64,000 bases of DNA, taken from NCBI GenBank assembly GCA_035221665.1, contig CM069160.1, positions 6,944,001 through 7,008,000 of the forward strand. Direction: 5' to 3'. Made by a program: the position numbers and the translations under genes. Below, piece by piece: positions 1 through 64,000 of this stretch. How positions within the stretch are numbered: the stretch's first letter is position 1; each line of letters opens with the position of its first letter. The stretch is from Okamejei kenojei (lineage: Eukaryota). The notes below the pieces were generated by a model, which saw only the letters and a program-made list of their open reading frames with translations, ran no database searches and was not told the origin of the DNA.

Positions 1-312
1 TAAAAAAGTATTAGAAGCAAGGTCAGCTAAGTTTTGGAAGGCTGCCAAGACGCGAAATAAGATAGTGAAGGTCCAGGTGCGTGGCCTCGGATGTTTTGAA
101 GTTGAGACAAGGCTCGTTCTTTTTGAACTGAGGTCACTTCTAATCTTGGAAAAAAGTTTGGATGTTTTCTGAGAGTCCACTTTGTTTTAGTTTCTTATCT
201 GATGTTTGCAGAACATTCAGCTCAATGGTTATCAATAGTGACTGAAGCAAACTGAAGAGCCCCTGTTTGTCGAATTAGCAGACTTGGCAATCTATCAAGA
301 ACTGTTTAAATC

Positions 313-1660
313 CATGGAGCAAGATGGAGCAGGTGAGCCAGAAGTAGCCACAAGGTGGCGAAGTGAGGCCAAGGTATCTAGAAGAAGAAAATAAGGCCCA
401 AGTTGCCTACCTGAAAGAAACCCAGAAGGAGAGAAAAAAGGTATGGATACTAGTTACCAAATCAACAGAAAATCCGAAGAAACGAATGGAATCAGATGAG
501 AACGCAAGGTACGATCTAATCTGGTTTAACTATTCAACTTCTGCCATGAGGTTGGACGTAAACAAAAGGCACTGCTTGGTTCACAGTTGCCTCAGGTAGA
601 ACGCGATAGATACACCCAGTGGTGGGAAGAAAAGATTAAGTTATTCAAAGATTTCATGGAAGAGGTGGAGGATTGCTTATCTGAAATTATACCACAACTT
701 AATCAAGTAGTTGAGAAAGCGACGTAACAAGGTGCTGAAATGGAAGAGGAGTTTACCACTACAAGATAGTATTTCGAATGTATCTACACGAAGATCAAGA
801 CGTTAATCTGGTTCTCCAGCCAGTTCAGCGTCACGGGCCTCTGCTCAAATGAAAGTTCATGTTTATGTAGCCGCTCCGTCAATAGACGTGTATGCCTTGG
901 AGAAGAAACATGAGATTGATCGACAGGTAGAACCGCTGAAAGGGAACATGAGAATGAGGAGACAAGAAGAAGAGATGAGGCGACAAGAAGAAAAGTTGAG
1001 ACGACGAAAAGAATAGCTGGAACTAACCACAAAGTTGACGCTTGTCAAATCGAAGAAGGAGATAATGCAATGTGAGGGTTCAAGGTACAGCATCCGAGGG
1101 GATGAATACTTATTATATAAAATGAGTTGCTCAAAATGAAACAACAGCTAATTCAAATCTGCAGCCAGATGATATCCGTCCTCGTGACTCAGTACAGGCA
1201 TGCAGCCAAAAGACGGATCTCAGCAACTGGGTGTTAGACCTAAGCAAAGTACTTCTGGGGCGTCTGTCAAGGCTCGGGATAAACCACAACTCAGCACGCT
1301 TTTCCAAAGCCTGATACACAGGCTCGAGCATGCCAGTATGATTATCAGAGGCCTGTCTATCATTCGTTTGCGCCAAGCCAGGGATCTCAGGATGGATTCT
1401 TTGCAATGGCACATAGTCAAGCTGAATTCAACAGGCTCATAGCTCAAATAGATCTCTTTTTCACCCTTCCACCAATAGAAATTCCTACATTTGATGGTGA
1501 TCCTTTGCGGTAAGAAGCTTCCTGATGGCGTTTGACGAAGTAGTAGAAATGATAGTAGAAATGAAAACTACTGATGAAAAAGAGCGCTTACGATTTCTGG
1601 CGTATTAGACAAGCGGAAGTGTAGAAAGTTGTCTAAATAGGCCTGAAAGCCAAGGCCTAT
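313..1660 (+). mobile_element. Degenerate BEL/Pao LTR-retrotransposon gag fragment
   Basis: Manual translation of 1466-1655 gives LPPIEIPTFDGDPLR* / SFLMAFDEVVE..KTTDEKERLRFLAY*TSGSVESCLNRPESQG, matching the BEL/Pao gag (DUF1759-type) motif. Stops and frameshifts are present. Cut off by a CR1 at about 1660; the left boundary is approximate. Confidence 0.7.
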
Positions 1661-1661
1661 T

Positions 1662-3998
1662 TCAGTAGCGGTTAGGTTAAAACCGGGCGCGACCAGCTAG
1701 CAGATCAAATACATTCAAATACCTTATCGGGAGCAGCAGGCGTGAGTTCGGTGATTGGCTGAGACATTTAATTTGTTAATTGGTTGTGTAGCGAACTAGG
1801 TAATTTATCAGCCAATTTAAGCAAGGATTGTTGGCGGGGAGCGGCCTTGTCGAGGGAAGTGCCTTGTGAGAAAAGTGCCTTGAGGGAAAGTGCCGTGAGA
1901 AGATTGGCTTGTGAGAAAAATGCCTTGTGAGAAAAGTGCCTCGTGAGAAAAGTGACTCGTGAGAAAAGTGCCTAGTGAGAAAAGTACCTCGTGAGAAAAG
2001 TGCCTCGCGAGAAAAATGCCTCGTGAGAAAAGTGCCCGACTTTGGCTCGAGAGTCTTCGGCGAGGAGATTGAGGAGATGAGATTACACGAAGAGTTGGAG
2101 AGGCCGGGATGCGATGAAGACATGAGGGGTAAACTGATTCAGTGCGAGGCTTGCAGGATGTGGGAGGTCAGGGAAACTGATGATGCCTCTGTCTGCTACA
2201 ACTGTGGTAAGTGTGTCCAGGTTCAGATCCTGAAGGCCCGCGTTGGGGCACTGGGGAAGAAGCTGGATGACCTCAGGGCCATCCGAGGTAACGAGAGTTT
2301 CGTGGATAAGACCAACGGTGAGATTGAGACGCCTAGGCTACAGGAAGAGCGAAGGTGGGTGAATGTGAGAACGAGGAGTAAGCGTGGAGTGCAGGAGACC
2401 CCGGTGGCTGTGTGAATGAAAACCTAATGAAAACAGGCACACCCTTTTGGGAGCTGTCGGGGCGGCCGACGCTGCCAGTCCGACAAGTGGACAGGTCAGT
2501 GGCTCTAACCCAAGCGATGAGACTCGACCGGCGAGGCCGACGTCGGGCTGAGCTATAGTGGTGGGAGACACCATGGTCCGAGGTACGGGCTGGAGTTTCT
2601 GTGGCGGCAGCCGAGACTCCAGGATGGTCTGCTGCCTCCATGGTGCCAGGGTTAAAGAGATCACAGACCAACATCTTCGAGAGGGAAGGTGAACAACCCG
2701 CAGCAGTTGTGCACGTGGGCACAGACGACTTCGTGAGGAAGAGGAAGGCGGTTCTGCAACGCAAGTTTAGAGAGTTAGGAAGAAGTTTGAAAAGCATGAT
2801 TTCTGGGGTGGTTATACCTGGATTGCTTCCAGTACATCGTGCTAGTGAGGACAGGAACAGGGAGATAGGGGACCTGAATGGGTGGCTGAAGGTTGGTGCA
2901 GGGAGCAAATATAAAGCTTTTTAGGCCACTGGGATCCGTTCTGTGGTAGGGGTGACAGGTAGAATAGGGACGGGTTACACATCAAGTGGACGGGGACCAA
3001 CGTTCTGAAAGGCAGGTTTGCTAGTGCTACACGTGTCGGTTTAAAATAAATAGTGGTGGGGGTGGGGGGGGGGGGGGGTTGACAAATTGGGAGTATAAAA
3101 ATGCAGTTAAATGGAAAGCGAGCACAGGAAAAGGTACAAAAGACTCACGAAATATTGGGAAGGAAAGTTCGAGACGGATTAAGGTCAGGGCCAATATTGA
3201 CCGGTGTGAGAGGGGAGGTGATTACTGAAGTCAAAGTGTTGTTTATGAATGCGCGAAGTATAAGACATAAATTGGATGAGCTTGAGTGTCAGTTATAAAT
3301 TAGCACGTATGATGTTGTGGGAATGGTTGCAAGAGGACCAGGGCTGGCAACTGAATATTCAAGGGTAGACGTACTATCGAAATGACAGACAGGTTGGGAA
3401 GAGGGGGTGGGGTAACTGTTGGTGAGGAATTAAATCCAGTCCCTTGAGAGGGGTGACATAGAATCAGAAGATACAGTTTGGGTAGAACTGAGGAATTGCA
3501 AGGGTAAAAAGACCCTAATGGGAAATATCTACTGGCCGCCAAACAGGAGCCTGGAGACAGGATGCAAATTCAATCAAGAGTTAAAATTGGCATGTCGTAA
3601 AGGAAATACTACGGTTGTTATGGGAGATTTCAACATGCAGGTAGACTGGATAAATGAGATTGGTACTGGACCCCAAGAAAGGGAGTTTGTGGAGTGCTTG
3701 CGCGATGGATTCTTAGAGCAGCTTGTAATGGAGCCTATCAGGGAGAAGGCAATTCTGGATTTAGTGTTGTGTAATGAACCGGATTTGACAAGGGAACTTG
3801 TGGTTAAAGAGCCATTAGGATGCTAATGACCAAAATATGATACATTTTAATCTACAATTTGAGAGTTAGAAGGATAAATCGGAGGTGTCGGTGTTACAGT
3901 TGAAAAAAGGGGACTATGGAGCCACGAGGGAGGAGCTGGCCAAAGTTGACTGGAAAGATACTCTAGCAGGGATGACAGTGGAGCAACAATGGCATGTA
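1662..3998 (+). mobile_element. CR1 LINE 5' half (5'UTR, ORF1 zinc-finger/esterase, ORF2 AP endonuclease), degenerate
   Basis: ORF1 from ATG 2122 has CEAC..CGKC and a leucine zipper, followed by SGNH esterase motifs (VVGDTMVR, VVHVGTDD). ORF2 has FMNARSI, VMGDFN and ILDLVL. Interrupted at a TA by a Tc1. Confidence 0.88.
1858..2037 (+). repeat. About 16-bp tandem repeat (GTGAGAAAAGTGCCTC-like, about 11 copies) in the CR1 5'UTR
   Basis: Directly visible repeated units. Confidence 0.85.
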
Positions 3999-5346
3999 CA
4001 GTGGCTTGCAAAAGTATTCATACCCCTTGAACTTTTCCACATTTGTCACGTTACAACCACAAACGTAAATGTATTTTATTGCGATTTTTTGTGATAGACC
4101 AACACAAAGTGGTGCATAATTGTGAAGTGGAAGGAAAATGATACATGGTTTCCAAATGTTATTACAAATAAAAAACTGAAAAGTGTGGCGTGCAAAAGTA
4201 TTCAGCCCCCCTGAGTCAATACTTTGTAGAACCACCTTTCGCTGCAATTACAACTGCAAGTCTTTTGGGGTATGTCTCTACCAGCTTTGCACATCTAGAG
4301 ACTGAAATTATTGCCCATTCTTCTTTACAAAATAGCTCAAGCTCAGTCGGATTGTATGGAGAGCGTCTGTAAACAGCAATTGTCAAGTCCTGCCAGAGAT
4401 TCTCAATTGGATTTAGGTCTGGACTTTGACTGGGCCATTCTAACACATGAATATGCTTTGATCTAAATCATTCCATTGTAGCTCTGGCTGTATGTTTAGG
4501 ACTGTTGTCCTGCTGGAAGGTGAACCTTCGCCCCAGTCTCAAGTCTTTTGCAGACTCTAACAGGTTTTCTTCCACGATTGCCCTGTATTTGGCTCCATGC
4601 ATTTTCCCATCAACTCTGACCAGCTTCCCTGTCCCTGCTGAAGAAAAGCATCCCCACAGCATGATGCTGCCACCACCATGTTTCACAGTGGGGATAGTGT
4701 TTTCAGGATGATGTGCAGTGTTAGCTTTCCACCACACATAGCGTTTTGCATTCATGCCAAAAACTTCAATTTTGGTCTCATCAGACCAGAGCACCTTCCT
4801 CCACATGTTTGCTGTGTCCCCCACATGGCTTGTGGCAAACTGCAAACGGGACTCCTTATGGCTTTGTTTCAACAATGGCTTTCTTCTTGCCACTCTTCCA
4901 TAAAGACCCGGTTTGTGGAGTGCACGACTAATAGTTGTCCGGTGGACAGAATCTCCCACCTGAGCTGTGGATCTCTGCAGCTCCTCCAGAGTTACCATGG
5001 CTGCTTCTCTGATCAATGCTCTCCTTGCCCGGCCTGTCAGTTTAGTGGACAGGGCCATGTCTTGGTAGGTTTGCAGTTGTGACATACTCTTTCCATTTTC
5101 GGATGATGGATGGAACAGTGCTCCATGGGATGTTCAAAGCTTGGGATATTTTTTTATAATCTAGCCCTGCTTTAAACTTCTCCACAACTTTATCCCTGAC
5201 CTGTCTGGTGTGTTCCTTGGGCTTCATGATGCTGTTTGTTCACTAATGTTCTCTAACAAACCTCTGAGGCCTTCACAGAACAGCTGTATTTATACTGAGA
5301 TTAGATTACACACAAGTGGACTCTATTTACTAATTAGGTGACTTCT
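3999..5346 (-). mobile_element. Tc1-family DNA transposon, frameshifted transposase, one end missing
   Basis: TA at 3997-3998 followed by a CAGTG terminus. ORF pieces 5227-5042 (HTH, MKPKEHTRQVRDKVV), 5085-4468 (WSDETK, FQQDN) and 4446-4216 (WPSQSPDLNPIENLW). Confidence 0.93.
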
Positions 5347-5689
5347 GCTGAGGTGACGTCCCGACGGTCACAGGCACAGATGGAGACGGTTCCGGTCGAT
5401 GCAGGTCCGGCCAGTGTGGGGTGCGAGCGGCGTGTGGTCCCGGCGGCCAGTCTGGGCAACGGCACGTTTCCGCCGGCCAGACCGGCGTCCGCCACCGCAC
5501 CGGAGATCAGACTGTGCTCCCAGCCGTCCCCACGGCCAGTCAGTGCTCGGCCCGGGACCCGCCGCCGCCGCTGACAGTTCCAGTTGTTTGGCGAGTTTGA
5601 TCCCGAAAATGCCCACTGCGGTACAGGACTGGTCGGTCACACAACCTTGTAGTAAACAGCGGGAAATTGGGATCCCATTAAATGGCGGG

Positions 5690-6065
5690 GGAAAGGCCCT
5701 TCGGCCCAACTTGCCCGCACCGACCAACATACCGGGATTTTGCCGTGATAAAACGGCAACGGAAGCTTTCCCGGAAAAAGCCGGTGCTGGGAGCATGTCC
5801 CACCTACCTGCCTTTAAGCCCGACATGTACCTGTGTAACAGTTTCATAAATGTTGGCATAGTCCCTGCCACACCTGCCTCCTCTGACAGATTGTTCCATA
5901 CATTCGCCTCCTTTTGTGTGAAAAAATTACCCCTCAGGTTCCTATTAACTGCCCCCCCCTCCCCCCATTCACCGTAAACCTCTGCCCTCTGGTCCTCCAT
6001 TCCCCGACTCTGGCCAAGAGATTCGATGCGTCTACCCGATCTATTCCTCGCGATCACCTCCATGG
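5690..6065 (-). mobile_element. CR1 LINE 3' fragment
   Basis: Minus-strand translation RNLRGNFFTQ..NVWNNL..LLHRYM, typical of the CR1 ORF2 C-terminus. Confidence 0.7.
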
Positions 6066-6679
6066 ACGTTACAATTTCCCGGCGGGTCACCGTGAGGTTG
6101 TGTGACTGACACTTACTCCGCTCCTGCAGTTCCCGGACGGTTCCCGGGATTAACGGGCGCCGGGTCTGCTCCCGTGTCCATCAGGCGATTGTCCAGACCG
6201 TGTGGAATATGAGAATGCATCCGGTCCTGTAGAACCGGTGGTGATCCCGCTGCACAGGCACCGACGGTCAGCCTCGGCTTCCACCGCTGCCCGCCCGCCC
6301 CCGCGCCCACGGTTGGACTGCTCACAGACCCCGTCCCATCGGTCGGTCTGTGGCTAGTTTGGCGCGATTCCCCGCCGCTCTCCAGGCCATTTCACCACTT
6401 CAACAATCTCCCGGCGGCTCAGTGCAGTTTGTGCGGCGGACAATCTATCGGGTCCGAGCGCCGGGAGGGTTCCCGGGGTGAACGTGCGCCGGGAGCGTCA
6501 ATGGAATCGCAGAGGTTGACGTGGAAACGCGAAACTCCCTAAACACCGGTCTGGTATAATCCGGGGCACACGGGCAGCTCAGTGTCACGCACACGGCTGG
6601 AGGGGGCGTCGGAGCAGAGACAGCGGGAGCAGGTGGAAGGAGGGGGGGGCCGGGTCTGTTTTCCTTCGTGTCCGTTGCC

Positions 6680-7235
6680 AGGTGGGACGGGTGTCCGTGG
6701 CTGGTGTCTGGGTCAGATGGTTGCTGGGTCCCGGGGTCGGGTTGTCTGGTGGTCTGAGTCTGTGCCCACAAGCAACAGCCCCTCCCCCCCCGGTTGCCGG
6801 GTATAACCGGGTCTGGGGGGTGGGCTGGGTGGGACTGGGGGTCTGGTCTCGGGAGTCTGGGTCTGGGTCTGGGTCCTGGGTTCGTGGTCTGTATATGTGT
6901 GTGTCAGTGTCTGGGTCTGGGTCCGGGTCCGGGTCTGAGTCCTGGTCTGGTTCTGGGTCTGGGTATGGGTCCGTGTGTGGGTCTGGTCTGTCTGGGTCCT
7001 GGGACAGGGTGGGTCTGGGTCTGGGTCTGGGTCTGGGTCTGGGTCCGGGCCTGGGTCTGTGTCTGGGTCTGGGTCTGGGACCTGGTCTGGGTCCGGGTCT
7101 GAGTCTGGGTCTGGATGTGGATGTGGGTGTGAGTGTGGGTGTGGGTGTGGGTCCGGGTCTTTGCCTGTGCCTGGGTGCCTGGTCTGGGTCTGGGTCTGGG
7201 TCTGGTCGCGTCTGGTCCGGTGGATCGGGGTCTGT
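6680..7235. repeat. (GGGTCT)n degenerate hexamer repeat
   Basis: Directly visible; it explains the GS-, DP- and TQ-rich spurious ORFs. Confidence 0.9.
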
Positions 7236-7254
7236 GCCGGCCACCCGTCCCACT

Positions 7255-8346
7255 CAACATGGCGGAGGTGTACTGCAGCTGGTAGAGGATGATGGAGCCC
7301 AGGCTCCCACTGGTGACGCTGGCCTCGCCGAGCAGCAGCCCTCCGTAGCACAGCACACACACCTTCAGCAGCAGCCCCGAGAGCTGCAGGAGGCAAGAGC
7401 AGCACCGGGGCACCAGCCCGGCCACCCCAACCCCAGAGAAACACCCCTCACCCCCAGAGAATCACCCCTCACCCCCTCAACTCCAGAGAATCACCCCTCA
7501 CCCCCCACAGCCCGATTTCCCCTCAACCCTCAACCCCAGAGAATCACTCCCCCACCCCACCGGCCGCCCACCACCTCACCCCCTCACCCCCTCACCCCCA
7601 GAGAATCACCCTTCACCCCCCCCCCCTCCGCCCAACCACAACCCAATAGAAACACACCCAGATGCTACTACTGCAGACGCAGACGTACTTTCCCCCGGAC
7701 GCAGTCGCCCCTTCTGCAGACGCCCCTCCCACAGATGACCCTCTCCCAGACACAGAAGCCCCAACACAGACATCTCTCCTCCAGTCGCAGACGTACTTCC
7801 CCCTCCCGCAGACACACGTCTGTCTGACGCCCCTCCGCCAGATGCCGACGCCCCCCTTCCATGCTCACCAGCCGAGGACTGGACCACGGAGACAGCTACA
7901 AGGAGGAAGCGTCTGAGATCTGGTCGCAGACAGGACAGCAGTCTGGAGACGGAGGCGGTGGCGTGCATCTGCCCAGTGACTGAGCCCCCGTCTGGGACAG
8001 GAAGCGCTGGGCCACGACCAGCCCCAGGGCGGCGACCAGGTAGGTGGGGGCCAGGCGGGTGATGGGAGGGCGGGCAGGAGCTCGGTGTGGGTGGAGCCCG
8101 CGGCAGTGCCAGGCTGGCGTAGGTGGGTAGCAGCAGGCAGCAGGTGGCCAGTGCCGGCCACAGCTCGGCTAGACGGCTGCCCCCCAGACGGACCAGCGGC
8201 CGCAGGCAGATGCACCACCCCCCCTCCCCCCACAGCCAGACCTGCAACAGCGGCCCCACCCCCCACAGCCGCAGCGCCCCGCTCAGCCCGCAACTGACCG
8301 TCACATCCAACATGGCCAGTGGCAGTAGGAACACTGGCAACGCCAT
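7255..8346 (-). pseudogene. TAP1: TAP1 (ABCB2 peptide transporter) relic: exon 1 (8346-7869) and exon 6 (7383-7255) only
   Basis: Exon 1 runs MALPVFLLPLAMLDV...ATASVSRLLSCLRPDLRRFLLVAVSVVQSSAG|gtgag (phase-1 donor), compared with human TAP1 [30 protein letters not shown]|E as recalled. Exon 6 follows a cctgcag acceptor: 129 bp encoding LSGLLLKVCVLCYGGLLLGEASVTSGSLGSIILYQLQYTSAML, aligning without gaps to [43 protein letters not shown]. Its donor GT is one base off. No other TAP exons were seen. Confidence 0.82.
7428..7815. repeat. Short tandem repeats (CCCCAGAGAATCACCCCTCA-like and CGCAGACGTACTTCCCC-like) between the TAP1 exons
   Basis: Directly visible repeated units. Confidence 0.7.
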
Positions 8347-8779
8347 CCTCTCCTGCATCACAGGCAGCGCGTCACTGGCAGTGCCCACACTCCACCCACA
8401 CAGCACCACCAACCCTCTGCCCACCTCCCACTCCCCCGGCCTGCCATTCCCAACCGTTTATGCACAGGGCAGGTTTACAGGGATATGGGCCACGCGTATA
8501 TGTGAATCGTTTCCTTTGATACAGCTCCAAATACAATAACAAATAAAGAGCTGGAGGAGCCAGCGGAGCAGGGAGCGTCCCAACCCTTCACCAGATGCCC
8601 CTCTGTGTTGAACAACATGGAGGAGACACAGGGAACTGCAGGTGTTGGAATCTGGAGCAAAACACAAAGTGCTGGAGGAACGCAGCGAGTCAGGCTGCAA
8701 TGGGGGAGGGAATGGACAGATGACGCTCTGGGTCGGGACCCTTCTTCAGATATCAGTCTTTCAGGTTTCACATCCAGAG

Positions 8780-9870
8780 AGGGTGAGGAGGAGGGGGCGA
8801 ATGGGGCAGTGGGGGATGGGTGAGGAAGAGGGTGCGGGAAGGGGAAGAGCTTATGAGGAAGGCTGGGGAGCGGAGAATGCGACGGAGGAAGGGGACGTAT
8901 GCTGGGGCAGAGTGGGGAGGGAACGAATGAGGGGGAGGCAGAGGAGGGGGTGGGGTAAGGAGCATGGATGTGGGGATGGGGTGGGCTGTCCGGCCCCTGG
9001 GTCAGATGCCGAGCAGCACCCTCAATACCCCAGCCGCCCTCTCCCCACATCTTCCACTCTCTACCCAAAACTCTCCCCCCCTCAACACCCCCCCCCCCCC
9101 CAAATTCCCTCTCTACGTCACCCACCTCCTGCCCCCACCCGACCTCCTCAACCCCCCCCCCCCTCTCTGGAAATCCCTCTCCTTAAACCCCCCCCTCCCT
9201 CTCCCTCACCACCATCTACCCCAACCCCCTCTCCCCCTCAACTACTCCCTCCAGCACCCTCGGAAGCAAGTGGAGGCCTTCCCATTCCCCCTCCCCCCTC
9301 CCCAGCTCGCCGCCTCCTCCACCCGCCTCCCATGCTTCCCCCCACTGCTTCCCCCCACTGCTCTGCCCTCCTCTACCTGCCGGGGAAAAGTGGGGGAGGG
9401 AAAGAAGGGAGGAGGGGAGAGTGGAGGGGAGAGACGAGGGTGGGGAGAGGAGGGAAGGAGGGGATGAGGAAGACAGTGGTGAAAGGGCTGAGGGGGAAGG
9501 AGAAAATGGAGGGAGGAGGGAGGAGGGACGGGGGAATGGGCAGATGGGGGGGCTGGAAAGAGGAGGGAGGGGATAAGAGTTGAGGAAAAGTGGGGAGAGG
9601 AGAGGGGTGGAGATGAGGGGGAGAGGAGGAGTGGGGAGAGGAGGGAGGCGGAGGGGAGTATGGATTGGAGGAGAGAGGGGGAGGTATGGCGCAGTAGAAT
9701 GGTGGAGGTGTGTTATGGAGGGTGGTGAGGGTGGGATGTGTTATGGAGGGGGTTGACGGTGGGGGTGTGTTATGGAGGGGTTTGAGGGGTGGAGGTGTGT
9801 TGTGGAGGGGAGTGAGGGGTGGGAGTGTGTTATGGGGGTGAGGGTTGGAGATGGAGGGGATGATTAATGT
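8780..9870. repeat. Alternating G-rich / C-rich low-complexity tracts, including GGTGTGTTATGGAGGG repeats
   Basis: Base composition and visible repeats. Confidence 0.8.
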
Positions 9871-10395
9871 TGGAGGAGGTATATCGTCAATGATGTGGGG
9901 CAGTGAGACAGGTAAGTCCGGGGCAAGTAGACGAGTACATCGTGGGGATCGGCACGGCCGAGGGGGAGAGGTTACAGCAACGCCCGTGACCCGTGACCGG
10001 CAGGTCATGTATGACCAGTTCACTGGAGATCTTTGTGCAAGTGAGCCGCTGTGTGTTAGACACGGGGACCCTAACGCTACCTCCACCACGCATCACCAAC
10101 ACCCACCTCTTGCACTACTGTGGAATTGATTTTCTTTTCTAATTGTACTTCTGCCCAGCCTTCCTTCTTGTGTAATGTTCAGTGTAATTTATGTATAATT
10201 GGGTTTTGTGCTTGTGTGAGTCAATGTGCGTGTGACGCTGCAGCAAGCAATGCCATTGTAGCTGTGCCTCTCCGTACTTGTGGATGCGACAATAAACTTC
10301 CAACTGCTGCAACTTGAATATGCCCTGGTTTATTATTTAGTTTCCAAAAGGCCCCAAGGGTCATCGGAAACTTTCCCCCAGAACCTTTCTCCACC

Positions 10396-10680
10396 GGGCG
10401 TCACGGTGGCGCAGCGGTAGAGTTGCTGCCTCACAGAGCCAGGGGCCCGGGTTCAATCTTGACTACGGGTGCTGTCTGTGCGGAGTTTGTACGTTCTCCC
10501 CGTGAACTAAGTGGATTTTGTCCGGAACCTCCCATACTCTAAAAGCGTACAGGTTTGAATGTTAATTGGCTTGGTGTGAATGTAAATTGTCCCTAGTGTG
10601 TGTAGGATCGTGTTAATGTGCGGGGATCACTGGTCGGTGAGAACTTGGTGGGCCGTTTGCGCACTGTATCTCCAAACTCA
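10396..10680 (+). mobile_element. tRNA-derived SINE (HE1/V-SINE type)
   Basis: A box TGGCGCAGCGG, B box GGTTCAATC, central GGAGTTTGTACGTTCTCCCCGTG domain, 3' tail CTGTATCTC..AAACT; several copies in the window. Confidence 0.85.
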
Positions 10681-10899
10681 ACCAAAGGCCATTGGTTTAA
10701 GGCCAGGGATAAGAGGTGAGAGGGGATGAGGTTCTTGAACCAACACAACCTACACAACCCAGACATTATCTCAGTAATGAAACTCGACAGCCATCTCTTC
10801 ACTGCAATGGGCGTGTTTATTTGTGTAATTAAGTTTTTGAATTAATATCCTGTTCTTTTTTTTCATTAAATAATGAAATTAGTGTATATTCTGATTTTC

Positions 10900-10957
10900 A
10901 CTGCCCCCCTACCTTTCTCCTTGTATTCCTTCCCCTCTCCACTCTCCCACGTCTCTC

Positions 10958-11004
<47 letters not shown>

Positions 11005-14000
11005 ACCCCCCCCCCCACCACGGCCACATTAGTTTGGTTTATTATCGTTCAATCGGTTATTATCGTCAATCGAATGCACAGACATAGGAGAAAAGAGAAC
11101 AGCTAGTACAGAACCTCCCCTCTCCTCCCCACTGTCCAATCCCCTGCCCCGCCGTCTCCTGATCCCCCCCCCCATTCCCCCCTTTGACCCCACGCCCCCT
11201 CAAACCCTTGTCCCCTCACCCCTTGTCCCCTCTCTCCTCCCCACACTTACCTCCCCCCCCCACCCGTGTCCGTTAACTCCTTTCCTCTCTGCCCCACCCT
11301 TCTGTCCGCTACCCCCTTTTATTCGCCATCCATGGCCCCAGCCTTCGCTCACCCCGCCAGTTCTCCTCACCCCTTCCACTCTCCCCTTCTCACCCCCATC
11401 TCCCTCTCCCCGTCCCCCTCTCCGCTCTCCTGCTCTCCCTCTCCCCTAACCCTCCCCCCTGTCTACCCCTCCCGTCTCTAACCTCCCACTACCCTCCCCC
11501 TCTCTACCCCTCCAATCTCCTTCCCTCCCCTCTCCATCCCTCTTTCCACCCCCCCTCCCTCCCCCCTCCTCTTCTCTCCCATCTCCCATCCCTCCCCTAA
11601 CACCACCCTCCCTCTCCCATTCACCACCCTCTCCTCGAGCCCTACCTCCTCCCCACTCCCCTCCCGCTTCTAACCTTAAACCCTCTCCTTCCCTCTCTCC
11701 CGCTCTAACCTCCTACTCTCCCTCTCCCTCCCTTTCACCTCTCCCCTCCCCGCTCTACCTTCCGTCTTTCCCCCATTCCTCCCCATCACTCTCCCCTCTT
11801 CCTACCTACCCCCCTCCTCCCGCACCTTCTCTCCACTTCTTCCCCCTTCCCTCTCTCCCCGCCCCCCTCTCCCCCTCCCATCTTTCCCCTTTCTACCCTC
11901 CCTTCCCCTCTTCTAACAATCCCTCCCCCTCCCCCTCCATCTACCAACCATCTCCCCTGTCTCCCCTCCAATCCCACCCCCTCATCATCCCTTTCCCCTC
12001 TCCCTCTCCCTCAACCCCCTCCCCTCATCTCACCCGCCCCCTTGCCCTCCCCATCTACCTCCCTCCCATCTCCTCCGCTCCCCCTCCCCTCTACATTCCC
12101 ATCCCGCTCTTCCCCCGTCCCTCTCCACTACCTCTCCCCCATCCCATTCCCACTCTCTCCCTCACACTCCTCCCCTCTCTCGCACCTGCCCCTCTCGCCC
12201 CTCGCCCCTCTCACCCCCCACCTCTCTTCCTCATTCTCTCACACCTTCGTCGTCCCCTACCCCCTCCCTCTCCTCCCTCCCTCCCTCCCCATCTCCATCT
12301 CCCCCGGCCCCTCCTTCCCCCTTCTCACCCTCCCCTCACCCTCGCCCCCTTCTCTCCGTTCTCCCTCGGCCATCCAGCTCCATGCCCCGTGCTCTCCTCC
12401 CCCTCACCTCTCTCCCCTCTCCTGCCCCCCTCCCTCGCCCCTCCCCCTCTCCCTTATTGGCTTTCTCCTCCTCTACCCCTCCACTCCCCTTCTTCCTGCC
12501 ACTATCCCCCCACTACCCCCCCCTCGTCTCGTCTCCCACCTCTCCACCATCCCACTACACTCTCCCTCTAAGCCCTCCTCCTCTCCACTGTCTCCCGCCT
12601 GCCCTCCGCTCTCCTCGCCGTCACTCCTCTCCCATCTACCTCCCCATCTCACCCCATTGTATATTCCCACTGCCCTCCCCCCCCCCCCCCTCTCCCTCGT
12701 CCTCCTCCCTCTTTCTCTCCCTTCTCCCTTCGCCCTCTCCGTCTGTTCCGCTCCCGCTGCTCCCACTCATCTCCCTCCCCCTTCTCTACCCGCCCTCACC
12801 CTCTCCTACCTCTCCACCCCCTTCCCCCCTTCCTCTCCCATTTTCCACACCGCTCGCTCTCCTCTCCCCTATCCACTCACCCCTGCCCCTTCCCTCTCTT
12901 CCCCTCCCCATCTATCTCTCCCCCTCTACTCTCCCCTCCCCCTCCCCCTCCCCTTCCCCTCTTCCCCCATCTCACTTTCCGCCCCTCACTCTCTCCCCAT
13001 CCCATTAACCCCTCCACCGCTCCCCTCCATCTCTCTCCCCCTCCCCTCCCCCCGCCTCACTTCCCCACTCACCCCCCTTCCCCACTCCTCCAACAATCCC
13101 CTCACTCGCCCTTCCCCTTCATACCCTCTCCCTCCACTTTCCGCCTCCACATCCCCCCTCTTCCTCGCACTCCCTCTCCCCCTCCCTCCCGCGCGCCCCT
13201 CCAATCTTACGCGCGCCCCCTCTCCTCCCCCCTCCCCTTCCCCCCCCCTACCCCACCCCCTCCCTCTCCCTCTCTCACCCCCTCCTCCTCCCCTCCCCTT
13301 ACCCCCCCCCCCCCCCCCCTCTCCCTCCCCCTCCCCCCCCCCCCCCCCTACCACTCCCCGTCTCCCCTCTCGTTATCTCATCCCCCCTCTCTCCCCTCAC
13401 CCCCCCTCTCCCAACCCTCCCACAATCCCCTCAAGTCACCCCTTCCCCCCCTCCCGCACTCCCTCTCCCCCCCTCTCATTCCTCCCCTCCCCGTTAACCC
13501 CCTCTCAATCCCCCGTCCACCCTCTCACTCCCCACCCCCCCTCTCCTCCCCCCCTCCCCACTCTCCCCTCCCGCTACTGCCCCCTCTTTTTCCCCTCCCC
13601 TCTCTCCTCTACCCCTCTCCCACCACTCTCCCCACCTCTCCCTACCCCTCCTCCCTCCGTCCCCTCCCTCCCTCTCCCCCTTCCCCTCTCCTCCCCCCTC
13701 TCCCCACACTCCTCTCCCCCCTCCCTCCCCCTCTCCCCGACCCGCTTCCCCTCTCACCCTCCTCCCCCACGCTACCAGGGGATTTCCCACCGGATTATCA
13801 CCTTCGCTGCAAAGCTGGCAGCGGGGCGGGCTGTCAGCCGTGGCGCTGGCCAATGGGAGCAGAGCGCGGCTGTGAGTCACAGAGCAGTTGACTGGGCTAG
13901 AGCGAGGCTGTAACAAGTTGGAGTTTGTGTGTCTGGATAACCCCGCCCCTGCTGCTGTGCTGCTGGCTGCTGCTGTCTGCCGCCGCCAAAGGCGAGCGCG

Positions 14001-15160
14001 CACCCCCCCTTCTATTCACCGCTCTCCCTCCTCTCCTCCTCCTCGATTTACCGTATACCCTGCCCATGCCTTTGCTCTCCATCTCCCCCCTCACCAATTC
14101 TCCTCTCCCCCACATCTCTCACCTTTTCTCTCGAAAGACTGCGGGATCCCCCCCCCTCTACCCGCCTCCACTCCTCTCCATCACCTCTTTCCCCTCCCCC
14201 TCCGACTGCCTCTCCGCTCCCCCCTCTCTCCTTCCCCCTCCTCCGAGCGCCGCCTCCCCCTCGCATTTCCCTTCTCCCCCTAGCCCCTTCCCCGCCTGCC
14301 TCCACTTCTCTCCTCTCCTCCTCCCCTTCCCTATCCCTCTCCGCTCACCCTCCCTACTGGGCCCCCTACACCTCTCCACTCCCCCCCTCCTCCTCTCCCC
14401 TTTTACCACTTTCCCCACTCCTTTCCCACCTATACCCTCTCCCTCCTACTTCCCTTCTCCCCCTCACACTCTCCACCCTCCCTTTCCCCCCTACCCCTGC
14501 CGGCTTCCCCCTCCCTCTCTAACCCCCTCTTCCCCTCTCACCTGTCTGGCCGTTTCGCCCACACTTCCCTCTATCCCCTTCCCCTCCCCTCTCCCTCCCG
14601 CTCCCGCTTCCCCGTCCCCTCACCCTCCCCTCTCACCTCCCCCTCCCCCTCTCCCCTCCGCATCTCCCCTCTCTCTCCCCTCCTCTTCTCACCGCCCCCC
14701 TCTCCAACCCCTAACCCCCTACCCTCTCCCCTCTCGACTCTCTCCCCTCCTCCACCCCACCCTCACCTCCCCATCTCCCTTTCCCCCTCTCCCCTCCCCA
14801 TTCTTCCCCACTATATCACTCTCCCCCCTCTCTCCTCCCGCTACACTTTACGTCACCCACTTTGCTCCGCACCCACTACCCCTCCCCCTTTCTCTCCCCA
14901 TCCCCCCAGCCCCCTATCCCCTGCGCCTCCCTCTCCACGCCCACTACCCCTCCCCCTCTCCCACCTCCCCTCTCCCCTAGCCCTTTCCCCTCTTCCTCTC
15001 TATCCCCTCTTCCTCATCCTGCCTACCCCTCCCCCATCTCCCCTCTTCTCTCCTCTCCCTCTCTACGCAACCAGCCCCTCATCCCACCCCCTCTCCCCTC
15101 CTCCTCCGCCACTCCAATCTCCCCCTCTCTCCCTCCCCTCTCTCTCTACCCCTCCCGTCT
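10900..15160. repeat. Very long polypyrimidine (C/T) low-complexity tract, probably error-prone consensus
   Basis: Almost exclusively C/T on the + strand, with a long poly-C run at about 10960-11015. Interrupted only by regulatory-module copy 1. Confidence 0.9.
13768..14015 (-). promoter_or_regulatory. SXY / ISRE-like / kB module, copy 1 (many small insertions)
   Basis: Homologous to copies 2-4: GGGGATTTCC, CCAAT and TGAGTCA are present, but X1 and S are disrupted by small insertions. Confidence 0.5.
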
Positions 15161-15164
15161 GCAC

Positions 15165-16112
15165 ACAATAATACTCCAGCTGCAGTCTCTGTAGGGCCCT
15201 GTACAACTGCAGAAGGACCGTATCTGCTCCTATACTTCAAACCCTCTTGTTATGAAGGCCGACCAATGCCATTAGCTTTCTTCAGCTGCCTGCTGTACCT
15301 GCATGCTTACTTTCATAGACTGATAAACAATAAACCCCCAAGGGATCCCCTTTTCCTAAACTATGACGCCATTTCAGGATAATAATCTGCCTTCCAGTTC
15401 TTGCCACCAAAGTGGATAAGCTCATATGTATCCATATTAAACTGGCATAGCTGCCATGCATCTGCCCCTCAACCAACCAGTGTCAATCAAGTTACCTGCT
15501 CCAAACTCCTCATAGGCATCATCCTCACAGTTCACACTGTCACCCAGGTCCCAGACGTTGTGTGCGCACAGGGCTTTGTGTCATCTGCAAATTTGGCTAA
15601 TGGTTACTTTTAATCCCTTCAGGTAAGTAATTAATGTATATTGAGTAAAATAGCTGCGGTCCCAGCACTGAGTCTTGCGGTACCCCACTAGTCACTGCAT
15701 TCCATTCTGAAAGTGACCCGTTAATCCCTACACTTTGTTGCCTGTCTGCCAACCAATTTTCTATCCATGTCAGTACCCTACCCTCAATAACAAACATGTG
15801 CTCTCAATTGCTAATCTCCTATGTGGGACCTTATCAAAGGCTTTCTGAACGTCCAGGAAAGTCCACTAGCACCCACGTGTCCATGTTCCTTGTTACATCC
15901 TCAGAAAATTCCAGAACATAGGTCAAGCATGATTTCCCTTTCGTAAATCCACGCTGACTCGGACCGATCCTGTTATTGCTATCCAAATGTGCCGCGATTT
16001 CTTCTTTCTATAATTGACTCCACGCATCTTCCCCACCACCAATGTCAGGCTAACCTGGTCTATAATGGTTCACTGTTTTCACTCTCTTCCCGCCTTTCTT
16101 AAAAAAATAGGA
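15165..16112 (-). mobile_element. CR1 RT fragment (part of the duplicated block)
   Basis: WIENWLADR..VTSGVPQDSVLGP. Shares the 'gtccaggaaagtcc' lesion with 23630-24490. Confidence 0.85.
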
Positions 16113-16114
16113 TA

Positions 16115-16626
16115 ACCGAGGACCAGCCCGGAAGACCCGGCTCGCCCGCCACGTATCGAGGACCCACGGGAACCCAGCTGGAGGGCCGGTGAGCAGACCG
16201 GCTGCGGGAGGGAGTGCACGGCCTGGACGGGGTAGCCGTGGGTCGCTGGAGGCCCTGCAGCTGCCTGGGGCTCGGCTGGACCTGGCGCCGCTCCAAGAGG
16301 CCGAGCACGTGGAGCCAGACGCGGTGGAGCAGCGGTGGAGGACACCACGGCTACGCTTGGCCAGGCCGACCCTGCAACGCCGCCAGGACAACGGGCCTTC
16401 ACGGTCAGATCAAGATCCCTGCACTTACAACAACTGGGACTTGAACATGGCAACAAACTGGCAACTTTGTATTCTGTCTCACTGTACTACTGCTGTACAC
16501 CAGCACTGTATCTACAATGCTTATCTAATATGTATCTAAGTGCTTATGTATAGTGATACTTGTACTAAACTGTATCCAAAAATGAATTTCCCTGTACCTC
16601 GGTACAGGTGGCAAATAAAGTACCAG
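16115..16626 (+). mobile_element. GC-rich non-autonomous retroposon-like element with a Rex1-type 3' tail (copies at 20251-20758 and 24491-25070)
   Basis: Near-identical copies. The 3' end GAATTTCCCTGTACCTCGGTACAGGTG.CAAATAAAGTACCA resembles other LINE tails in the window. Confidence 0.5.
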
Positions 16627-16903
16627 ACCATACCTGTGCCAGTGCACTGTTCAGAAGGAGTGTCCGTGCCAGTGCACTGGACAGAGGGGGTGTCAGTGGA
16701 CAGTCGTGTGACCAGTGACCCGTGGTCATCGCTGTGAATGTGGGAGCATCGTGGGGCTGAACTGGTCAGTCTGTGTGGGGTAAGGGCACGGGAGAGAGAC
16801 TGCTCATCTCTCCTCGCCGAATAAAGACTGATTCTCTCGAGAGCAGGGCAGGGAAAGGGTGCTCTGATCACAAAGGACCTGTTGCCCCTCTGCCCCATCT
16901 CCA

Positions 16904-16951
<48 letters not shown>

Positions 16952-17052
16952 TCTCACAGTAGCTCGGTACAAACCTGAGACTAAACTTCGTCCTTAATTT
17001 TTGTTCTGCCTGTTCTTCACTCCGGAGATTCCCCTAAACACTATGTTGTGCC

Positions 17053-17229
17053 NNNNNNNNNNNNNNNNNNNNNNNNNNNNNNNNNNNNNNNNNNNNNNNN
17101 NNNNNNNNNNNNNNNNNNNNNNNNNNNNNNNNNNNNNNNNNNNNNNNNNNNNNNNNNNNNNNNNNNNNNNNNNNNNNNNNNNNNNNNNNNNNNNNNNNNN
17201 NNNNNNNNNNNNNNNNNNNNNNNNNNNNN
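17053..17229. other. Assembly gap
   Basis: N run. Confidence 1.
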
Positions 17230-17582
17230 CCCCTCCACCTCTCCCCTCCCCCCTCTTCCCTCACGCTCTCCCCCTCCCCCTCTCCCCCTCCCCCCCTCTC
17301 CCCCCCTCCTCCTGTCACCACCCCTCCCTCCATTCAGCCCTTCCCCTCCTCCCCCTCTCCCCTCCCCCGTGTGCCTTCTCCCCTCTTTCCACTCCCATCC
17401 CCCCCCCTCCCCACTGCTTCCCCTCTCTCCTCCGCTGCCCCTCTCTCCCCTTCCTCTCCCTCCTCCCACTCCCCCTCCCCCCCTCTCACACCTCCCTCTC
17501 CGCCATCTACGCTCCCCCCTCTCCCCCTCCGTCCCCCTCCCCCTCTCCCCTCCCTCCCCCTCTCCGCTCCCCCACGCTTCCA

Positions 17583-17704
17583 GGGGATTTCCACCGGATT
17601 CACCTTCGCTGCGAAGCTGCAGCGGGGGCGCGGCTGCTGGCCAATGGGAGCAGAGCGCGGCTGTGAGTCAGCAGTTGCTGGGTAGAGCGAGGCTGTACAG
17701 GTTG
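17583..17704 (-). promoter_or_regulatory. SXY / ISRE-like / kB module, copy 2 (intact spacing)
   Basis: On +: kB GGGGATTTCC 17583-92; CCAAT 17641-45; 18-nt spacer; TGAGTCA 17664-70; GCAGTTGCTGGG 17671-82; 16-nt spacer; AGGTTG 17699-704. On the minus strand this reads S-X1-X2-Y. Confidence 0.72.
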
Positions 17705-18289
17705 AGTTTGTGTGTCTGGATAACCCCGCCGCGCCGCTGCCGCTGCTGCTGCCGCCTGAAGGCCGCGCGCACCCCCTTTTATTCAGTCCGCAGTGGACTG
17801 ACTGAATGCAGAACATGGACACCATATTCTGGAGTAACTCAGTGGGACAGGCAGCATCTCTGGAGAGAAATAATGTGTCCATTCCCGTGAGATGCTGCCT
17901 GTCCGTAGAGTTACTCCAGCATTTTGTGTCTATCTTCGGTTTAAACCAGCCTCTTAGACAATAGTTGCAGGAGGAGAAGACCATTCGGCCCTTCGAGCAA
18001 GCACCGCCATTCACTGTGATCATGGCTGATCATCCACAATCAGTACCCCGTTCCAGTCTTCTCCCCTGACTCCACTATCTTTAAGAGTATCTAATTCTCT
18101 CTTGAAAGCATCCAGAGGATTGGTCTTCATTGTCTTCTGAGGCAGATAATTCCACAGATTCACAACTCTGGGTGAAAACGTTTTTCCTCATCTCTATTCA
18201 AAATAGCCTATCCCTTATTCTTAAACTGTTGCCCTAGGTTCAGGACTCCCTAAATAATCTTATATATTTCAAGATATGTTTCAATATTT

Positions 18290-19037
18290 AATATCAACCT
18301 TAACTGGGGGGCGACCATCGACTCCACAGTCAAAAAGGCACAACAGAGGATGTACTTCCTACGGCAGCTGAGGAAGCACAATCTGCCACAGGTAATGATG
18401 GTCCATTTCTACACCACCATCGTAGAGTCTGTTCTCACCTTCTACATCATGGTCTGGTTTGGCTCAGCCACCAAGCACGACACCTGGAGGCTGCAGCGAA
18501 TCGTCCGATCAGCAGAGAAGGTTATTGGCTGCAACCTTCCCTCCATTGATGAACTGTACACTGCAAGGGCCAGGAAGCGAGCGGGCAAGATCATCTCTGA
18601 CCCCTCTCACCCTGGCCACAAACTCTTTGAATCACGTCCCTCTGGAAGGCGACTAAGGACTGTCAAGGCTGCCAAAGCCAGACATAAAAACTGTTTTTAT
18701 CCATGAATAGTTGATCTACTCAATTGCCAAAACCTGTAGCCTCCTTTTGATCTGGTATTTTGTTGGTTCACATGCTTAATTCATGGAGTTNNNNNNNNNN
18801 NNNNNNNNNNNNNNNNNNNNNNNNNNNNNNNNNNNNNNNNNNNNNNNNNNNNNNNNNNNNNNNNNNNNNNNNNNNNNNNNNNNNNNNNNNNNNNNNNNNN
18901 NNNNNNNNNNNNNNNNNNNNNNNNNNNNNNNNNNNNNCATTCGTAACTGTCACTGTATGTCATGTTGTTACTTGTGGGCGGAAACCCAAGGCAAATTCCT
19001 TGTATGTGAATACTTGGCCAATAAACATACTTACTTA
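18290..19037 (+). mobile_element. Rex1/Babar-type LINE 3' end (spans an assembly gap)
   Basis: YFLRQLRK..FYTTIVESVLTFYIMVWFGS..LQRIVRSAEKVIG..DPSHPGHKLF; tail AATAAA..(TTAC)n. Confidence 0.8.
18791..18937. other. Assembly gap
   Basis: N run. Confidence 1.
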
Positions 19038-21738
19038 CGTAAGATCCCCTCTCATCCTTCTACATTCCAGTGTATACAAGCCCAGTCGCTCCATTCTCTC
19101 AACATATGACAGTCCCGCCATCCCGGGAATAAACGTCGTGAACCTACGTTGCACGCCCTCAATAGGAAGAATGTCCTTCCTCAAATTTGGAGACAAAACC
19201 TGCACGCAATACTCCAGGTGTGGTCTCATCAGGGCCCTGTATAACTGCAGAATGACCTCTTTGCTCCTATACTCAACTCCTCTTGTTATAAAGGCCAACA
19301 TGCCATTTGGCTTTCTTCACTGCCTGCTGAACCTGCATGCGTACTTTCATAGACTGATGTGCAATTAACCCCCAAGATCCCTTTTCCTAACGACGTCATT
19401 CAGATCCCCTTTTCCTAACTTGGCGTCATCAGGGCCCTGTATAACTGCAGAATGACCTCTTTGCTCCTATACTCAACTCCTATTGTTATGAAGGCCAACA
19501 TGCCATTAGTTTTCTGCACTGCCTGCTGTACCAGCATGCTTACTTTTATTGACAGATGAACAAGGACCCCCCAGATCTCGTTGTACTTCCCCTTTTCCTA
19601 ACATGACACAATTCAGATAATAATCTGCCTTCCTGTGAGATACTCTTGCCGACAAAGTGGATAACCTCACATTTATCCATATTAAACTGCATTTGCCATG
19701 CATCTGCCCTCTTACCCAACCTGTCCAAGTCACCCCGCATCCTCATAGCATCCGACTCACAGTTCACATTGCCCCCTCTCCCCAGCTTTGTGTCATCTGC
19801 AAATTTACTTATGTTACTTTTAAACCTTTCATCGAAATCGTTAATATATATTGTAAATATCTGCCGTTAATCCCTTCACTTTGTCTGCCAACAAATTTTC
19901 TATCCTTGTCAGTACCCGACCCCCAATGCCATGTGCCCTAATTTAGCCCACTAATCTCCAATGTGGGATCTTATCAAATGCGTTCTGAAAGTCCAGCTAC
20001 ACTACATCCACTGGCTCACCTTTGTCCATTTTCCTAGTTACATCTTATGAAAACTCCAGAGGAGTAGTCAAGCATGATTTCCCCTTTGTAAAACTAATGC
20101 TGACTCGGACCGATCCTATTACTGCTCTGCAAATGTGTCGCGATTTCATCTTTTATAATTGACTCCAGCATCTTCCCCACCAACAATGTAGGGCTAACTG
20201 GTCTATAATTCCCTGTTTTCTCTCTCTCGCCTTTCTTAAAAAGTGGGATAACCGAGGACCAGCCCGGAAGACACGGCTTGCTTGCCACATATCGAGGACC
20301 CACGGGAACCCAGCTGGAGGGCCGGTGAGCAGACCGGCTGCGGGAGGGAGTGCACGGCCTCGACGGGGGAGTGGGCCGCTGGAGGCCCTGCAGCTGCCTG
20401 GGGCTCGGCTGGACCTGGCGCCGCTCCAAGAGGCCGAGCACGTGGACCAGACGCGGTGGAGCAGCGGTGGAGGACACCACGGCTACGCTTGGCCAGGCCG
20501 ACCCTGCAACGCCGCCAGGACAACGGGCCTTCACGGTCAGATCAAGATCCCTGCACTTACAACAACTGGGACTTGAACATGGCAACAAACTGGCAACTTT
20601 GTATTCTGTCTCACTGTACTACTGCTGTACACCAGCACTGTATCTACAATGCTTATCTAATATGTATCTAAGTGCTTATGTATAGTGATACTTGTACTAA
20701 ACTGTATCCAAAAATGAATTTCCCTGTACCTCGGTACAGGTGACAAATAAAGTACCAGACCATACCTGTGCCAGTGCACTGTTCAGAAGGAGTGTCCGTG
20801 CCAGTGCACTGGACAGAGGGGGTGTCAGTGGACAGTCGTGTGACCAGTGACCCGTGGTCATCGCTGTGAATGTGGGAGCATCGTGGGGCTGAACTGGTCA
20901 GTCTGTGTGGGGTAAGGGCACGGGAGAGATACTGCTCATCTCTCCTCGCCGAATAAAGACTGATTCTCTCGAGAGCAGGGCAGGGAAAGGGTGCTCTGAT
21001 CACAAAGGACCTGTTGCCCCTCTGCCCCATCTCCATCTCTCTCACTCTTGGTCTCACAGTACCTCGGTACACATGAGAATAAACTTCGTCCTTTATTTTT
21101 GTTCTGCCTGTTCTTCACCCTGGAGCTCCCCCAACACTATGTTGTGCCCTCCGTCCGTCTCTTCCTCGCCCTCTCCCTCTCTCTCTCTTTCTTTCTTTCT
21201 CTCCCACTCTCTGCCCGATCTCTCTCTCTCTGTGCCCCTCTCCTCCCTCTCTCACGTTGCCCCTCTCCCACCCACTCCCTGTCGCTCTCTCTCTGTCTCT
21301 TCCCCCTCCCTCCCCTCCCCCCCTCTTCCCCTCATCTCCCCTCTCCCCTCCCCCTCCTCCACCCCTCCCTCCCATTCAGCCCCTTCCCCTCTTTCCCTCC
21401 TCCCCCTCCCCGTCTCTGTCTGCTCCACTCTTTCCACTCCCCTTTCCCCTCTCTCCCCCTCCCTACCCCTTCCCCTCACCTCTCCCTGCTGTCCCTCTCT
21501 CCCCTTCCACTCCCCTTCCACTCCCCCCCCTCTCATTATCCCTCCCCCCTCTCCGCCCCCCCCACACCGTCTGTCACTCTCCCCTCTCCCCTCCCACCCC
21601 CCTCCCCCCCCCTACACCCTCCCCTTCCCCGCTCTCCACACCCCTTCCCCTTCCCCCCTTTCCACTCCCCCTCCCCCTCTCTTCCCTCTACGATCCCCCT
21701 CTCCCCCCTGCGTCCCTCTCCCCTCCCCCACGCTACCA

Positions 21739-21854
21739 GGGGACTTTCACCGGTTTCACCTTCGCTGCGAAGCTGCAGCGGGGCGCGGCTGCCAGCCGTG
21801 TTGCTGGCCAATGTGAGTCAGCAGTTGCTGGGTAGAGCGAGGCTGTACAGGTTG
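21739..21854 (-). promoter_or_regulatory. SXY / ISRE-like / kB module, copy 3 (17-bp deletion between X2 and Y)
   Basis: GGGGACTTTC, GGTTTCACCTTC, then CCAAT-G-TGAGTCA (1-nt spacer instead of 18). X1 and S are intact. Confidence 0.65.
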
Positions 21855-22104
21855 AGTTGTTGTCTCTGGATAATCCCGCTGCTGCTGCTGCTGCTGCTGC
21901 TGCCTAAAGGCAGCGCGCACCCCTTCTATTCAGTCCGCAGTGGACTGAATGCAGAACATGGACACCATAACCTGGAGTAGCAGCGGAACAGGCAGCATCT
22001 TTGGGGAGAGTGAATGGGTCCATTCCCGTGAGATGCTGCTTGTTCGTTGAGCTACTCCAGCATTTTGTGTCTATCTTCGGTTCCAACCAGCACCTTAGAC
22101 AATA

Positions 22105-24490
22105 TACAATAGTTGCAGGGGTAGGCCATTCGGCCCTTCGAGCAAGCGCCGCCATTCACTGTGATCATGGCTGATCATCCACAATCAGTACCCCATTCCT
22201 GCCTTTTCCTCATTTCCCTTGACTCCACTATCTTTAAGAGCTCTATTTAACTCTCTCTTGAATACATCCAAAGTTGGTCTTTACTGCCTTCTGAGGCACA
22301 GAATTCCACAAATTCACAACTCTCTGGGTGAAAAACCTTGTCCTCATATCCGTACCGCAAGGCTCAGTGCTGGGACCCAGCTATTTACAATATATATTGA
22401 GGATTTGGACGAGGGAATTGAATGCAACATCTCCAAGTTTGCGGATGACACGAAGCTGGGGGGCAGTGTTAGCTGTGAGGAGGATGCTAAGAGGCTGCGA
22501 GGTGACTTGGATAGGCTTGGTGAGTGGGAAATTGCATGGCAAATGCAGTATAATGAGGATAAATGAGAGGTGGCAAGAACAGGAAAGTAGACCATTATTT
22601 GAATGGTGGCCATTTAGGAAAAGGGGAGATGCAACGAGACCTGGGTGTCATGGTGCACCAGTCATTGAAAGCAGGCATGCAGGTGCAGCAGGCAATGAAG
22701 AAAGCGAATGGTGCGTTCATAGCGAGAGGAGTTGAGTATAGGAGCAGGGAGGATCAGCTTGAGTTGTACAGGGCCTTGGTGAGACCACACCTGGAGTATT
22801 GCGTACAGTCTTGGTCTCCGAATCTGAGCAAAGACATCCTTGCCATAGAGGGAGTACAGAGAACGTTCACCAGACTGATTCCTGGGATGGCAGGACTTTC
22901 ATATGAAGAAATAATAGATAGACTCGGCTTGTACTCGCTAGAATTTAGAAGATTGAGAGGGGATCATAGAAACTTACAAAATTCTTAAGGGGTTGGACAG
23001 GCTAGATGCAGGAAGATTGTTTCCGATGTTGGGGAAGTACAGAACACGGGGTCACATTTTAAGGGTAAGGGGGAAGTCTTTTAGGACCGAGATGAGAAAA
23101 ACACTTTTCACACAGTGAGTGGTGAATCTGTGGAATTCTCTACCACAGAAGTAGTTGAGGCCAGTTCAATGGCTATATTTAAGAGGGAGTTAGATGTGGC
23201 CATTGTGGCTAAAGGGATCAGGGGGTACGGAGAGAAGGCAGGTACAGGATACTGAGTTGGATGACCAGCCATGATCATATTGAATGGCGGTGCAGGCTCG
23301 AAGGGTCGAATGGCCTACTCCTGCACCTATTTTCTATGTTTCTAAGTTTCTATGTTTAAATGGCCTACACCTTATTCTTAAACTGTGGCCCCTGGTTCTA
23401 GACTCCCCAAATATCGGGAACATGTTTCCAGCCTCCAGTGTGTCCAATCCCTAAATAATCTTAAATGTTTCAATAAGATCCCCTCATCCTTCTAAACTCC
23501 AGTGTATACAAGCCCAGTCGCTCCATTCTGTCAACAAATGACAGTCCCGCCATCCTGGGAATAAACGTCGTGAACCGACGCTGCACTCCCTCAATAGCAA
23601 AAATGTCCTTCCTCAAATTTGGAGACAGAAACTGCACACAGTACTCCAGGTGTGGTCTCACTAGGGCCCTGTACAACTGCAGAAGGGCCTCTTTGCTCCT
23701 ATTTTCAAATCCTCTTGTTATGAAGGCCAACATGCCATTAGCTTTCTTCACTGCCTGCTGTACCTGCATGCTTACTTTCATAGACTGATGAACAATAACC
23801 CCCAAGATCCCCTTTTCCTAACTTGACGCCATTCAGATAATAATCTGCCTTCCAGTTCTTGCCACCAAAGTGGATAAGCTCATATTTATCCACATTAAAC
23901 TGCATCTGCCATGCATCTGCCCACTCAACCAACCTGTCCAAGTCATCCTGCATCCTCACAGTTCACACTGTCACCCAGCTTTGTGTCATCTGCAAATGTG
24001 CTATTGTTACTTTTAATCCCTTCATGTAAGTCATTATTGTATATTGTAAGCATTAAATGTTGCGGTACCCCACTAGTCACTGCATTCCATTATGAAAGTG
24101 ACCCTTTAATCCCTACACTTTGTTGCCTGTCTGCCAACCAATTTACTATCCATGCCAGTACCCTACCCTCAATAACATGTGCTCTAATTTTGCCCACTAA
24201 TCTCCTATGTGGGACCTTGTCAAAGGCTTTCTGAACGTCCAGGAAAGTCCAATAGCTGCCGTTTGTCCATGTTCCTTGTTACATCCTCAGAAAATTCCAG
24301 AGCATAGGTCAAGCTTGATTTACCCTTCGTAAATCCACGCTGACTCGGACCGATCCTGTTACTGCTATCCAAATGTGCCGCTATTTCATCTTTTATAATT
24401 GACTCCAGCATCTTGCCCACCACCAATGTCAGGCTAACTGGTCTATAATTCACTGTTTTCTCTCTCCCGCCTTTCCTAAAAAGTGGGATA
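22105..24490 (-). mobile_element. CR1 3' half, interrupted by an opposite-orientation CR1
   Basis: RT peptides at 23470-24490. The 3' end at 22105-22350 continues at about 23357. Confidence 0.85.
22351..23356 (+). mobile_element. 5'-truncated CR1 nested in a CR1
   Basis: [30 protein letters not shown]; 3' tail (TTTCTATG)n. Confidence 0.88.
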
Positions 24491-25071
24491 ACCGAGGACC
24501 AGCCCGGAAGAGCCGGCCTACGAACGGGAACCCAGTTGGAGGGCCGGTGTGCAGCACGCCTCGACGGGGGGGAATGCGCCACTGGAGGACCTGCACAAGA
24601 GCCGAGCACGTGGACCAAACGCGGTGGAGCAGCGGTGGAGGACACCACGGCTACACTTGGCCAGTTCACGGTCAGATTGTAGATACGGTGCTGGTGTACA
24701 GCAGTAGTATAGTGAGACAGAATACAAAGTTGCCAGTTTGGCACCATGTTCAATCCCAGTTGTTGTAAGTGCAGGGACCTTGATGACCGTGAAGACCCGT
24801 TGTCCTGGCGGCGTTGCAGGGTCGGCCTGGCGAAGTGTAGCCTTGGTGCCCTCCACCGCTGTTCCGTCGCGTCTGGTCCAATGCTCGGCCTCTTGGAGCG
24901 GCGCCAGGTCCAGCAGAGCCCCAGGCAGCTGCAGGGCCTCCAGCCGCCCACTCCCACGTCGAGGCCGTGAACTCACTCCCGCAGCCGGTCTGCTCACCGG
25001 CCCTCCAGCTGGGTTCCCGTAGGTCCTCGACACATGGCGGGTGAGCCGGGTCTTCCGGGCTGATTCTCGGT

Positions 25072-26535
25072 TATCACACTTTTTAAGAAAGGCGGGAGAG
25101 CGAAAACAGGGAATTATAGACCAGTCAGCCTGACATTGGTGATGGGGAAGATGCTGGAGTCAATCATAACATATGAAATAGCGGCACATTTGGATAGCAG
25201 TAACAGGATCGGTCCGAGTCAGCATGGATTTACGAAGGGGACATCATGCTTGATTAATCTTCTGGAATTTACTGAGGATGCAACTAGGAAAATGGATAAG
25301 GGAGAGCTAGTGCATGTAGTGTATGTGGACTTTCACAACGCCTTATATAGGGTCCCACATAGGAGATTAGAGGGCAAAATTAGAGCATTTGGTATTGGGG
25401 TTAGAGTGCTGACATGGATCGAAAATTGGTTGGCAGACAGGAAGCAAAGAGTGGGGACTAACGGATCCCTTTCAGAATGGCAGGCAGTGACTAGTGGGGT
25501 ACCGCAAGGCTCCGTGCTGGGACCGCAGATACTTACACAATATACATTCGTGATTTCGATGCAGGGATTCAAAGTAACAATTAACAAATTTCTAGATAAC
25601 ACAAAGCTGGGTGGCAGTGTGAACTCTGAGGAGGATGCTATGGGGATGCAGGATGACTTGGACAGGTTGGGTGAGTGGGAAGATGCATGGCATAAGCAGT
25701 TTAATGTGGATAAATGTGAGGTTATCCACTTTAGTGGAAGAACAGGAAGGCAGATTATTATCTGAATGGTGCCAAGTTATGAAAAGGGGAAGTACAGCGA
25801 GATCTGGGCGGGTGGGGTGGGGGTGGGGGGGGGGGGGGTCCTTGTTCTTCAGTCAATGAAAGTGTGCATGCTGCTACAACAGGCAGTGAATAAAGCTAAC
25901 AGCATTTTGGCCGTCATAACAAGAGGAGTTGAGTATAGGAGCAAAGAGGTCCTTCTGCAAAGAGGGCTCTAGTGAGACCACACCTGGATATTGTGTGCAG
26001 TTTTGGTCCCCTAATTTGAGGAATGTCACTCCTGCTATCGAGGGCGTGCAGCGTAGCTTCACGACGTTTATACCTGGGATGGCGGGGCTGTCATATGTTG
26101 AATGAATGTAGCGAGTGGGCTTGTATACACTGGAGTTTAGAAGGGCGAGAGAGAATCTTATTGAAACATATTCGATTATTTAGGGAACTGACACGCTGGA
26201 GGCAGGAAACATGTTCCCGATGATGGGGGAGTCCAGAACCAAGGACCAGAGTCCAAGAATAAGGGGTAGGCCATTTAGAACGGAGATGAGGACAAGCTTT
26301 TTCACCCAGAGAGTTGTGAATCTGTGGAATTCTCAGCCTCAGAAGGCAGTGAAGACTAATTCTCTGGATGCTTTCAAGAGAGAGTTAGAAAGAGCTCTTA
26401 AAGATAGTGGAGTCAAGGGATATGGGGAGAAGGCAGGAACGGGGTACTGATTGTGGATGATCAGCCATAATCACAGTGCATGGTGGTGCAGGCTCGAAGG
26501 GCCGAATGGCCGACTCTTGCAACTATTGTCTATTG
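25072..26535 (+). mobile_element. CR1 3' half in the inverted copy of the duplicated block
   Basis: ORFs 25136-25765 and 26211-26450 ([28 protein letters not shown]). Confidence 0.88.
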
Positions 26536-26779
26536 TCTAACATGCTGGTTTAAACCGAAGTTAGTCACAAATTGCTGGAGTAAATCAACGGACAGGCAGC
26601 ATCTCACGGAAATGGACCCATTCCTTTTCTCCAGAGATGCTGCCTGTCCCGCGGAGTTACTCCAGAATATGGTGTCCATGGTGTTCTGCATTCAGTCCAC
26701 TGCGGACTGAATAGAAGGGGTGCGCGCTGCCTTTAGGCGGCGGCAGCAGCAGCGACGGGGTTATCCAGAGACATAAACG

Positions 26780-26912
26780 CAACCTGTACAGCCTTGCTCT
26801 ACCCAGCAACTGCTGACTCACAGCCGCACTCTGCTCCCATTGGCCAGCGCCACGGCTGGCAGCCCCGCCCCGCTGCAGCTTCGCAGCGAAGGTGAAACCG
26901 GTGGAAATCCCC
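26780..26912 (+). promoter_or_regulatory. SXY / GC-box / ISRE-like / kB module, copy 4 (intact; inverted relative to copies 1-3)
   Basis: S CAACCT 26780-85; 16 nt; X1 CCCAGCAACTGC 26802-13; X2 TGACTCA 26814-20; 18 nt; Y ATTGG 26839-43; GC box CCCCGCCCC 26863-71; GAAGGTGAAACC 26888-99; kB GGAAATCCCC 26903-12. Confidence 0.75.
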
Positions 26913-27154
26913 TGGTAGCGTGGGGGAGGGGTGAGGGGGAGGGGAGAGGGGGAGGGGAGAGGGGGAGGGGAGGGGGAGGGGAGAGGGGGAGGGGAGAGGG
27001 GAGAGGGGGAGAGGAGAGGGGGGGGAGGGGAGAGGGGGAGTGGGAGAGCGGGAGGGGAGAGGGGGAAGGGGAGGGGAGAGCGGGAGGGGAGGGGAAGTGG
27101 AGAGAGGGACAGAGGGGTGAGGGAGAGCGAGAGAGGGGAAAGACTGATAAGGGG

Positions 27155-28300
27155 AGACAATAGACAATAGGAGTAGGCCATTCGGCCATTCTAGCCACCA
27201 CCGCCAATCAATGTGATAATGGCTGATCATGCCAATCAGTACTCCGTTCATGCCTTCTCCCCGTATTCCCTGACTCCGCTATCTTTAAGAGCCCTAACAG
27301 GCTCTCTCTTGAAAGTAGGCAAGGAACCGTCCTCCACCGCCCTCTGAGGCAGAGAATTCCACACACTCACAACTCTCTGTGTGAAAAGGTGTTTCATCGT
27401 CTCCGTTCTAACTGGCTTACCCCTTATTCTTAAACTGTTGCTCGTGGTTCTGGACTCCCCCAACATCGGAAACATGTTTCCTGCCTCTAGCATCTCCAAA
27501 CCCTTAATAATCTTATGTGTTCTATAAGATTCTCTCTCATGCTTCTAAAATCCAGAGTACACAAGCCCAGCCGCTCCATTCTCTCAGCATATTACTGTCC
27601 CACCATCCCGGGAACTAATCTTGTAAACCTACGCTGCACTCCGTCAATAGCAAGAATGTCCTTCCTGAAATTAGGCGACCAAATCTAAACACAATACTCC
27701 AGGTGTGCTCTCACTAGGACCCTGTATAACTGCAGAAGGTTCTCTTTGTTCCTATACTCAACTCGTCTTGTTATGAAGGCCAACATGCCATTCCCTTTCC
27801 TCACTGCCTGCTGTACCTGCATGCTTACTTTCATTGACTGATGAACAAGGACCCCCAGATCCCGTTGTACTTCCCCTTTTCCCAACTTGACACCATTTAG
27901 ACAATAATCTGCCTTCCTGTTTTTGCTACCAAAGTGGATAACCTCATATTTATCCACATTAAATTTCATCTGCCTTGCATCTGCCCACTCACCCAACCTG
28001 TCCAAGTCACCCTGCATTCTCATGGCATCCTCCTCATAGCTCACACTGCCACCCAGGTTTGTTACTTTTAATCCCCTCATCTAAATTATTAATGTATATT
28101 GTAAATATCTGCGGTCCCAGCACCGAGCCTTGCGGTACTGCACTAGTCACTGCGTGCCATTCTGAAAGGGACCCGTTAATCCCTATTCATTGTTTCGTGT
28201 CTGCCAACCAATGTTCTATCCATGTCAACACTGCCCCCAATACCATGTGCTCAAATTTTGCCCAGTAACCTCCCATGAGGGACCTTATCAAATGCTTTCA
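27155..28300 (-). mobile_element. CR1 3' half
   Basis: ORFs 27685-28080 and 27248-27499; tail (AGACAAT)n on the + strand. Confidence 0.88.
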
Positions 28301-28322
28301 AAAGGGGGAGAGGTGAAGAGGG

Positions 28323-28455
28323 NNNNNNNNNNNNNNNNNNNNNNNNNNNNNNNNNNNNNNNNNNNNNNNNNNNNNNNNNNNNNNNNNNNNNNNNNNNNNN
28401 NNNNNNNNNNNNNNNNNNNNNNNNNNNNNNNNNNNNNNNNNNNNNNNNNNNNNNN
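28323..28455. other. Assembly gap
   Basis: N run. Confidence 1.
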
Positions 28456-29818
28456 TGGGGAGGGGGTCCGGGCGTAGGTGAAGAGAGGCAGAGGGGGACA
28501 TAAACGAGGGATAGGGCTAGAGGGAGGGGCGTGACGGGGCTATAGGTGGGACGGAGGGGGAGGAGTGGGGGGACGATGCGAAAGGGGGAGTCCATGTCGC
28601 GGGAAGAGAGGTGGTTGGGGGTGGAGGAGGGTTGGTTGAGGGAGGAGGGGTGGTTGAGGGGGAGGGGTGTTTGAGGCGGAGGGGTGGTTAAGTCGGGAGG
28701 AGTGGTTGAGGTGGTTGAGAAGGGGGGGTGGTTGACGGGGAATTAGCGCTGGGAAGAAACTGTCTCTAGAAGGGTCTCTAATCGAAATGTCATCTATTCC
28801 TTTGCTCATTGATGCTGCCTCACCCGCTGAGTTTCTCCAGCATATTTATCTACCTTCCGATCTGGGGGAGTGTGTTTTCACACTTCTACATCATTTGCCT
28901 GAATGGCGAGGGGAGAAGGGAAGAGGGCAAATGGCAAATGGTGCCTAGGTAGACCCGTTGGCGGCGAGGGTAGGTGTAAGCTGAAGACGGGTGTGTGAGA
29001 GGCAGTTGCAGTGACGGGATTAGAATGAAGCCGGAGGGAGGTCTGGGTCCATCCTCATCCCGGGGTGTGAACGGAAGTGCCGGCGGCTGGTTCCACTTCC
29101 CAACAGAAAGAAGTCAGTTACACCCGAGGCCTCGTTAGCGCCGGCCTTGTCCCTTCCTCACAGAGTCATAGAGTCCACTGCACGGAAACAGGCCTTTCGG
29201 CCCAACTTGCACATGCCGACAAAGATGCCCCATCTGCACAAATCCCACTAGTCCGCGTTTGGCCTATATCCCTCTATTATTTCCCATTCACGAACCTGTC
29301 CCAACGGCGTTTAAATGCAGTTATAGTTCCGAACTCAGCTTCCTCCTCTAGTAATTTGTTTCATACACCCACCATCTTCGATGTGAAAAGTTACCCCTCG
29401 GATATCCAATAAAACTTAAACATAGGTCCTGTGGTTCTTGATTCCCATAAACCGGCTGGGTAAAAATAGTCTGTGCATTCACCCCATCTAATTCCCTCAT
29501 GATCGTATACACATCTATGAGATTACCCCGCAGCCTCCTGCGCTCCAAGGAATGAAGTCCTACCCTGCCCAACCTCTCCCTCGAGGTCGTGACCTGGAGT
29601 CCTGGTAACATCCTCGTAAATCTTTCCTTCTCTCTTTCCAGCTATCTGTTCTGCCTTCGACTGCCGCAAGCCCTATTCAGGGCTGTTTAATATCTAACTG
29701 ATCCCTCCCTCGTGTGAGATTAATTGGAAGCGGGTGCAGTAGACACTCGCGATACTGCACGGGTTCAGCAGTTGCGCGAAAGGAAATGCGTTTTGAACCA
29801 GGATGTGGCGGAGATATA

Positions 29819-32800
29819 ATGGCTTCGAAAGAGCATGTCGACAGTTTAACCGAGGAGATAATTTGTCACCTCTGCCTGGATTTCTTCACCGATCCGGTGT
29901 CACTAGAGTGTGAGCACAACTTCTGCCGCTCCTGTATCACACAGAGTTGGGACAAGGAGGGGAGAAACTCCTGCCCGGAATGTAGAGAGGAGTTTACAGA
30001 CCGCACCCTCAGGGTGAATCGGGCCCTGGCGAGACTGTCTGAGAAATTTCGAACACTGAGCCTGAATCGGACAGAGAAGGAAAGTAAACTTCAGTGCGAG
30101 GAACATCAGGAAGAAGTGAAGCTGTTTTGTGAAACTGACAAGAAGCTGATCTGTGTGGTTTGTGCAGCTGGGCGGGAGCACAAGTCTCACAGCTTGATGC
30201 CGGTTGAAGAAGCTGTCGAAACCTACAAGGTAAAAGCAAGCCGATTTTTGATCGAATCATTGTTTAATCCTGTCTTTATCATCTAACACTTTCATTCTCT
30301 GATTCCCAAACACAATCCCAGGATCAGGTTAAAGATTCCATCGAATTTCTAAAAATAAACAAATCAGTGATCCAACAAATGGAGCAGCAACAGAAACAGA
30401 AGATTTCTAAAGTTCTGGTGAGGCTTTCCAGTTTCGATTTCCTGATCTTTTGTAGATTTGATCCGTGCGATGTGTGTAATAATAGGGCAGCGCAGTGACA
30501 CAAGTAGTTCTCGTGAGCGGGTTCGATCCTGACCTCGGGTGTTGCCCGTGTGGTTCACGCCTTCTCTCTGTGACCGCATCGAACGCCTTCCAACCCCAAT
30601 ACATGCTGGTTCAAAGATCCTAGAAACATAGAACATAGTTGCAGGAGTAGGCTATTCGACCCTCCGAGCCAGCACCGCCATTCAATATAATCATGGCTGA
30701 TCATCCAAAATCAGTACCCGTTCCTGCTTTTTCCCCATATCCCTTGATTCAATTGGTGCTAAGAACTAAATCTAACTCTGTCTTGAAAACATCCAGTGAA
30801 TTGACCTCCACTGCCTTCCGTGGCTGAGAATTCCACAAATTCATCACTCATCTCCGTTCATAAAGACCCACCACTTATTCTTAAATTGTGACCCCTGGTT
30901 CTGGATTCCCCCCCAACATCGGCAACATTTTTCCTGCATCTAGCTTGTCTAATGCCTTAAGAATTTAATGTTTCTCTAAGATACCCTCTCATCCTTCTAA
31001 ATTCCAACGAACACAAGCCCAGTCGACCCATTCCTTCATCATATGTCAGTCCCACCATCCTGGTAATTAACCTGATGAACCTACGCTGCACCCTCAAGAG
31101 CAAGAATGTCCTTCCCCAAATTAGGAGAAGAAAACTGCACATAATACTCCAGGTGTGGTCTCACCAGGGCGCTGTACAATTGCAGCAGGACATCCTTGCT
31201 CCTTGACCTCCTCGGGCAGTCACGGTGGCGCAGCGGTAGAGTTGCTGCCTTACAGCGAATGCAGCGCCGAATACCCAATCCTGACTACGGGTGCTGTCTG
31301 TACGGAGTTTGTACATTCTCCCCGTGACCTGCGTGGGTTTTCACCGAGATCTTCGGTTTCCTTCCACACTCCAAAGACGTACAGGTTTGTAGGTTAATTG
31401 GCTTGGTAAATGTAAATGTTGATTGGTTTGGTAAAACAGATTGTTTCCGTGCTGTATCTCTAAACTAAACTAAACTCAAATCCTCTCCCTATGAAGGCCA
31501 ACGCTATGATTAGCTTCCTTCACTGCATGCTTACATTCTGTGCCTGATGTACAAGTAAACCCAGGTCTCATTGCACCTTCCCTTTTCCTAATCTAACATC
31601 AATTGAATGTGAAAATGGTATTGACCCGAAACATCACCCATTCCCACTCTCCTGGGGTGGGGGGGGGGGGGGAACGAAGGGCAATGGGGACCGGGCGTGG
31701 GGGGAACTGTTGGGTGGGTGGTACAAAATGGTGAGCGGCGTGCTTTGTAACTTTGTCAGCGCCGTAGGTGATTGCTATTTGTATACATTGTGTTTGCAAG
31801 TAAATAATCCCACTGTGCATAGTCACATGTGACAATAACGTTTTCCTATTCTTATTATCCACATTGTACTGCATCTGTCATGCATCTGCCCACTCAGACA
31901 ACCTACGCGAGTCAGCCTGCAGCCTCATAGCATCCTCCTCGCAGCTTACACAGCCGCCCAGCTTTGTGTCATCCGCAAACGTGGAGATGTTACATTTAAT
32001 TCCCTCGTCAAAAAATATATTGTAAATTACTGGGGTCCAAACACTGAACATTGCGGCACCCCCAGATTCAATTGCCGACTGTAATTATCCCTGCAAAAGT
32101 GGGCGGTGGATGGATAAATGGAAAATAATGGGTACGTGAAAAGGAATAGGCAGCAGGGAATTGTATTGGGGGTAGAGGATTGATGGGTTATAAGATTACC
32201 CTCACGATATTTCAGAAGCATTTAGAGAATTGCCAATGCAAATATAATCTGTACCGAACAAATATAGAAAGATATAAACATAGAAAATAGGTGCAGGAGG
32301 AGGTCATTCGGCCCTTCGAGCCAGCACCGCCATTCATTGCGATCATGGCTGATCGTCCCCAATCAATAACCCGTGCCTCCCTTATCCCCATATCAATTGA
32401 TTCCACTAGCCCCCAGAGCTCTATCTAACTCTCTTAAATGTATCCAGTGATTTGGCATCCACTGCCATCTGTGGCAGGGAATTCCACAAATTCCCAACCC
32501 TCTGGGTGAAAAAGATTGTTCTCACCTTAGTCTTAAATGGCCTCCCCTTTATTCTAAGAATGTGGCCCCTGGTTCTGGACTCGCCCAACACTGCGAACAT
32601 TTTCCTGCATCTAGCTTGTCCAGTCCTTTTATAATTAGATATGTTTCTGTAAGATACCCCCGCATCCTTCTAAACGCCAGTGAATACAAGCCTAGTCTTT
32701 TCAATCTTTCCTAATATGACAGTCCCTCCATCCCAGGGATCAATCTCACGAACCTACGCTGTACTGCCACAATCACAAGGATGTCCTTCCTCAAATTAGG

Positions 32801-35800
32801 AGACCAAACCTTTACACAATACTCCAGATGTGGTCTTACCAGAACCCTATACAACTGCGGAAGAACCGCTTTATTCCTATACTGAAATCCTCTTGTTATG
32901 AAGGCCAACATTCCATTAGCTTTCTTCACTGCCTGCTGTACCTGCACGCCAACTTTCAGTGATGTGTGTACAAGGACACCCAGGTCTCGCTGTACCTCCC
33001 CCTTACTTAACCTAACCCCATTGAGATAATAATCTTCCCCCTTGTATTTGCCGCAAAAATGGATAACCTCACATGTATGTATGTTATACTGCATCTGCCT
33101 CGAATCTGCCCACTCACTCAACCTGTCCAGGTCACTCTGCAACCTCCTAACATCATCTTCACAGCTCACACTGCCACCCAGCTTTGTGTCATCCGCAAAC
33201 TTGCTTGTGTTGCTCCTAATTCCCTCTTCCAAATCATTAATATGTCACAGTCAAAGTCGTGAGGAAACACAATCAGTGACATTATATATTCATCTTCACC
33301 TTTCATTTCACAGGAACAGTCACTCAAACTTCAGTCCAAGGTTACATCCCAATTTGCTGAACAGCACAAGATTCTCACTGAGAAAGAGCAGCGCGCACTG
33401 GCAGATATCCGAGAGGAAGAGAATAATATTCTAAATACAATGGAGAATAATCTTGGAGGGATTCAAGAGAATTTAAAATATATTCAGGAGGAACTCCTAA
33501 AGTTGCAACAACAGATGGACCAAAAAGACAGTCTGGTGTTTCTGAAGGTGAGGGGTCACACTACAGTTTGGAGAAATGAAAGTGCGCAGTCACAAAATGG
33601 TGGGTGACATTTTAGAAATAAATGCTGCATTTACCAGTAATTCAGAACTGTGTAAATGTTCCCTCTGTTCAAGATGTTGTTGTTCCCAAACTAATTGTAT
33701 AATCCCGTATAGTCTATGGGATCTCAAGACTGCGTGGACGGAATGTAGAGAGGTGTTTATATTCTGTCGAGTTTAGAACAATGAAAGGTGATCCTATATC
33801 TGATCCCAAGGTCCACGATGGCAGTACATCTCTGGGATTCTCCAACCAAGAGACTCTGAGAGGTTTAACATGTTAGACGTATTTAAACCAGAGGGAAATT
33901 CGGGAAATTGTAATCGTAGGGAATGGGGCAAAGAGGAGGAGTTCAGTCCTCGGCTAGATAAGCCATGACCACATTGTGGGGATTAACATTGACATCTAGA
34001 ACGTGGCGCGCACATCAGATTGATTATCGCGGAACGGGCGAACCCTCACCGGGGGGCGCCGGAGGGGAGCGCTCCGTTCGCTGGCCCGCGGCAGCCTGAA
34101 GCCGCGGTTTGCGGAGCTCCAGCCGGCGCAGTGTCCGCAGCCTGGGATCCCTCGTTGGGGACCCGGGAGGAGAAGAGCTCCGACCGCCGGCCCGCGGCCA
34201 ACTTCTACCGCGAGCGCGGCGGGGACTTACCATCCTGAGCGGGGTCCCTAACCGGGGACCAATGGAGAGGAACTCCGACCGCCGGCCCTGCGGTCTGCGG
34301 TGTTTCTGGCTACGGCGCGGCGGGAACTTTAGATCTCCGACCGCCGGCCTGTAGCCTACACCAACCTGAAGCCGCGGTCTCCGGTGGGGAGGCATCGATT
34401 CAGGACTTATCTGGACCTACCTTGTCTACGCATCTGGAAGTCCGCAGCGGCGACTGCGGAGGGTTGAGGTCCCGACCACAGGGGAAATGGAGGAGGACTG
34501 ACCAAATGTTGTGCCATCCACCGCAGTGAGGTGGATATTTGGTGGATATTTGTGTAAATTTTTTATTGTGTTTTTGTGTGTTTTTTTTTCATTGTACCAC
34601 TGCTGGCACATTCATTTCACTTGCACTTTATGTGCAAGTGACGAATAAAACTGATTGTTTTATTGATTGATTGATTGATCTATATCCGGTTCCCATCAGC
34701 AGTGGGTGGTCACCATGGTGGAATTTGTCCACCTTGTTTCACCATTCTATATCATACACAGGCCATTCGGCCCATCCTATCCAGTCAAGTTTTCTGCTCC
34801 ACTCATCATCCCTTCCATCTACCCTCCACACCCGCTAACAATACCACGAATTCCAGCAGCCCTAATGTGTTTATCCCGCTCTCACTTAAAATTATCTCTG
34901 CTGTTGGCTTCAGTCCCCCCAATGCAAGTGAGGTCCATGTTCTCATGACTGCATTCCTTTCGGTTTGTGTTGAATACCATGCCACATTTCAGCTTTGATT
35001 TTTGGGTTCCCCACATGTACATATATTATTTCACCCCCAGCCATTTAAGTCCACTGATAATCTTAAATCCTATCTCATCATTCCTGACATGTTCGCCAGA
35101 TAAATTCCCAGGACCTGCCCAGTCATTGCATTGAGTTCTGTGCAAGAAGGAACTGTAGATGTTGGTTTAAACCGAAGATAGACACAATAAGCTGTAGTAA
35201 CTCAGCGGGACAAGCAGCATCTCTGGAGAGAAAGAATGGCTGATGTTTCGGGTCGAGATCCGAAGTCTGAAGAATGATCTTGACCCGAAAAGTCACCCCC
35301 TCCTTCTCACAAGAGATGGTGCCTGTCCCGCTGAGTTACTCCAGCTTTTTGTGTCTTTCTTTGCATGGAGTTCCGTCCTCTCAGTTATGGCGTCATTCTC
35401 GTGAACATTCCACGTGTTTTCCCCCATCGTCCTACATTTCTGCGGCAATATCCGCTTTCTATCTACATGACAGCAGCGATAAGAGTTGGGAAATGGGAAT
35501 TATCACAATGTTATAGGAATTTGCTGAAATTCCCGCTGTCGGGATGAGGACGGTCTATCTCAGTCAATTGAAATTTGTGTTTTATTTCTTTCAGGAGGAA
35601 GCTAGTCGCAAGCAAAGGTAGGACAACCTCTTGATGGAAACATTGTAAGGCTTTGTTGAGCAGCCGAAAAAATGTCTAAAACTCAGTTTATAACTTGCTG
35701 TTAAATATTTGCAGGGTTCGTGACGAAGCCAAACCACTGTCGGTGGTAGATGATAACTTGCTGATTGAAAAATTTGAAAATCCTTTTTTGTACAACACGG

Positions 35801-38800
35801 TATTGGCAGAAACACCTGATGCCATCAAGCAAGGTAAATATTATACCTTTTCTGTTGTTCTTGTTTCTGACATCTTTAAGTTATGCGTAGATGCAAACAT
35901 TCATGGTATTTTGGACTGAAGGGAAATTGAAGATTTGATCTTCCACCAAACACAGCTGCAGAAAAGCATCACAAGGTCAGAGAGCGATGTCGCCAGAAAC
36001 AGGCCCTTTGACACAACATGACCATGCCAACCAAATTGCCCAGCCAAGCTAGTCCCACTTGCCTGAGTCTGACACATATTCTTCCAAGTATTTCTTATTC
36101 ATGTCTCTACCCAACAGTCTGTTGTAGCTGCCTTGACCACTTCCTCTGTCAGTTCGTTCCATGCGTGCAACAAAGGTTAAACTGTTATAATGGGTGACTT
36201 CAATCTACATATAGATTGGGTGAATCAAATAAGCAGGGGTGCTGAGGAAGAGGATTTATTGGAATGTTTGCGGGATAGTTTTCTAAACCAACATTTGGAG
36301 GAACCAACGAGAGAGCAGGCTATTCTAGACTGGGTATTGAGTAATGAGGAAGGGTTAGTTAGTAGTCTTGTTGTGCGTGGCCCCTTGGGCAAGAGTGACC
36401 ATAATATGGTTGAGTTCATTAGGATGGAGAGTGACATAATTAGTTCAGAAACAAGGGTTCTCAACTTAAAGAAAGGTAACTTTGAGGATATGAGACGTGA
36501 ATTGGCCAAGAAAGATTGGCAATTGATTCTTAAAGGGTTTACGGTGGATGTGCAACGGAAGGCATTTAAAGACTGCATGGATGAACTACAACAATTGTTC
36601 ATCCCAGTTTGGCAAAATAATAAATCAGGGAAGGTGGTGCATCCGTGGATAACAAGGGAAATCAGGGATAGTATCAAAACAAAAGATGAAGCTTACAAAT
36701 TAAACTGAAAAAGCAGCCTACCAGAGGACTGGGAGAAATTCCAGAAGAGTCCAGAAGAGGAGGACAAAGGGCTTAATTAGGAAAGGGAAAAGAGATTATG
36801 AAATGAAATTGGCAGGGAACATAAAAACTGACTGCAAAAGTTTTTATAGATATGTGAAGAGGAAAAGATTAGTTAAAACAAATGTAGGTCCCTTGCAGTC
36901 AGAAACGGGTGAGTTGATCATGGGTAACAACGACATGGCAGACCAATTTAATAACTACTTTGGTTCTGTCTTCACTAAGGAAGACATAAATAATCTGCCG
37001 GAAATAGCAGGGGACCGGGGGTCAAATGAGATGGAGGCACTGAGTGAAATCCAGGTTAGCCGCGAAGTGGCGTTAGTTAAATTGAATGTATTAAAGGCCG
37101 ATAAATCCCCAGGGCCAGATAGGCTGCATCCCAGAGTACTTAAGGAAGTAGCCCCAGAAATAGTGGATTCATTAGTGATAATTTTTCTAAACTCTTTAGA
37201 TTCAGGAGTAGTTCCTGAGGATTGGGGGGTAGCTAATGCAACCCCACCATTTTAAAAGGGGGGAGAGAGAAAACGGGGAATTACAGACCAGTTAGTCTAA
37301 CATCGGTAGGGGGGAAACTGATAGAGTCAGTTATTAAAGATGAGATAGCAGCACATTTGGAAAGTGGTGAAATCATTGGCCAAAGTCGGCACGGATCTAG
37401 GAAAGGTAAATCATGTCTGACGAAGCTTATATAATTTTTCCAGGATGTAATTAGTAGAGTGGATAAGGGAAAACCAGTGGATGTGTTATATCTTGACTTT
37501 CAGATGCCTTTCGACAAGGTCCCACATAAGAAATTCGTATACAAACTTAAAGCACACGCTATTGGCGGTTCAGTATTGATGAGGATAGGGAACTGGCTGG
37601 CAGACAGGAAGCAAAGAGTAGGAGTAAACGTGTCCTTTTCAGAATGGCAGGCAGTGACTAGTGGCACACCCCTGCTATTTACAATATATATTAATGATTT
37701 GGACGAGGGAATTGAATGCAACATCTCCAAGTTTGCGGATGACACGAAGCTGGGGGCAGTGTTAGCTGTGAGGAGGATACTATGAGTCTGCAAGGTAACT
37801 TGGATAGGCTGGGTGAGTGTGCAAAGGCATGGCAGATGCAGTATAATGTGGATAAATGTGAGGTTATCCACTTTGGTGGCAAAAGCAGGAAGTAGACCCT
37901 TATCTGAATGGTGGCCGATTGGGAAAAATGGGAGATGCAACGAGACTTGGGTGTCATGGTACACCAGTCATTGAAAGTAGACATGCAGGTGCAGCAGGCA
38001 GTGAAGAAAGCGAATGGTATGTTAGCATTCATAGTAAAATGATTTGAATATTGGAGCAGAGATGTTCTACTGCAGTTGTACAGGGTCTTGGTGAGACAAC
38101 ACCGGGAGTATTGCGTACCATTTTGATCTCCAAATCTGAGGAAATACATTCTTGCCATAGAGGGAGTACAGAGAAAGTTCACCAGACTTATTCCTGGGAT
38201 GTCGGGACTTTCATATGAAGAAAGACTGGAAAGACTCGGCTTGTGCTCGCTAGAATTTAGAAGATTGAGGGGGGATCTTCTAGAAACTTACAAAAGTTTT
38301 AAGCCGTTGGACAGGCTAAATGCAGGAAGATTGTTCCCGATGTTGGGGAAGTCCAGAACAAGGGGTCACAGTTTAAGGATAAGGGGGAAATTTTTTTAGG
38401 ACCGAGATGAGAAAAACATTTTACACACAGAGAGTGGTGAATCTCTGGAATTTAACTTCGGAGTCACGTGAGTGACTACGTGAAGAAGCCCCGCCTGGCG
38501 CTAGAACGGCATTACGTCGACGCTGACGGCAGAAGCAAGAGCTGCAGAGGCAGCTCCTCGCAGCGGTCGGAACGGACCCGCAGGTAAGTGCAAGGAAAAA
38601 TTAGGGGACGTTCTAAAAAAGACGTTACGCTGGTAGAACCAGCAAAAATAAAAGTAAAAATTCAAAAAATCAGAGTCACGCTGGCGTACTGATCCAGCCT
38701 AGATTATAAAAATTAAAAATGGATAAGTCTCAAAGAAAGATTTCGCGGGTAAAAAGATCATCACGGGGAGAAGCTAAAGAGTCGGGACAAGAGATTAGTG

Positions 38801-41800
38801 CGTATCCGGTTCCGATACCGGTGGCCGCTGATTCACCCGTTAGTGAGACTATAATTTCTCCAGAAATACAAACCACGGAGGAAAATGTTCCTAGAAAAAG
38901 TAAAAAGAAATCCGTGAGGCCAGTGGTTTCTGATGATGACTCTGATAATGAAAGTCCTCCGGATAATAAAGCTATATGGCTTAAAATGGAACATATGGAG
39001 AAAGTGCTCCGAAATATTATGAGACAAGGGTCAAAGTACCCAGAAATTTCCCAAAATGACCCTGAGGGGTTTGAATATCCAGAAAATGGCTATGTGCCAA
39101 ATTGGGAATTTGAAACTCCAGACCCAGGACTAAGGGTGGAGGAAGTCTCATTGGATGAAATTCCAGGTGTATCAGGGCTGCAAAAGTCAGACCCTGCAAG
39201 TGGTGATGTGGATTATGAGTGCACACCACAAATAAAAAAAAGAAGAGGCCATATGTGCCTGATATGGCAAAAGATTTTGCTATACCTGAAGGAAGTGGTG
39301 AGGCTATGGAAGAAAACCTAGCTGCCAGTATTAATTAGATGGTATCTCACCAACTTCAAGATTCTGTGATGGTTGAAACAGCAGAATTATATAAAACACC
39401 GGAAAATTGCACCTCATTAAAGGTACCTACGGTTATTCCGTCTATATGGACACCTATGACTCCAGTCATGAGAGGACAAGAAATAAGATTTCAAAGAATC
39501 CTCAAACTGATTTCAGCTGCCATTACTGCTTTTGGAAGACAAATGGAAGGGTCGGAAATGGTTAAAATCCAAAGAGATACTTTGGGCTTATTGTGCAATT
39601 CCTTTTATGAAATTAATTGTATGAGGAAAATTGCGATTCGGCCCATATTTCATCCAAGATTTGCAGGTCTGTGTCGATCAAGTGTTGTTCAAGCACCTGG
39701 TTATCTATTTGGAGAGAACCTGCCTAAACAAATAAGAGAAATGGATGAAGAGGCTAAATCTATTAGCCACATGAGACCTTTCGTTTTTGGACAAAAAAGG
39801 TATTTTTTGTCAAGGAGGGGATTTGATTTTGGAAACAGATGCAGGAATATGATAAGAAAATATTACCATCCAACACAGCCTAATGTTCACCCGTATACGG
39901 GGAGAAGGAGCCCACCACGTTCATATGGAGAGGTACAAAAACTTTATTCTATTCTTAAAGAAACTGTGGACAAATCTCCAGTTGGAGGGAGATTACAAAT
40001 GTTTTATGATGAATGGCTTGCCATTACATCTGACCGGTTTATTTTACAAATAGTTACAGGAGCTACTATAACATTTAATGCTTATGTTTTCTGCTATTGA
40101 GGAAGCAGAAGTTAATGCGGAAATTGACAAATTGTTTAAAAAAGGTGTTATTGAAAAAACTGTTGAGCATAAACACCAATTTGTGTCAAATATCTTTCCG
40201 AGAAATAAAAAAGATGGTGGTTGCAGAATTATTCTGGACCTTACAAACTTTAATACATTTGTCGAGTATAAACATTTCAAGATGGAAACGTTCAACACTG
40301 CAAAACATTTGATATTAGCAGGTTGTTATATGGCTACAATTGATTTAAAGGATGCGTACTATTCAGTACCAATACATCGATTTTTTCGAAGTTATTTAAA
40401 ATTTAATTGGCTGGGACAGCTGTGGCAATTTAAAGCTTTACCAAATGGCTTAAGTTCAGCTCCCAGGCTCTTCACAAAGCTGTTGAAACCAGCTTTAGCG
40501 CAATTAAGAGCACAAAAGCACATCATTATGGCTTATCTGGATGACATTTTAGTTGTCAATAATAATCAGGAATCAGCTGGAAAATCAGTTTCAGCAACTA
40601 GAACTTTGTTTGAAAAATTAGGTTCCTTGATTCATCCAATTAAGTCCCAGCTGCAGCCAGCACAGTCAATTAACTATCTAGGGTTTGTGATCAACTCAGT
40701 CACCATGTTAGTAACTTTGCCAATGTTGATGATATTTTAACGGTATGTTGGGCCTTATTCACAAACCTTATCCCTCCATCCGAGAAGTAGCGAAGGTTAT
40801 TGGTAAACTAGTAGCAGCATTTCCTGCAGTAGAATTTGGTCCATTACATTACCAAAACCTTCAAAGGGACAAAATAAGAGCTCTAAAAAAGCGAACAGGC
40901 CCATTTTGATAGGTCACAAAAGAAGCTTTATTGAATTGCAATGGTGGATTGAAAATGCTACACAAGACAATACAGTGAAGTTTTTTTACAACCAGATGCA
41001 AGTGCTCTCGGATGGGGGGCGACAGATTGGACAACACAACACAGACACATGGGTGGAGTGAACCCAGGATTGTGGTGGCAGACAACAGATCAAGGGTGTT
41101 TAAGGACAACACAGAATGGACGTTGAACCCAGTAGTTTTCAGTAAAATTGTGATTCAATATGGGTTACCAGATGTTGATGTGTTTGCATCAAGATTAAAT
41201 CATCAATTGCCTAAATATGTGTCTTGGGAACCAGATCCAGATGCAGTAGCAGTAGATGCGTTTTCACTACATTGGGGGAATATGTTCTTTTATGCTTTCC
41301 CTCCATTTGCTCTGGTTCAGCAATGTCTGAAGAAAATAGAACAAGATTCTGGCACAGGATTATTGGTGATTCCAAATTGGCCGACACAACGGTGGTTCCC
41401 GTTGATGTTAAATATGATTAAAGAACCATATATGTCAATTCCTAGCAGCATTGATTTGTTAATTAAACCAGTAACTAAAGAAATTCATCCATTACATGTT
41501 TATATGAATTTGTTAATCTGCAGGTTTTGACCAGACCACTACAAGGGCTTGGATTGTCGGATAGAACTATGGATGTTATAGTCGCATCATGGCGAGATAG
41601 CACTCAGAAACAATATATGACACATATAAAGAAATGGGAAGTTTTTGTAGACAATCAAATATATCTTATCATACTGTGAACATTTTAAACATATTGGAGT
41701 TCCTTGCTGAGTTGCATTTTGAGCAAGCACTTAAGTTATAGTGCTATTAATAGTGCGCATAGTGCTTTATCATCCTATTTAGGTCAAATTTCTGACCAGG

Positions 41801-44800
41801 AATCAATTGGATCACATCCATTAATATCCAGATTTATGAAAGGAATCTTTAACAAAGATCCACCCAAACTAAGATATACAGAAATTTTGGATGTCAGCAT
41901 TATACTTACTTTACTTAGGCAATGGACTCCAATCGAAGTTATATCTTTGGAAATGTTAACATTTAAATTAATAATGTTAATGACATTGGTATCAGCACAA
42001 AGGGTGCAAGCATTACAAATGCTACGTTTAGATTGTATGCATGTGGCTTCAGATAACATTGTGTTTTACGTTTACGATCCGATCAAACAAAGCAGACCAG
42101 GGAGAACTGGAGCGAAGGTAATGTTTCAAGCTTACCTTATTGATCCAACGTTGTGTGTAGTTAGACATTTGACTCAATATATAAAAATTACCAAGACTCT
42201 TCATGGTGATGAAAAAGCGTTAATAATTACGCATAGGAAACCACACACAAAAGCATCAGTACAAACAATTTCAAGGTGGTTAAAACAGGTGTTACTATTA
42301 GCAGGAGTAGACACTGATGTGTTCAAATCTCACTCCACTAGGGCAGCAGCTACGTCCGCGACGAAGTTACAGGACGTACCACTCGAACACATTTTAGAAA
42401 CCGCAGGGTGGTGTAAAGAAGAAACTTTTTCAAAGTTCTACGATAAACCTGTCCGCACAATGACAGGCTTTGGACACGCGGTGTTGGGTTCACTATAATC
42501 ACCTGCTTTGTTTCGCTATCGATTTATATTATTGATGATGTTATCACTTATATCTTATATCACTTTGTAATGGTTTCCCCAGATGTGGAAAAGGGGTTAT
42601 TATATGTTCTTTTGTCATTAAAATTATGAAAAGAAACTAAAACTGATCTGGTAAAAGGTTATTTACTCATGTATGTGTTGACCTTGCCGGACTGTCGTAT
42701 GGATTGATTCTACGACATAAAAAACACAGAAGCTTCAAAATCTTCACGTAGTCACTCACGTGACTCCGAAGCAAAATAGTAAGATTAAACGAGAACTTAC
42801 CAGTTCGAAGTTTGATCGTTATTTTATGAGGAGTAACGATGAAGGATTACGTGCCCTCCACTCCCGACCCTCATAAAATAAATGATCATCTGGTAGTTCT
42901 AAATCTATGTTGAGCCTTACTATCTTACTCCAGCTATTATCTTCTGTGTTTTTCATCCCGCTGCTTTGAAGTATGCCGTTCTAGCGCCAGGCGGGGCTTC
43001 TTCACGTAATCCCTCATCGTTACTCCTCATAAAATAACGATCAAACTTCGAACTGGTAAGTTCTCGTTTAATCTTACTATTCTCTACCACAGAAGGTAGT
43101 TGAGGCGACTTCATTGGCTATATTTAAGAGGGAGTTAGATGTGGTCCTTGTGGCTAAAGGGATCAAGGGGTATGGAGAGAAGGCAGGTATAGGATAGTGA
43201 GTTGGATGATCAGCCATGATCATATTGAATGGCGGTGCAGACTCGAGGGGTATACTCCTGCACCTATTTTCTATCTTTCTATTCATACACTATGCATTGA
43301 CTGAAAAGGCTACTCCTTTTTACTGTTTCCACTCTCACCTTACACTGATGCACTCTGGGTTTAGACTCTCCTATCTTGGGTAATATACTGTGGATCTTCA
43401 CCTTGTCTGTGCACCTTATATAGATTTCATACACATCTATCAAATCACACGGATGGGCTCCAAAGATAAATGTCCCTGCCTGTCCAACGTCTCCTTATAA
43501 TCCAGCTCTTCAGACCTGATGAAATTATTGTAAATCATTTACCACCCTCTCTAATTTGCTAACGACCTTATTGTGTCAAACACTGTATTTAATGTCCTGA
43601 CCTATGAAATAATGAGGGACAAACACACTCTTCACCACCCTGTCTGTCACTGTTGCATCTTCCATGGCACAGTGTACCTGCAGCCTGAGATCTCTCAGTT
43701 CTATAAAGCTCCCCTTTACTGTGTATGTCCTGACCTGGCCTCTGTCAGCAAAGTGCATCACCTCACCTTCACATGAATAAATCCCACCTGCCGTTCCTGA
43801 GCCTATTGGCCCAGTTTACAGGGATCCTATTTACTCTCACATAATTTTCTTCACTCCCCACAATGTCACCAATTTTGGTTTCATCTGCAAACTTATTAAC
43901 CGTGCAACCTGCATACACCGCCAATCGTTTATATAAATAAGAAACAACAGTGGACTCTGTCTCCAGTCTGGAAAACGACCCATTACCAACATCCTCTGTC
44001 TGCGACCTTCAGGTAAATGTAGTGTTCCATCGGCCAATTCACCCCGGATTCCATGAGATCCAACCTTCCAGAGCGGCCTCTCATGCGGTGTGTAGAAGTT
44101 GTGTCTCGCAGAGGGCAGTGAATATCTGGAATATTGTGCCCAAGATAAAAGCTCAGTTATTGGATATCTGTAACTTGGCTACAAATTAATATTTGATAGA
44201 TCTACAAATTAAGATTATGGGGAAAATCACTCAGAAGAGGAATTGGTGCCAGCTTCGATCAGCAATGATCACATTGACTGGAGGGGCAAGCCTGAGGAGC
44301 GGATCATAATCCTGCTCCTGTTTTCTTGTTTTCCTTGCTCCTGTGTACCGATAAATTGACAGACGTGACACAGAGGAAAATGGAGCAAAGATTAACAATA
44401 TTTACCCTCCCCCTCCCCCTTCTCCCCTTCCCCCCTCCTCTCTCCCCCTTCACTCCTCTCCCATTCTCCCCTCCCTCCCCTCTCCCCACCACCTCCCCCT
44501 ACTCCCCCTACTCCCCCACCACCCTCTCATCCCCCTCCCCCCTCCCCCCCGTGTGTGGGCGGTGGTTAGTGTGCGTGTGAAGCCGCAGCCCCCCACCACG
44601 TCGCAACCGTACGTTGAGGGTACGGAACACAGCGGTCTCCCCTCTCTCCCCTCTCTCTACCCAGCCACCCCCTAGCTCCCTCTCCCCCCCTCTACCCCCC
44701 CCCCCCCCCGTGTGTGTGTGTGTGTGTGAGGTGGTTAGTGTGCGTGTGAAGCCGTAGCACACCCCCCTCCCCAACCGTGCGTTGGGGAACAGACCCAGCG

Positions 44801-47729
44801 GGTCTGCATTTGGTCTCTCCCCTCCTCTCTCTTCCTCTCTTTCTCTCTCCGCTCTCTCTCTCTCCCCTCNNNNNNNNNNNNNNNNNNNNNNNNNNNNNNN
44901 NNNNNNNNNNNNNNNNNNNNNNNNNNNNNNNNNNNNNNNNNNNNNNNNNNNNNNNNNNNNNNNNNNNNNNNNNNNNNNNNNNNNNNNNNNNNNNNNNNNN
45001 NNNNNNNNNNNNNNGGGTGAGTGAGTAGACTGGGCTTGTGCACGCGAGCGTTTGGGGGTATTGGAGGAGGTCTCAGTGAAACACAAAGTTCTTAAAGGGC
45101 TCAGTGGGCGGGATGCAGGGAGGATGTTTCCCCTGTCAGAGGGGTCTGGAGAATGGGCACTATCAGAATGTGGGCTGCACCATGTAGGACAGAGATACGG
45201 AGACATTACTGCACGAAGAGACTGGGGAACCTTTGAAATTTCCTGCACCAGTGGCTGTGGAGACTCAGTCATTCAGTGCTCTTGTAGTGGAGAGCCATGG
45301 TTGTACATTACAGAATCAGGCCCTTCGGCCCATCGTCTACATGGCCACCTTTTTTCCAGCGATGCTAATCGATTTGCCCCCATTACATCGCTATTCCTCT
45401 AAACCTCACCTATATGTGCCTCAAATAGTGATTATACCTCACTCCACCACCTCCTCTGTAGCATGTTCCAGATATCGCCCACTCCCAGTGTAAAGAACAC
45501 TTCCAACTCAGATCAACTTTAAATTTCCTTGCTGTAAAGATAAACATGCACTCTCTTGATCTGATATCGCTGCATGCGAATACGGTTTTGATAATCTACC
45601 CTATATCCTGCTGCAGATTTTGACTACCTTCCCCGCTATCCACAATTTTTGCGTCCTCCACAGACTTACTTGTCACACCTCCTACATCCATGAAAATATA
45701 ACATGAACAGCTACGGTTACAGCACCGATCGCTGCTCCACTCCACCAGTCACAGATATCCAAGTATGGAAATCATCCATCTACCGCTACCTTCTACCTCC
45801 AACCACCAAGCCAATTTTGGATCCGTTTTACCAGCTCGCCTTCGATCCCACCTGCCTTTCCTTTCTGGACCAGCCTTACACTGTCAAGTTTCACATTGTC
45901 AAGTCTCTCGGTGAAGTTCTTTATTGGTTTACAATGATATCAGTGTGCTCTTGGTTGTACACACCCATCAAATCCACCTCTGAACCCCGTATCTTTTCAG
46001 TGACCCGACAAGCGCAAGTCTCTGTTAAGGTTCATGTCTTAAAACAACTCACAATAAGTTAGGTACACCAACACAAGCTTGACTGATCATTAGCCAGCGA
46101 GATTGCCAGGGATACAAAGTAAAGTATACAACAGATACTTAACCGTCCTGAGCCGCCACTCTAATGAACAAAGACATACAGCATCTATTTATTATATTTT
46201 GGTAACATAGTCACATGTTTATACAGAGTAGCAACAATGACGTCTAACACAAATAAATCACAGAGTACACCCATTCAAAGTATTCTTGTTAGTAATACAA
46301 AAGTTGTCATCTTGTGGTTCTATTAATCACAAACTGTTGATCACACACATCAAAACAACAGGAACTTAGTCAACATTTACAATTCTGTCTTAGCAATGTA
46401 ATCATGATGTCAGCTACCAACTAGAAGACTTGTGTTTACAGAAGCTGTCACCTTCTCAGGAAATACATACACTCTCACAATTGAAATGGTTTTTTTCTTT
46501 GGGCATGACAGGAAGCAGCTTGAATGTAGGCCTCTAACTTCCTGATTACCCAGCTCTTGTACAGCTCAGAATTACAAAGCTATAATTTTCTCAGAGCCCA
46601 AATAAGTCAAATTCATCTTTACTTAATCAATTCTAATTATAGAATATGTTGCTATTAACTAGGATATTGTCATCTCCACCCATTCTGTCTAACACCCGAT
46701 CAGTCAAGCTCTGCTTCCTTCCATGGTCCAAGCCACCCCTCCCTCTCTCTCACCCTCCACTCAAAGAAACAGGGGCAGGTTATCTGGCCCCTCATGTCTA
46801 CTCTCATTCATTAAGATCATGGCAACTACACCCCACAACTCTACCTCCTCTTTAACAACCTCAAATTGCCACTCGCCTCAATATCCTCTTCTCCGGCATG
46901 CCTCCATGTCTGAATAGCCCGCTTCATTTCTCCACCCCCACCGCAATCCCCCTCACTCTCCGCACTCGTCCACCATCCCCCACCTCACGAAATTACCCTC
47001 TCCGTCCCGAATAAAAACTCTGTGACAGAAGACTTTTATCCACCTGATGTAGTTGGGGTGAAACTCGGGGCAGGTAGTCACTTGTCCGCCCGCCTGTGCC
47101 AGGGGCCGAGCGACTTCTCCCCCGGTCCCGGGGCCGCGCTGCCCGATTCTCCCCCCGATCCCCGGGGACTCTCTGATTCTCTGCTTCTCTTCCCAGTGTC
47201 CGTCACTTTGGATGTGGAAACAGCGCATCCGCTGCTCGAGGTATCTGAGGATCGAATGAGGGTGAGACTGAGCGGGACTAGGAGGCGTCTCCCTGACACT
47301 GGGAAGAGGTTTACAGGCTGGCGGTGTACGCTGGGATCGGAGGGATTCACATCGGGGAGACATTACTGGGAGGTGGAGGTGGCGGGGAGTCGGCGCTGGA
47401 GTCTGGGAGTCGCCGCAGAATCTGTGGAGCGGAAGAAACGGGACACACTGACCCCGGATACTGGAGTCTGGAGCATCGGGCGGTGGGGTGACGGGTTTGT
47501 TGCATTCACCTCCCTTCCATCCACTCTTCCCGCCCGTTCCTTCCCCGGGAGGGTGGGAATTTATCTCAGTTACGAGTCCGGGACTGTTTCATTTTACGAT
47601 GCGGACACCAAGTCCCATCTCCACACCTTCACTGGGAATAAATTCACGGAGAAACTTTATCCTTTCTTCGAGCCTTGGCATGAAGACCAGTGGCTGAGAA
47701 TCTGCTCCGGTTCCGCTCCGGGTGTGTAA
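29819..47729 (+). CDS. TRIM E3 ubiquitin ligase (RING / B-box 2 / coiled coil / PRY-SPRY; TRIM39/TRIM69/NF7-like), 471 aa. Exons 29819-30229, 30322-30417, 33314-33547, 35595-35617, 35715-35833, 47197-47729
   Basis: All introns are GT-AG with compatible phases (0,0,0,2,1). Exon lengths 411+96+234+23+119+533 = 1416 nt form an open frame ending in TAA. C3HC4 [21 protein letters not shown]; B-box CEEH..C..D..CVVC..H..H; [41 protein letters not shown]. Confidence 0.93.
30430..30442 (+). promoter_or_regulatory. Consensus ISRE (AGTTTCGATTTCC) at the start of TRIM intron 2
   Basis: Exact fit to AGTTTCNNTTTCY, 12 nt after the exon 2 boundary. Confidence 0.45.
30620..33243 (-). mobile_element. Two CR1 3' fragments in TRIM intron 2 (about 30620-32060, split by a SINE; 32270-33243)
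   Basis: [10 protein letters not shown] and LVRPHLEY peptides; (ATAGAAAC)n tails on the + strand. Confidence 0.85.
31214..31478 (+). mobile_element. HE1/V-SINE-type SINE nested in a CR1
   Basis: GGTGGCGCAGCGGTAGAGTTGCTGCC head; (CTAAA)n tail. Confidence 0.85.
34015..34680 (+). mobile_element. GC-rich non-autonomous retroposon-like repeat with internal repeats
   Basis: CTCCGACCGCCGGCC occurs three times; 3' hairpin TCACTTGCAC..GTGCAAGTGA, then AATAAA and a (TTGA)n tail. Confidence 0.6.
38719..40100 (+). pseudogene. DIRS gag-like ORF (frameshifted: 38719-39321 and 39339-40100)
   Basis: Position in the element; [15 protein letters not shown] and [11 protein letters not shown] motifs typical of DIRS gag; ends in the PVGGRL start of pol. 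Confidence 0.75.
40078..40740 (+). pseudogene. DIRS reverse transcriptase (RNase H region downstream is deleted or frameshifted)
   Basis: [46 protein letters not shown]. Confidence 0.92.
41012..41530 (+). pseudogene. DIRS DNA N6-adenine methyltransferase-like domain
   Basis: [47 protein letters not shown]. Confidence 0.85.
41704..42498 (+). CDS. DIRS tyrosine recombinase (N-terminus frameshifted)
   Basis: SAQRVQAL (catalytic R), IKQSRPG (K), HSTRAAATS (HxxR), [11 protein letters not shown] (Y). Confidence 0.9.
   Translation: MLSCILSKHLSYSAINSAHSALSSYLGQISDQESIGSHPLISRFMKGIFNKDPPKLRYTEILDVSIILTLLRQWTPIEVISLEMLTFKLIMLMTLVSAQRVQALQMLRLDCMHVASDNIVFYVYDPIKQSRPGRTGAKVMFQAYLIDPTLCVVRHLTQYIKITKTLHGDEKALIITHRKPHTKASVQTISRWLKQVLLLAGVDTDVFKSHSTRAAATSATKLQDVPLEHILETAGWCKEETFSKFYDKPVRTMTGFGHAVLGSL
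44870..45014. other. Assembly gap
   Basis: N run. Confidence 1.
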
Positions 47730-47869
47730 AAGGGTCGGGTCCAGGGACCGGCGTCAGGGGCGGGGCTCAGGGGCTGTGGGGCAGAAACCCGGTGGACAGC
47801 AGGTCGGCGCTGAACGGCTCCCATTTAATCCCCAAATTCAGCGTCGTGAAACCCCAGTGAGATGGCTGA

Positions 47870-47875
47870 AATAAA
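47870..47875 (+). terminator. Putative polyadenylation signal of the TRIM gene
   Basis: AATAAA 140 nt after the stop codon, followed by a GT/T-rich sequence. Confidence 0.6.
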
Positions 47876-48279
47876 CATCAACTGAAATTAGAGCTGTTTG
47901 TCGATTCGTTCATTTTAACGCGTTAACCGCGTCCGGCAACGGAACAGAAATTACTTTTGTGAAAATATAAAGATTGTAACAAACTCCCTTCCCGCGGGTT
48001 CATCAGCAGCCGCGGGCGGCGGGTCCTGAGCTCCGGCCTCCCACGGGTCCTAAAGTCCGCCGACTCAATACATTCATAACGAGTTTGTAGCATTTGCTCT
48101 CCACACAGCAGATTATTTTTCTTCGGAACTGATATTTCGAAGAATGGGTTCTAACACAAGGCGGGTGGAAATTGGTGTAAACTTTGCTTTGACAGCCAAT
48201 AAGTGAGTGCTTCGAGCTGTCCACGACATAAACATAATTTGATGATTTAATGGGCGATTGTAATACAACAGTCGGTGCA

Positions 48280-48556
48280 AGGTGGGGCAGCGGTAGATTT
48301 GCTGCCTCACAGCGCCAGACCCGGGTTCGATCCCTACCACAGGTGCTGTCTTTCCGGAGTTTGTATGTTCTCCCCGTGACCTGCGTGTTTTTTTTCTCCG
48401 AGGTCTTCGGTTTTACTCCCACTCGCCAAAGACGTACAGGTTTGCAGTTTAATTGGCCTTGGTGTAAATGTAAATTGCCCCCAATGTGTGTAGGATGGTG
48501 TTAGTCTGCGGGGATCGCTGGTAGGCGCGGCCGAAGGGCCTGTTACTCTAAACTAA
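48280..48556 (+). mobile_element. HE1/V-SINE-type SINE
   Basis: B box GGTTCGATCC, central domain and CTAAA tail. Confidence 0.8.
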
Positions 48557-49269
48557 ATATTAGTGTTAGATATTTGCTTGCGCACGCCCCTGTAAAACCC
48601 AAGATACACGCAAAACACATCAGTGTATATAAAAACAAACACACATCAATAAATAGAAAATGGTAGTTCAAAGTCAAAATCTAATTCACACACATTCATA
48701 TCGTTTGTAGTGTATTTGGAGGTTGGAGTGTTTAATGGATGTATGGCCGATGGAGTTCTCAGGCTCCTGTACTTCTTCCCGATGGTAGCCGCGAGATGAG
48801 AGCACTTGCCAGTGTGGCGTGGGTCTCTGATGATGCTGGCTGCATTTTTGTGACAGCACCTCCTGTAGATCCCTCAGATTCCTATTCAATCTTTCCCCCT
48901 TCACCTTGAGCCTATGTCCTCTGGTGCTCGATTCCCCTACTCTTGGTAAGAGACTCGGTGCATCCACCCGATCTATTCCTCTCGTGATTTTATACATGTC
49001 GAAAAGATCAACACACCTCGAGAAGATCAGATGCGCACTGATTTTGCCGGGGAAGGGAAAGGGGAAAGAGAGGGAGGAATGAGGTGGGGAGATGACCGGA
49101 AATATGAGTGCACACATTTCTGTCATCATCCCCCACCCCTCCCCAGTCACCGTGCCCCTTCCCCCTCTTTCACACGCTTATGTCCCATCTCCAAGACGCC
49201 CATTTCCCTGTTATCCACCCCGAGCCCCGTTATCAACACCCCATTCCTGTTTTCTCCCCATGGGGCTCA

Positions 49270-50075
49270 GATGGGTTTAGAGCGGTTTTAGATGGATTTA
49301 AAGGGGTGTAGAGGGGGTTAGAGTGTTTTAGAGTGGTTAGAGTGGTTAGCGGGGTTTGGAGGGGTTTAGACGGGTTTGGAGGGGGTTTTGAGGGGTTCAG
49401 AGGTTTAAAGATGTTTACTGGTGCTTGGGGAGGATTAGGTCGGGTTTAGAGTGGTTTAGATAGTTTTAGAGAAGGTTAGAGAAGTTTACAGGGGTGTACA
49501 GGCGTTTAGACGGTTCTAAGGGGGTTTGGACGTGTTTAGAGGGGTTTAGAGTGGTTTGGAGGGGGTTTAGACTAGTTTAGAGGGTTTTGGTGGGGTGGAG
49601 GGGTGTGATGTGGTTTAGAGCAGTTTAGTGGGGTTTGGAGAGGTTTGGAGGGGTTTAGAGTGCAATATAGGGATTAAGAGGGGTTTAGAAATGTTTAGAG
49701 TGGTTTGGGAGGGGTTTGGATGGGCCTAGAGGGTTTTAGAGTTTTAGAGGGGTTTAGAGAGGTTTAGATTGGGTTTAGTAGGGTTTAGAGAGTTGTAGAT
49801 GGGTTTGGAGGGATTTAGATGGGGTTAGAGCGGTTTGGAGGGATTTGGAGGGGGTTAGATGTGTTTAGAGGTGTTTAGAAGGGTTTAGAGGGGGTAGATG
49901 GGTGTGGATGGGGTTGGAGGGATTGGAGAGGTTTGGAGTGGTTTGGAGTGGCTTAGAGGGATTTAGAGGGATTTAGAGGGATTTAGAGGGCTTTAGAAGG
50001 GGTTAGAAGGGTTTAGTGATTTAGTGGGGTTTAGAGGGGGTTGTAGGTGTTTAGATAGGGTTTTCAGTGATTTGG
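49270..50075. repeat. Degenerate G-rich 9-10-bp satellite (GGGTTTAGAG-like)
   Basis: About 800 bp of directly visible repeats. Confidence 0.88.
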
Positions 50076-53000
50076 AGGAGGACATTGACAGTAGGAATGG
50101 GGTGAGGTGGAGGATAAATGCGTTGTTGAGGGACTGGTGCAGGGGGCACGGATTCAAGTTTCTGGATCATTGGTACCTCTTTTGAGGAAGGTGTGACCTA
50201 TAAAAAAAGGACGGGTTGAACTTGAACCCGAGGGGGACCAATATCCTGGCGGGGAGATTCGCAAAGGCTACGGGGGCGACTTTACACTAGAACGGTTGGG
50301 GGGAGGGACTCAAATAGAGGAAGCTAGTAGACAGTGTGTGAGGCAGGAGGCAGAGAAGGAAAGCACCCAGACCCAACATTTAGGGGAGAAAGAAGAAAAA
50401 GAAGAAACATATAATAAACAGAGAATAAGAGGTGGTGGGTTTCTTAACTGTGTATATTTTAATACTAGGAGCATTGTAGAAAAAATGTGGATGAGCTTAG
50501 AGCCTGAATTGACAACTGGAAATATGATGTTGCGGCGATTCGTGAAACATGGTTGCAGGATGGCTGTGATTGGAAACGAAATATTCCAGGATTTCGTTGC
50601 TTCAGGTGTGATAGAATTGGAGGGGCAAGAGGTGGAGGTGTTGCACTGCTGTGAGGGAAGATATTACAGCAGTGCTTTGGAAGGGTAGATTAGAGGGCTC
50701 GTCTTGGATGTAGCCTTTGATAAGGTCCCGCACGGGAAATTGGTGACTAAAATTAGAGCACATAGTATTGGGGTTAGGTTGTTGACATGGATAGAAAATT
50801 GGTTGGCAGACCGGAAGCAAAGGGTAGGAGTGAACGAGTCCTTTTCAGAATGGCAGGCCGCAAATGTTTACCATATATATAAATGATTTGGAAGAGGGAA
50901 TTAGGAGCAACACTAGCTAGTTTGCGGATGACACAAAGCTGGGTGGCAGTGTGAACTGTGAAGAGGATGTTAGGAGGTTGCAGGGGGACCTGGACAGGTT
51001 GAGTGAGTGGGCAGATGCGTGGCTGATGCTGTATAATATAGATAAATGAGGTTATCCACATTGGCGGCAAAATAAAGGGGGAAGATTATTATCTCAATGG
51101 GATAAGGTTAGGTAAGGGGGAGGTACAGCGAGACCTGTGTGCCCTTGTACACCAGTCACTGAAAGTTGGCGTACAGGTACAGCAGGCAGTGAAGAAAGCT
51201 AATGGAATATTGGCCTGCATAAGAAGAGGACTTCAGTACAGGAGTAAAGTGGGTCTTCTGCAGTTGTATAGGGCTCTGGTGAGACCACATCCGGAACATT
51301 GTGTACAGGGTTACACAAAAAGCTGGAGAAACTCAGCGGGTGAAGCAGCATCTAAGGAGCGAAGGAGATAGGCGACGTTTCGGGTCGAGACCCTTCTTCA
51401 GACATTGTGTACTGTTTTGGTCTCCTAATCTGAGGAAGGACATCCATGTGATTCAGGCAGTGCAGCGTAGGTTCACGAGATTGATACCTGGGATGGCGGG
51501 ACTGTCATATGAGGAAAGATTGAAAAGACTAGGCTTTTCACTTGAGTTTAGAAGGATGAGGGGGATCTTGTAGAAACATATATAAGTACTGGACAAGCTA
51601 GATGCAGGAAACATGTTCCCAATGTTGGGTGAGTCCAGAACCAGGGGCCACAGTCTTAGAATACAGGGGAGGTCATTTAAGACTGAGGTGAGAAAAACTT
51701 TTTTTTACCCAGCGAGTTGTGAATTTATGGAATTCCCTGCCAAAGAGGGCAGTGGAGGCCAAATCACTGGATGAATTCAAGAGTGAGTTGGACAGAGCTC
51801 TCGGGGCTAGTGGAGTCAAGGGATATGTGCTTTGGCAGGATAGATTAGGGCTCGTCTAGGGAGGCTATTTGGGTGGAACTGAGAAGTGGGAACGGTGTCG
51901 CAACACTTTTAGGGGTGCATTATAGACCACCAAATGGGGAGCGAGAATTGGAAGGGCAAATATGTAAGGAGATAGCAGATATTAGTAGTAAGCACAAGGT
52001 AGTGATTGTGGGAGATTTCAATTTTCAAAAAATAGACTGGGAAACACATTCTGTAAATGGGCTGCATGGTTTGGAGTTTGTAAAATGTGTGCAGGATAGT
52101 TTTTTGAAGCAGTACAGAGAGGTATCGACCAGGGAAGGGGCAGTGCTGGACCTCCTGTTAGGAAATGAGGCAGGTCAGGTGGCGGAGGTATGCGTTGGTA
52201 AGCACTTCGGGATCAGTGATGACAATACCATTAGTTTCAATATAATTATGGAGTGAGTCAGAACTGGACCTAGGATGGAGATTTTTAATTGGAGAAAGGC
52301 TAACTTTGAGGGAATGTGTAAGGATTTAAAAGGAGTGAATTGGGATACTTTGTTTTATGGGAAGAATGCAGAAGAGAAATGGAGGACATTTAAAGGGGAA
52401 ATTGTAATAGTACAGAATCTTTATGTCCCTGTTAGGTAGAAAGGAAATAGTAAAAATTGGAAAGAGCCATGGTTTTCAAGCGAAATTGGACACTTGTTTC
52501 CAAAAAAGAGAGATATCTACAATAATTATAGGAGGCATGAAGTAAATGAGGTGCTAGAGGAGTATAAAGAATGTAAAAAGAATCTTAAGAATGAAATTAG
52601 GAAGGCTAAAAGAAGATATGAGGTTGCTTTGGCAAGAAAGGTGAAAGTAAATTCAAAGGGCTTCTACAGCTATATTAATAGCAAAAAGATAACGAGGGAT
52701 AAAATTGGACCATTAGAGAGCCAGAATGGACAGCTGTCTGCAGAGCCCAAAGAGATGGGGGAGATATTGAACTATTTCTTTTCTTCGGTATTCACCAAGG
52801 AGAAGGATATTGAACTCTGTGAGGTAAGGGAAAAAAGTAGAGTAGCTATGGAAACTATGAGATTCAAAGAGGAGGAAGTACTGACACTTTTGAAAAATAT
52901 AAAAGTGGATAAGTCTCCAGGTCCTGACAGGATATTCCCTAGGACATTGAGGGAAGTTAGTGTAGAAATAGCAGGAGCTATGACAGGCATATTTCAAATG

Positions 53001-54600
53001 TCATTAGAAACGGGAATAGTGCCGGAGGATTGGCGTACTGCGCATGTTGTTCCATTGTTTAAAAAGGGTTCAAAGAATAAACCTAGCAATTATAGACCTG
53101 TTCGTTTGACGTCAGTGGCGGGCAAATTAATGGAAAGGGTACTTAGAGATAATATATATAAGCATCTGGATAAACAGGGTCTGATCAGGAAGGTCATGTT
53201 TGACAAACCTGCTTGAATTTTTTGAAGCGGTTACTAGGGAAATTGATGAGGGTAATGCAGTGGACGTTGTCTATATGGATTTCAGTAAGGACTTTGACAA
53301 GATTCCCCATGGAAGGTTGGTTAATAAGGTTCAACTTTGGGTGTTAATGGCGGAGTAGAAAGATGGATTCAACAGTGGCTGAATGGGAGATGTCAGAGAG
53401 TAATGGTGGATGCCTGTTTGTCAGGTTGGAAGCCGGTGACCAGTGGGGAGCCTCAGGGATCTGTGTTGGGTCCACTGTTGTTTGTCATGTACATCAATGA
53501 TCTGGATGATGGGGTGGAAAATTGGATAAGTAAGTATGCAGATGATATTAAGATAGGTTGTGTTGTGGATAATGAAGTAGATTTTCAAAGTCTACAGAGA
53601 GATTTGGGCCATTTGGAAAAGTGGGCTGAAAGATGGCAGATGGAGTTTAATGCTGATAAGTGTGAAGTGCTACATCTTGGCAGGACAAATCGAAATAGGA
53701 CGTACATGGTAAATGGTAGGGAATTGAGGAATGCTGTGGAACAGAGAGATCTAGGAATAACTGTGCATAGTTCCCTGAAGGTGGAATCGCATGTAGATAG
53801 GGTGGTAAAGAAAGCCTTTGGTGTGCTGGCCTTTATAAATCAGAGCATTGAATATAGGAGAAGGGAAGTAATGTTAAAATTGTACAAGGCATTGGTAAGA
53901 CCAATTCTGGAGTATGGTGTACAATTTTGGTCGCCAACTTATAGGAAGGATGTCAACAAATTAGAGAGAGTACAGATGAGATTTACTAGAATGTTGCTTT
54001 GGTTCCAGCAACTATGTTACAGAGAAAGGTTGAACAAGTTAGGTCTTTATTCTTTGGAGCGCAGAAGGTTAAGGGGGGACTTGATTGAGGTCTTTAAAAT
54101 GATGAAAGGGATAGACAGAGTTGACGTGGATAAGCTTTTCCCATTGAGGGTAGGGAAGATTCAAAGAAGAGGGCATGACATGAGAATTAAGGGACAGAAA
54201 TATAGGGGTAACGTGAGGGGGAACTTCTTCACTCAGAGGATGATGGCTGTGTGGAATGAGCTTCCAGCAGAAGTGGTGGATGCAGGATCGATTTTAACAT
54301 TTAAAAGTAAAGTGGATAGGTATATAGACGGGAAGGGAATGGAGGGGTATGGTATGAGTGCAGGTAGATGGGACTAAGGGAAAACAAATGGTCGGCACGG
54401 ACTGGAAGGGCCGAGAGGGCCTGTTTCCGTGCTGTAATTGTTATATGGTTATATGGTTATATGGTTATATGATATGGGGAGAAGGCAGGCACGGGTTATT
54501 GATAGCGGTGATCACCGATGATCACAATGACTGGCGGTGCTGGCACGATGGACCGAATGGCTTGCTCCTGCACCTATTTTCTATGTTTCTATGTTTCTAA
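50076..54600 (+). mobile_element. Cluster of interleaved CR1 elements, including a near-complete ORF2 (51827-54470)
   Basis: ORFs 51873-52256, 52494-53216 and 53337-54377 (VGDFN, KSPGPD, NYRPV, KYADDIK); tails (GGTTATAT)n and (TTTCTATG)n. Confidence 0.92.
51307..51401 (-). mobile_element. 95-bp hammerhead-core-bearing insertion with an 11-bp target-site duplication
   Basis: ACATTGTGTAC at 51296-51306 and 51402-51412. The minus strand begins CTGAAGA-AGGGTCTCGACCC-GAAACGTC. Confidence 0.7.
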
Positions 54601-55504
54601 GTGTGCAGGGATCACTGGTCGGTGCGTACTAGGTGGGCCGAAGGGCCTGTTTCTGCCCTGTATCTCAAAACTAAACTAAACTAAACGTGCTAACCAGTCT
54701 GGGGAAAGAAAATATATGATTACAATCGAGCCATCCACATATGATAAAGGGAACAACGTGAATAACGTTTTGTGCAAGATACAGCCAGGAAGGTCCAATC
54801 AAAGATTGTCCAATGCAGGAGATAGTAGTTCAGGACAGCTTCCTAGTTGTTGGCAGGATGGTTTCAGTTGCCTGTCACTTGTGATCTTTTGAACTTATGA
54901 CTGAGCTAATAGCTGTCTGTAGTGTTAACAATGACAAAACAAGTTTATAGCTCAGATGTCTAACAGTCTTGGTAAATCTCATTCAAAAGTTTCTTTTAAA
55001 CGCTCATAATTCAGAAATGACACTGGTGGATAGACAATGAAATTCTCGGTCTGTTGCACATAAAACACTTCCACAGCTATTACACCACAGTTTTGATGAT
55101 GAGTATTGTTCCCCGTGCTCTGTAGGGTCAATAAAACACAGGCCCCATACGTTACCGTGTTCCATAAATACTCACATGGCTACCGAGAGCATCCCGGGTA
55201 CTGGGAAGTTGTCTCTGTGGAATTTGCATGTTCTCCCTGTGACCACCTGGCATTTCTCCAGGTGCTCCAGCTTCCTTGCACATCTCAAAGGTTTCTCAAC
55301 TAAACTAAGCAATATTATCTAAACGTTGGTGTAGAGCGTGGTTCGTATTGAAAACAAAGATCCTTGTTGACTGGCCCATCAAATACTTGAAGCACTGAGT
55401 GAAGCTTTAAATGCAAAGACAATTACTTCTCCACTACACCATCAGTTATGTGAACACAGAATTCAGGTTACAGTACGTGACAAAGAGAAGTGGCAAAATA
55501 ACTA

Positions 55505-55690
55505 GGAAGGGACTGCAGATGCTGGTTTAACCCGAAGATAGGCTCAAAAAGCTGGAGTAACTCAGCGGGTCAAACAACATTTCTGCAGTCTGAAGAAGGG
55601 TCTCGACCCGAAATGTCACCTATGCCCTGTATCCAGAGATGCTGTCTGATCCGGTGAGTTTCCCAGCTTTTCGTGTCTATCTCCGGCAAG
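55505..55690. mobile_element. Short inverted-repeat element with a hammerhead-like core (related copies at about 8630-8755, 17810-17950, 21955-22095, 26545-26690, 35145-35360 and 59600-59745)
   Basis: Arms AAAAAGCTGGAGTAACTCAGCGG.. / ..GAGTTTCCCAGCTTTT around CTGAAGAAGGGTCTCGACCCGAAATGTC (55590-55617). Confidence 0.6.
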
Positions 55691-56117
55691 ATAAGTATAT
55701 GATATGTGAGAGGCTTTTAGATTGACAATCTGATCTGCAGGAAATAAGGGGATATGGATCATGTTGCAGTTGGATGGGATAAGTTCAGCATCTCACCATG
55801 TTCACCACAGACATTGTGGGCCAAAGGGCCTCTTCCTGAGATGTACTTCTCATTTGTAAATGAGATGTACTTATTTTATGTAAAATAAGATTAGTAATCA
55901 ATTGTAATCCCCCTTGAACTAACTGCATCATTCAATAACTTCAATGATCAGTTTACTGCATAATTCTTGCAATCTTTGATACATTTCTGAACTAAAACCC
56001 TATATATCTCAACCTGGAAAATAGTAATTCACCTTGTCTTCACAGCTGCAATAGAAAGTTCAGGCAAATCATACACCTCCTGAAAAATAAATCTTCTTCA
56101 TATCTATTTTAAACAGT

Positions 56118-56810
56118 GACCCGACATGGGAGGTCTACCGAAAACGAAGAGAACAAAGAGGGTCCCAGGGTTGGGGGCCGCCGATAACACAGGTGAACCC
56201 AACATGGAGGAGCTGCCTAGAATAAAGAGGCCCCCGGGGTTGGGGAGGGGGGTCGCCGATAACACAGGTGAACCCAACATGGAGGAGCTGCCCAGAATAA
56301 AGAGGGTCCCGTGGTTGGGGGGGGGGGCGCCGATAACACAGGAGAACCCAACATGGAGGGGCTGCCGAGAACAAAGTGGGTCGCGGGTTTGGGGGAGGGG
56401 GGCGCTGAGAACACCGGTGAACCCAACATGGAGGGGCTGCCGAGTACAAAGAGGGTCCCGGGGTTGGGGGAGGGTCGCCGATAACACAAGTAAAGCCAAC
56501 ATGGAAGGGCTACCGAGAACAAAGAGGGTCCCGGGGTTGGGAGGGCATGGGTAACACAGTTGAACCCAACATGGAGCGGCTGCCGAGAATAAAGAGGGAT
56601 GCAAGTTTGGGAGGGGGGCGCTTATAACACAGGTGAACCCAGCATGGAGGGGCTGCCGACAACAAAGAGGGGCCCGGGGTTGGGAGGGCATGGATAACAC
56701 AGGTGAACCCAACATGGGGCGACTGCCGACAACAAAGAGGGGCCCAGGGGTTGGGAGGGGGGCGCTACAACACAGGTGAACCCAATATGGAGGGGCTTCG
56801 GAGACCAAAG
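56118..56810 (+). repeat. Minisatellite, about 60-bp unit, about 11 copies, followed by a LINE-type 3' tail
   Basis: AACACAGGTGAACCCAACATGGAGGGGCTGCCGAGAACAAAGAGGGTCCCGGGGTTGGG repeated; tail GAATAATTTCACTGTG..AATAAA..(ATCA)n to about 56938. Confidence 0.9.
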
Positions 56811-57067
56811 ACGGACCATTGGGGACTGTAATGATTATTTTCTAACTTGATATACCTTGTGTATGTTTTGCAAAACGAATAATTTCACTGTGACTTGACG
56901 CACGTGATAATAAAATATCGATCAATCAATCAATCAAATGGGCGACCTTTTATTCCAAAATGTGGTGCAATGAATGAGTTCGGAATCACCGGGTAACGGC
57001 AACTAAGACAGCACTTAAAAAATGAATGGCTGAATGTAAAGCCATCAGTCAGCATTGATAAAATCAA

Positions 57068-57552
57068 GAGCATAGAACATAGAACAGTACAGCACAAGAA
57101 CAGGCTCTTTGATCCACAATGATTGTGCTGAACATGATGCCAAGACCAATTCTTATCTCCTTGCACATAATCCATATCCTTCCATTCCCTGCACATTCAT
57201 GCGCCTATGTAAAAGTCTATTTAATGCCACTACCATAGCTGCTTCCACCACCACCCCCGGCAGCACATTCCAGTCACTCATCACCCTTGGCGTAAAACAC
57301 TTGCCCTGCACATCTTTTTTAATCTTTGCCACTCATTGCAAAGCTATACCTGCTCTTATTTGATATTTCCTTCCTGGGTAAAATGTCTGATAGTCTACTC
57401 TATCTCTACCCCTCACAGTCTTATATATTACTGTCAGGTCTCCCCTCAATCCCCGACATTCCAGAGAAAACAATCCAAGTCTGTCTAACTTTTCCCTGTC
57501 ACCAATACCCCACTAATCCATGCATCATTCCGGTAGACCTCCTCTGCATCCC
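57068..57552 (-). mobile_element. Old CR1 3' fragment directly downstream of, and overlapping, the class I stop codon
   Basis: Minus strand GGGATGCAGAGGAGGTCTACCGGAATGATGCATGGATTAG resembles CR1 'VQRRFTRMLPGL'; tail (CATAGAA)n on the + strand. Confidence 0.7.
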
Positions 57553-60500
57553 AAAGGAAGCTGATTGTGCTTCATGGTCAATGCAGTCCTCTCCTGGTCT
57601 CTGCTGTTGTCAGCTGGTCCCTGTTCATTTAGAGTTTTTCTCCTTTTCTCCTTCATCCAGCAACCAATTCCAACGATGATCCCCACGAGAATAAGAGGAA
57701 TGATTACAGCTCCAGTCACGATCCTAATCTTTATATCTTCATTCGCTGCGCTCTCTGTAGTCATATATAGTGCAATTTAAAAATTTATTGATCAATAACA
57801 ACTTTGTAATTATTTTATTATCTACATTAAACTAGCACTGTTCATATCTAATTACAAAGTAATAAAGTTTTTGATTTATGTAATTGTCCAGACGATAGAT
57901 GCGTTTTAAAAAATCGATGAAAATCTTTAAAATACATATTAGCATTGTGGCTTTGTGATTTTATCTGCAGCATTTAATTATGAATTTAAAGAATGAAGTA
58001 CGTCAGAAATAGATGACTATTTGCAGTGTAGCTGTCAACAAGGCTATTTTCTTATGTTGACAATTGTTATTATAACAAATAAAAGTTAACCCATTCATAG
58101 TTGATAACACTTCAAAGGTTTTAAACTGTTGATAGTTTAACAATGGTTAACATTACTGCCTATTCGTACTGACCAGCAATTTTAACCATGTCAGCTTCGA
58201 CCTGGTGTGAAGGGCCAAGCTTACTCTAACTTCTCTCTAACTTCTACAGGTGCACAACAGAGAGCATGCTGAGGTTGCATCGTGGCTTGGTTCAGCAACT
58301 TGAGTGCCCAGGAGCGAAAAAGACTACAAAAAGTAGTAACCACTGCCCAGTCCATCATCGGCTCTGACCTCCCTACCATCGAGGAATCTATCGCAGTCGC
58401 TGCCTCAAAAGGGATGGCAGCATCATCAAGGACCCACATCATTCTGGCCACACACCCATCTCCCTGCTACTTTCAGGGAGAAGGTACAGGAGCCTGAAGA
58501 TTGCAACGTCAAGGTTCAGAAACAGCCTCTTCCCCACAGCCATTCAACTCAACACAACTCTGAACATTAATAACCCATTTTCTCTTTATTTGCACTTTAT
58601 CTATTATTGATTCATGTGTGTATAAATTTATATAATGCTATATGGACACACTGATATGTTCTGTATTCATGCCTACCATATTCTCTTGTGCTGAAGCAAA
58701 GGAAGAATTTAATTGTCTTATCTGGGACACATGACAATAAACTCTTTTGAACTCTTGATCTTGAGTTCTTTGCAGAGGTCTTGTCTGGAACAAATAAGTC
58801 AGCGACAGAATAGGTGCTGCTACTTCAGACTGATAATGGGGTCGGTTATGGTATCACTATTAGCCTTTTGTGTAACTAGCTACTATCATAAAATTAGTTT
58901 CTCCCAGTGACTGCGTGGGTTTTGTCTGGGTGCTCCCGTTTCCTCCCACCCTCCAAAGAAATACGGGCTTAAAGGATAATTGGCTTATGTAAAATTGTAA
59001 ATTGTCCCCAGTGTGTTGGATAGTGTAAATGTACGGGATGATCATTGTTCGGCAAGGACTCAGTGAGCTGAAGAGCCTGTTTCTGCACCATATCTCTAAA
59101 GGGGAAAGTCTAAATCCACAGATTAGGTAAGAGTGTGAGTCGACGCTGTTATGGCAGTCCAGGAGGTTTATGGTCTCAAGTGATCAGACTCATTGACTTG
59201 CCACTTACCCTGTGGAACATTGACTCCCTGCAGCATAGTTGCATGCTCGATGTAGCAGGAGAATGTTGCCACATCTTCTCCACTCAGCTGAATTGTATTC
59301 TTCAGCTGGTAAGTCCCATCCGAATTAGGCAACAGATGACTGGATTCAGACCAGGGGACCCCCTCACCATCTTTCAGCCACGTTACATCGATGGTCGGTG
59401 GGTAGAAGCCTGTGACAAGGCACGAGAGCTTCAGTGATTGCGACCCATCACGTTTAATCCCAATAAACGCCTCAGGGGTTTCTGCAAGTAGAAGAAGCGT
59501 CAGAATCAGTGAAGATGAAGAAAAGCCTTGAATTGTAAGATCACTCCAACTCCCCTCTTTCCCTATCAGAGATTTTCTCTAGCTGAACAAAGTTTCCAGC
59601 CCAGACACAAAATGCTGGAGTAACTCAGCAGATGAGGCAGCATGTCTGGAGAGAAGGAATGCCCAGAGATGCTACCTGATCCACTGAGTTACTCCAACAT
59701 CTTCTATCTTCGGTGTAAACCATCATCTGCAGTTCTATCTTGCACAAGGTTTCCAACCTTTTCTCTTTTCATTTTGCATTTCTGACAAAACAACAAAACA
59801 TTTCGTTTTAATATCAATGACATGCTCTTTATCTTGGCTCCAGACTTTAGCTGACAGCGCAGGCGGAAGGGGAATGCAGTGCCCAATGGAGGAGTATAAC
59901 TCACCATTTGATTGATACTGTAGACAAGATTGCTTCTACTTGTTCATGAATCTCTGCTGAATAATAACACAATAATAATAACATATTCCAAGAGGGAATG
60001 GGAGGAAGAAGTTCTTCAACCAGAGAACTTGGATGTCACCATCCTAAGGAGTAATAGAGGAAAATGGAGAATCTGATTCGGTTTCTGATCAGCACGGCAA
60101 CAGACCCTTCAGACCACAAGGTTGGTGCTGAACATAAGGCCAAGATACATATCCCTCCATTTCCCGAATATCTACGTGACTGTGGATAGAGGACACTGGT
60201 GCAATATTTATCTTTCACTTGCACTTCCAACCCACTGGATCCATCTAAGAGGCACGTTGCCAGACAATTTACTGATACCCTCGCCCAAGAACAGAGTGGC
60301 GAAGCAGTCGAGCTACTGTCTTATAGCGCCAGAGACCCGGGTTTGTTACTAACTACGGGTGCTTGCCTTTACAGAGTGTGTACGTTCTACCTGTGACCTG
60401 CGTGGGTTTTATCCGAGATCTTCGGTTACCCCTCACACTCGAAAGACGTACAAATTTGTAGGTTAATTAGGTTGGTATTGATGCAAATTGTCCCTATTAT

Positions 60501-62099
60501 GTGCAGGATAGTGTTAGTTTGCGGGCATCGCTGGTCGGTGCGGTCTCGGTGGGCCAAAGGGCCTGTTGCCGAACTGTATCTCTAAACTAAACAATTGCTC
60601 AAGTGACAGCCTGACGTGCAGGATATTTCCCACCTGATCTATCTAGAGGATAACACCTGGTCCTACCAGTCAGAGTACATACGCCGTATACCTCTACTCT
60701 GTAGTGCTTCTTGTCCACACTCCAGATATATCAGCAGCCACTTCACACAGTCCTTCTCCAGGAGATCTTTGAAATACTTGTTCATGAAGGTGTTGACATT
60801 CCACCGATCTACTAGCACCTGGAAATCTGGACTTAGTGTAATCCAGCGCATTCTGTCCTTGTCGAAAGCACAGGCATCCTCCCCATCATAACCCAGTCTG
60901 ACAAACCCATCAGTGGAATTGTCACTGTCCACTTCACAGCCGCAGAAACCCTGGACAAAGAAAACAGCTGGGGCTGAGGTGGATGATTTGGGTTGGGGGG
61001 AGGGGATGGAGAGGAGAGACAATTAACAAATCAGTTCTCAGCGTGGTACAAACAGGCAGAACAGAACACAACATAGAGCTGTACAGCACAGGAGCAGCTT
61101 TAGTTTAGAGATACTGCGCGGAAAGAGGCCCTTCAGCCCACCGAGTCCGCAACGACCAGTGATCCCCGCACATTAACACTATCCTACACACACTACTTTT
61201 TTTCCCAACTTTCTCCACCCTACTCCATCACTAAATGGTTCTGGTCTCATATGTTTTCTGCCTATTTTTCCACAGAATGCTGCCTGACTCACTGAGTTCC
61301 TCCTGTTTGTTTTTAATTCAGATTGGCAGCGTCTGCAGTTTGCTGTTACTCCATCTTAGCACAATTGATGATCAGTGTGGATTCAGTGAGCAGAAGGGCC
61401 GATATCCATGCTGTGTGACTCAATGACTCTATGACCAATGGTCTATATACTGAGGGCATGAACTAACGTCAAGTGTTGAGGGGGGATGCTTTAATGTTGC
61501 GGATGTAACACTGAAGCAGTTCTGCTGTGTCAGAAGGGCAGAACTCAGACTTCTGCACTGTCGTACATAAAGAACAGAGGAAGAAGTGCATTGTCAGATG
61601 GGCAATGCTACAGAGCCAACAGCTCAGTCTGAAGGTTAAGGCAATGCAGATGGGAGGGACATCAAGGCTGTAGCACTGTCTGGGATTGCTACACTCTCTG
61701 AGGATTGTTGCCAATATTGAGGGAATGCTAGATTAACAGACTATTATTACTGAGGGAATAATTTCATAAATAACAAAGTTTATCACAATACTCTAGTACA
61801 TGTTGGGTGTCTACCCCAAGTCTGGTCAGGACACTTACTCGAGACACCATGTTGCTGTTGGTAAACTATCTCAGCATTTCCTCTGACAATCCCATGAAAA
61901 CCTGCCACTGTGATGGTCATTGAAGCCCAGTGATCCTGCGGGAAAGACTGGGCCATCCATCGTTGTCTGGGAACAGCCCGATCTAGTGTGCTGTCAAAAT
62001 ATGCGATCTGGAGGTCATCCAACATTGCCACCATACTGTACTCAGGCAGCTCACTCAATCCATGGTTCAACAGGTAGTAAAATGCAAGATGGTGAAAAT
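57525..62099 (-). CDS. Non-classical MHC class I heavy chain. Exons: alpha1 62099-61839, alpha2 60967-60692, alpha3 59481-59209, TM/cytoplasmic 57754-57525. Leader exon not found in the window
   Basis: All introns are GT-AG phase 1; exons of 261, 276, 273 and 230 nt are open. alpha1 FHHLAFYYLL..LPEYSMVAMLDDLQIAYFDS..AVPRQRWM; alpha2 VQGFCGCEV..GYDGED..LEKDCVKWLLIYL; alpha3 LSCLVTGFYPPTIDVTWLKDG..LPNSDGTYQL..FSCYIEH; TM IVTGAVIIPLILVGIIVGIGCWM followed by KEKRRK. Confidence 0.93.
58225..58750 (+). mobile_element. Rex1/Babar-type LINE 3' fragment
   Basis: AWFSNLSAQERKRLQKVVTTAQSIIGSDLPTIE; tail GACAATAAA..(TCTTGA)n. Confidence 0.75.
60290..60592 (+). mobile_element. HE1/V-SINE-type SINE in the class I alpha2-alpha3 intron
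   Basis: Homologous to 10396-10680. Confidence 0.75.
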
Positions 62100-62319
62100 C
62101 TGCAATGCATAAACAAACATAAGTATGATTGTGTCATCACTGTAAAGTGCTCAAAGAAGTTGCTAAAACTGCTAACAATACAAGAACTTTGTATAAGTGG
62201 GTGACAAAGACCCGCAAATGCAAGTGCTGGAGGAACTCAGTGGGTCAGGCAGCATCTGTACGGGGGGGGGGGGGGGGGGCGGAGATGATCGGATGACATT
62301 GTGGGTCAGGAGCCGTTTA

Positions 62320-62625
62320 TTTAGGTTTTAGATAGAGATACAGCATGGAAACAGGCCCTTCGGCCCACTGAGTCCACACTGACCAGCAACCCCCACACTC
62401 TAACACTATCCTACACACACAAGGGACAATTTACATTATACACTAAGGTAATTAACCTACAAACCTGTACTTCTTTGGAATGTGGGAAGAATTGAAGATC
62501 TCGGGAAAAACCCACACGGTCAGGTAGAGAATGCACAAACACCGTACAGACAGGACCCGTAATCAGGATCCAACCTGGACATTGGTGCTGTAAGGGCGGT
62601 AAGGCAGCAACTCTACCCCTGCATC
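62320..62625 (-). mobile_element. HE1/V-SINE-type SINE
   Basis: Reverse complement of the same SINE family. Confidence 0.75.
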
Positions 62626-63483
62626 TCTGAGCCATCTTCAAGAGTAGGCAAGATGGGCTCTGATACCTATTCCACCAATGATGGTCGAGGCATTGAATGA
62701 TCCGATTGGATTGATTCCCATCTTCCAAGATCTATTATTGTCTATCATGTAGATATGGTCTACTAGTTACAATATTCCAAAATATGAAGAATATTTTATT
62801 TTATGAAGAACATGGACAATGTCACAGAGACTTTATAGAATCATAGGGAGGTAAAGTCAAAGAGTCATACAGCAGGGAATCAGGGTCTACGGCTCAACTT
62901 GCCCACACCGACCAACATGCCCCATCTACACTGCCTGTATTTCATCAGGACTTAAGTGCCTAGGAGAATAAATAGGCCATTCAGCCCATCGGCCATTCAA
63001 TCATGGCTGCTCTATCTATCGCTCTCAACCACATTGTCCCGCCTTCGCCCCATAACCCTTGACACCCGCACTGATCATGAATCTGTCAATCTCGACCTGA
63101 AAATATCCATTGACGCGGGCTCCACAATTCTCTGAGAAGGCCCATATCATTTAAAACCTATCTATCCATGTACCTGATTAAATGTTTCTTAAATGTTGCG
63201 ATACTACCTGCCTGAACTACCTTCCCCGGCAGTCCATTCAGTACACCAACCATCCTTTGTGTAACAAAGCTACGCCTCAGGTTCGTATTATATCTTTCCC
63301 ACCTCATTTTAAACTTATGGCCTCTGGGTACAGCATATAAAAAGGCCCTTTAGCCCAGCAAATCCGTGGTAACCATCAAACACCTATTTATACTTGTGGT
63401 ACGCTAACCCATTTAATACTTTCCATTCTCCCATTAGTACCTCCCCTCCATAAATTATAATATATACATATACATATCTAATA

Positions 63484-64000
63484 TAGCCCGCCATAATGAT
63501 TGGGACAAAGACCCATCATTTATTTATTTGCCTCTGTACTCCACAATTTGAGATATGTAATAGAAAAAAAAAATCACATGCGGTCAAAGTGCATATTGTC
63601 AGATTTTATTAAAGGGTATTTCTTGCACATTTTGGTTTCACCATGTAGAAATTACAGCTGTGTTTATACATAGTCCCCCCATTTCGGGGCACCATAATGT
63701 TTGGGACACATGGCTTCACAGGTATATATAATTGCTCTGGGGTATTTAAATGCCTCCTTAATGCAGGTATAAGAGAGCTCAGCACCTAGTCTTTCCATCA
63801 CCTTTGGAAACTTGTATTGCTGTTTATCAACATGAGGATCAAAGTTGTGCCAATTAAAGTCAAATAAGCTATTATGAGTCTGAGAAACACGAATAAAACT
63901 GTTCAAGACATCAGTCAAACCTTAGGCTTACCAAAATCAACCGATTGGAACATCATTAAGAAGAAAGAGAGCACTGGTGCTCTCTGGTTTTACAGGGCTC
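63484..64000 (+). mobile_element. Tc1-family transposon 5' end (IR/DR type), degenerate
   Basis: Direct repeats CCATAATG.TTGGGACA at about 63491 and 63692. From ATG 63832: MRIKVVPIKVK*AIMSLRNTNKTVQDISQTLGLPKSTDWNIIKKKESTG (HTH). Confidence 0.8.

Follow-up and report, generated by a model that had tools for sequence, protein, structure and literature searches.

Introduction

TAP1 is required for classical class I loading. In the tammar wallaby, fragments of TAP1 are scattered between the nonclassical class I genes of an MHC segment that has been rearranged (PMC3179965), an arrangement like that of the skate locus analysed here. The TAP1 and TAP2 pseudogene fragments of the wallaby are BAC-verified and their intact paralogues are known, according to the available part of that report, whereas the skate has provided a single fragment. 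A second likeness comes from within the elasmobranchs, where LMP7 (PSMB8) of the nurse shark has one functional copy together with small-fragment pseudogenes; this is however a different gene, and TAP1 is listed as single copy in the accessible part of the same account (PMC1513397). Three TAP1 genes are annotated as such in lungfish (PMC10751288), and in salamanders whole duplicates of TAP1 are again annotated as genes (PMC7883663), while the two TAP1 records of the horn shark (P0005 and P0011) encode full-length proteins. All of these differ from the internally deleted remnant described below. As far as these sources go, the duplicates in lungfish, horn shark and salamander demonstrate that a genome can have more than one copy of TAP1. 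An earlier note on this DNA had implied some surprise at a departure from single copy, but duplicates and antigen-processing pseudogene fragments had already been described.

We have analysed a 64-kb stretch of DNA from the skate Okamejei kenojei, referred to as the window. Where TAP1 of the thorny skate (P0001) is full length, the window holds a remnant that is without exons 2-5 and has three frameshifts, a 9-nt loss and a shifted donor. We conclude that this is probably a duplicated, internally deleted and decaying pseudogene of TAP1, of the non-processed kind. A report of a TAP1 pseudogene in a skate was not found in the literature searched, most of it freely accessible papers. The word 'pseudogene' is absent from the main text of PMC10751288 in the form available, and that study left out the thorny skate, whose tap and MHC genes are on unplaced scaffolds.

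Results

Two exons of TAP1 are present

The sequence nearest to the remnant is the TAP1-like protein P0001 of the thorny skate (Amblyraja radiata; 718 aa). In a frameshift-aware alignment 120 of 159 residues of exon 1 are identical to P0001, and in exon 6 the count is 32 of 42. Comparison of P0001 with the 64 kb by tblastn gave E = 1e-41 for exon 1 and 1e-14 for exon 6, both on the minus strand and at the positions given in the earlier note (Table 1), with the next match at 0.26. When 19 named TAP1 proteins were used, 18 matched exon 1 and 18 matched exon 6, the sole extra match (E = 0.03) falling within low-complexity DNA. A profile of the same 19 proteins was run over 2787 six-frame peptides of the window, and the remnant took ranks 1-3 (E = 1.7e-17, 2.1e-13 and 1.2), followed by a match at 2.3. 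The numbering of the exons, and the phases that we take the intact gene to have, follow human TAP1.

Table 1. Coordinates of the TAP1 remnant, its spacer and neighbouring features, in positions of the window.
Feature	Position	Strand	Description
Damaged exon 6 donor	7252..7254	-	reads TTG/AGTGGG (slash, exon boundary); GT at 7253-7252
TAP1 exon 6 remnant	7255..7383	-	P0001 residues 381-423; 129 nt, 43 codons
3' part of spacer	7384..7620	-	21-53-bp GATTCTCT-containing array; acceptor CTGCAG; probable end of intron 5
Repeat-type switch zone	7616..7677	.	G11 run at 7616-7626 (minus strand); likely deletion junction
5' part of spacer	7650..7868	-	GTCTG/CGTC-rich short repeats, the last at ~7678; probable start of intron 1
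TAP1 coding exon 1 remnant	7869..8346	-	478 nt; residues 1-164; ATG at 8346
Frame-shifted middle of exon 1	7976..8106	-	three -1 breaks, at ~8106, ~8074 and ~7976
G-rich stretch with net 9-nt loss	8212..8226	-	loss at ~8223; residues 41-48 scrambled
Promoter-like module, four copies	13770-14020, 17572-17800, 21728-21960; 26690-26925	+, +, +; -	
TRIM gene, TRIM39/A33-like	29819..47729	+	six exons, 471 aa; five GT-AG introns; intact
Nonclassical MHC class I (class Ib) gene	57528..62099	-	alpha1, alpha2, alpha3 and TM exons intact

The exon 6 peptide matched residues 417-458 of human TAP1 in a search of PDB sequences (E = 3.9e-5). Neither TAP2 nor ABCB9, both of which were in the searched library, occurred among its 12 matches to E = 10, and in a large protein set its single match was P0001. 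The exon 1 peptide gave no PDB match to E = 10, either whole or as its last 35 residues, and the identity of exon 1 as TAP1 therefore rests on the named TAP1 records. Pfam gave no match for either peptide. A tree built from 206 columns and 19 rows, none of them TAP2 or ABCB9, places the remnant as sister to Amblyraja TAP1 (bootstrap 100%) inside the batoid TAP1 clade (100), with a branch length of 0.238 compared with 0.095 for the thorny skate (2.5x). The human match of exon 6 and the placement in the tree bear out the earlier assignment to TAP1, and descent of the remnant from TAP1 (ABCB2) is supported by these sequence comparisons.

Among the shark records, P0005 and P0011 of the horn shark are of the TAP1 type and are annotated as ABCB9. 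They are 96-98% identical in exon 1 and in exons 7-11, and 63% identical in exon 6. Shark exon 6 seems to exist in two motif types, which could possibly reflect a dimorphic TAP1 lineage.

The first coding exon is frameshifted and has lost an arginine

The exon 1 remnant covers TMD0, the linker and the start of core TM1. It had been taken for the end of TMD0, but it is the whole first coding exon, from Met1. The edges of the two exons are as in P0001 (SSAG/E and ../LSGLLLK, the slash marking the exon edge), and at 7868 exon 1 retains an undamaged donor of phase 1, GTGAGC, which lies 478 nt from the ATG at 8346. A second in-frame ATG is found upstream, at 8358. There is also an acceptor-like TGCAG/G at 8353-8358 on the minus strand, six bases before the ATG at 8346, which suggests a non-coding first exon upstream.

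Frameshift-aware alignment places three -1 breaks within exon 1, all of them within homopolymers of at least 2 nt, giving three frames and a sum of -3. The stretch RLAPTY...QRFL, which matches P0001 residues ~96-127, lies in another frame, and residues 84-128 as a whole are out of frame, affecting two of the four TMD0 helices. The hydrophobic segment does therefore lie off-frame from its flanks, as first noticed, but in place of a compensating pair of frameshifts there are three -1 breaks and the 9-nt loss. The hydropathy of the shifted stretch is -0.5 to -1.4, compared with +0.4 to +1.5 in P0001; hydrophobic TMD0 helices have become a hydrophilic stretch in an open frame. We considered whether compensating frameshifts might imply selection, and rejected this. 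The -1 events number three, hydrophobicity is lost, and when the shifted stretch is shuffled 65% of the results contain no stop, so that the openness of the shifted frame, expected at this composition, is not a signal of selection.

The 9-nt loss deletes Arg43, which is present in 18 of 18 other aligned TAP1 proteins, and Asp14 is retained. In human TAP1, D32 makes a salt bridge to tapasin and R64 is its lock partner, according to the available text of PMC4661472. Asp14 is likely to be the equivalent of D32, and from an offset of 21 residues Arg43 is the likely equivalent of R64. With the aspartate kept and the arginine deleted, the Asp/Arg lock of TMD0 for tapasin would be broken in the remnant.

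Exon 6 has a displaced donor

Exon 6 has nine derived substitutions and no internal indel. Its acceptor, CTGCAG, is good and of phase 0, and downstream of the 129 nt the donor GT is displaced by one base. Splice sites had been noted for both exons, and this holds for the exon 1 donor and the exon 6 acceptor but not for the exon 6 donor, which is one base off. The observation that direct splicing would be out of frame is upheld, as in-frame joining of exon 1 to exon 6 fails with a phase 1 donor and a phase 0 acceptor.

A 16-nt inverted repeat (15/16), with arms at 6682-6697 and 7238-7253, flanks a (GTCTGG)n array. Its core is unique in the window and was attained in 0 of 1000 block shuffles, a comparison made post hoc. 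One arm begins exactly at the shifted exon 6 GT, and the strand skew flips at the same place. The inverted repeat and the skew flip, both considered post hoc, raise the possibility that homology to TAP1 stops at exon 6.

A short gap-free spacer without exons 2-5 separates the two exons

Exon 1 lies 485 bp from exon 6, as reported before, and the spacer (7384-7868) contains no N. Exons 2-5 are absent both from the spacer and from the whole window, in agreement with the earlier reading. Within the spacer the frameshift-aware scores for exons 2-5 were 18-29, at or below shuffled maxima of 29-35, and no remnant of exons 2-5 or 7-11 exceeded the shuffles; exon 6 itself scored 34 against 29 in shuffles, which we take as noise. 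Over the 64 kb, tblastn with the 19 TAP1 proteins and the profile revealed no other TAP1 exon. With exons 2-5 absent, the six-helix transmembrane core encoded by exons 2-6 is incomplete.

The nucleotide-binding domain (exons 7-11) was not found in the 7.25 kb of the window that lie downstream. In the data available from PMC10751288, the annotated tap1 gene of the sawfish extends over 33,121 bp, that of the catshark over 69,820 bp and that of the white shark over 86,106 bp. Because intact genes span 33-86 kb and 7.25 kb of window is left, the absence of these exons is uninformative. The statement that they are not found is true for the window and provides no evidence of loss.

The two parts of the spacer differ in repeat type (Table 1) and share only a 10-nt word. 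The spacer has no match in the rest of the window, the longest shared word being 14 nt, and no dispersed repeat able to seed a collapse was found at the spacer within the window. We infer a single join of intron 1 to intron 5 near 7620-7677. The idea that the tandem repeats mark the breakpoint is plausible if refined to the switch of arrays at ~7620-7677 by the G11 run, although the word shared there is only 10 nt. Homologous recombination or collapse through a long shared repeat is not supported for the same reason, and in the lack of such a repeat end-joining or slippage is to be preferred over a homologous crossover. A retroposed origin was rejected because introns are present: both exons are intron-flanked, with donor, 485-bp spacer and acceptor all there.

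The damage resembles mutation more than sequencing error

The disabling lesions are three frameshifts, the 9-nt loss, the loss of exons and the donor shift. The alternative that fares best against a pseudogene is that they are artefacts, the locus being a functional TAP1 that was poorly polished and mis-assembled, with exons 2-5 dropped through a chimeric or collapsed join and exons 7-11 beyond the left edge of the window. We have sought to compare the damage with that expected from real decay and from error.

Conserved columns were defined over 10 elasmobranch TAP1 proteins. The remnant has private changes at 13 of 71 such columns, compared with 3 of 61 for the thorny skate (Fisher p = 0.03) and 7 of 158 for the class Ib gene of the window, used as a control (p = 0.0015); two of the 13 fall in the scrambled 41-48 zone. 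Substitutions at conserved columns are BLOSUM-negative in 7 of 12 cases in the remnant and in 1 of 7 in the class Ib control. Outside the 41-48 zone there are ~21 derived amino-acid changes, and 20 of the 21 need one base. The derived base changes include 10 transitions and 10 transversions, with 2 of CpG type. Seven of 20 copy a neighbouring base, where 39-44% is expected, and there is therefore no signature of homopolymer error. The damage is dominated by substitutions, with indel events in a ratio of 1 extra to 4 missing. Insertions dominate in the noisy patch at 13.8-16.1 kb, for which three comparisons with sister copies gave 48 extra and 10 missing events, and the two ratios differ (p = 0.007).

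Two further comparisons tell less. No frameshift or other indel occurs in the TRIM exons (1416 nt) or in those of the class Ib gene (about 1040 nt), but they are an unmatched control, because their GC content is about 50% whereas the remnant has 64-70% and lies in low-complexity DNA. The relative-rate excess of the remnant reaches p < 0.05 with one of six outgroups; the class Ib control deviates in the same direction in five of five, with p < 0.05 in two, and since the control behaves alike we rejected this test as a discriminator.

Several observations nevertheless favour a mis-assembled functional gene. The assembly of the window has four N gaps, with raw-read-like patches about 5-8 kb from the remnant, including that at 13.8-16.1 kb, and near-identical duplicate blocks lie by the gaps. 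The deletions of exon 1 are in base runs, errors cluster in GC-rich low-complexity DNA, the start, exon 1 donor and exon 6 acceptor are intact and the GC3 of the exons is still 0.86. One tap1 is annotated per MHC chromosome in three elasmobranchs and the MHC genes of skates are known to be difficult to assemble, according to the available parts of PMC10751288. No second skate TAP1 occurs among the 120 homologues listed. Yet an artefact would need five indel-type errors, ~21 substitutions concentrated at conserved columns and a gap-free drop of four exons to have occurred together. The preponderance of substitutions, with nine in an exon 6 that has no internal indel, the lack of a long repeat at the join and the class Ib/TRIM neighbourhood (below) all argue against it, and we consider a mis-assembled functional TAP1 unlikely.

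The neighbouring genes are a class Ib gene and a TRIM gene

The class I gene lies 49 kb from the TAP1 remnant. It matches Pfam MHC_I and C1-set and has no frameshift; it is identical at 300 of 344 positions (87%) to P0121 of the little skate (Leucoraja) and at 246 of 337 to P0122 of Pristis. A leader exon was not found in the window. The alpha2 domain is 65-89% identical in eight near-full matches from rays and sharks, and by these comparisons the gene is a member of a conserved elasmobranch lineage. By eye, alpha1 and alpha2 have signature motifs in common with sequences that carry the UGA label in the available part of PMC10751288, and the gene differs much from the little skate UGA given there. 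It may represent a sister lineage to UGA, which has been reported as CD1-like (PMC12562908, in the part available). Two records of the little skate on separate scaffolds suggest a duplication in skates. The TRIM gene encodes RING, B-box, coiled-coil and PRY-SPRY (B30.2) domains, and its introns contain several LINE pieces and a DIRS-like element.

An MHC origin of the window is supported by these intact class I and TRIM-B30.2 genes. The earlier note had proposed such an origin from the remnant, and the two genes back it independently. No TAP2, PSMB8, PSMB9, proteasome, ABC or second class I domain was found by Pfam in 148 of 160 candidate unmasked ORFs. The lack of these partner genes, which together with UAA accompany TAP1 in the class Ia cluster, is a weak argument because in the catshark the distance from tap1 is 40 kb for PSMB8 and 740 kb for TAP2 (PMC10751288, available part). 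In the same source, the sole sawfish gene with the product name of P0122 has TRIM39-like and A33-like genes around it at 13.96 Mb, and sawfish tap1 lies 1.5 kb from TAP2 at 17.20 Mb. Matched in this way by product name, the sawfish gene 3.2 Mb from tap1 is likely to be the class Ib orthologue. On the data available the neighbours in the window resemble a class Ib district rather than the class Ia cluster. Gene order varies across the elasmobranch MHC (PMC10751288, available part).

Discussion

The neighbourhood bears on a second alternative, that this is the orthologous TAP1 locus and has truly been deleted, either as a natural TAP1-null MHC haplotype or as a loss in the species. The lesions do look like real mutation, and other antigen-processing genes have been lost in plethodontid salamanders, according to the available part of PMC7883663. 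Against such a loss, five batoids, the thorny skate among them, have TAP1 records, of which four are full-length, and the neighbours, as far as the published maps allow, are unlike those of the class Ia cluster. A loss would also conflict with the requirement of classical class I loading for TAP1. We regard a true loss as very improbable. If the remnant were the sole TAP1 of its haplotype it would be far more important, and the intact class Ib neighbour would need no TAP.

Finally, the unspliced frame from the ATG at 8346, which is open to 7609, enters the spacer and comprises 246 codons with a scrambled TMD0 and neither core nor ATP-binding domain, might be read as a truncated TMD0-like protein and candidate tapasin-binding decoy that keeps Asp14, but its openness is expected by chance (above), the Arg partner is deleted, two of four TMD0 helices are out of frame, Pfam found no family in it and the best ESM Atlas match was 0.79, to hypothetical proteins only, and we give this hardly any credence.

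The proposal of a duplicated, internally deleted TAP1 thus remains the best reading: the absence of exons 2-5 stands, and we think the interpretation as a whole probably correct. In such a pseudogene a class Ia block bearing TAP1 would have been copied into a class Ib/TRIM district. One genomic deletion, joined at G-rich short repeats, would have removed exons 2-5 and fused the beginning of intron 1 with the last part of intron 5. Release from selection would have led to the three frameshifts, the 9-nt loss, the donor lesion and the ~21 amino-acid changes, the decay being young enough for GC3 to stay high. As judged from its sequence, the remnant would make no working transporter, having no in-frame splice, no core and a damaged TMD0.

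If this is right, the locus is one more relic of birth-and-death evolution in the MHC, apparently undescribed for TAP1 in skates. It would be the trace of a duplication by which class Ia DNA reached a class Ib/TRIM district, and TAP1 matches in skate assemblies could not always be taken for the functional locus.

Other elements in the window

The promoter-like module present in four copies (Table 1) contains GGGGATTTCC and GGTTTCAC, which we take to be kappaB-like and ISRE-like motifs, together with CCAAT and TGAGTCA. Behind the module come GCT repeats and a SINE, but the copies are not followed by a coding exon. A reading of the module (13.8-26.9 kb) as a leader peptide was rejected, as an ATG is present in one copy of the four. 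The region ~10950-16110 looks like uncorrected long reads; it consists of a C/T tract of low complexity and of a copy of the neighbouring repeats in which insertions are frequent. The blocks 16110-17052 and 20250-21150 are 97-98% identical over aligned bases and adjoin N gaps.

A CpG island at 5300-6900 has an observed/expected ratio of up to 1.04 and an internal duplication of ~330 bp. Its plus strand has GAAA-N3-GAAA, which is ISRE-like, at 6524 and a TATAA at 6556, and there was no Pfam match in any ORF scanned in the island (5.3-6.9 kb). Rfam and tRNA scans of the window returned 0 matches. A copy of a Tc1-family transposon on the minus strand (~4000-5330) has a stop within the transposase. 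The retroelement in the TRIM gene (~38450-43050), presumably of the DIRS type, has reverse transcriptase, adenine-methylase-like and tyrosine recombinase frames and a 79-nt terminal inverted match. An array at 49269-50055 comprises 79 copies of a 10-bp unit of the AGAGGGGTTT type, and a minisatellite at 56149-56817 has nine copies of a 73-bp unit.

What the first reader, a model, noticed from the sequence alone, without database searches (positions are those of the whole stretch)
13768..26912. Four orphan MHC-type S-X1-X2-Y modules with mammalian spacing, each coupled to ISRE-like and NF-kB sites: a candidate distal enhancer array
Seen (copy 4): CAACCT-16 nt-CCCAGCAACTGC-TGACTCA-18 nt-ATTGG, then a GC box, GAAGGTGAAACC and GGAAATCCCC. 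Copy 2 has the same 16/18 spacing. Established: MHC class I and II promoters use an SXY module bound by RFX, CREB/ATF1 and NF-Y with strict spacing to recruit NLRC5 or CIITA. As I recall them, HLA-A reads CAACCT-16-CCTGGATACTCA-CGACGCG-18-ATTGG and shares the CTCCCATTGG end, and the HLA-DRA X1 box is CCTAGCAACAGA. Unusual here: kB and ISRE lie on the Y side rather than upstream of S; the module combines a class-I-like S box with a class-II-like X1 box; no intact gene is attached; and it is amplified four times. Three copies point toward the TAP1 relic and one toward the TRIM gene about 3 kb away. Inference: promoter relics that may now act as an NLRC5/CIITA- and interferon-responsive enhancer cluster for the TRIM or class I gene, and a view of an ancestral SXY architecture.
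Basis: partly seen in the sequence, partly recalled or inferred. Interest (0 to 1): 0.85.

Follow-up and report, generated by a model that had tools for sequence, protein, structure and literature searches.

The report
Duplicated MHC-type promoter cassette, four copies
A roughly 235-base control element built like the switch in front of mammalian MHC genes lies four times in a repeat-rich stretch of a cartilaginous-fish MHC, but the four are copies of one ancestral element made by local duplication, only one copy is fully intact, and any enhancer role is untested.

Summary
Four copies of an S-X1-X2-Y block, each followed by a GC box, an ISRE-like site and a kB site, lie at about 13.8, 17.6 and 21.8 kb (minus strand) and 26.8 kb (plus strand). 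The S-16-X1X2-18-Y layout is far beyond chance.

The four are not independent. Each sits in the same colinear unit of LINE, foldback repeat, module and purine-rich tract. That unit was copied three times in tandem, 3.8-4.15 kb apart, and once in inverted orientation.

Only copy 4 has every box and both spacings intact.
- Copy 2 lost 11 nt after Y and carries a mutated ISRE.
- Copy 3 lost 17 nt between X2 and Y.
- Copy 1 is riddled with indels.

Module substitutions (3-5%) are fewer than in the flanking transposon DNA (12-13.5%), and CpGs are retained. This fits activity or hypomethylation, but gene conversion is an equally open cause.

K-mer depth suggests about 20-30 copies genome-wide. The scan has noted similar kits on the same chromosome piece, about 5.8 Mb before and 0.68 Mb beyond this window.

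No usable RNA evidence was found. The best reading is duplicated orphan copies of one MHC-type promoter cassette. Copy 4 may still serve the TRIM21-like gene 2.9 kb downstream. An enhancer array remains speculation.

The parts
26686..26920 (+). Copy 4, the only complete module. It holds the pre-S CpG/(CAG)n-rich segment, S 26780-85, X1 26802-13, X2 26814-20, Y 26839-43, GC box 26863-71, ISRE-like site 26888-99 and kB site 26903-12.
17583..17790 (-). Copy 2. SXY is intact with 16/18 spacing (S 17704-17699, X1X2 17682-17664, Y 17645-17641). There is an 11-nt deletion after Y, the ISRE-like site is mutated, and kB 17592-17583 is intact.
21739..21935 (-). Copy 3. S, X1 and X2 are intact (21854-21814), but 17 nt between X2 and Y are deleted, placing Y at 21812-21808. 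The ISRE-like site 21763-21753 is intact; the kB site is mutated.
13768..14010 (-). Copy 1, the most decayed. S reads CAACTT (13920-13915), there are indels in X1 and between X1 and X2, X2-18-Y is kept (13879-13850), the ISRE is broken, and kB 13788-13778 is intact.
25000..27142 (+). Duplication unit carrying copy 4: LINE (reverse transcriptase ORF 25136-25765), LINE 3' end, foldback repeat 26541-26685, module, purine-rich tract 26920-27150.
21526..24517 (-). Duplication unit carrying copy 3. It is colinear with the copy-4 unit in inverted orientation and is interrupted by a roughly 1-kb LINE insertion at 22353-23354. Together with the copy-4 unit it forms an inverted duplication with a roughly 530-bp spacer.
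   Evidence: (I1, I3, I4)
17355..20322 (-). Duplication unit carrying copy 2. It is colinear with the copy-4 unit and is interrupted at 18250-19040 by another retroelement fragment and an assembly gap.
13591..16186 (-). Duplication unit carrying copy 1. The same LINE lies upstream (16186-15208). The LINE 3' end and the foldback are replaced by low-complexity DNA at 15208-14010.
10930..13767 (-). Purine-rich (GGGGAG-type) low-complexity tract that follows copy 1. Shorter tracts of the same kind follow copies 2, 3 and 4 (17230-17582, 20900-21738, 26920-27150).
7255..8358 (-). TAP1 relic. It consists of a putative exon 1 (7870-8358, no database match) and an internal TAP1 transmembrane fragment (7255-7392) that matches human TAP1 residues 416-458. 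It lies 5.4 kb downstream of copy 1.
29822..30232 (+). RING + B-box exon of a TRIM21-like gene, 2.9 kb downstream of copy 4. Its PRY/SPRY exon lies at 47022-47729.

Best explanation
This is one ancestral MHC-type compound regulatory cassette of about 235 bp. It consists of a CpG-rich leader, S-X1-X2-Y with the spacing found in mammals, a GC/Sp1 box, an ISRE-like site and a kB site.

The cassette became embedded in a unit of LINE, foldback repeat, cassette and polypurine tract. That unit was then copied by local segmental duplication, three times in tandem 3.8-4.15 kb apart and once in inverted orientation, inside a decaying, transposon-ridden part of a cartilaginous-fish MHC.

The copies are orphan promoter/enhancer relics. 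Copies 1 and 3 have lost defining spacing or boxes and copy 2 is partly damaged.

Copy 4 is complete. It is the one most likely still able to assemble an RFX / bZIP (CREB or AP-1) / NF-Y platform that recruits an NLRC5- or CIITA-like coactivator. If active, it most plausibly works as an upstream interferon/NF-kB-responsive enhancer or alternative promoter of the TRIM21-like gene 2.9 kb downstream. That distance shrinks to roughly 0.5-1 kb once later transposon insertions and simple repeats are discounted.

Shown: the motif architecture, the four copies, their common origin by duplication, their lesions, their lower substitution divergence and their CpG retention.

Inferred: origin from a real antigen-presentation-gene promoter, factor binding, and any present activity.
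For: Architecture and chance:
- The exact S-16-X1X2-18-Y pattern occurs three times against 0.00 expected.
- A loose X1X2Y pattern is expected 0.015 times per window.
- The S-X distance of 16 matches that given for NLRC5-occupied modules (PMC4374748).
- SXY modules are defined by fixed order, orientation and spacing (PMC1802633; PMC7866136).
- X1 contains the RFX half-site AGCAAC, and Y reads GGCCAATGGG on the other strand, which fits the NF-Y flank consensus (sequence; consensus from my own knowledge).
- kB and the ISRE-like site are 3 nt apart, like the adjacent EnhA/ISRE pair of class I promoters (PMC3987962).

Common origin:
- All four copies share the same upstream LINE in colinear order.
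- The tandem offsets are about 4.14 kb and there is an inverted pair.

Decay:
- Alignment A1 shows the lesions in copies 1-3.

Possible residual activity:
- Module substitution divergence is 3-5% against 12-13.5% in the co-duplicated transposon flank (Fisher p 0.001-0.04).
- CpG observed/expected is 0.61-0.88 in the modules against 0.30 in the LINE flank.

Precedents:
- HCP5 is an orphan HLA class I promoter kept active inside a duplication block (PMC6562477).
- Distal S-Y enhancers work in either orientation (PMC1802633).
Against: - No transcript, start site or splice joint could be tied to any copy. The two RNA-like runs are contigs only, with depth about 14 over the module and 0 just after it.
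- The units of copies 2 and 3 contain a 700-bp tract that is 99-100% identical amid 76-93% neighbours. Gene conversion or assembly collapse could therefore also explain the low divergence of the module.
- K-mer depth suggests about 20-30 copies genome-wide, including a variant absent from this window, so the element is more than a local relic.
- The source gene is unknown. No TAP1 exon copies accompany copies 2-4, and the promoter of the class I gene in this window is not within the window.
- The TRIM gene has its own proximal region directly upstream of the ATG.
Confidence: 0.6

Rival explanations
1. Active distal enhancer array. All or most copies bind the RFX/CREB/NF-Y enhanceosome plus IRF and NF-kB, and together act as an NLRC5/CIITA- and interferon-responsive enhancer cluster for the TRIM gene or a class I gene.
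For: - The module is less diverged than the co-duplicated flanks and keeps its CpGs.
- Distal S-Y enhancers regulated by RFX and CIITA exist in the human MHC class II locus and work in both orientations (PMC1802633).
- Other scan notes describe similar kits some kilobases upstream of class I genes on the same chromosome piece (unchecked).
Against: - Three of the four copies have lesions in spacing or boxes that the literature calls critical (PMC4374748).
- The copies arose by passive segmental duplication.
- There is no RNA or chromatin support.
- NLRC5 showed no intergenic MHC sites in the mouse (PMC4374748).
Confidence: 0.2
2. Repeat-borne cassette. The module is part of a dispersed or macrosatellite repeat, for example a 4-kb unit present in tens of copies and collapsed in the assembly, or sequence carried along by LINE 3' transduction. 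Its motifs are a captured or fossil promoter with no host function.
For: - Summed k-mer depth at 26848 is about 614 in X1 against a single-copy depth of about 19, and about 1260 in X3 against about 60.
- A variant not present in the window has depth 343 in X1 and 595 in X3.
- In copies 2-4 the module always follows a LINE 3' end and a foldback repeat.
- Assembly gaps and near-identical tracts suggest a collapsed array.
Against: - The copies in this window share at least 2 kb of colinear, multi-element flank, so they are segmental duplicates rather than independent insertions.
- No terminal repeats, LTR signals, poly(A) signal or target-site duplications were seen at the module borders.
- Depth from contigs is explicitly not a copy number.
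- A canonical SXY layout is hard to explain without descent from an MHC-type promoter.
Confidence: 0.15
3. Former TAP1 (TAP1/PSMB9-type) promoter. This sub-hypothesis on origin is compatible with the best explanation. The cassette was the TATA-less promoter of the TAP1 gene whose relic lies downstream of copies 1-3, and it was amplified as the gene collapsed.
For: - Copies 1-3 point at the TAP1 relic.
- The human TAP1/LMP2 promoter is TATA-less and GC-box rich, with an NF-kB site and an adjacent GC box on the TAP1-proximal side (PMC2191963). This matches the polarity here.
- Tap1/Psmb9 share an NLRC5/SXY site in the mouse (PMC4374748).
Against: - Copy 1 and TAP1 exon 1 are separated by 5.4 kb of low-complexity DNA and SINEs.
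- No TAP1 exon copies lie in the other units.
- No PSMB9 is seen in the window.
- The putative exon 1 itself has no database match.
Confidence: 0.25
4. Chance resemblance. This is a GC-rich sequence that happens to contain short motif matches.
For: The kB consensus is common in this G-rich window (23 expected), and the ISRE is imperfect.
Against: The joint S-16-X1X2-18-Y pattern with an NF-Y-type CCAAT flank is expected far less than 0.01 times per window.
Confidence: 0.02

Closest known systems
Mammalian MHC class I proximal promoter (Enhancer A/kB + ISRE module followed by the SXY module)
   Same: It has the same set of boxes: kB and ISRE adjacent to each other, and S, X1, X2 and Y in the same order on one strand. 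The S-X1 spacing is 16 nt, as reported for NLRC5-occupied modules, and X2-Y is 18 nt. The S box CAACCT and the Y flank CTCCCATTGG resemble HLA-A as I recall it (from memory, not checked).
   Different: The kB/ISRE pair lies on the Y side and is inverted relative to SXY. X1 is a cleaner RFX half-site, closer to class II. X2 is an AP-1-type TGACTCA rather than a CRE-like site. There is no TATA box, no downstream leader exon and no gene within 200-500 bp.
Distal S'-Y' enhancers of the human MHC class II locus and the Ii gene, and the RAB4B S-Y enhancer (Krawczyk et al.; PMC1802633)
   Same: These are S-Y modules away from, or outside, classical promoters. They work in either orientation, and S-Y profile searches have proved reliable predictors of them.
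   Different: Those are single conserved sites shown to bind RFX and CIITA. Here there are four paralogous copies, three of them damaged, with no binding data and with added GC, ISRE and kB sites.
HCP5 and other promoter fragments in primate MHC class I duplication blocks (PMC6562477)
   Same: An orphan class I-type promoter is carried with retroelements by segmental duplication, and in the case of HCP5 it can remain interferon/NLRC5-responsive and drive a non-coding transcript.
   Different: HCP5 keeps its TATA and CAAT boxes and a leader exon, and it is known to be expressed. Here no transcript is known and the downstream sequence is a polypurine tract.
Human TAP1/LMP2 (PSMB9) bidirectional promoter (PMC2191963)
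   Same: It is TATA-less, with a GC box next to an NF-kB site on the TAP1-proximal side, and the mouse orthologue shares an NLRC5/SXY site. Copies 1-3 here point at a TAP1 relic.
   Different: There are no divergent genes within 600 bp. The TAP1 relic is 5.4 kb away, and no PSMB9 gene is seen.

Membership tests
MHC SXY (S-Y) enhanceosome module | S, X1, X2 and Y boxes in fixed order and orientation on one strand | tested here: met
   Copies 2 and 4 are complete; the same order is kept in copies 1 and 3.
MHC SXY (S-Y) enhanceosome module | S-to-X spacing of about 16 bp (PMC4374748) | tested here: met
   It is exactly 16 nt in copies 2, 3 and 4. Copy 1 is altered by indels.
MHC SXY (S-Y) enhanceosome module | Constrained X-to-Y spacing (18 nt from X2 to ATTGG; 20-22 by the measure of PMC4374748) | tested here: met
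   It is 18 nt in copies 1, 2 and 4. It is not met in copy 3, where 17 nt are deleted and 1 nt is left.
MHC SXY (S-Y) enhanceosome module | X1 carries an RFX-type site and Y an NF-Y CCAAT box | tested here: met
   X1 contains AGCAAC, which fits RGYAAC. Y reads GGCCAATGGG on the reverse strand. The consensus sequences come from my own knowledge.
MHC SXY (S-Y) enhanceosome module | Lies within a few hundred bp upstream of the start site of an MHC or antigen-presentation gene (promoter-proximal type) | tested here: not met
   The nearest genes are a TRIM21-like exon 2.9 kb away (copy 4) and a TAP1 relic 5.4 kb away (copy 1).
MHC SXY (S-Y) enhanceosome module | Occupied by RFX5/RFXAP/RFXANK, CREB/ATF1 and NF-Y, and recruits CIITA or NLRC5 | not testable with these tools
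   This needs ChIP, EMSA or reporter assays.
MHC SXY (S-Y) enhanceosome module | Class I-type (NLRC5-specific) S box as opposed to the class II type | not testable with these tools
   The consensus logos of PMC4374748 exist only as figures. The match of CAACCT to HLA class I is from memory.
Class I Enhancer A / ISRE module | kB consensus site next to an ISRE | tested here: inconclusive
   GGGGATTTCC fits GGGRNWYYCC in copies 1, 2 and 4, but 23 such sites are expected per window. The ISRE is one mismatch off GAAANNGAAA and is intact only in copies 3 and 4.
Class I Enhancer A / ISRE module | Placed upstream of the S box | tested here: not met
   It lies 45-70 nt beyond Y, on the other side of SXY.
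TAP1/PSMB9-type bidirectional promoter | TATA-less, with a GC box adjacent to an NF-kB site on the TAP1-proximal side | tested here: met
   The composition and polarity of copies 1-3 relative to the TAP1 relic agree with this (PMC2191963).
TAP1/PSMB9-type bidirectional promoter | Two divergent genes within about 0.6 kb | tested here: not met
   There is no PSMB9. TAP1 exon 1 is 5.4 kb away, and the other units carry no TAP1 exons.
Transposable element / dispersed repeat | Own termini (TIR, LTR or tail) and target-site duplications; copies inserted into unrelated flanks | tested here: not met
   The four copies in the window share at least 2 kb of colinear flank. No termini were seen at the module borders.
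Transposable element / dispersed repeat | Many copies genome-wide | tested here: inconclusive
   Contig k-mer depth suggests about 20-30 copies, but the tool warns that this is not a copy number, and the genome itself could not be searched.

The most novel reading that the evidence does not exclude
A compact, self-contained MHC regulatory cassette (SXY enhanceosome platform plus Sp1, IRF and NF-kB sites in about 135 bp) has been spread in some 20-30 copies along the class I-rich chromosome of a cartilaginous fish. There it would serve as NLRC5- and interferon-responsive distal enhancers or alternative promoters, including for a TRIM21-like gene. That would show that the enhanceosome layout with its 16/18 spacing predates the split of cartilaginous and bony vertebrates, and that MHC-type regulation can be distributed by duplicating the cassette rather than the genes.
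Probability: 0.15. Interest if true: 0.75.

Novelty: new variant of a known kind. Interest (0 to 1): 0.45.

Why it matters
SXY modules are the defining switch of MHC genes, but they have been worked out almost only in mammals. Searches of the held literature found no description of one in a cartilaginous fish.

A module with the same 16/18 spacing in this lineage supports an origin of the enhanceosome layout at the base of jawed vertebrates. Copies 3 and 1 provide natural spacing and box mutants for testing it.

The amplification itself is ordinary segmental duplication in a repeat-rich MHC. The value therefore lies in the architecture and in copy 4, not in the number four.

Tried and rejected
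Searches for other copies or relatives (none found):
- I translated an ORF that spans copy 2 and searched the protein collection to fish out other copies or other species. There were 136 word candidates and none was significant.
- An exact 26-nt X1X2 pattern in metagenome contigs gave 0 hits.
- A findings look-up by sequence was blank.

The TAP1 route to a source promoter:
- The putative TAP1 exon 1 protein gave 0 hits against 1.84 billion representatives and 0 hits in PDB. I could therefore not fetch intact elasmobranch TAP1 loci to compare promoters.

Sequencing reads:
- Read laying used the RNA-like runs X16 and X17 plus the DNA runs X1 and X3.
- All four runs are contigs only, so no start sites, strand or expression level could be read.
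- The joints listed are repeat-driven.
- The TRIM exon coverage comes from paralogues, because variant letters account for 100% of the depth there.

Checks within the window:
- Rfam found nothing in 9-32 kb.
- I looked for a conserved ORF, a start codon or a splice donor after the module, or on the S side. An ATG occurs only in copy 4, and the GT after CCCCTG is lost in copy 2. A conserved first exon is therefore rejected.
- No SXY-like pattern lies upstream of the class I alpha-1 exon within the window.

Procedure: I built no joined (spliced) protein model. Exons were searched separately by reference.

Full report
**What is there.** The window is a cartilaginous-fish-type MHC segment. It holds:
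- a TAP1 fragment at 7255-7392 on the minus strand, matching human TAP1 residues 416-458 at E = 2e-5;
- a putative TAP1 first exon at 7870-8358 that has no database match;
- a TRIM21-like gene on the plus strand, with its RING + B-box exon at 29822-30232 and its PRY/SPRY exon at 47022-47729;
- class I alpha-1 and alpha-2 exons at 60663-62070 on the minus strand.

Between 9 and 29 kb the DNA consists of LINE fragments, SINE tails and long polypurine/polypyrimidine tracts.

**The observation.** The pattern CAACCT-N16-CCCAGCAAC occurs three times, against 0.00 expected. The 19-mer X1+X2 occurs three times. A fourth, degenerate copy is read at 13768-14010.

Copy 4 reads S 26780-85, 16 nt, X1 26802-13, X2 26814-20, 18 nt, Y 26839-43, GC box 26863-71, GAAGGTGAAACC 26888-99 and GGAAATCCCC 26903-12. 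A loose X1-X2-Y pattern is expected 0.015 times per window and is found only here.

The literature defines the SXY module by fixed order, orientation and spacing (PMC1802633; PMC7866136). It gives 16 bp for S-X in NLRC5-occupied modules (PMC4374748). The SXY part is therefore real and far beyond chance.

The accessory sites are weaker. The kB site is a perfect GGGRNWYYCC on the other strand, but 23 such sites per window are expected in this G-rich DNA. The ISRE-like site is one mismatch from GAAANNGAAA. Their 3-nt apposition recalls the adjacent Enhancer A/ISRE pair of class I promoters (PMC3987962), but here the pair lies on the Y side and is inverted.

**One element, four copies.** A self-comparison shows that each module is the end of the same colinear unit.
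- The copy-4 unit, 25000-27142, matches 20322-17355 (copy 2). That match is interrupted at 18250-19040.
- It matches 24517-21526 (copy 3), interrupted by a 1-kb LINE at 22353-23354.
- It matches 16186-15208 plus 13957-13591 (copy 1).

Copies 1-3 are tandem, 3.8-4.15 kb apart. Copies 3 and 4 form an inverted duplication with a spacer of about 530 bp (I4). Each module is followed by a GGGGAG-type tract that is partly alignable between copies. The array is therefore the product of segmental duplication. It is not four independent recruitments of an enhancer.

**State of the copies.** Alignment A1 shows that only copy 4 has all boxes and both spacings.
- Copy 2 keeps SXY, but it lost 11 nt after Y and has GAAGGTGAATCC.
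- Copy 3 lost 17 nt between X2 and Y and has a mutated kB site.
- Copy 1 has a mutated S box, indels within X1 and between X1 and X2, and a broken ISRE.

No start codon, reading frame or splice donor is conserved on either side of the module.

**Signs for and against constraint.** Over the SXY-to-kB segment, substitution divergence between copies 2, 3 and 4 is 3-5%. Over the co-duplicated LINE 3' end and foldback it is 12-13.5% (Fisher p 0.001-0.04). CpG observed/expected is 0.61-0.88 in the modules and 0.30 in the LINE flank.

This fits an unmethylated, promoter-like state or purifying selection. But the units of copies 2 and 3 also contain a 700-bp tract that is 99-100% identical, set among 76-93% neighbours. 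Gene conversion or assembly collapse is therefore at work in this region and could produce the same pattern.

**Copy number and other places.** Contigs of two DNA samples laid on 24500-30400 give single-copy pieces depths of about 19 (X1) and about 60 (X3). At 26848, inside the module, the summed depths are 614 and 1260. A variant haplotype that is in none of the four window copies (26848T, 26867A, 26869A, 26870G) has depths of 343 and 595.

Taken at face value, that is about 20-30 copies. The tool warns that summed contig depth is not a copy number.

Other first-stage notes on the same chromosome piece describe:
- an X-X2-Y + ISRE + kB kit in 120 bp with no gene, and seven locally duplicated X-Y sites, about 5.8 Mb before this window;
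- inverted distal S-X-Y modules with kB and ISRE-like sites 9-12 kb upstream of a class I gene, about 0.68 Mb beyond it.

I could not compare those sequences, so they are leads only. They do fit the depth estimate.

**Expression.** The only RNA-like runs are small, kept as contigs, and only guessed to be RNA. They show depth of about 14 over 26667-26863 and 0 over 26864-27060. There is no joint linking the module to the TRIM exon. This is no evidence either way.

**Assembly gaps.** The flanks of gap 17053-17229 are colinear with the copy-3 unit, with offsets of 4100 and 4152, so continuity is plausible. The left flank of gap 18791-18937 has no paralogue in the window, so continuity there cannot be tested; that gap lies in transposon spacer. 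No gap letters were inferred or looked up.

**Origin.** Copies 1-3 point at the TAP1 relic. The human TAP1/LMP2 promoter is TATA-less, with an NF-kB site and an adjacent GC box on the TAP1 side (PMC2191963), and mouse Tap1/Psmb9 share an NLRC5 site (PMC4374748). A TAP1-type origin is therefore attractive.

However, 5.4 kb of low-complexity DNA and SINEs separate copy 1 from the putative exon 1, and the other units carry no TAP1 exons.

Copy 4 lies 2.9 kb upstream of the TRIM21-like ATG. About 1.9 kb of that distance is later LINE/SINE insertion and about 0.5 kb is simple repeat, so the original distance may have been 0.5-1 kb.

**Verdict.** The finding is a real SXY-type cassette with an unusual arrangement of accessory sites. 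It is present as four paralogous copies of one ancestor, three of them damaged. I rate the orphan-relic reading, with possible residual activity of copy 4, at 0.6. I rate an active enhancer array at 0.2 and a repeat-borne cassette without host function at 0.15.

That is the main gap in the analysis.

Noticed in passing
window 29819-30212: The RING/B-box exon of the TRIM21-like gene has summed contig depths of about 14,000 (X1) and 8,000-25,000 (X3), against single-copy depths of about 19 and 60. At several positions all depth carries a letter different from the window. This suggests a TRIM family of hundreds of near-identical paralogues in this genome.
   Followed up: partly
window 16236-16935 and 20370-21070: A 700-bp tract is 99-100% identical between the units of copies 2 and 3, while neighbouring parts of the same units are 76-93% identical. 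The cause may be gene conversion, a very recent secondary duplication or assembly collapse.
   Followed up: partly
window 21526-24517 and 25045-27142: The units of copies 3 and 4 form a large inverted duplication with a spacer of only about 530 bp. This looks like a fold-back or template-switch type rearrangement.
   Followed up: partly
window 26541-26685 (also 17800-17950 and 21960-22100): A foldback element made of two inverted copies of the common elasmobranch SINE/LINE tail lies directly upstream of the module in copies 2-4.
   Followed up: no
window 9050-15200, including a G run of about 70 nt at 10945-11020: More than 5 kb of strand-asymmetric polypurine/polypyrimidine low-complexity DNA surrounds copy 1 and the TAP1 relic. 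Such tracts follow every module and may have promoted the rearrangements.
   Followed up: no
window 38719-42498: A DIRS-like retroelement lies inside the TRIM gene. It has reverse transcriptase (40078-40740), a weak PCIF1_WW match below the Pfam cut-off at 41012-41530 (possibly a methyltransferase-like domain) and a tyrosine recombinase of the Phage_integrase family (41704-42498).
   Followed up: partly
window 7255-8358: The TAP1 relic has its putative exon 1 only about 480 bp from an internal transmembrane exon (human residues 416-458). No further TAP1 exons were seen downstream among LINE and Tc1-type transposon remains (transposase HTH domain at 4468-5085).
   Followed up: partly
window 29770-29800: The proximal region of the TRIM gene holds GCGAAAGGAAATGCGTTTTGAACC about 30 nt upstream of the ATG. 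This is an IRF/ISRE-like stretch that may be the gene's own interferon element.
   Followed up: no

What the first reader, a model, noticed from the sequence alone, without database searches (positions are those of the whole stretch)
59209..62099. Intact but highly divergent class I molecule: peptide anchors lost, hydrophobic groove, extra cysteines
Seen (HLA numbering, aligned by eye): Y7>F, Y59>H, Y/R84>Q, Y123>A, T143>L, K146>R and Y159>L; only W147 and Y171 are kept. The N86 glycan site is absent (QQQHGVS) and a new NST site occurs in alpha2. alpha2 has five Cys (FCGC, DAC, KDC, LEC) instead of two. The alpha1 helix WASMTITVAGFHGIV is nearly uncharged. beta2-microglobulin contacts (W60, Q96, D119/G120/D122, P235, Q242) are retained. 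Inference: a beta2m-associated non-classical molecule that binds lipid or another non-peptide ligand (CD1/MR1-like function), belonging to one of the chondrichthyan non-classical lineages or an undescribed one.
Basis: partly seen in the sequence, partly recalled or inferred. Interest (0 to 1): 0.75.

Follow-up and report, generated by a model that had tools for sequence, protein, structure and literature searches.

The report
Third lipid-type shark/ray MHC lineage
This skate immune gene of the MHC class I family, conserved across sharks and rays and closest to the crystallised shark molecule UGA, has lost most peptide-holding residues, likely binds a lipid instead, and matches none of the named lineages whose sequences could be checked.

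Summary
Seven of nine listed peptide anchors are replaced, N86 is lost and alpha2 has five cysteines.

These changes are not decay. The same residues recur in orthologues from 13 shark and ray genera, which form one clade (100/100); grouping with classical UAA/UBA is rejected (AU p=0.00013). The lineage's groove positions score as the most hydrophobic of 51 class I sequences and are more conserved than the rest of the protein.

The nearest relative is shark UGA (PDB 9CH4), reported with UFA (8GM8) to bind lipids. The gene is neither: it is 34-43% identical to UGA per domain, and little skate and sawshark carry both genes. It looks like a third member of the UFA/UGA group, annotated only as 'MR1-like' or 'MHC-Ib'. 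Lipid binding is inferred, not shown. Extra disulfides are unlikely; Cys99 is an invariant, probably unpaired thiol at a groove-floor position. The primary UFA/UGA paper could not be read and may already name it.

The parts
61839..62099 (-). alpha1 exon (261 nt): F7, H59, Q84, no N86 glycan site, uncharged helix 59-74
   Evidence: a run X3 contig matches up to exactly 62099 and has 21 further unaligned letters
60692..60967 (-). alpha2 exon (276 nt; a second in-frame AG 6 nt upstream would start it at 60973): G97, C99, C101, NST sequon, A123, C124, L143, R146, W147, F156, L159, C164, W167, Y171, C174
59209..59481 (-). alpha3 C1-set exon (273 nt), with both canonical cysteines, P235 and Q242
   Evidence: a run X3 contig matches 59482-59209 and has 38 further unaligned letters
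57525..57754 (-). single exon for connecting peptide, transmembrane helix and cytoplasmic tail, ending in a stop; no tyrosine or dileucine sorting motif
   Evidence: 80% identical to the Leucoraja orthologue's end; run X3 contig over 57494-57705
29702..47729 (+). neighbouring TRIM gene (RING and B-box 29702-30286, probable coiled coil 33263-33607, PRY/SPRY 46914-47729), tail to tail with the class I gene; context only

Best explanation
This is a likely functional skate non-classical MHC class I gene of a shark-and-ray lineage that is closest to UGA, and its heavy chain likely pairs with beta2-microglobulin and likely carries a fixed lipid or other fatty ligand in a hydrophobic groove for a likely invariant receptor. 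Shown: open exons, class I fold of an orthologue, loss of 7 of 9 peptide anchors, a hydrophobic and conserved set of groove positions, a separate clade present beside UGA in the same species. Inferred: the hydrogen-bond network that holds peptide ends is gone (F7, H59, Q84, L143, L159); small floor residues (G97, A123) would open space for an acyl chain lined by Y9, Y22, V114, L116, W133, F156 and L159; the conserved outward helix faces would be read by one conserved receptor, probably a T-cell receptor of limited diversity or an NK-type receptor; lacking a sorting motif, the molecule would load in the secretory pathway or at the surface and not in lysosomes.
For: Orthologues in 13 genera of sharks and rays share the same replacements at 59, 84, 123, 143, 146 and 159 in 12 of 12 aligned rows. 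The clade has 100/100 support and separates batoids from sharks; joining it to UAA/UBA is rejected, p-AU 0.00013. The 12 lineage rows take ranks 1-12 of 51 for mean hydropathy at 40 groove positions (0.99-1.34; UGA 0.23-0.71; classical UAA -0.13), with 2-3 charged residues. Invariant positions: 24 of 40 groove, 54 of 138 other alpha1/alpha2, 25 of 91 alpha3 (Fisher p 0.029 and 0.0007, rough because rows are related); 13 of 23 outward-facing helix positions. The window shares 19-20 of 40 groove positions with four UGA rows against 4-15 with 13 other rows, while non-groove identity to UGA (48-52 of 138) is unremarkable. The sawfish orthologue model (pLDDT 94) matches 9CH4 'shark nonclassical MHC class I, UGA' best (Z 28.8, rmsd 2.0, 267 aligned). 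A review reports, as personal communication, that UFA and UGA bind CD1d-like lipids (PMC12562908). Contigs of run X3 end at predicted splice sites of alpha1 and alpha3.
Against: No ligand was observed; the UGA lipid claim reaches me second hand. The sister link to UGA is starred only in the 51-row tree (99/85); it is 89/65 on alpha1-alpha2 alone, 87/48 in the 23-row tree and absent on alpha3 alone, so part of the signal could be groove convergence. The fold lead over ordinary class I is small: chicken BF2 scores Z 27.9, within 1 of UGA. W147, W167, Y171 and a basic residue at 146 remain, which a peptide or lipopeptide could use. The leader exon was not found in 62100-64000. Run X3 is RNA only by guess, its contigs differ from the window at 6 of 231 and 11 of 274 letters, and no joint between exons was among those listed. 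Little skate holds a degraded second copy (P0160), so dead copies of this lineage exist.
Confidence: 0.7

Rival explanations
1. It binds a fixed hydrophobic peptide or a lipopeptide (an acyl chain in the A-pocket end, a peptide C-terminus held by R146/W147), as chicken YF1 does with N-myristoylated ligands.
For: R146, W147, W167 and Y171 are kept. YF1 structures with myristoylated ligands score Z 26.8-27.2 against the model. Invariant grooves also occur in peptide binders such as the fish Z lineage (recalled).
Against: Q84, L143 and A123 remove most of the C-terminal anchor; the Z-like rows keep the anchors and have charged grooves (hydropathy -0.05 to -0.25), unlike this lineage.
Confidence: 0.13
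2. The groove is closed or holds only a structural lipid, and the molecule works as a receptor or carrier (like HFE, FcRn or ZAG) through its conserved outer surface.
For: Four invariant glycines on the alpha1 helix region (69, 72, 76 and floor 97) could let the helices close; the outward surface is strongly conserved (13 of 23). HFE, ZAG and FcRn score Z 25-26.
Against: Groove-facing positions are at least as conserved as outward ones (24 of 40) and are shared specifically with UGA. The gene appears to sit in the MHC-Ib cluster.
Confidence: 0.1
3. This copy is a recent pseudogene that lacks a leader exon or expression.
For: No leader in the 1.9 kb upstream; several NCBI models of orthologues have odd or missing N-termini; a degraded copy exists in little skate.
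Against: All four exons are open with intact splice sites; alpha1 and alpha2 are 92% and alpha3 82% identical to little skate, the lineage's usual pattern; shark orthologues carry a normal signal peptide (P0004, P0008); X3 contigs stop at splice sites; the window ends only 1.9 kb upstream.
Confidence: 0.05
4. It is a diverged classical UAA or UBA gene.
For: Same fold and exon plan; classical structures score within about 1-2 Z of UGA.
Against: 20-36% identity per domain to UAA/UBA rows; AU test rejects the grouping; anchors are lost.
Confidence: 0.01

Closest known systems
Elasmobranch UGA (nurse shark, PDB 9CH4; 'Gcirratum_UGA' and 'Lerinacea_UGA' in the supplement of PMC10751288)
   Same: Best sequence and fold match. 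Shares T66, H71, G72, G76, G97, A123, F156, L159 and D163, each found in at most 3 of 34 other rows. Low copy number in most species. In little skate a UGA copy and the orthologue have consecutive accessions on a 127,421-base scaffold.
   Different: Only 34-43% identical per domain; both genes exist in little skate and sawshark, so they are paralogues older than the shark-ray split. UGA keeps Y7, Y59, K146 and the N86 glycan and has F99 and F143; this lineage has F7, H59, R146, C99, L143 and a glycan site moved to alpha2. Skate UGA tails carry YQNI; 0 of 14 orthologue tails carry a YxxPhi or dileucine motif in their last 45 residues.
Elasmobranch UFA (nurse shark, PDB 8GM8)
   Same: Same wider group in the trees (98/93; 98/95; 86/81); hydrophobic groove; described as CD1-like (PMC10751288).
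   Different: 34%, 18% and 31% identity in alpha1, alpha2, alpha3 to the basking shark UFA orthologue P0147; 4 of 38 groove positions shared; Z 23.5.
Tetrapod CD1
   Same: Likely works like it: hydrophobic conserved groove, beta2m contacts kept; chicken CD1-1 Z 27.0, rmsd 2.4, 261 aligned.
   Different: No CD1 among the 60 best PDB sequence hits; 21-25% identity in structural alignments; no tail sorting motif; orthology untested.
MR1
   Same: NCBI's automatic name for the orthologues; high phmmer scores; conserved alpha1/alpha2.
   Different: Ala at the place of the Schiff-base lysine K43 (sawfish orthologue; same residue in the window); Y9 and G97 where the MR1-like row has two arginines; no tree affinity.
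Shark UEA/UCA, UDA, UBA, UAA
   Different: 20-38% identity per domain; separate clades.

Membership tests
Classical class I (UAA) | Conserved peptide-end anchors Y7, Y59, R/Y84, T143, K146, W147, Y159, Y171 (list recalled) plus F/Y123 | tested here: not met
   2 of 9 kept (W147, Y171), K146R conservative
Classical class I (UAA) | Groups with UAA/UBA in a tree | tested here: not met
   AU p 0.00013
Classical class I (UAA) | High allelic polymorphism in the groove | not testable with these tools
   No population data; across species the groove is conserved, and four full-length Heptranchias copies read look near identical
UGA | Orthologue of nurse shark UGA (9CH4) | tested here: not met
   Separate 100/100 clade; little skate (P0026, P0169) and sawshark (P0014, P0022) have true UGA genes beside this one
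UGA | UGA-type groove signature (G72, G76, G97, A123, F156, L159, D163) | tested here: met
   signature defined here from the alignment, not from a paper
UGA | Binds lipids | not testable with these tools
   Reported for UGA as personal communication in PMC12562908
UFA | Orthologue of nurse shark UFA (8GM8) | tested here: not met
   P0147 is the UFA orthologue; the window is 18-34% identical to it. Only one UFA row was available
UEA/UCA, UDA, UBA | Falls inside the clade of that lineage | tested here: not met
   rows were labelled by eye from the supplement's query sequences, where no sequence is labelled UEA; reading 'Gcirratum_UCA' as UEA is recalled
CD1 | Hydrophobic groove without peptide anchors | tested here: met
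   by residue composition at recalled groove positions; cavity volume not measured
CD1 | Orthology with CD1/PROCR | not tested
   No CD1 sequence was found among the fetched proteins by a motif scan, so none is in the trees
CD1 | CD1-type fold distinct from other class I | tested here: inconclusive
   chicken CD1-1 Z 27.0 against UGA 28.8 and chicken BF2 27.9
CD1 | Tyrosine-based endosomal motif in the tail (CD1b, c, d; recalled) | tested here: not met
   No tyrosine in the window's tail; 0 of 14 orthologue tails
CD1 | beta2m association | tested here: inconclusive
   Contact residues kept; binding not tested
MR1 | K43 and the two groove arginines R9/R94 (recalled) | tested here: not met

The most novel reading that the evidence does not exclude
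A third, unnamed CD1-like lineage, older than the shark-ray split, captures its ligand covalently: Cys99, invariant in 12 of 12 members, absent from 39 other class I rows and without a co-varying partner, would sit on the groove floor and bond to an acyl or electrophilic lipid, as MR1's lysine 43 does with metabolites, and the adduct would be shown to an invariant lymphocyte receptor through the conserved helix surface.
Probability: 0.08. Interest if true: 0.88.

Novelty: new variant of a known kind. Interest (0 to 1): 0.56.

Why it matters
UFA and UGA are being used to argue that lipid presentation is as old as peptide presentation. A third paralogue, with a more hydrophobic and strongly conserved groove, a different glycan site and no endosomal motif, would mean sharks and rays already had a small family of lipid-type presenters, possibly divided by trafficking route as mammalian CD1a-d are. 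Its conservation makes one reagent (a tetramer) likely to work across species, which is a direct way to look for innate-like T cells in cartilaginous fish, listed as unknown in PMC12562908. If the lineage is already named in the UFA/UGA paper, the finding shrinks to a new species record.

Tried and rejected
No whole genome is held, so the leader exon and wider synteny could not be sought beyond the window. Leader scans of 62100-64000 gave no signal-peptide-like exon (2 strict candidates; 30 relaxed, best 8 shown), and tblastn with shark orthologues that carry leaders found none.

No RNA holder was listed. On laying, X1 and X2 gave zero depth in the bins inside alpha1 and alpha3, and no run covered the alpha2 bin; absence there is no finding.

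My first guess, that the gene is UFA or UGA itself under shifted working names, was rejected by the PDB titles and orthologue checks. Extra disulfides were rejected: C124 is in 5 of 12 rows (batoids only), C174 in 9 of 12, and Mustelus, Heptranchias and Hemiscyllium have C99 with neither. The Callorhinchus genes labelled UGA in the supplement do not join the group in my trees; no holocephalan or bony-vertebrate member of the lineage appeared, which are limited searches. UFA 8GM8 and human CD1 are not among the 50 rows. No Rfam match in the window.

Rows dropped before trees: P0003 and P0010 (gapped models), P0160 (degraded), most of the 150 representatives (51, 36 and 23 rows kept). Three look-ups of earlier findings returned nothing. 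The UEA paper PMC8454915 is not held.
Full report
Gene structure. The finding is a class I heavy-chain gene on the minus strand. Exons for alpha1 (62099-61839), alpha2 (60967-60692) and alpha3 (59481-59209) have AG/GT ends, phase 1 junctions and no stops, and match Pfam MHC_I and C1-set. A fourth exon, 57754-57525, encodes the connecting piece, transmembrane helix and whole tail. No leader exon was found in the 1.9 kb to the window's end; shark orthologues have one (P0004, P0008). The closest protein is from little skate (89% over 269 columns), so the window is inferred to be a skate. One TRIM gene lies tail to tail with it.

Transcript evidence is suggestive only. No RNA holder was listed. 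In run X3, RNA by guess, one contig matches 59482-59209 and has 38 more letters that do not fit, and another matches 62099-61869 after 21 letters that do not fit. Both breaks fall on predicted splice sites. The contigs differ from the window at 11 of 274 and 6 of 231 letters, depth is about 4, and no exon-to-exon joint is among those listed (422 were not shown).

Residue check. On alignment to classical Triakis UAA (HLA numbers and the lists of groove and outward positions are recalled) the window has F7, H59, Q84, A123, L143, R146, W147, L159, W167 and Y171. N86 is absent and one sequon lies in the first loop of alpha2. Q96, D119, G120, D122, P235 and Q242 are kept.

A conserved lineage. Three searches and cluster look-ups gave orthologues in Leucoraja, Pristis, Mobula, Hypanus, Hemitrygon, Pristiophorus, Heptranchias, Hemiscyllium, Chiloscyllium, Stegostoma, Cetorhinus, Mustelus and Scyliorhinus. 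Most species show one or two genes; the Heptranchias cluster has 11 members. In 12 aligned rows the replacements at 59, 84, 123, 143, 146 and 159 are invariant, and the alpha2 sequon is in 12 of 12. Identity to the window is 68-92% in alpha1 and alpha2 but 48-82% in alpha3. Invariant positions number 24 of 40 in the groove, 54 of 138 elsewhere in alpha1-alpha2 and 25 of 91 in alpha3 (p 0.029 and 0.0007, rough), and 13 of 23 on outward helix faces. The 12 rows rank 1-12 of 51 for groove hydropathy. This is the opposite of a classical gene's pattern and is what a fixed ligand and fixed receptor would produce (inference).

Relatives. The best PDB match by sequence and fold (sawfish orthologue model, pLDDT 94; Z 28.8, rmsd 2.0, 267 aligned) is 9CH4, titled shark nonclassical class I UGA. 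By eye its sequence equals the 'Gcirratum_UGA' query in the supplement of PMC10751288, and 8GM8, titled UFA, equals 'Gcirratum_UFA'. The window gene is neither. True UGA orthologues exist in little skate, thorny skate and sawshark, and the window is 34-43% identical to them per domain and 18-34% to a UFA orthologue. Trees give the lineage 100/100 and place it beside UGA (99/85 with 51 rows; 89/65 on alpha1-alpha2; 87/48 with 23 rows), with UFA next (98/93, 98/95, 86/81). alpha3 alone resolves no deep link. Joining the lineage to UAA/UBA is rejected (p-AU 0.00013). The likeness to UGA is concentrated in the groove: 19-20 of 40 positions against 4-15 for 13 other rows. That supports a similar ligand class, but it also means the sister link could be partly convergent.

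Linkage. In little skate the orthologue (XP_055486430.1) and a UGA copy (XP_055486429.1) have consecutive accessions and the same 127,421-base scaffold length. Six shark orthologues share a chromosome length with UEA-like genes, and a Heptranchias copy shares a scaffold length with two. In the sawfish MHC table of PMC10751288 one gene bears the orthologue's product name, LOC127585976, marked only 'MHC-Ib', near TRIM and GPR139-like genes; this match is by name, not by accession. MHC linkage is therefore inferred.

Cysteines and tail. C99 is in 12 of 12 lineage rows and 0 of 39 others; C124 is in 5 of 12 and C174 in 9 of 12, and three sharks have C99 with neither. A conserved extra disulfide is thus unlikely, and C99 is probably a free thiol at a floor position (inference; geometry not measured). 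The window's tail has no tyrosine and 0 of 14 orthologue tails show a sorting motif, whereas skate UGA tails carry YQNI, as human CD1b does (recalled).

Mechanism. Most likely (0.70): a beta2m-bound surface molecule holding a fixed lipid-type ligand for a conserved receptor, loaded outside lysosomes. Rivals: a fixed hydrophobic peptide or lipopeptide (0.13), a closed-groove receptor or carrier (0.10), a pseudogene copy (0.05), classical (0.01). Ligand, partner and receptor are all inferred.

Literature. I saw passages and supplement parts 18, 97, 98 and search rows of PMC10751288, and passages and section 2.1 of PMC12562908. The first lists query sequences for UAA, UBA, UCA, UDA, UFA, UGA and UHA; none resembles this lineage more than UGA does (by eye). 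The second names UAA, UBA, UEA, UDA, UFA and UGA and reports lipid binding by UFA and UGA as personal communication. Ten searches (listings only for other papers) found no description of this lineage and no primary UFA/UGA paper. The library lacks most subscription journals, the J Immunol UEA paper was not held, the UDA and UCA papers are recalled only, and figures (including the MHC map of PMC10751288) and bioRxiv supplements could not be seen. The lineage may be named there, for example as a UGA subtype; I put that at about even odds.

Verdict. Real, probably functional, and a distinct variant within a known kind: it works like UGA/CD1 by inference, but is not a member of UGA, UFA, MR1 or the classical lineage on the tests run. 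Interest 0.56.

Noticed in passing
window 29702-47729 (+): TRIM gene (RING, B-box, probable coiled coil, PRY/SPRY) next to the class I gene; TRIM39-like genes also lie near the probable sawfish orthologue, though on its 5' side.
   Followed up: partly
window 38710-42498 (+): Reverse transcriptase and tyrosine-recombinase ORFs in a row (the recombinase just under the Pfam cut-off), suggesting a DIRS-type retroelement inside the TRIM gene's span.
   Followed up: partly
window 4468-5133 (-): Tc1/mariner-like transposase fragment, judged by eye from the ORF list.
   Followed up: no
P0166, P0172 (skate UGA tails): Skate UGA ends in RRDYQNI, a YxxPhi motif like that recalled for human CD1b; sawshark UGA models lack it.
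   Followed up: partly
P0160 (Leucoraja XP_055486496.1): Degraded second copy of the lineage on another scaffold; its model lacks alpha1 and has a broken alpha2.
   Followed up: partly
P0008 cluster (Heptranchias): Eleven cluster members on several scaffolds, the copies read being near identical: either a recent expansion or assembly duplication.
   Followed up: no
P0050, P0224, P0228 (Callorhinchus): Three similar chimaera genes on one 49-kb contig, one labelled UGA in the supplement, do not group with elasmobranch UGA in my trees.
   Followed up: partly
P0099 (lungfish XP_043924323.1): Lungfish class I with the next most hydrophobic groove after this lineage (rank 13 of 51) and a similar LNHG loop; unplaced in the trees.
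   Followed up: no
window 60973 and 60967: Two in-frame acceptor sites 6 nt apart at alpha2; NCBI batoid models use the upstream one, shark lengths fit the downstream one.
   Followed up: partly
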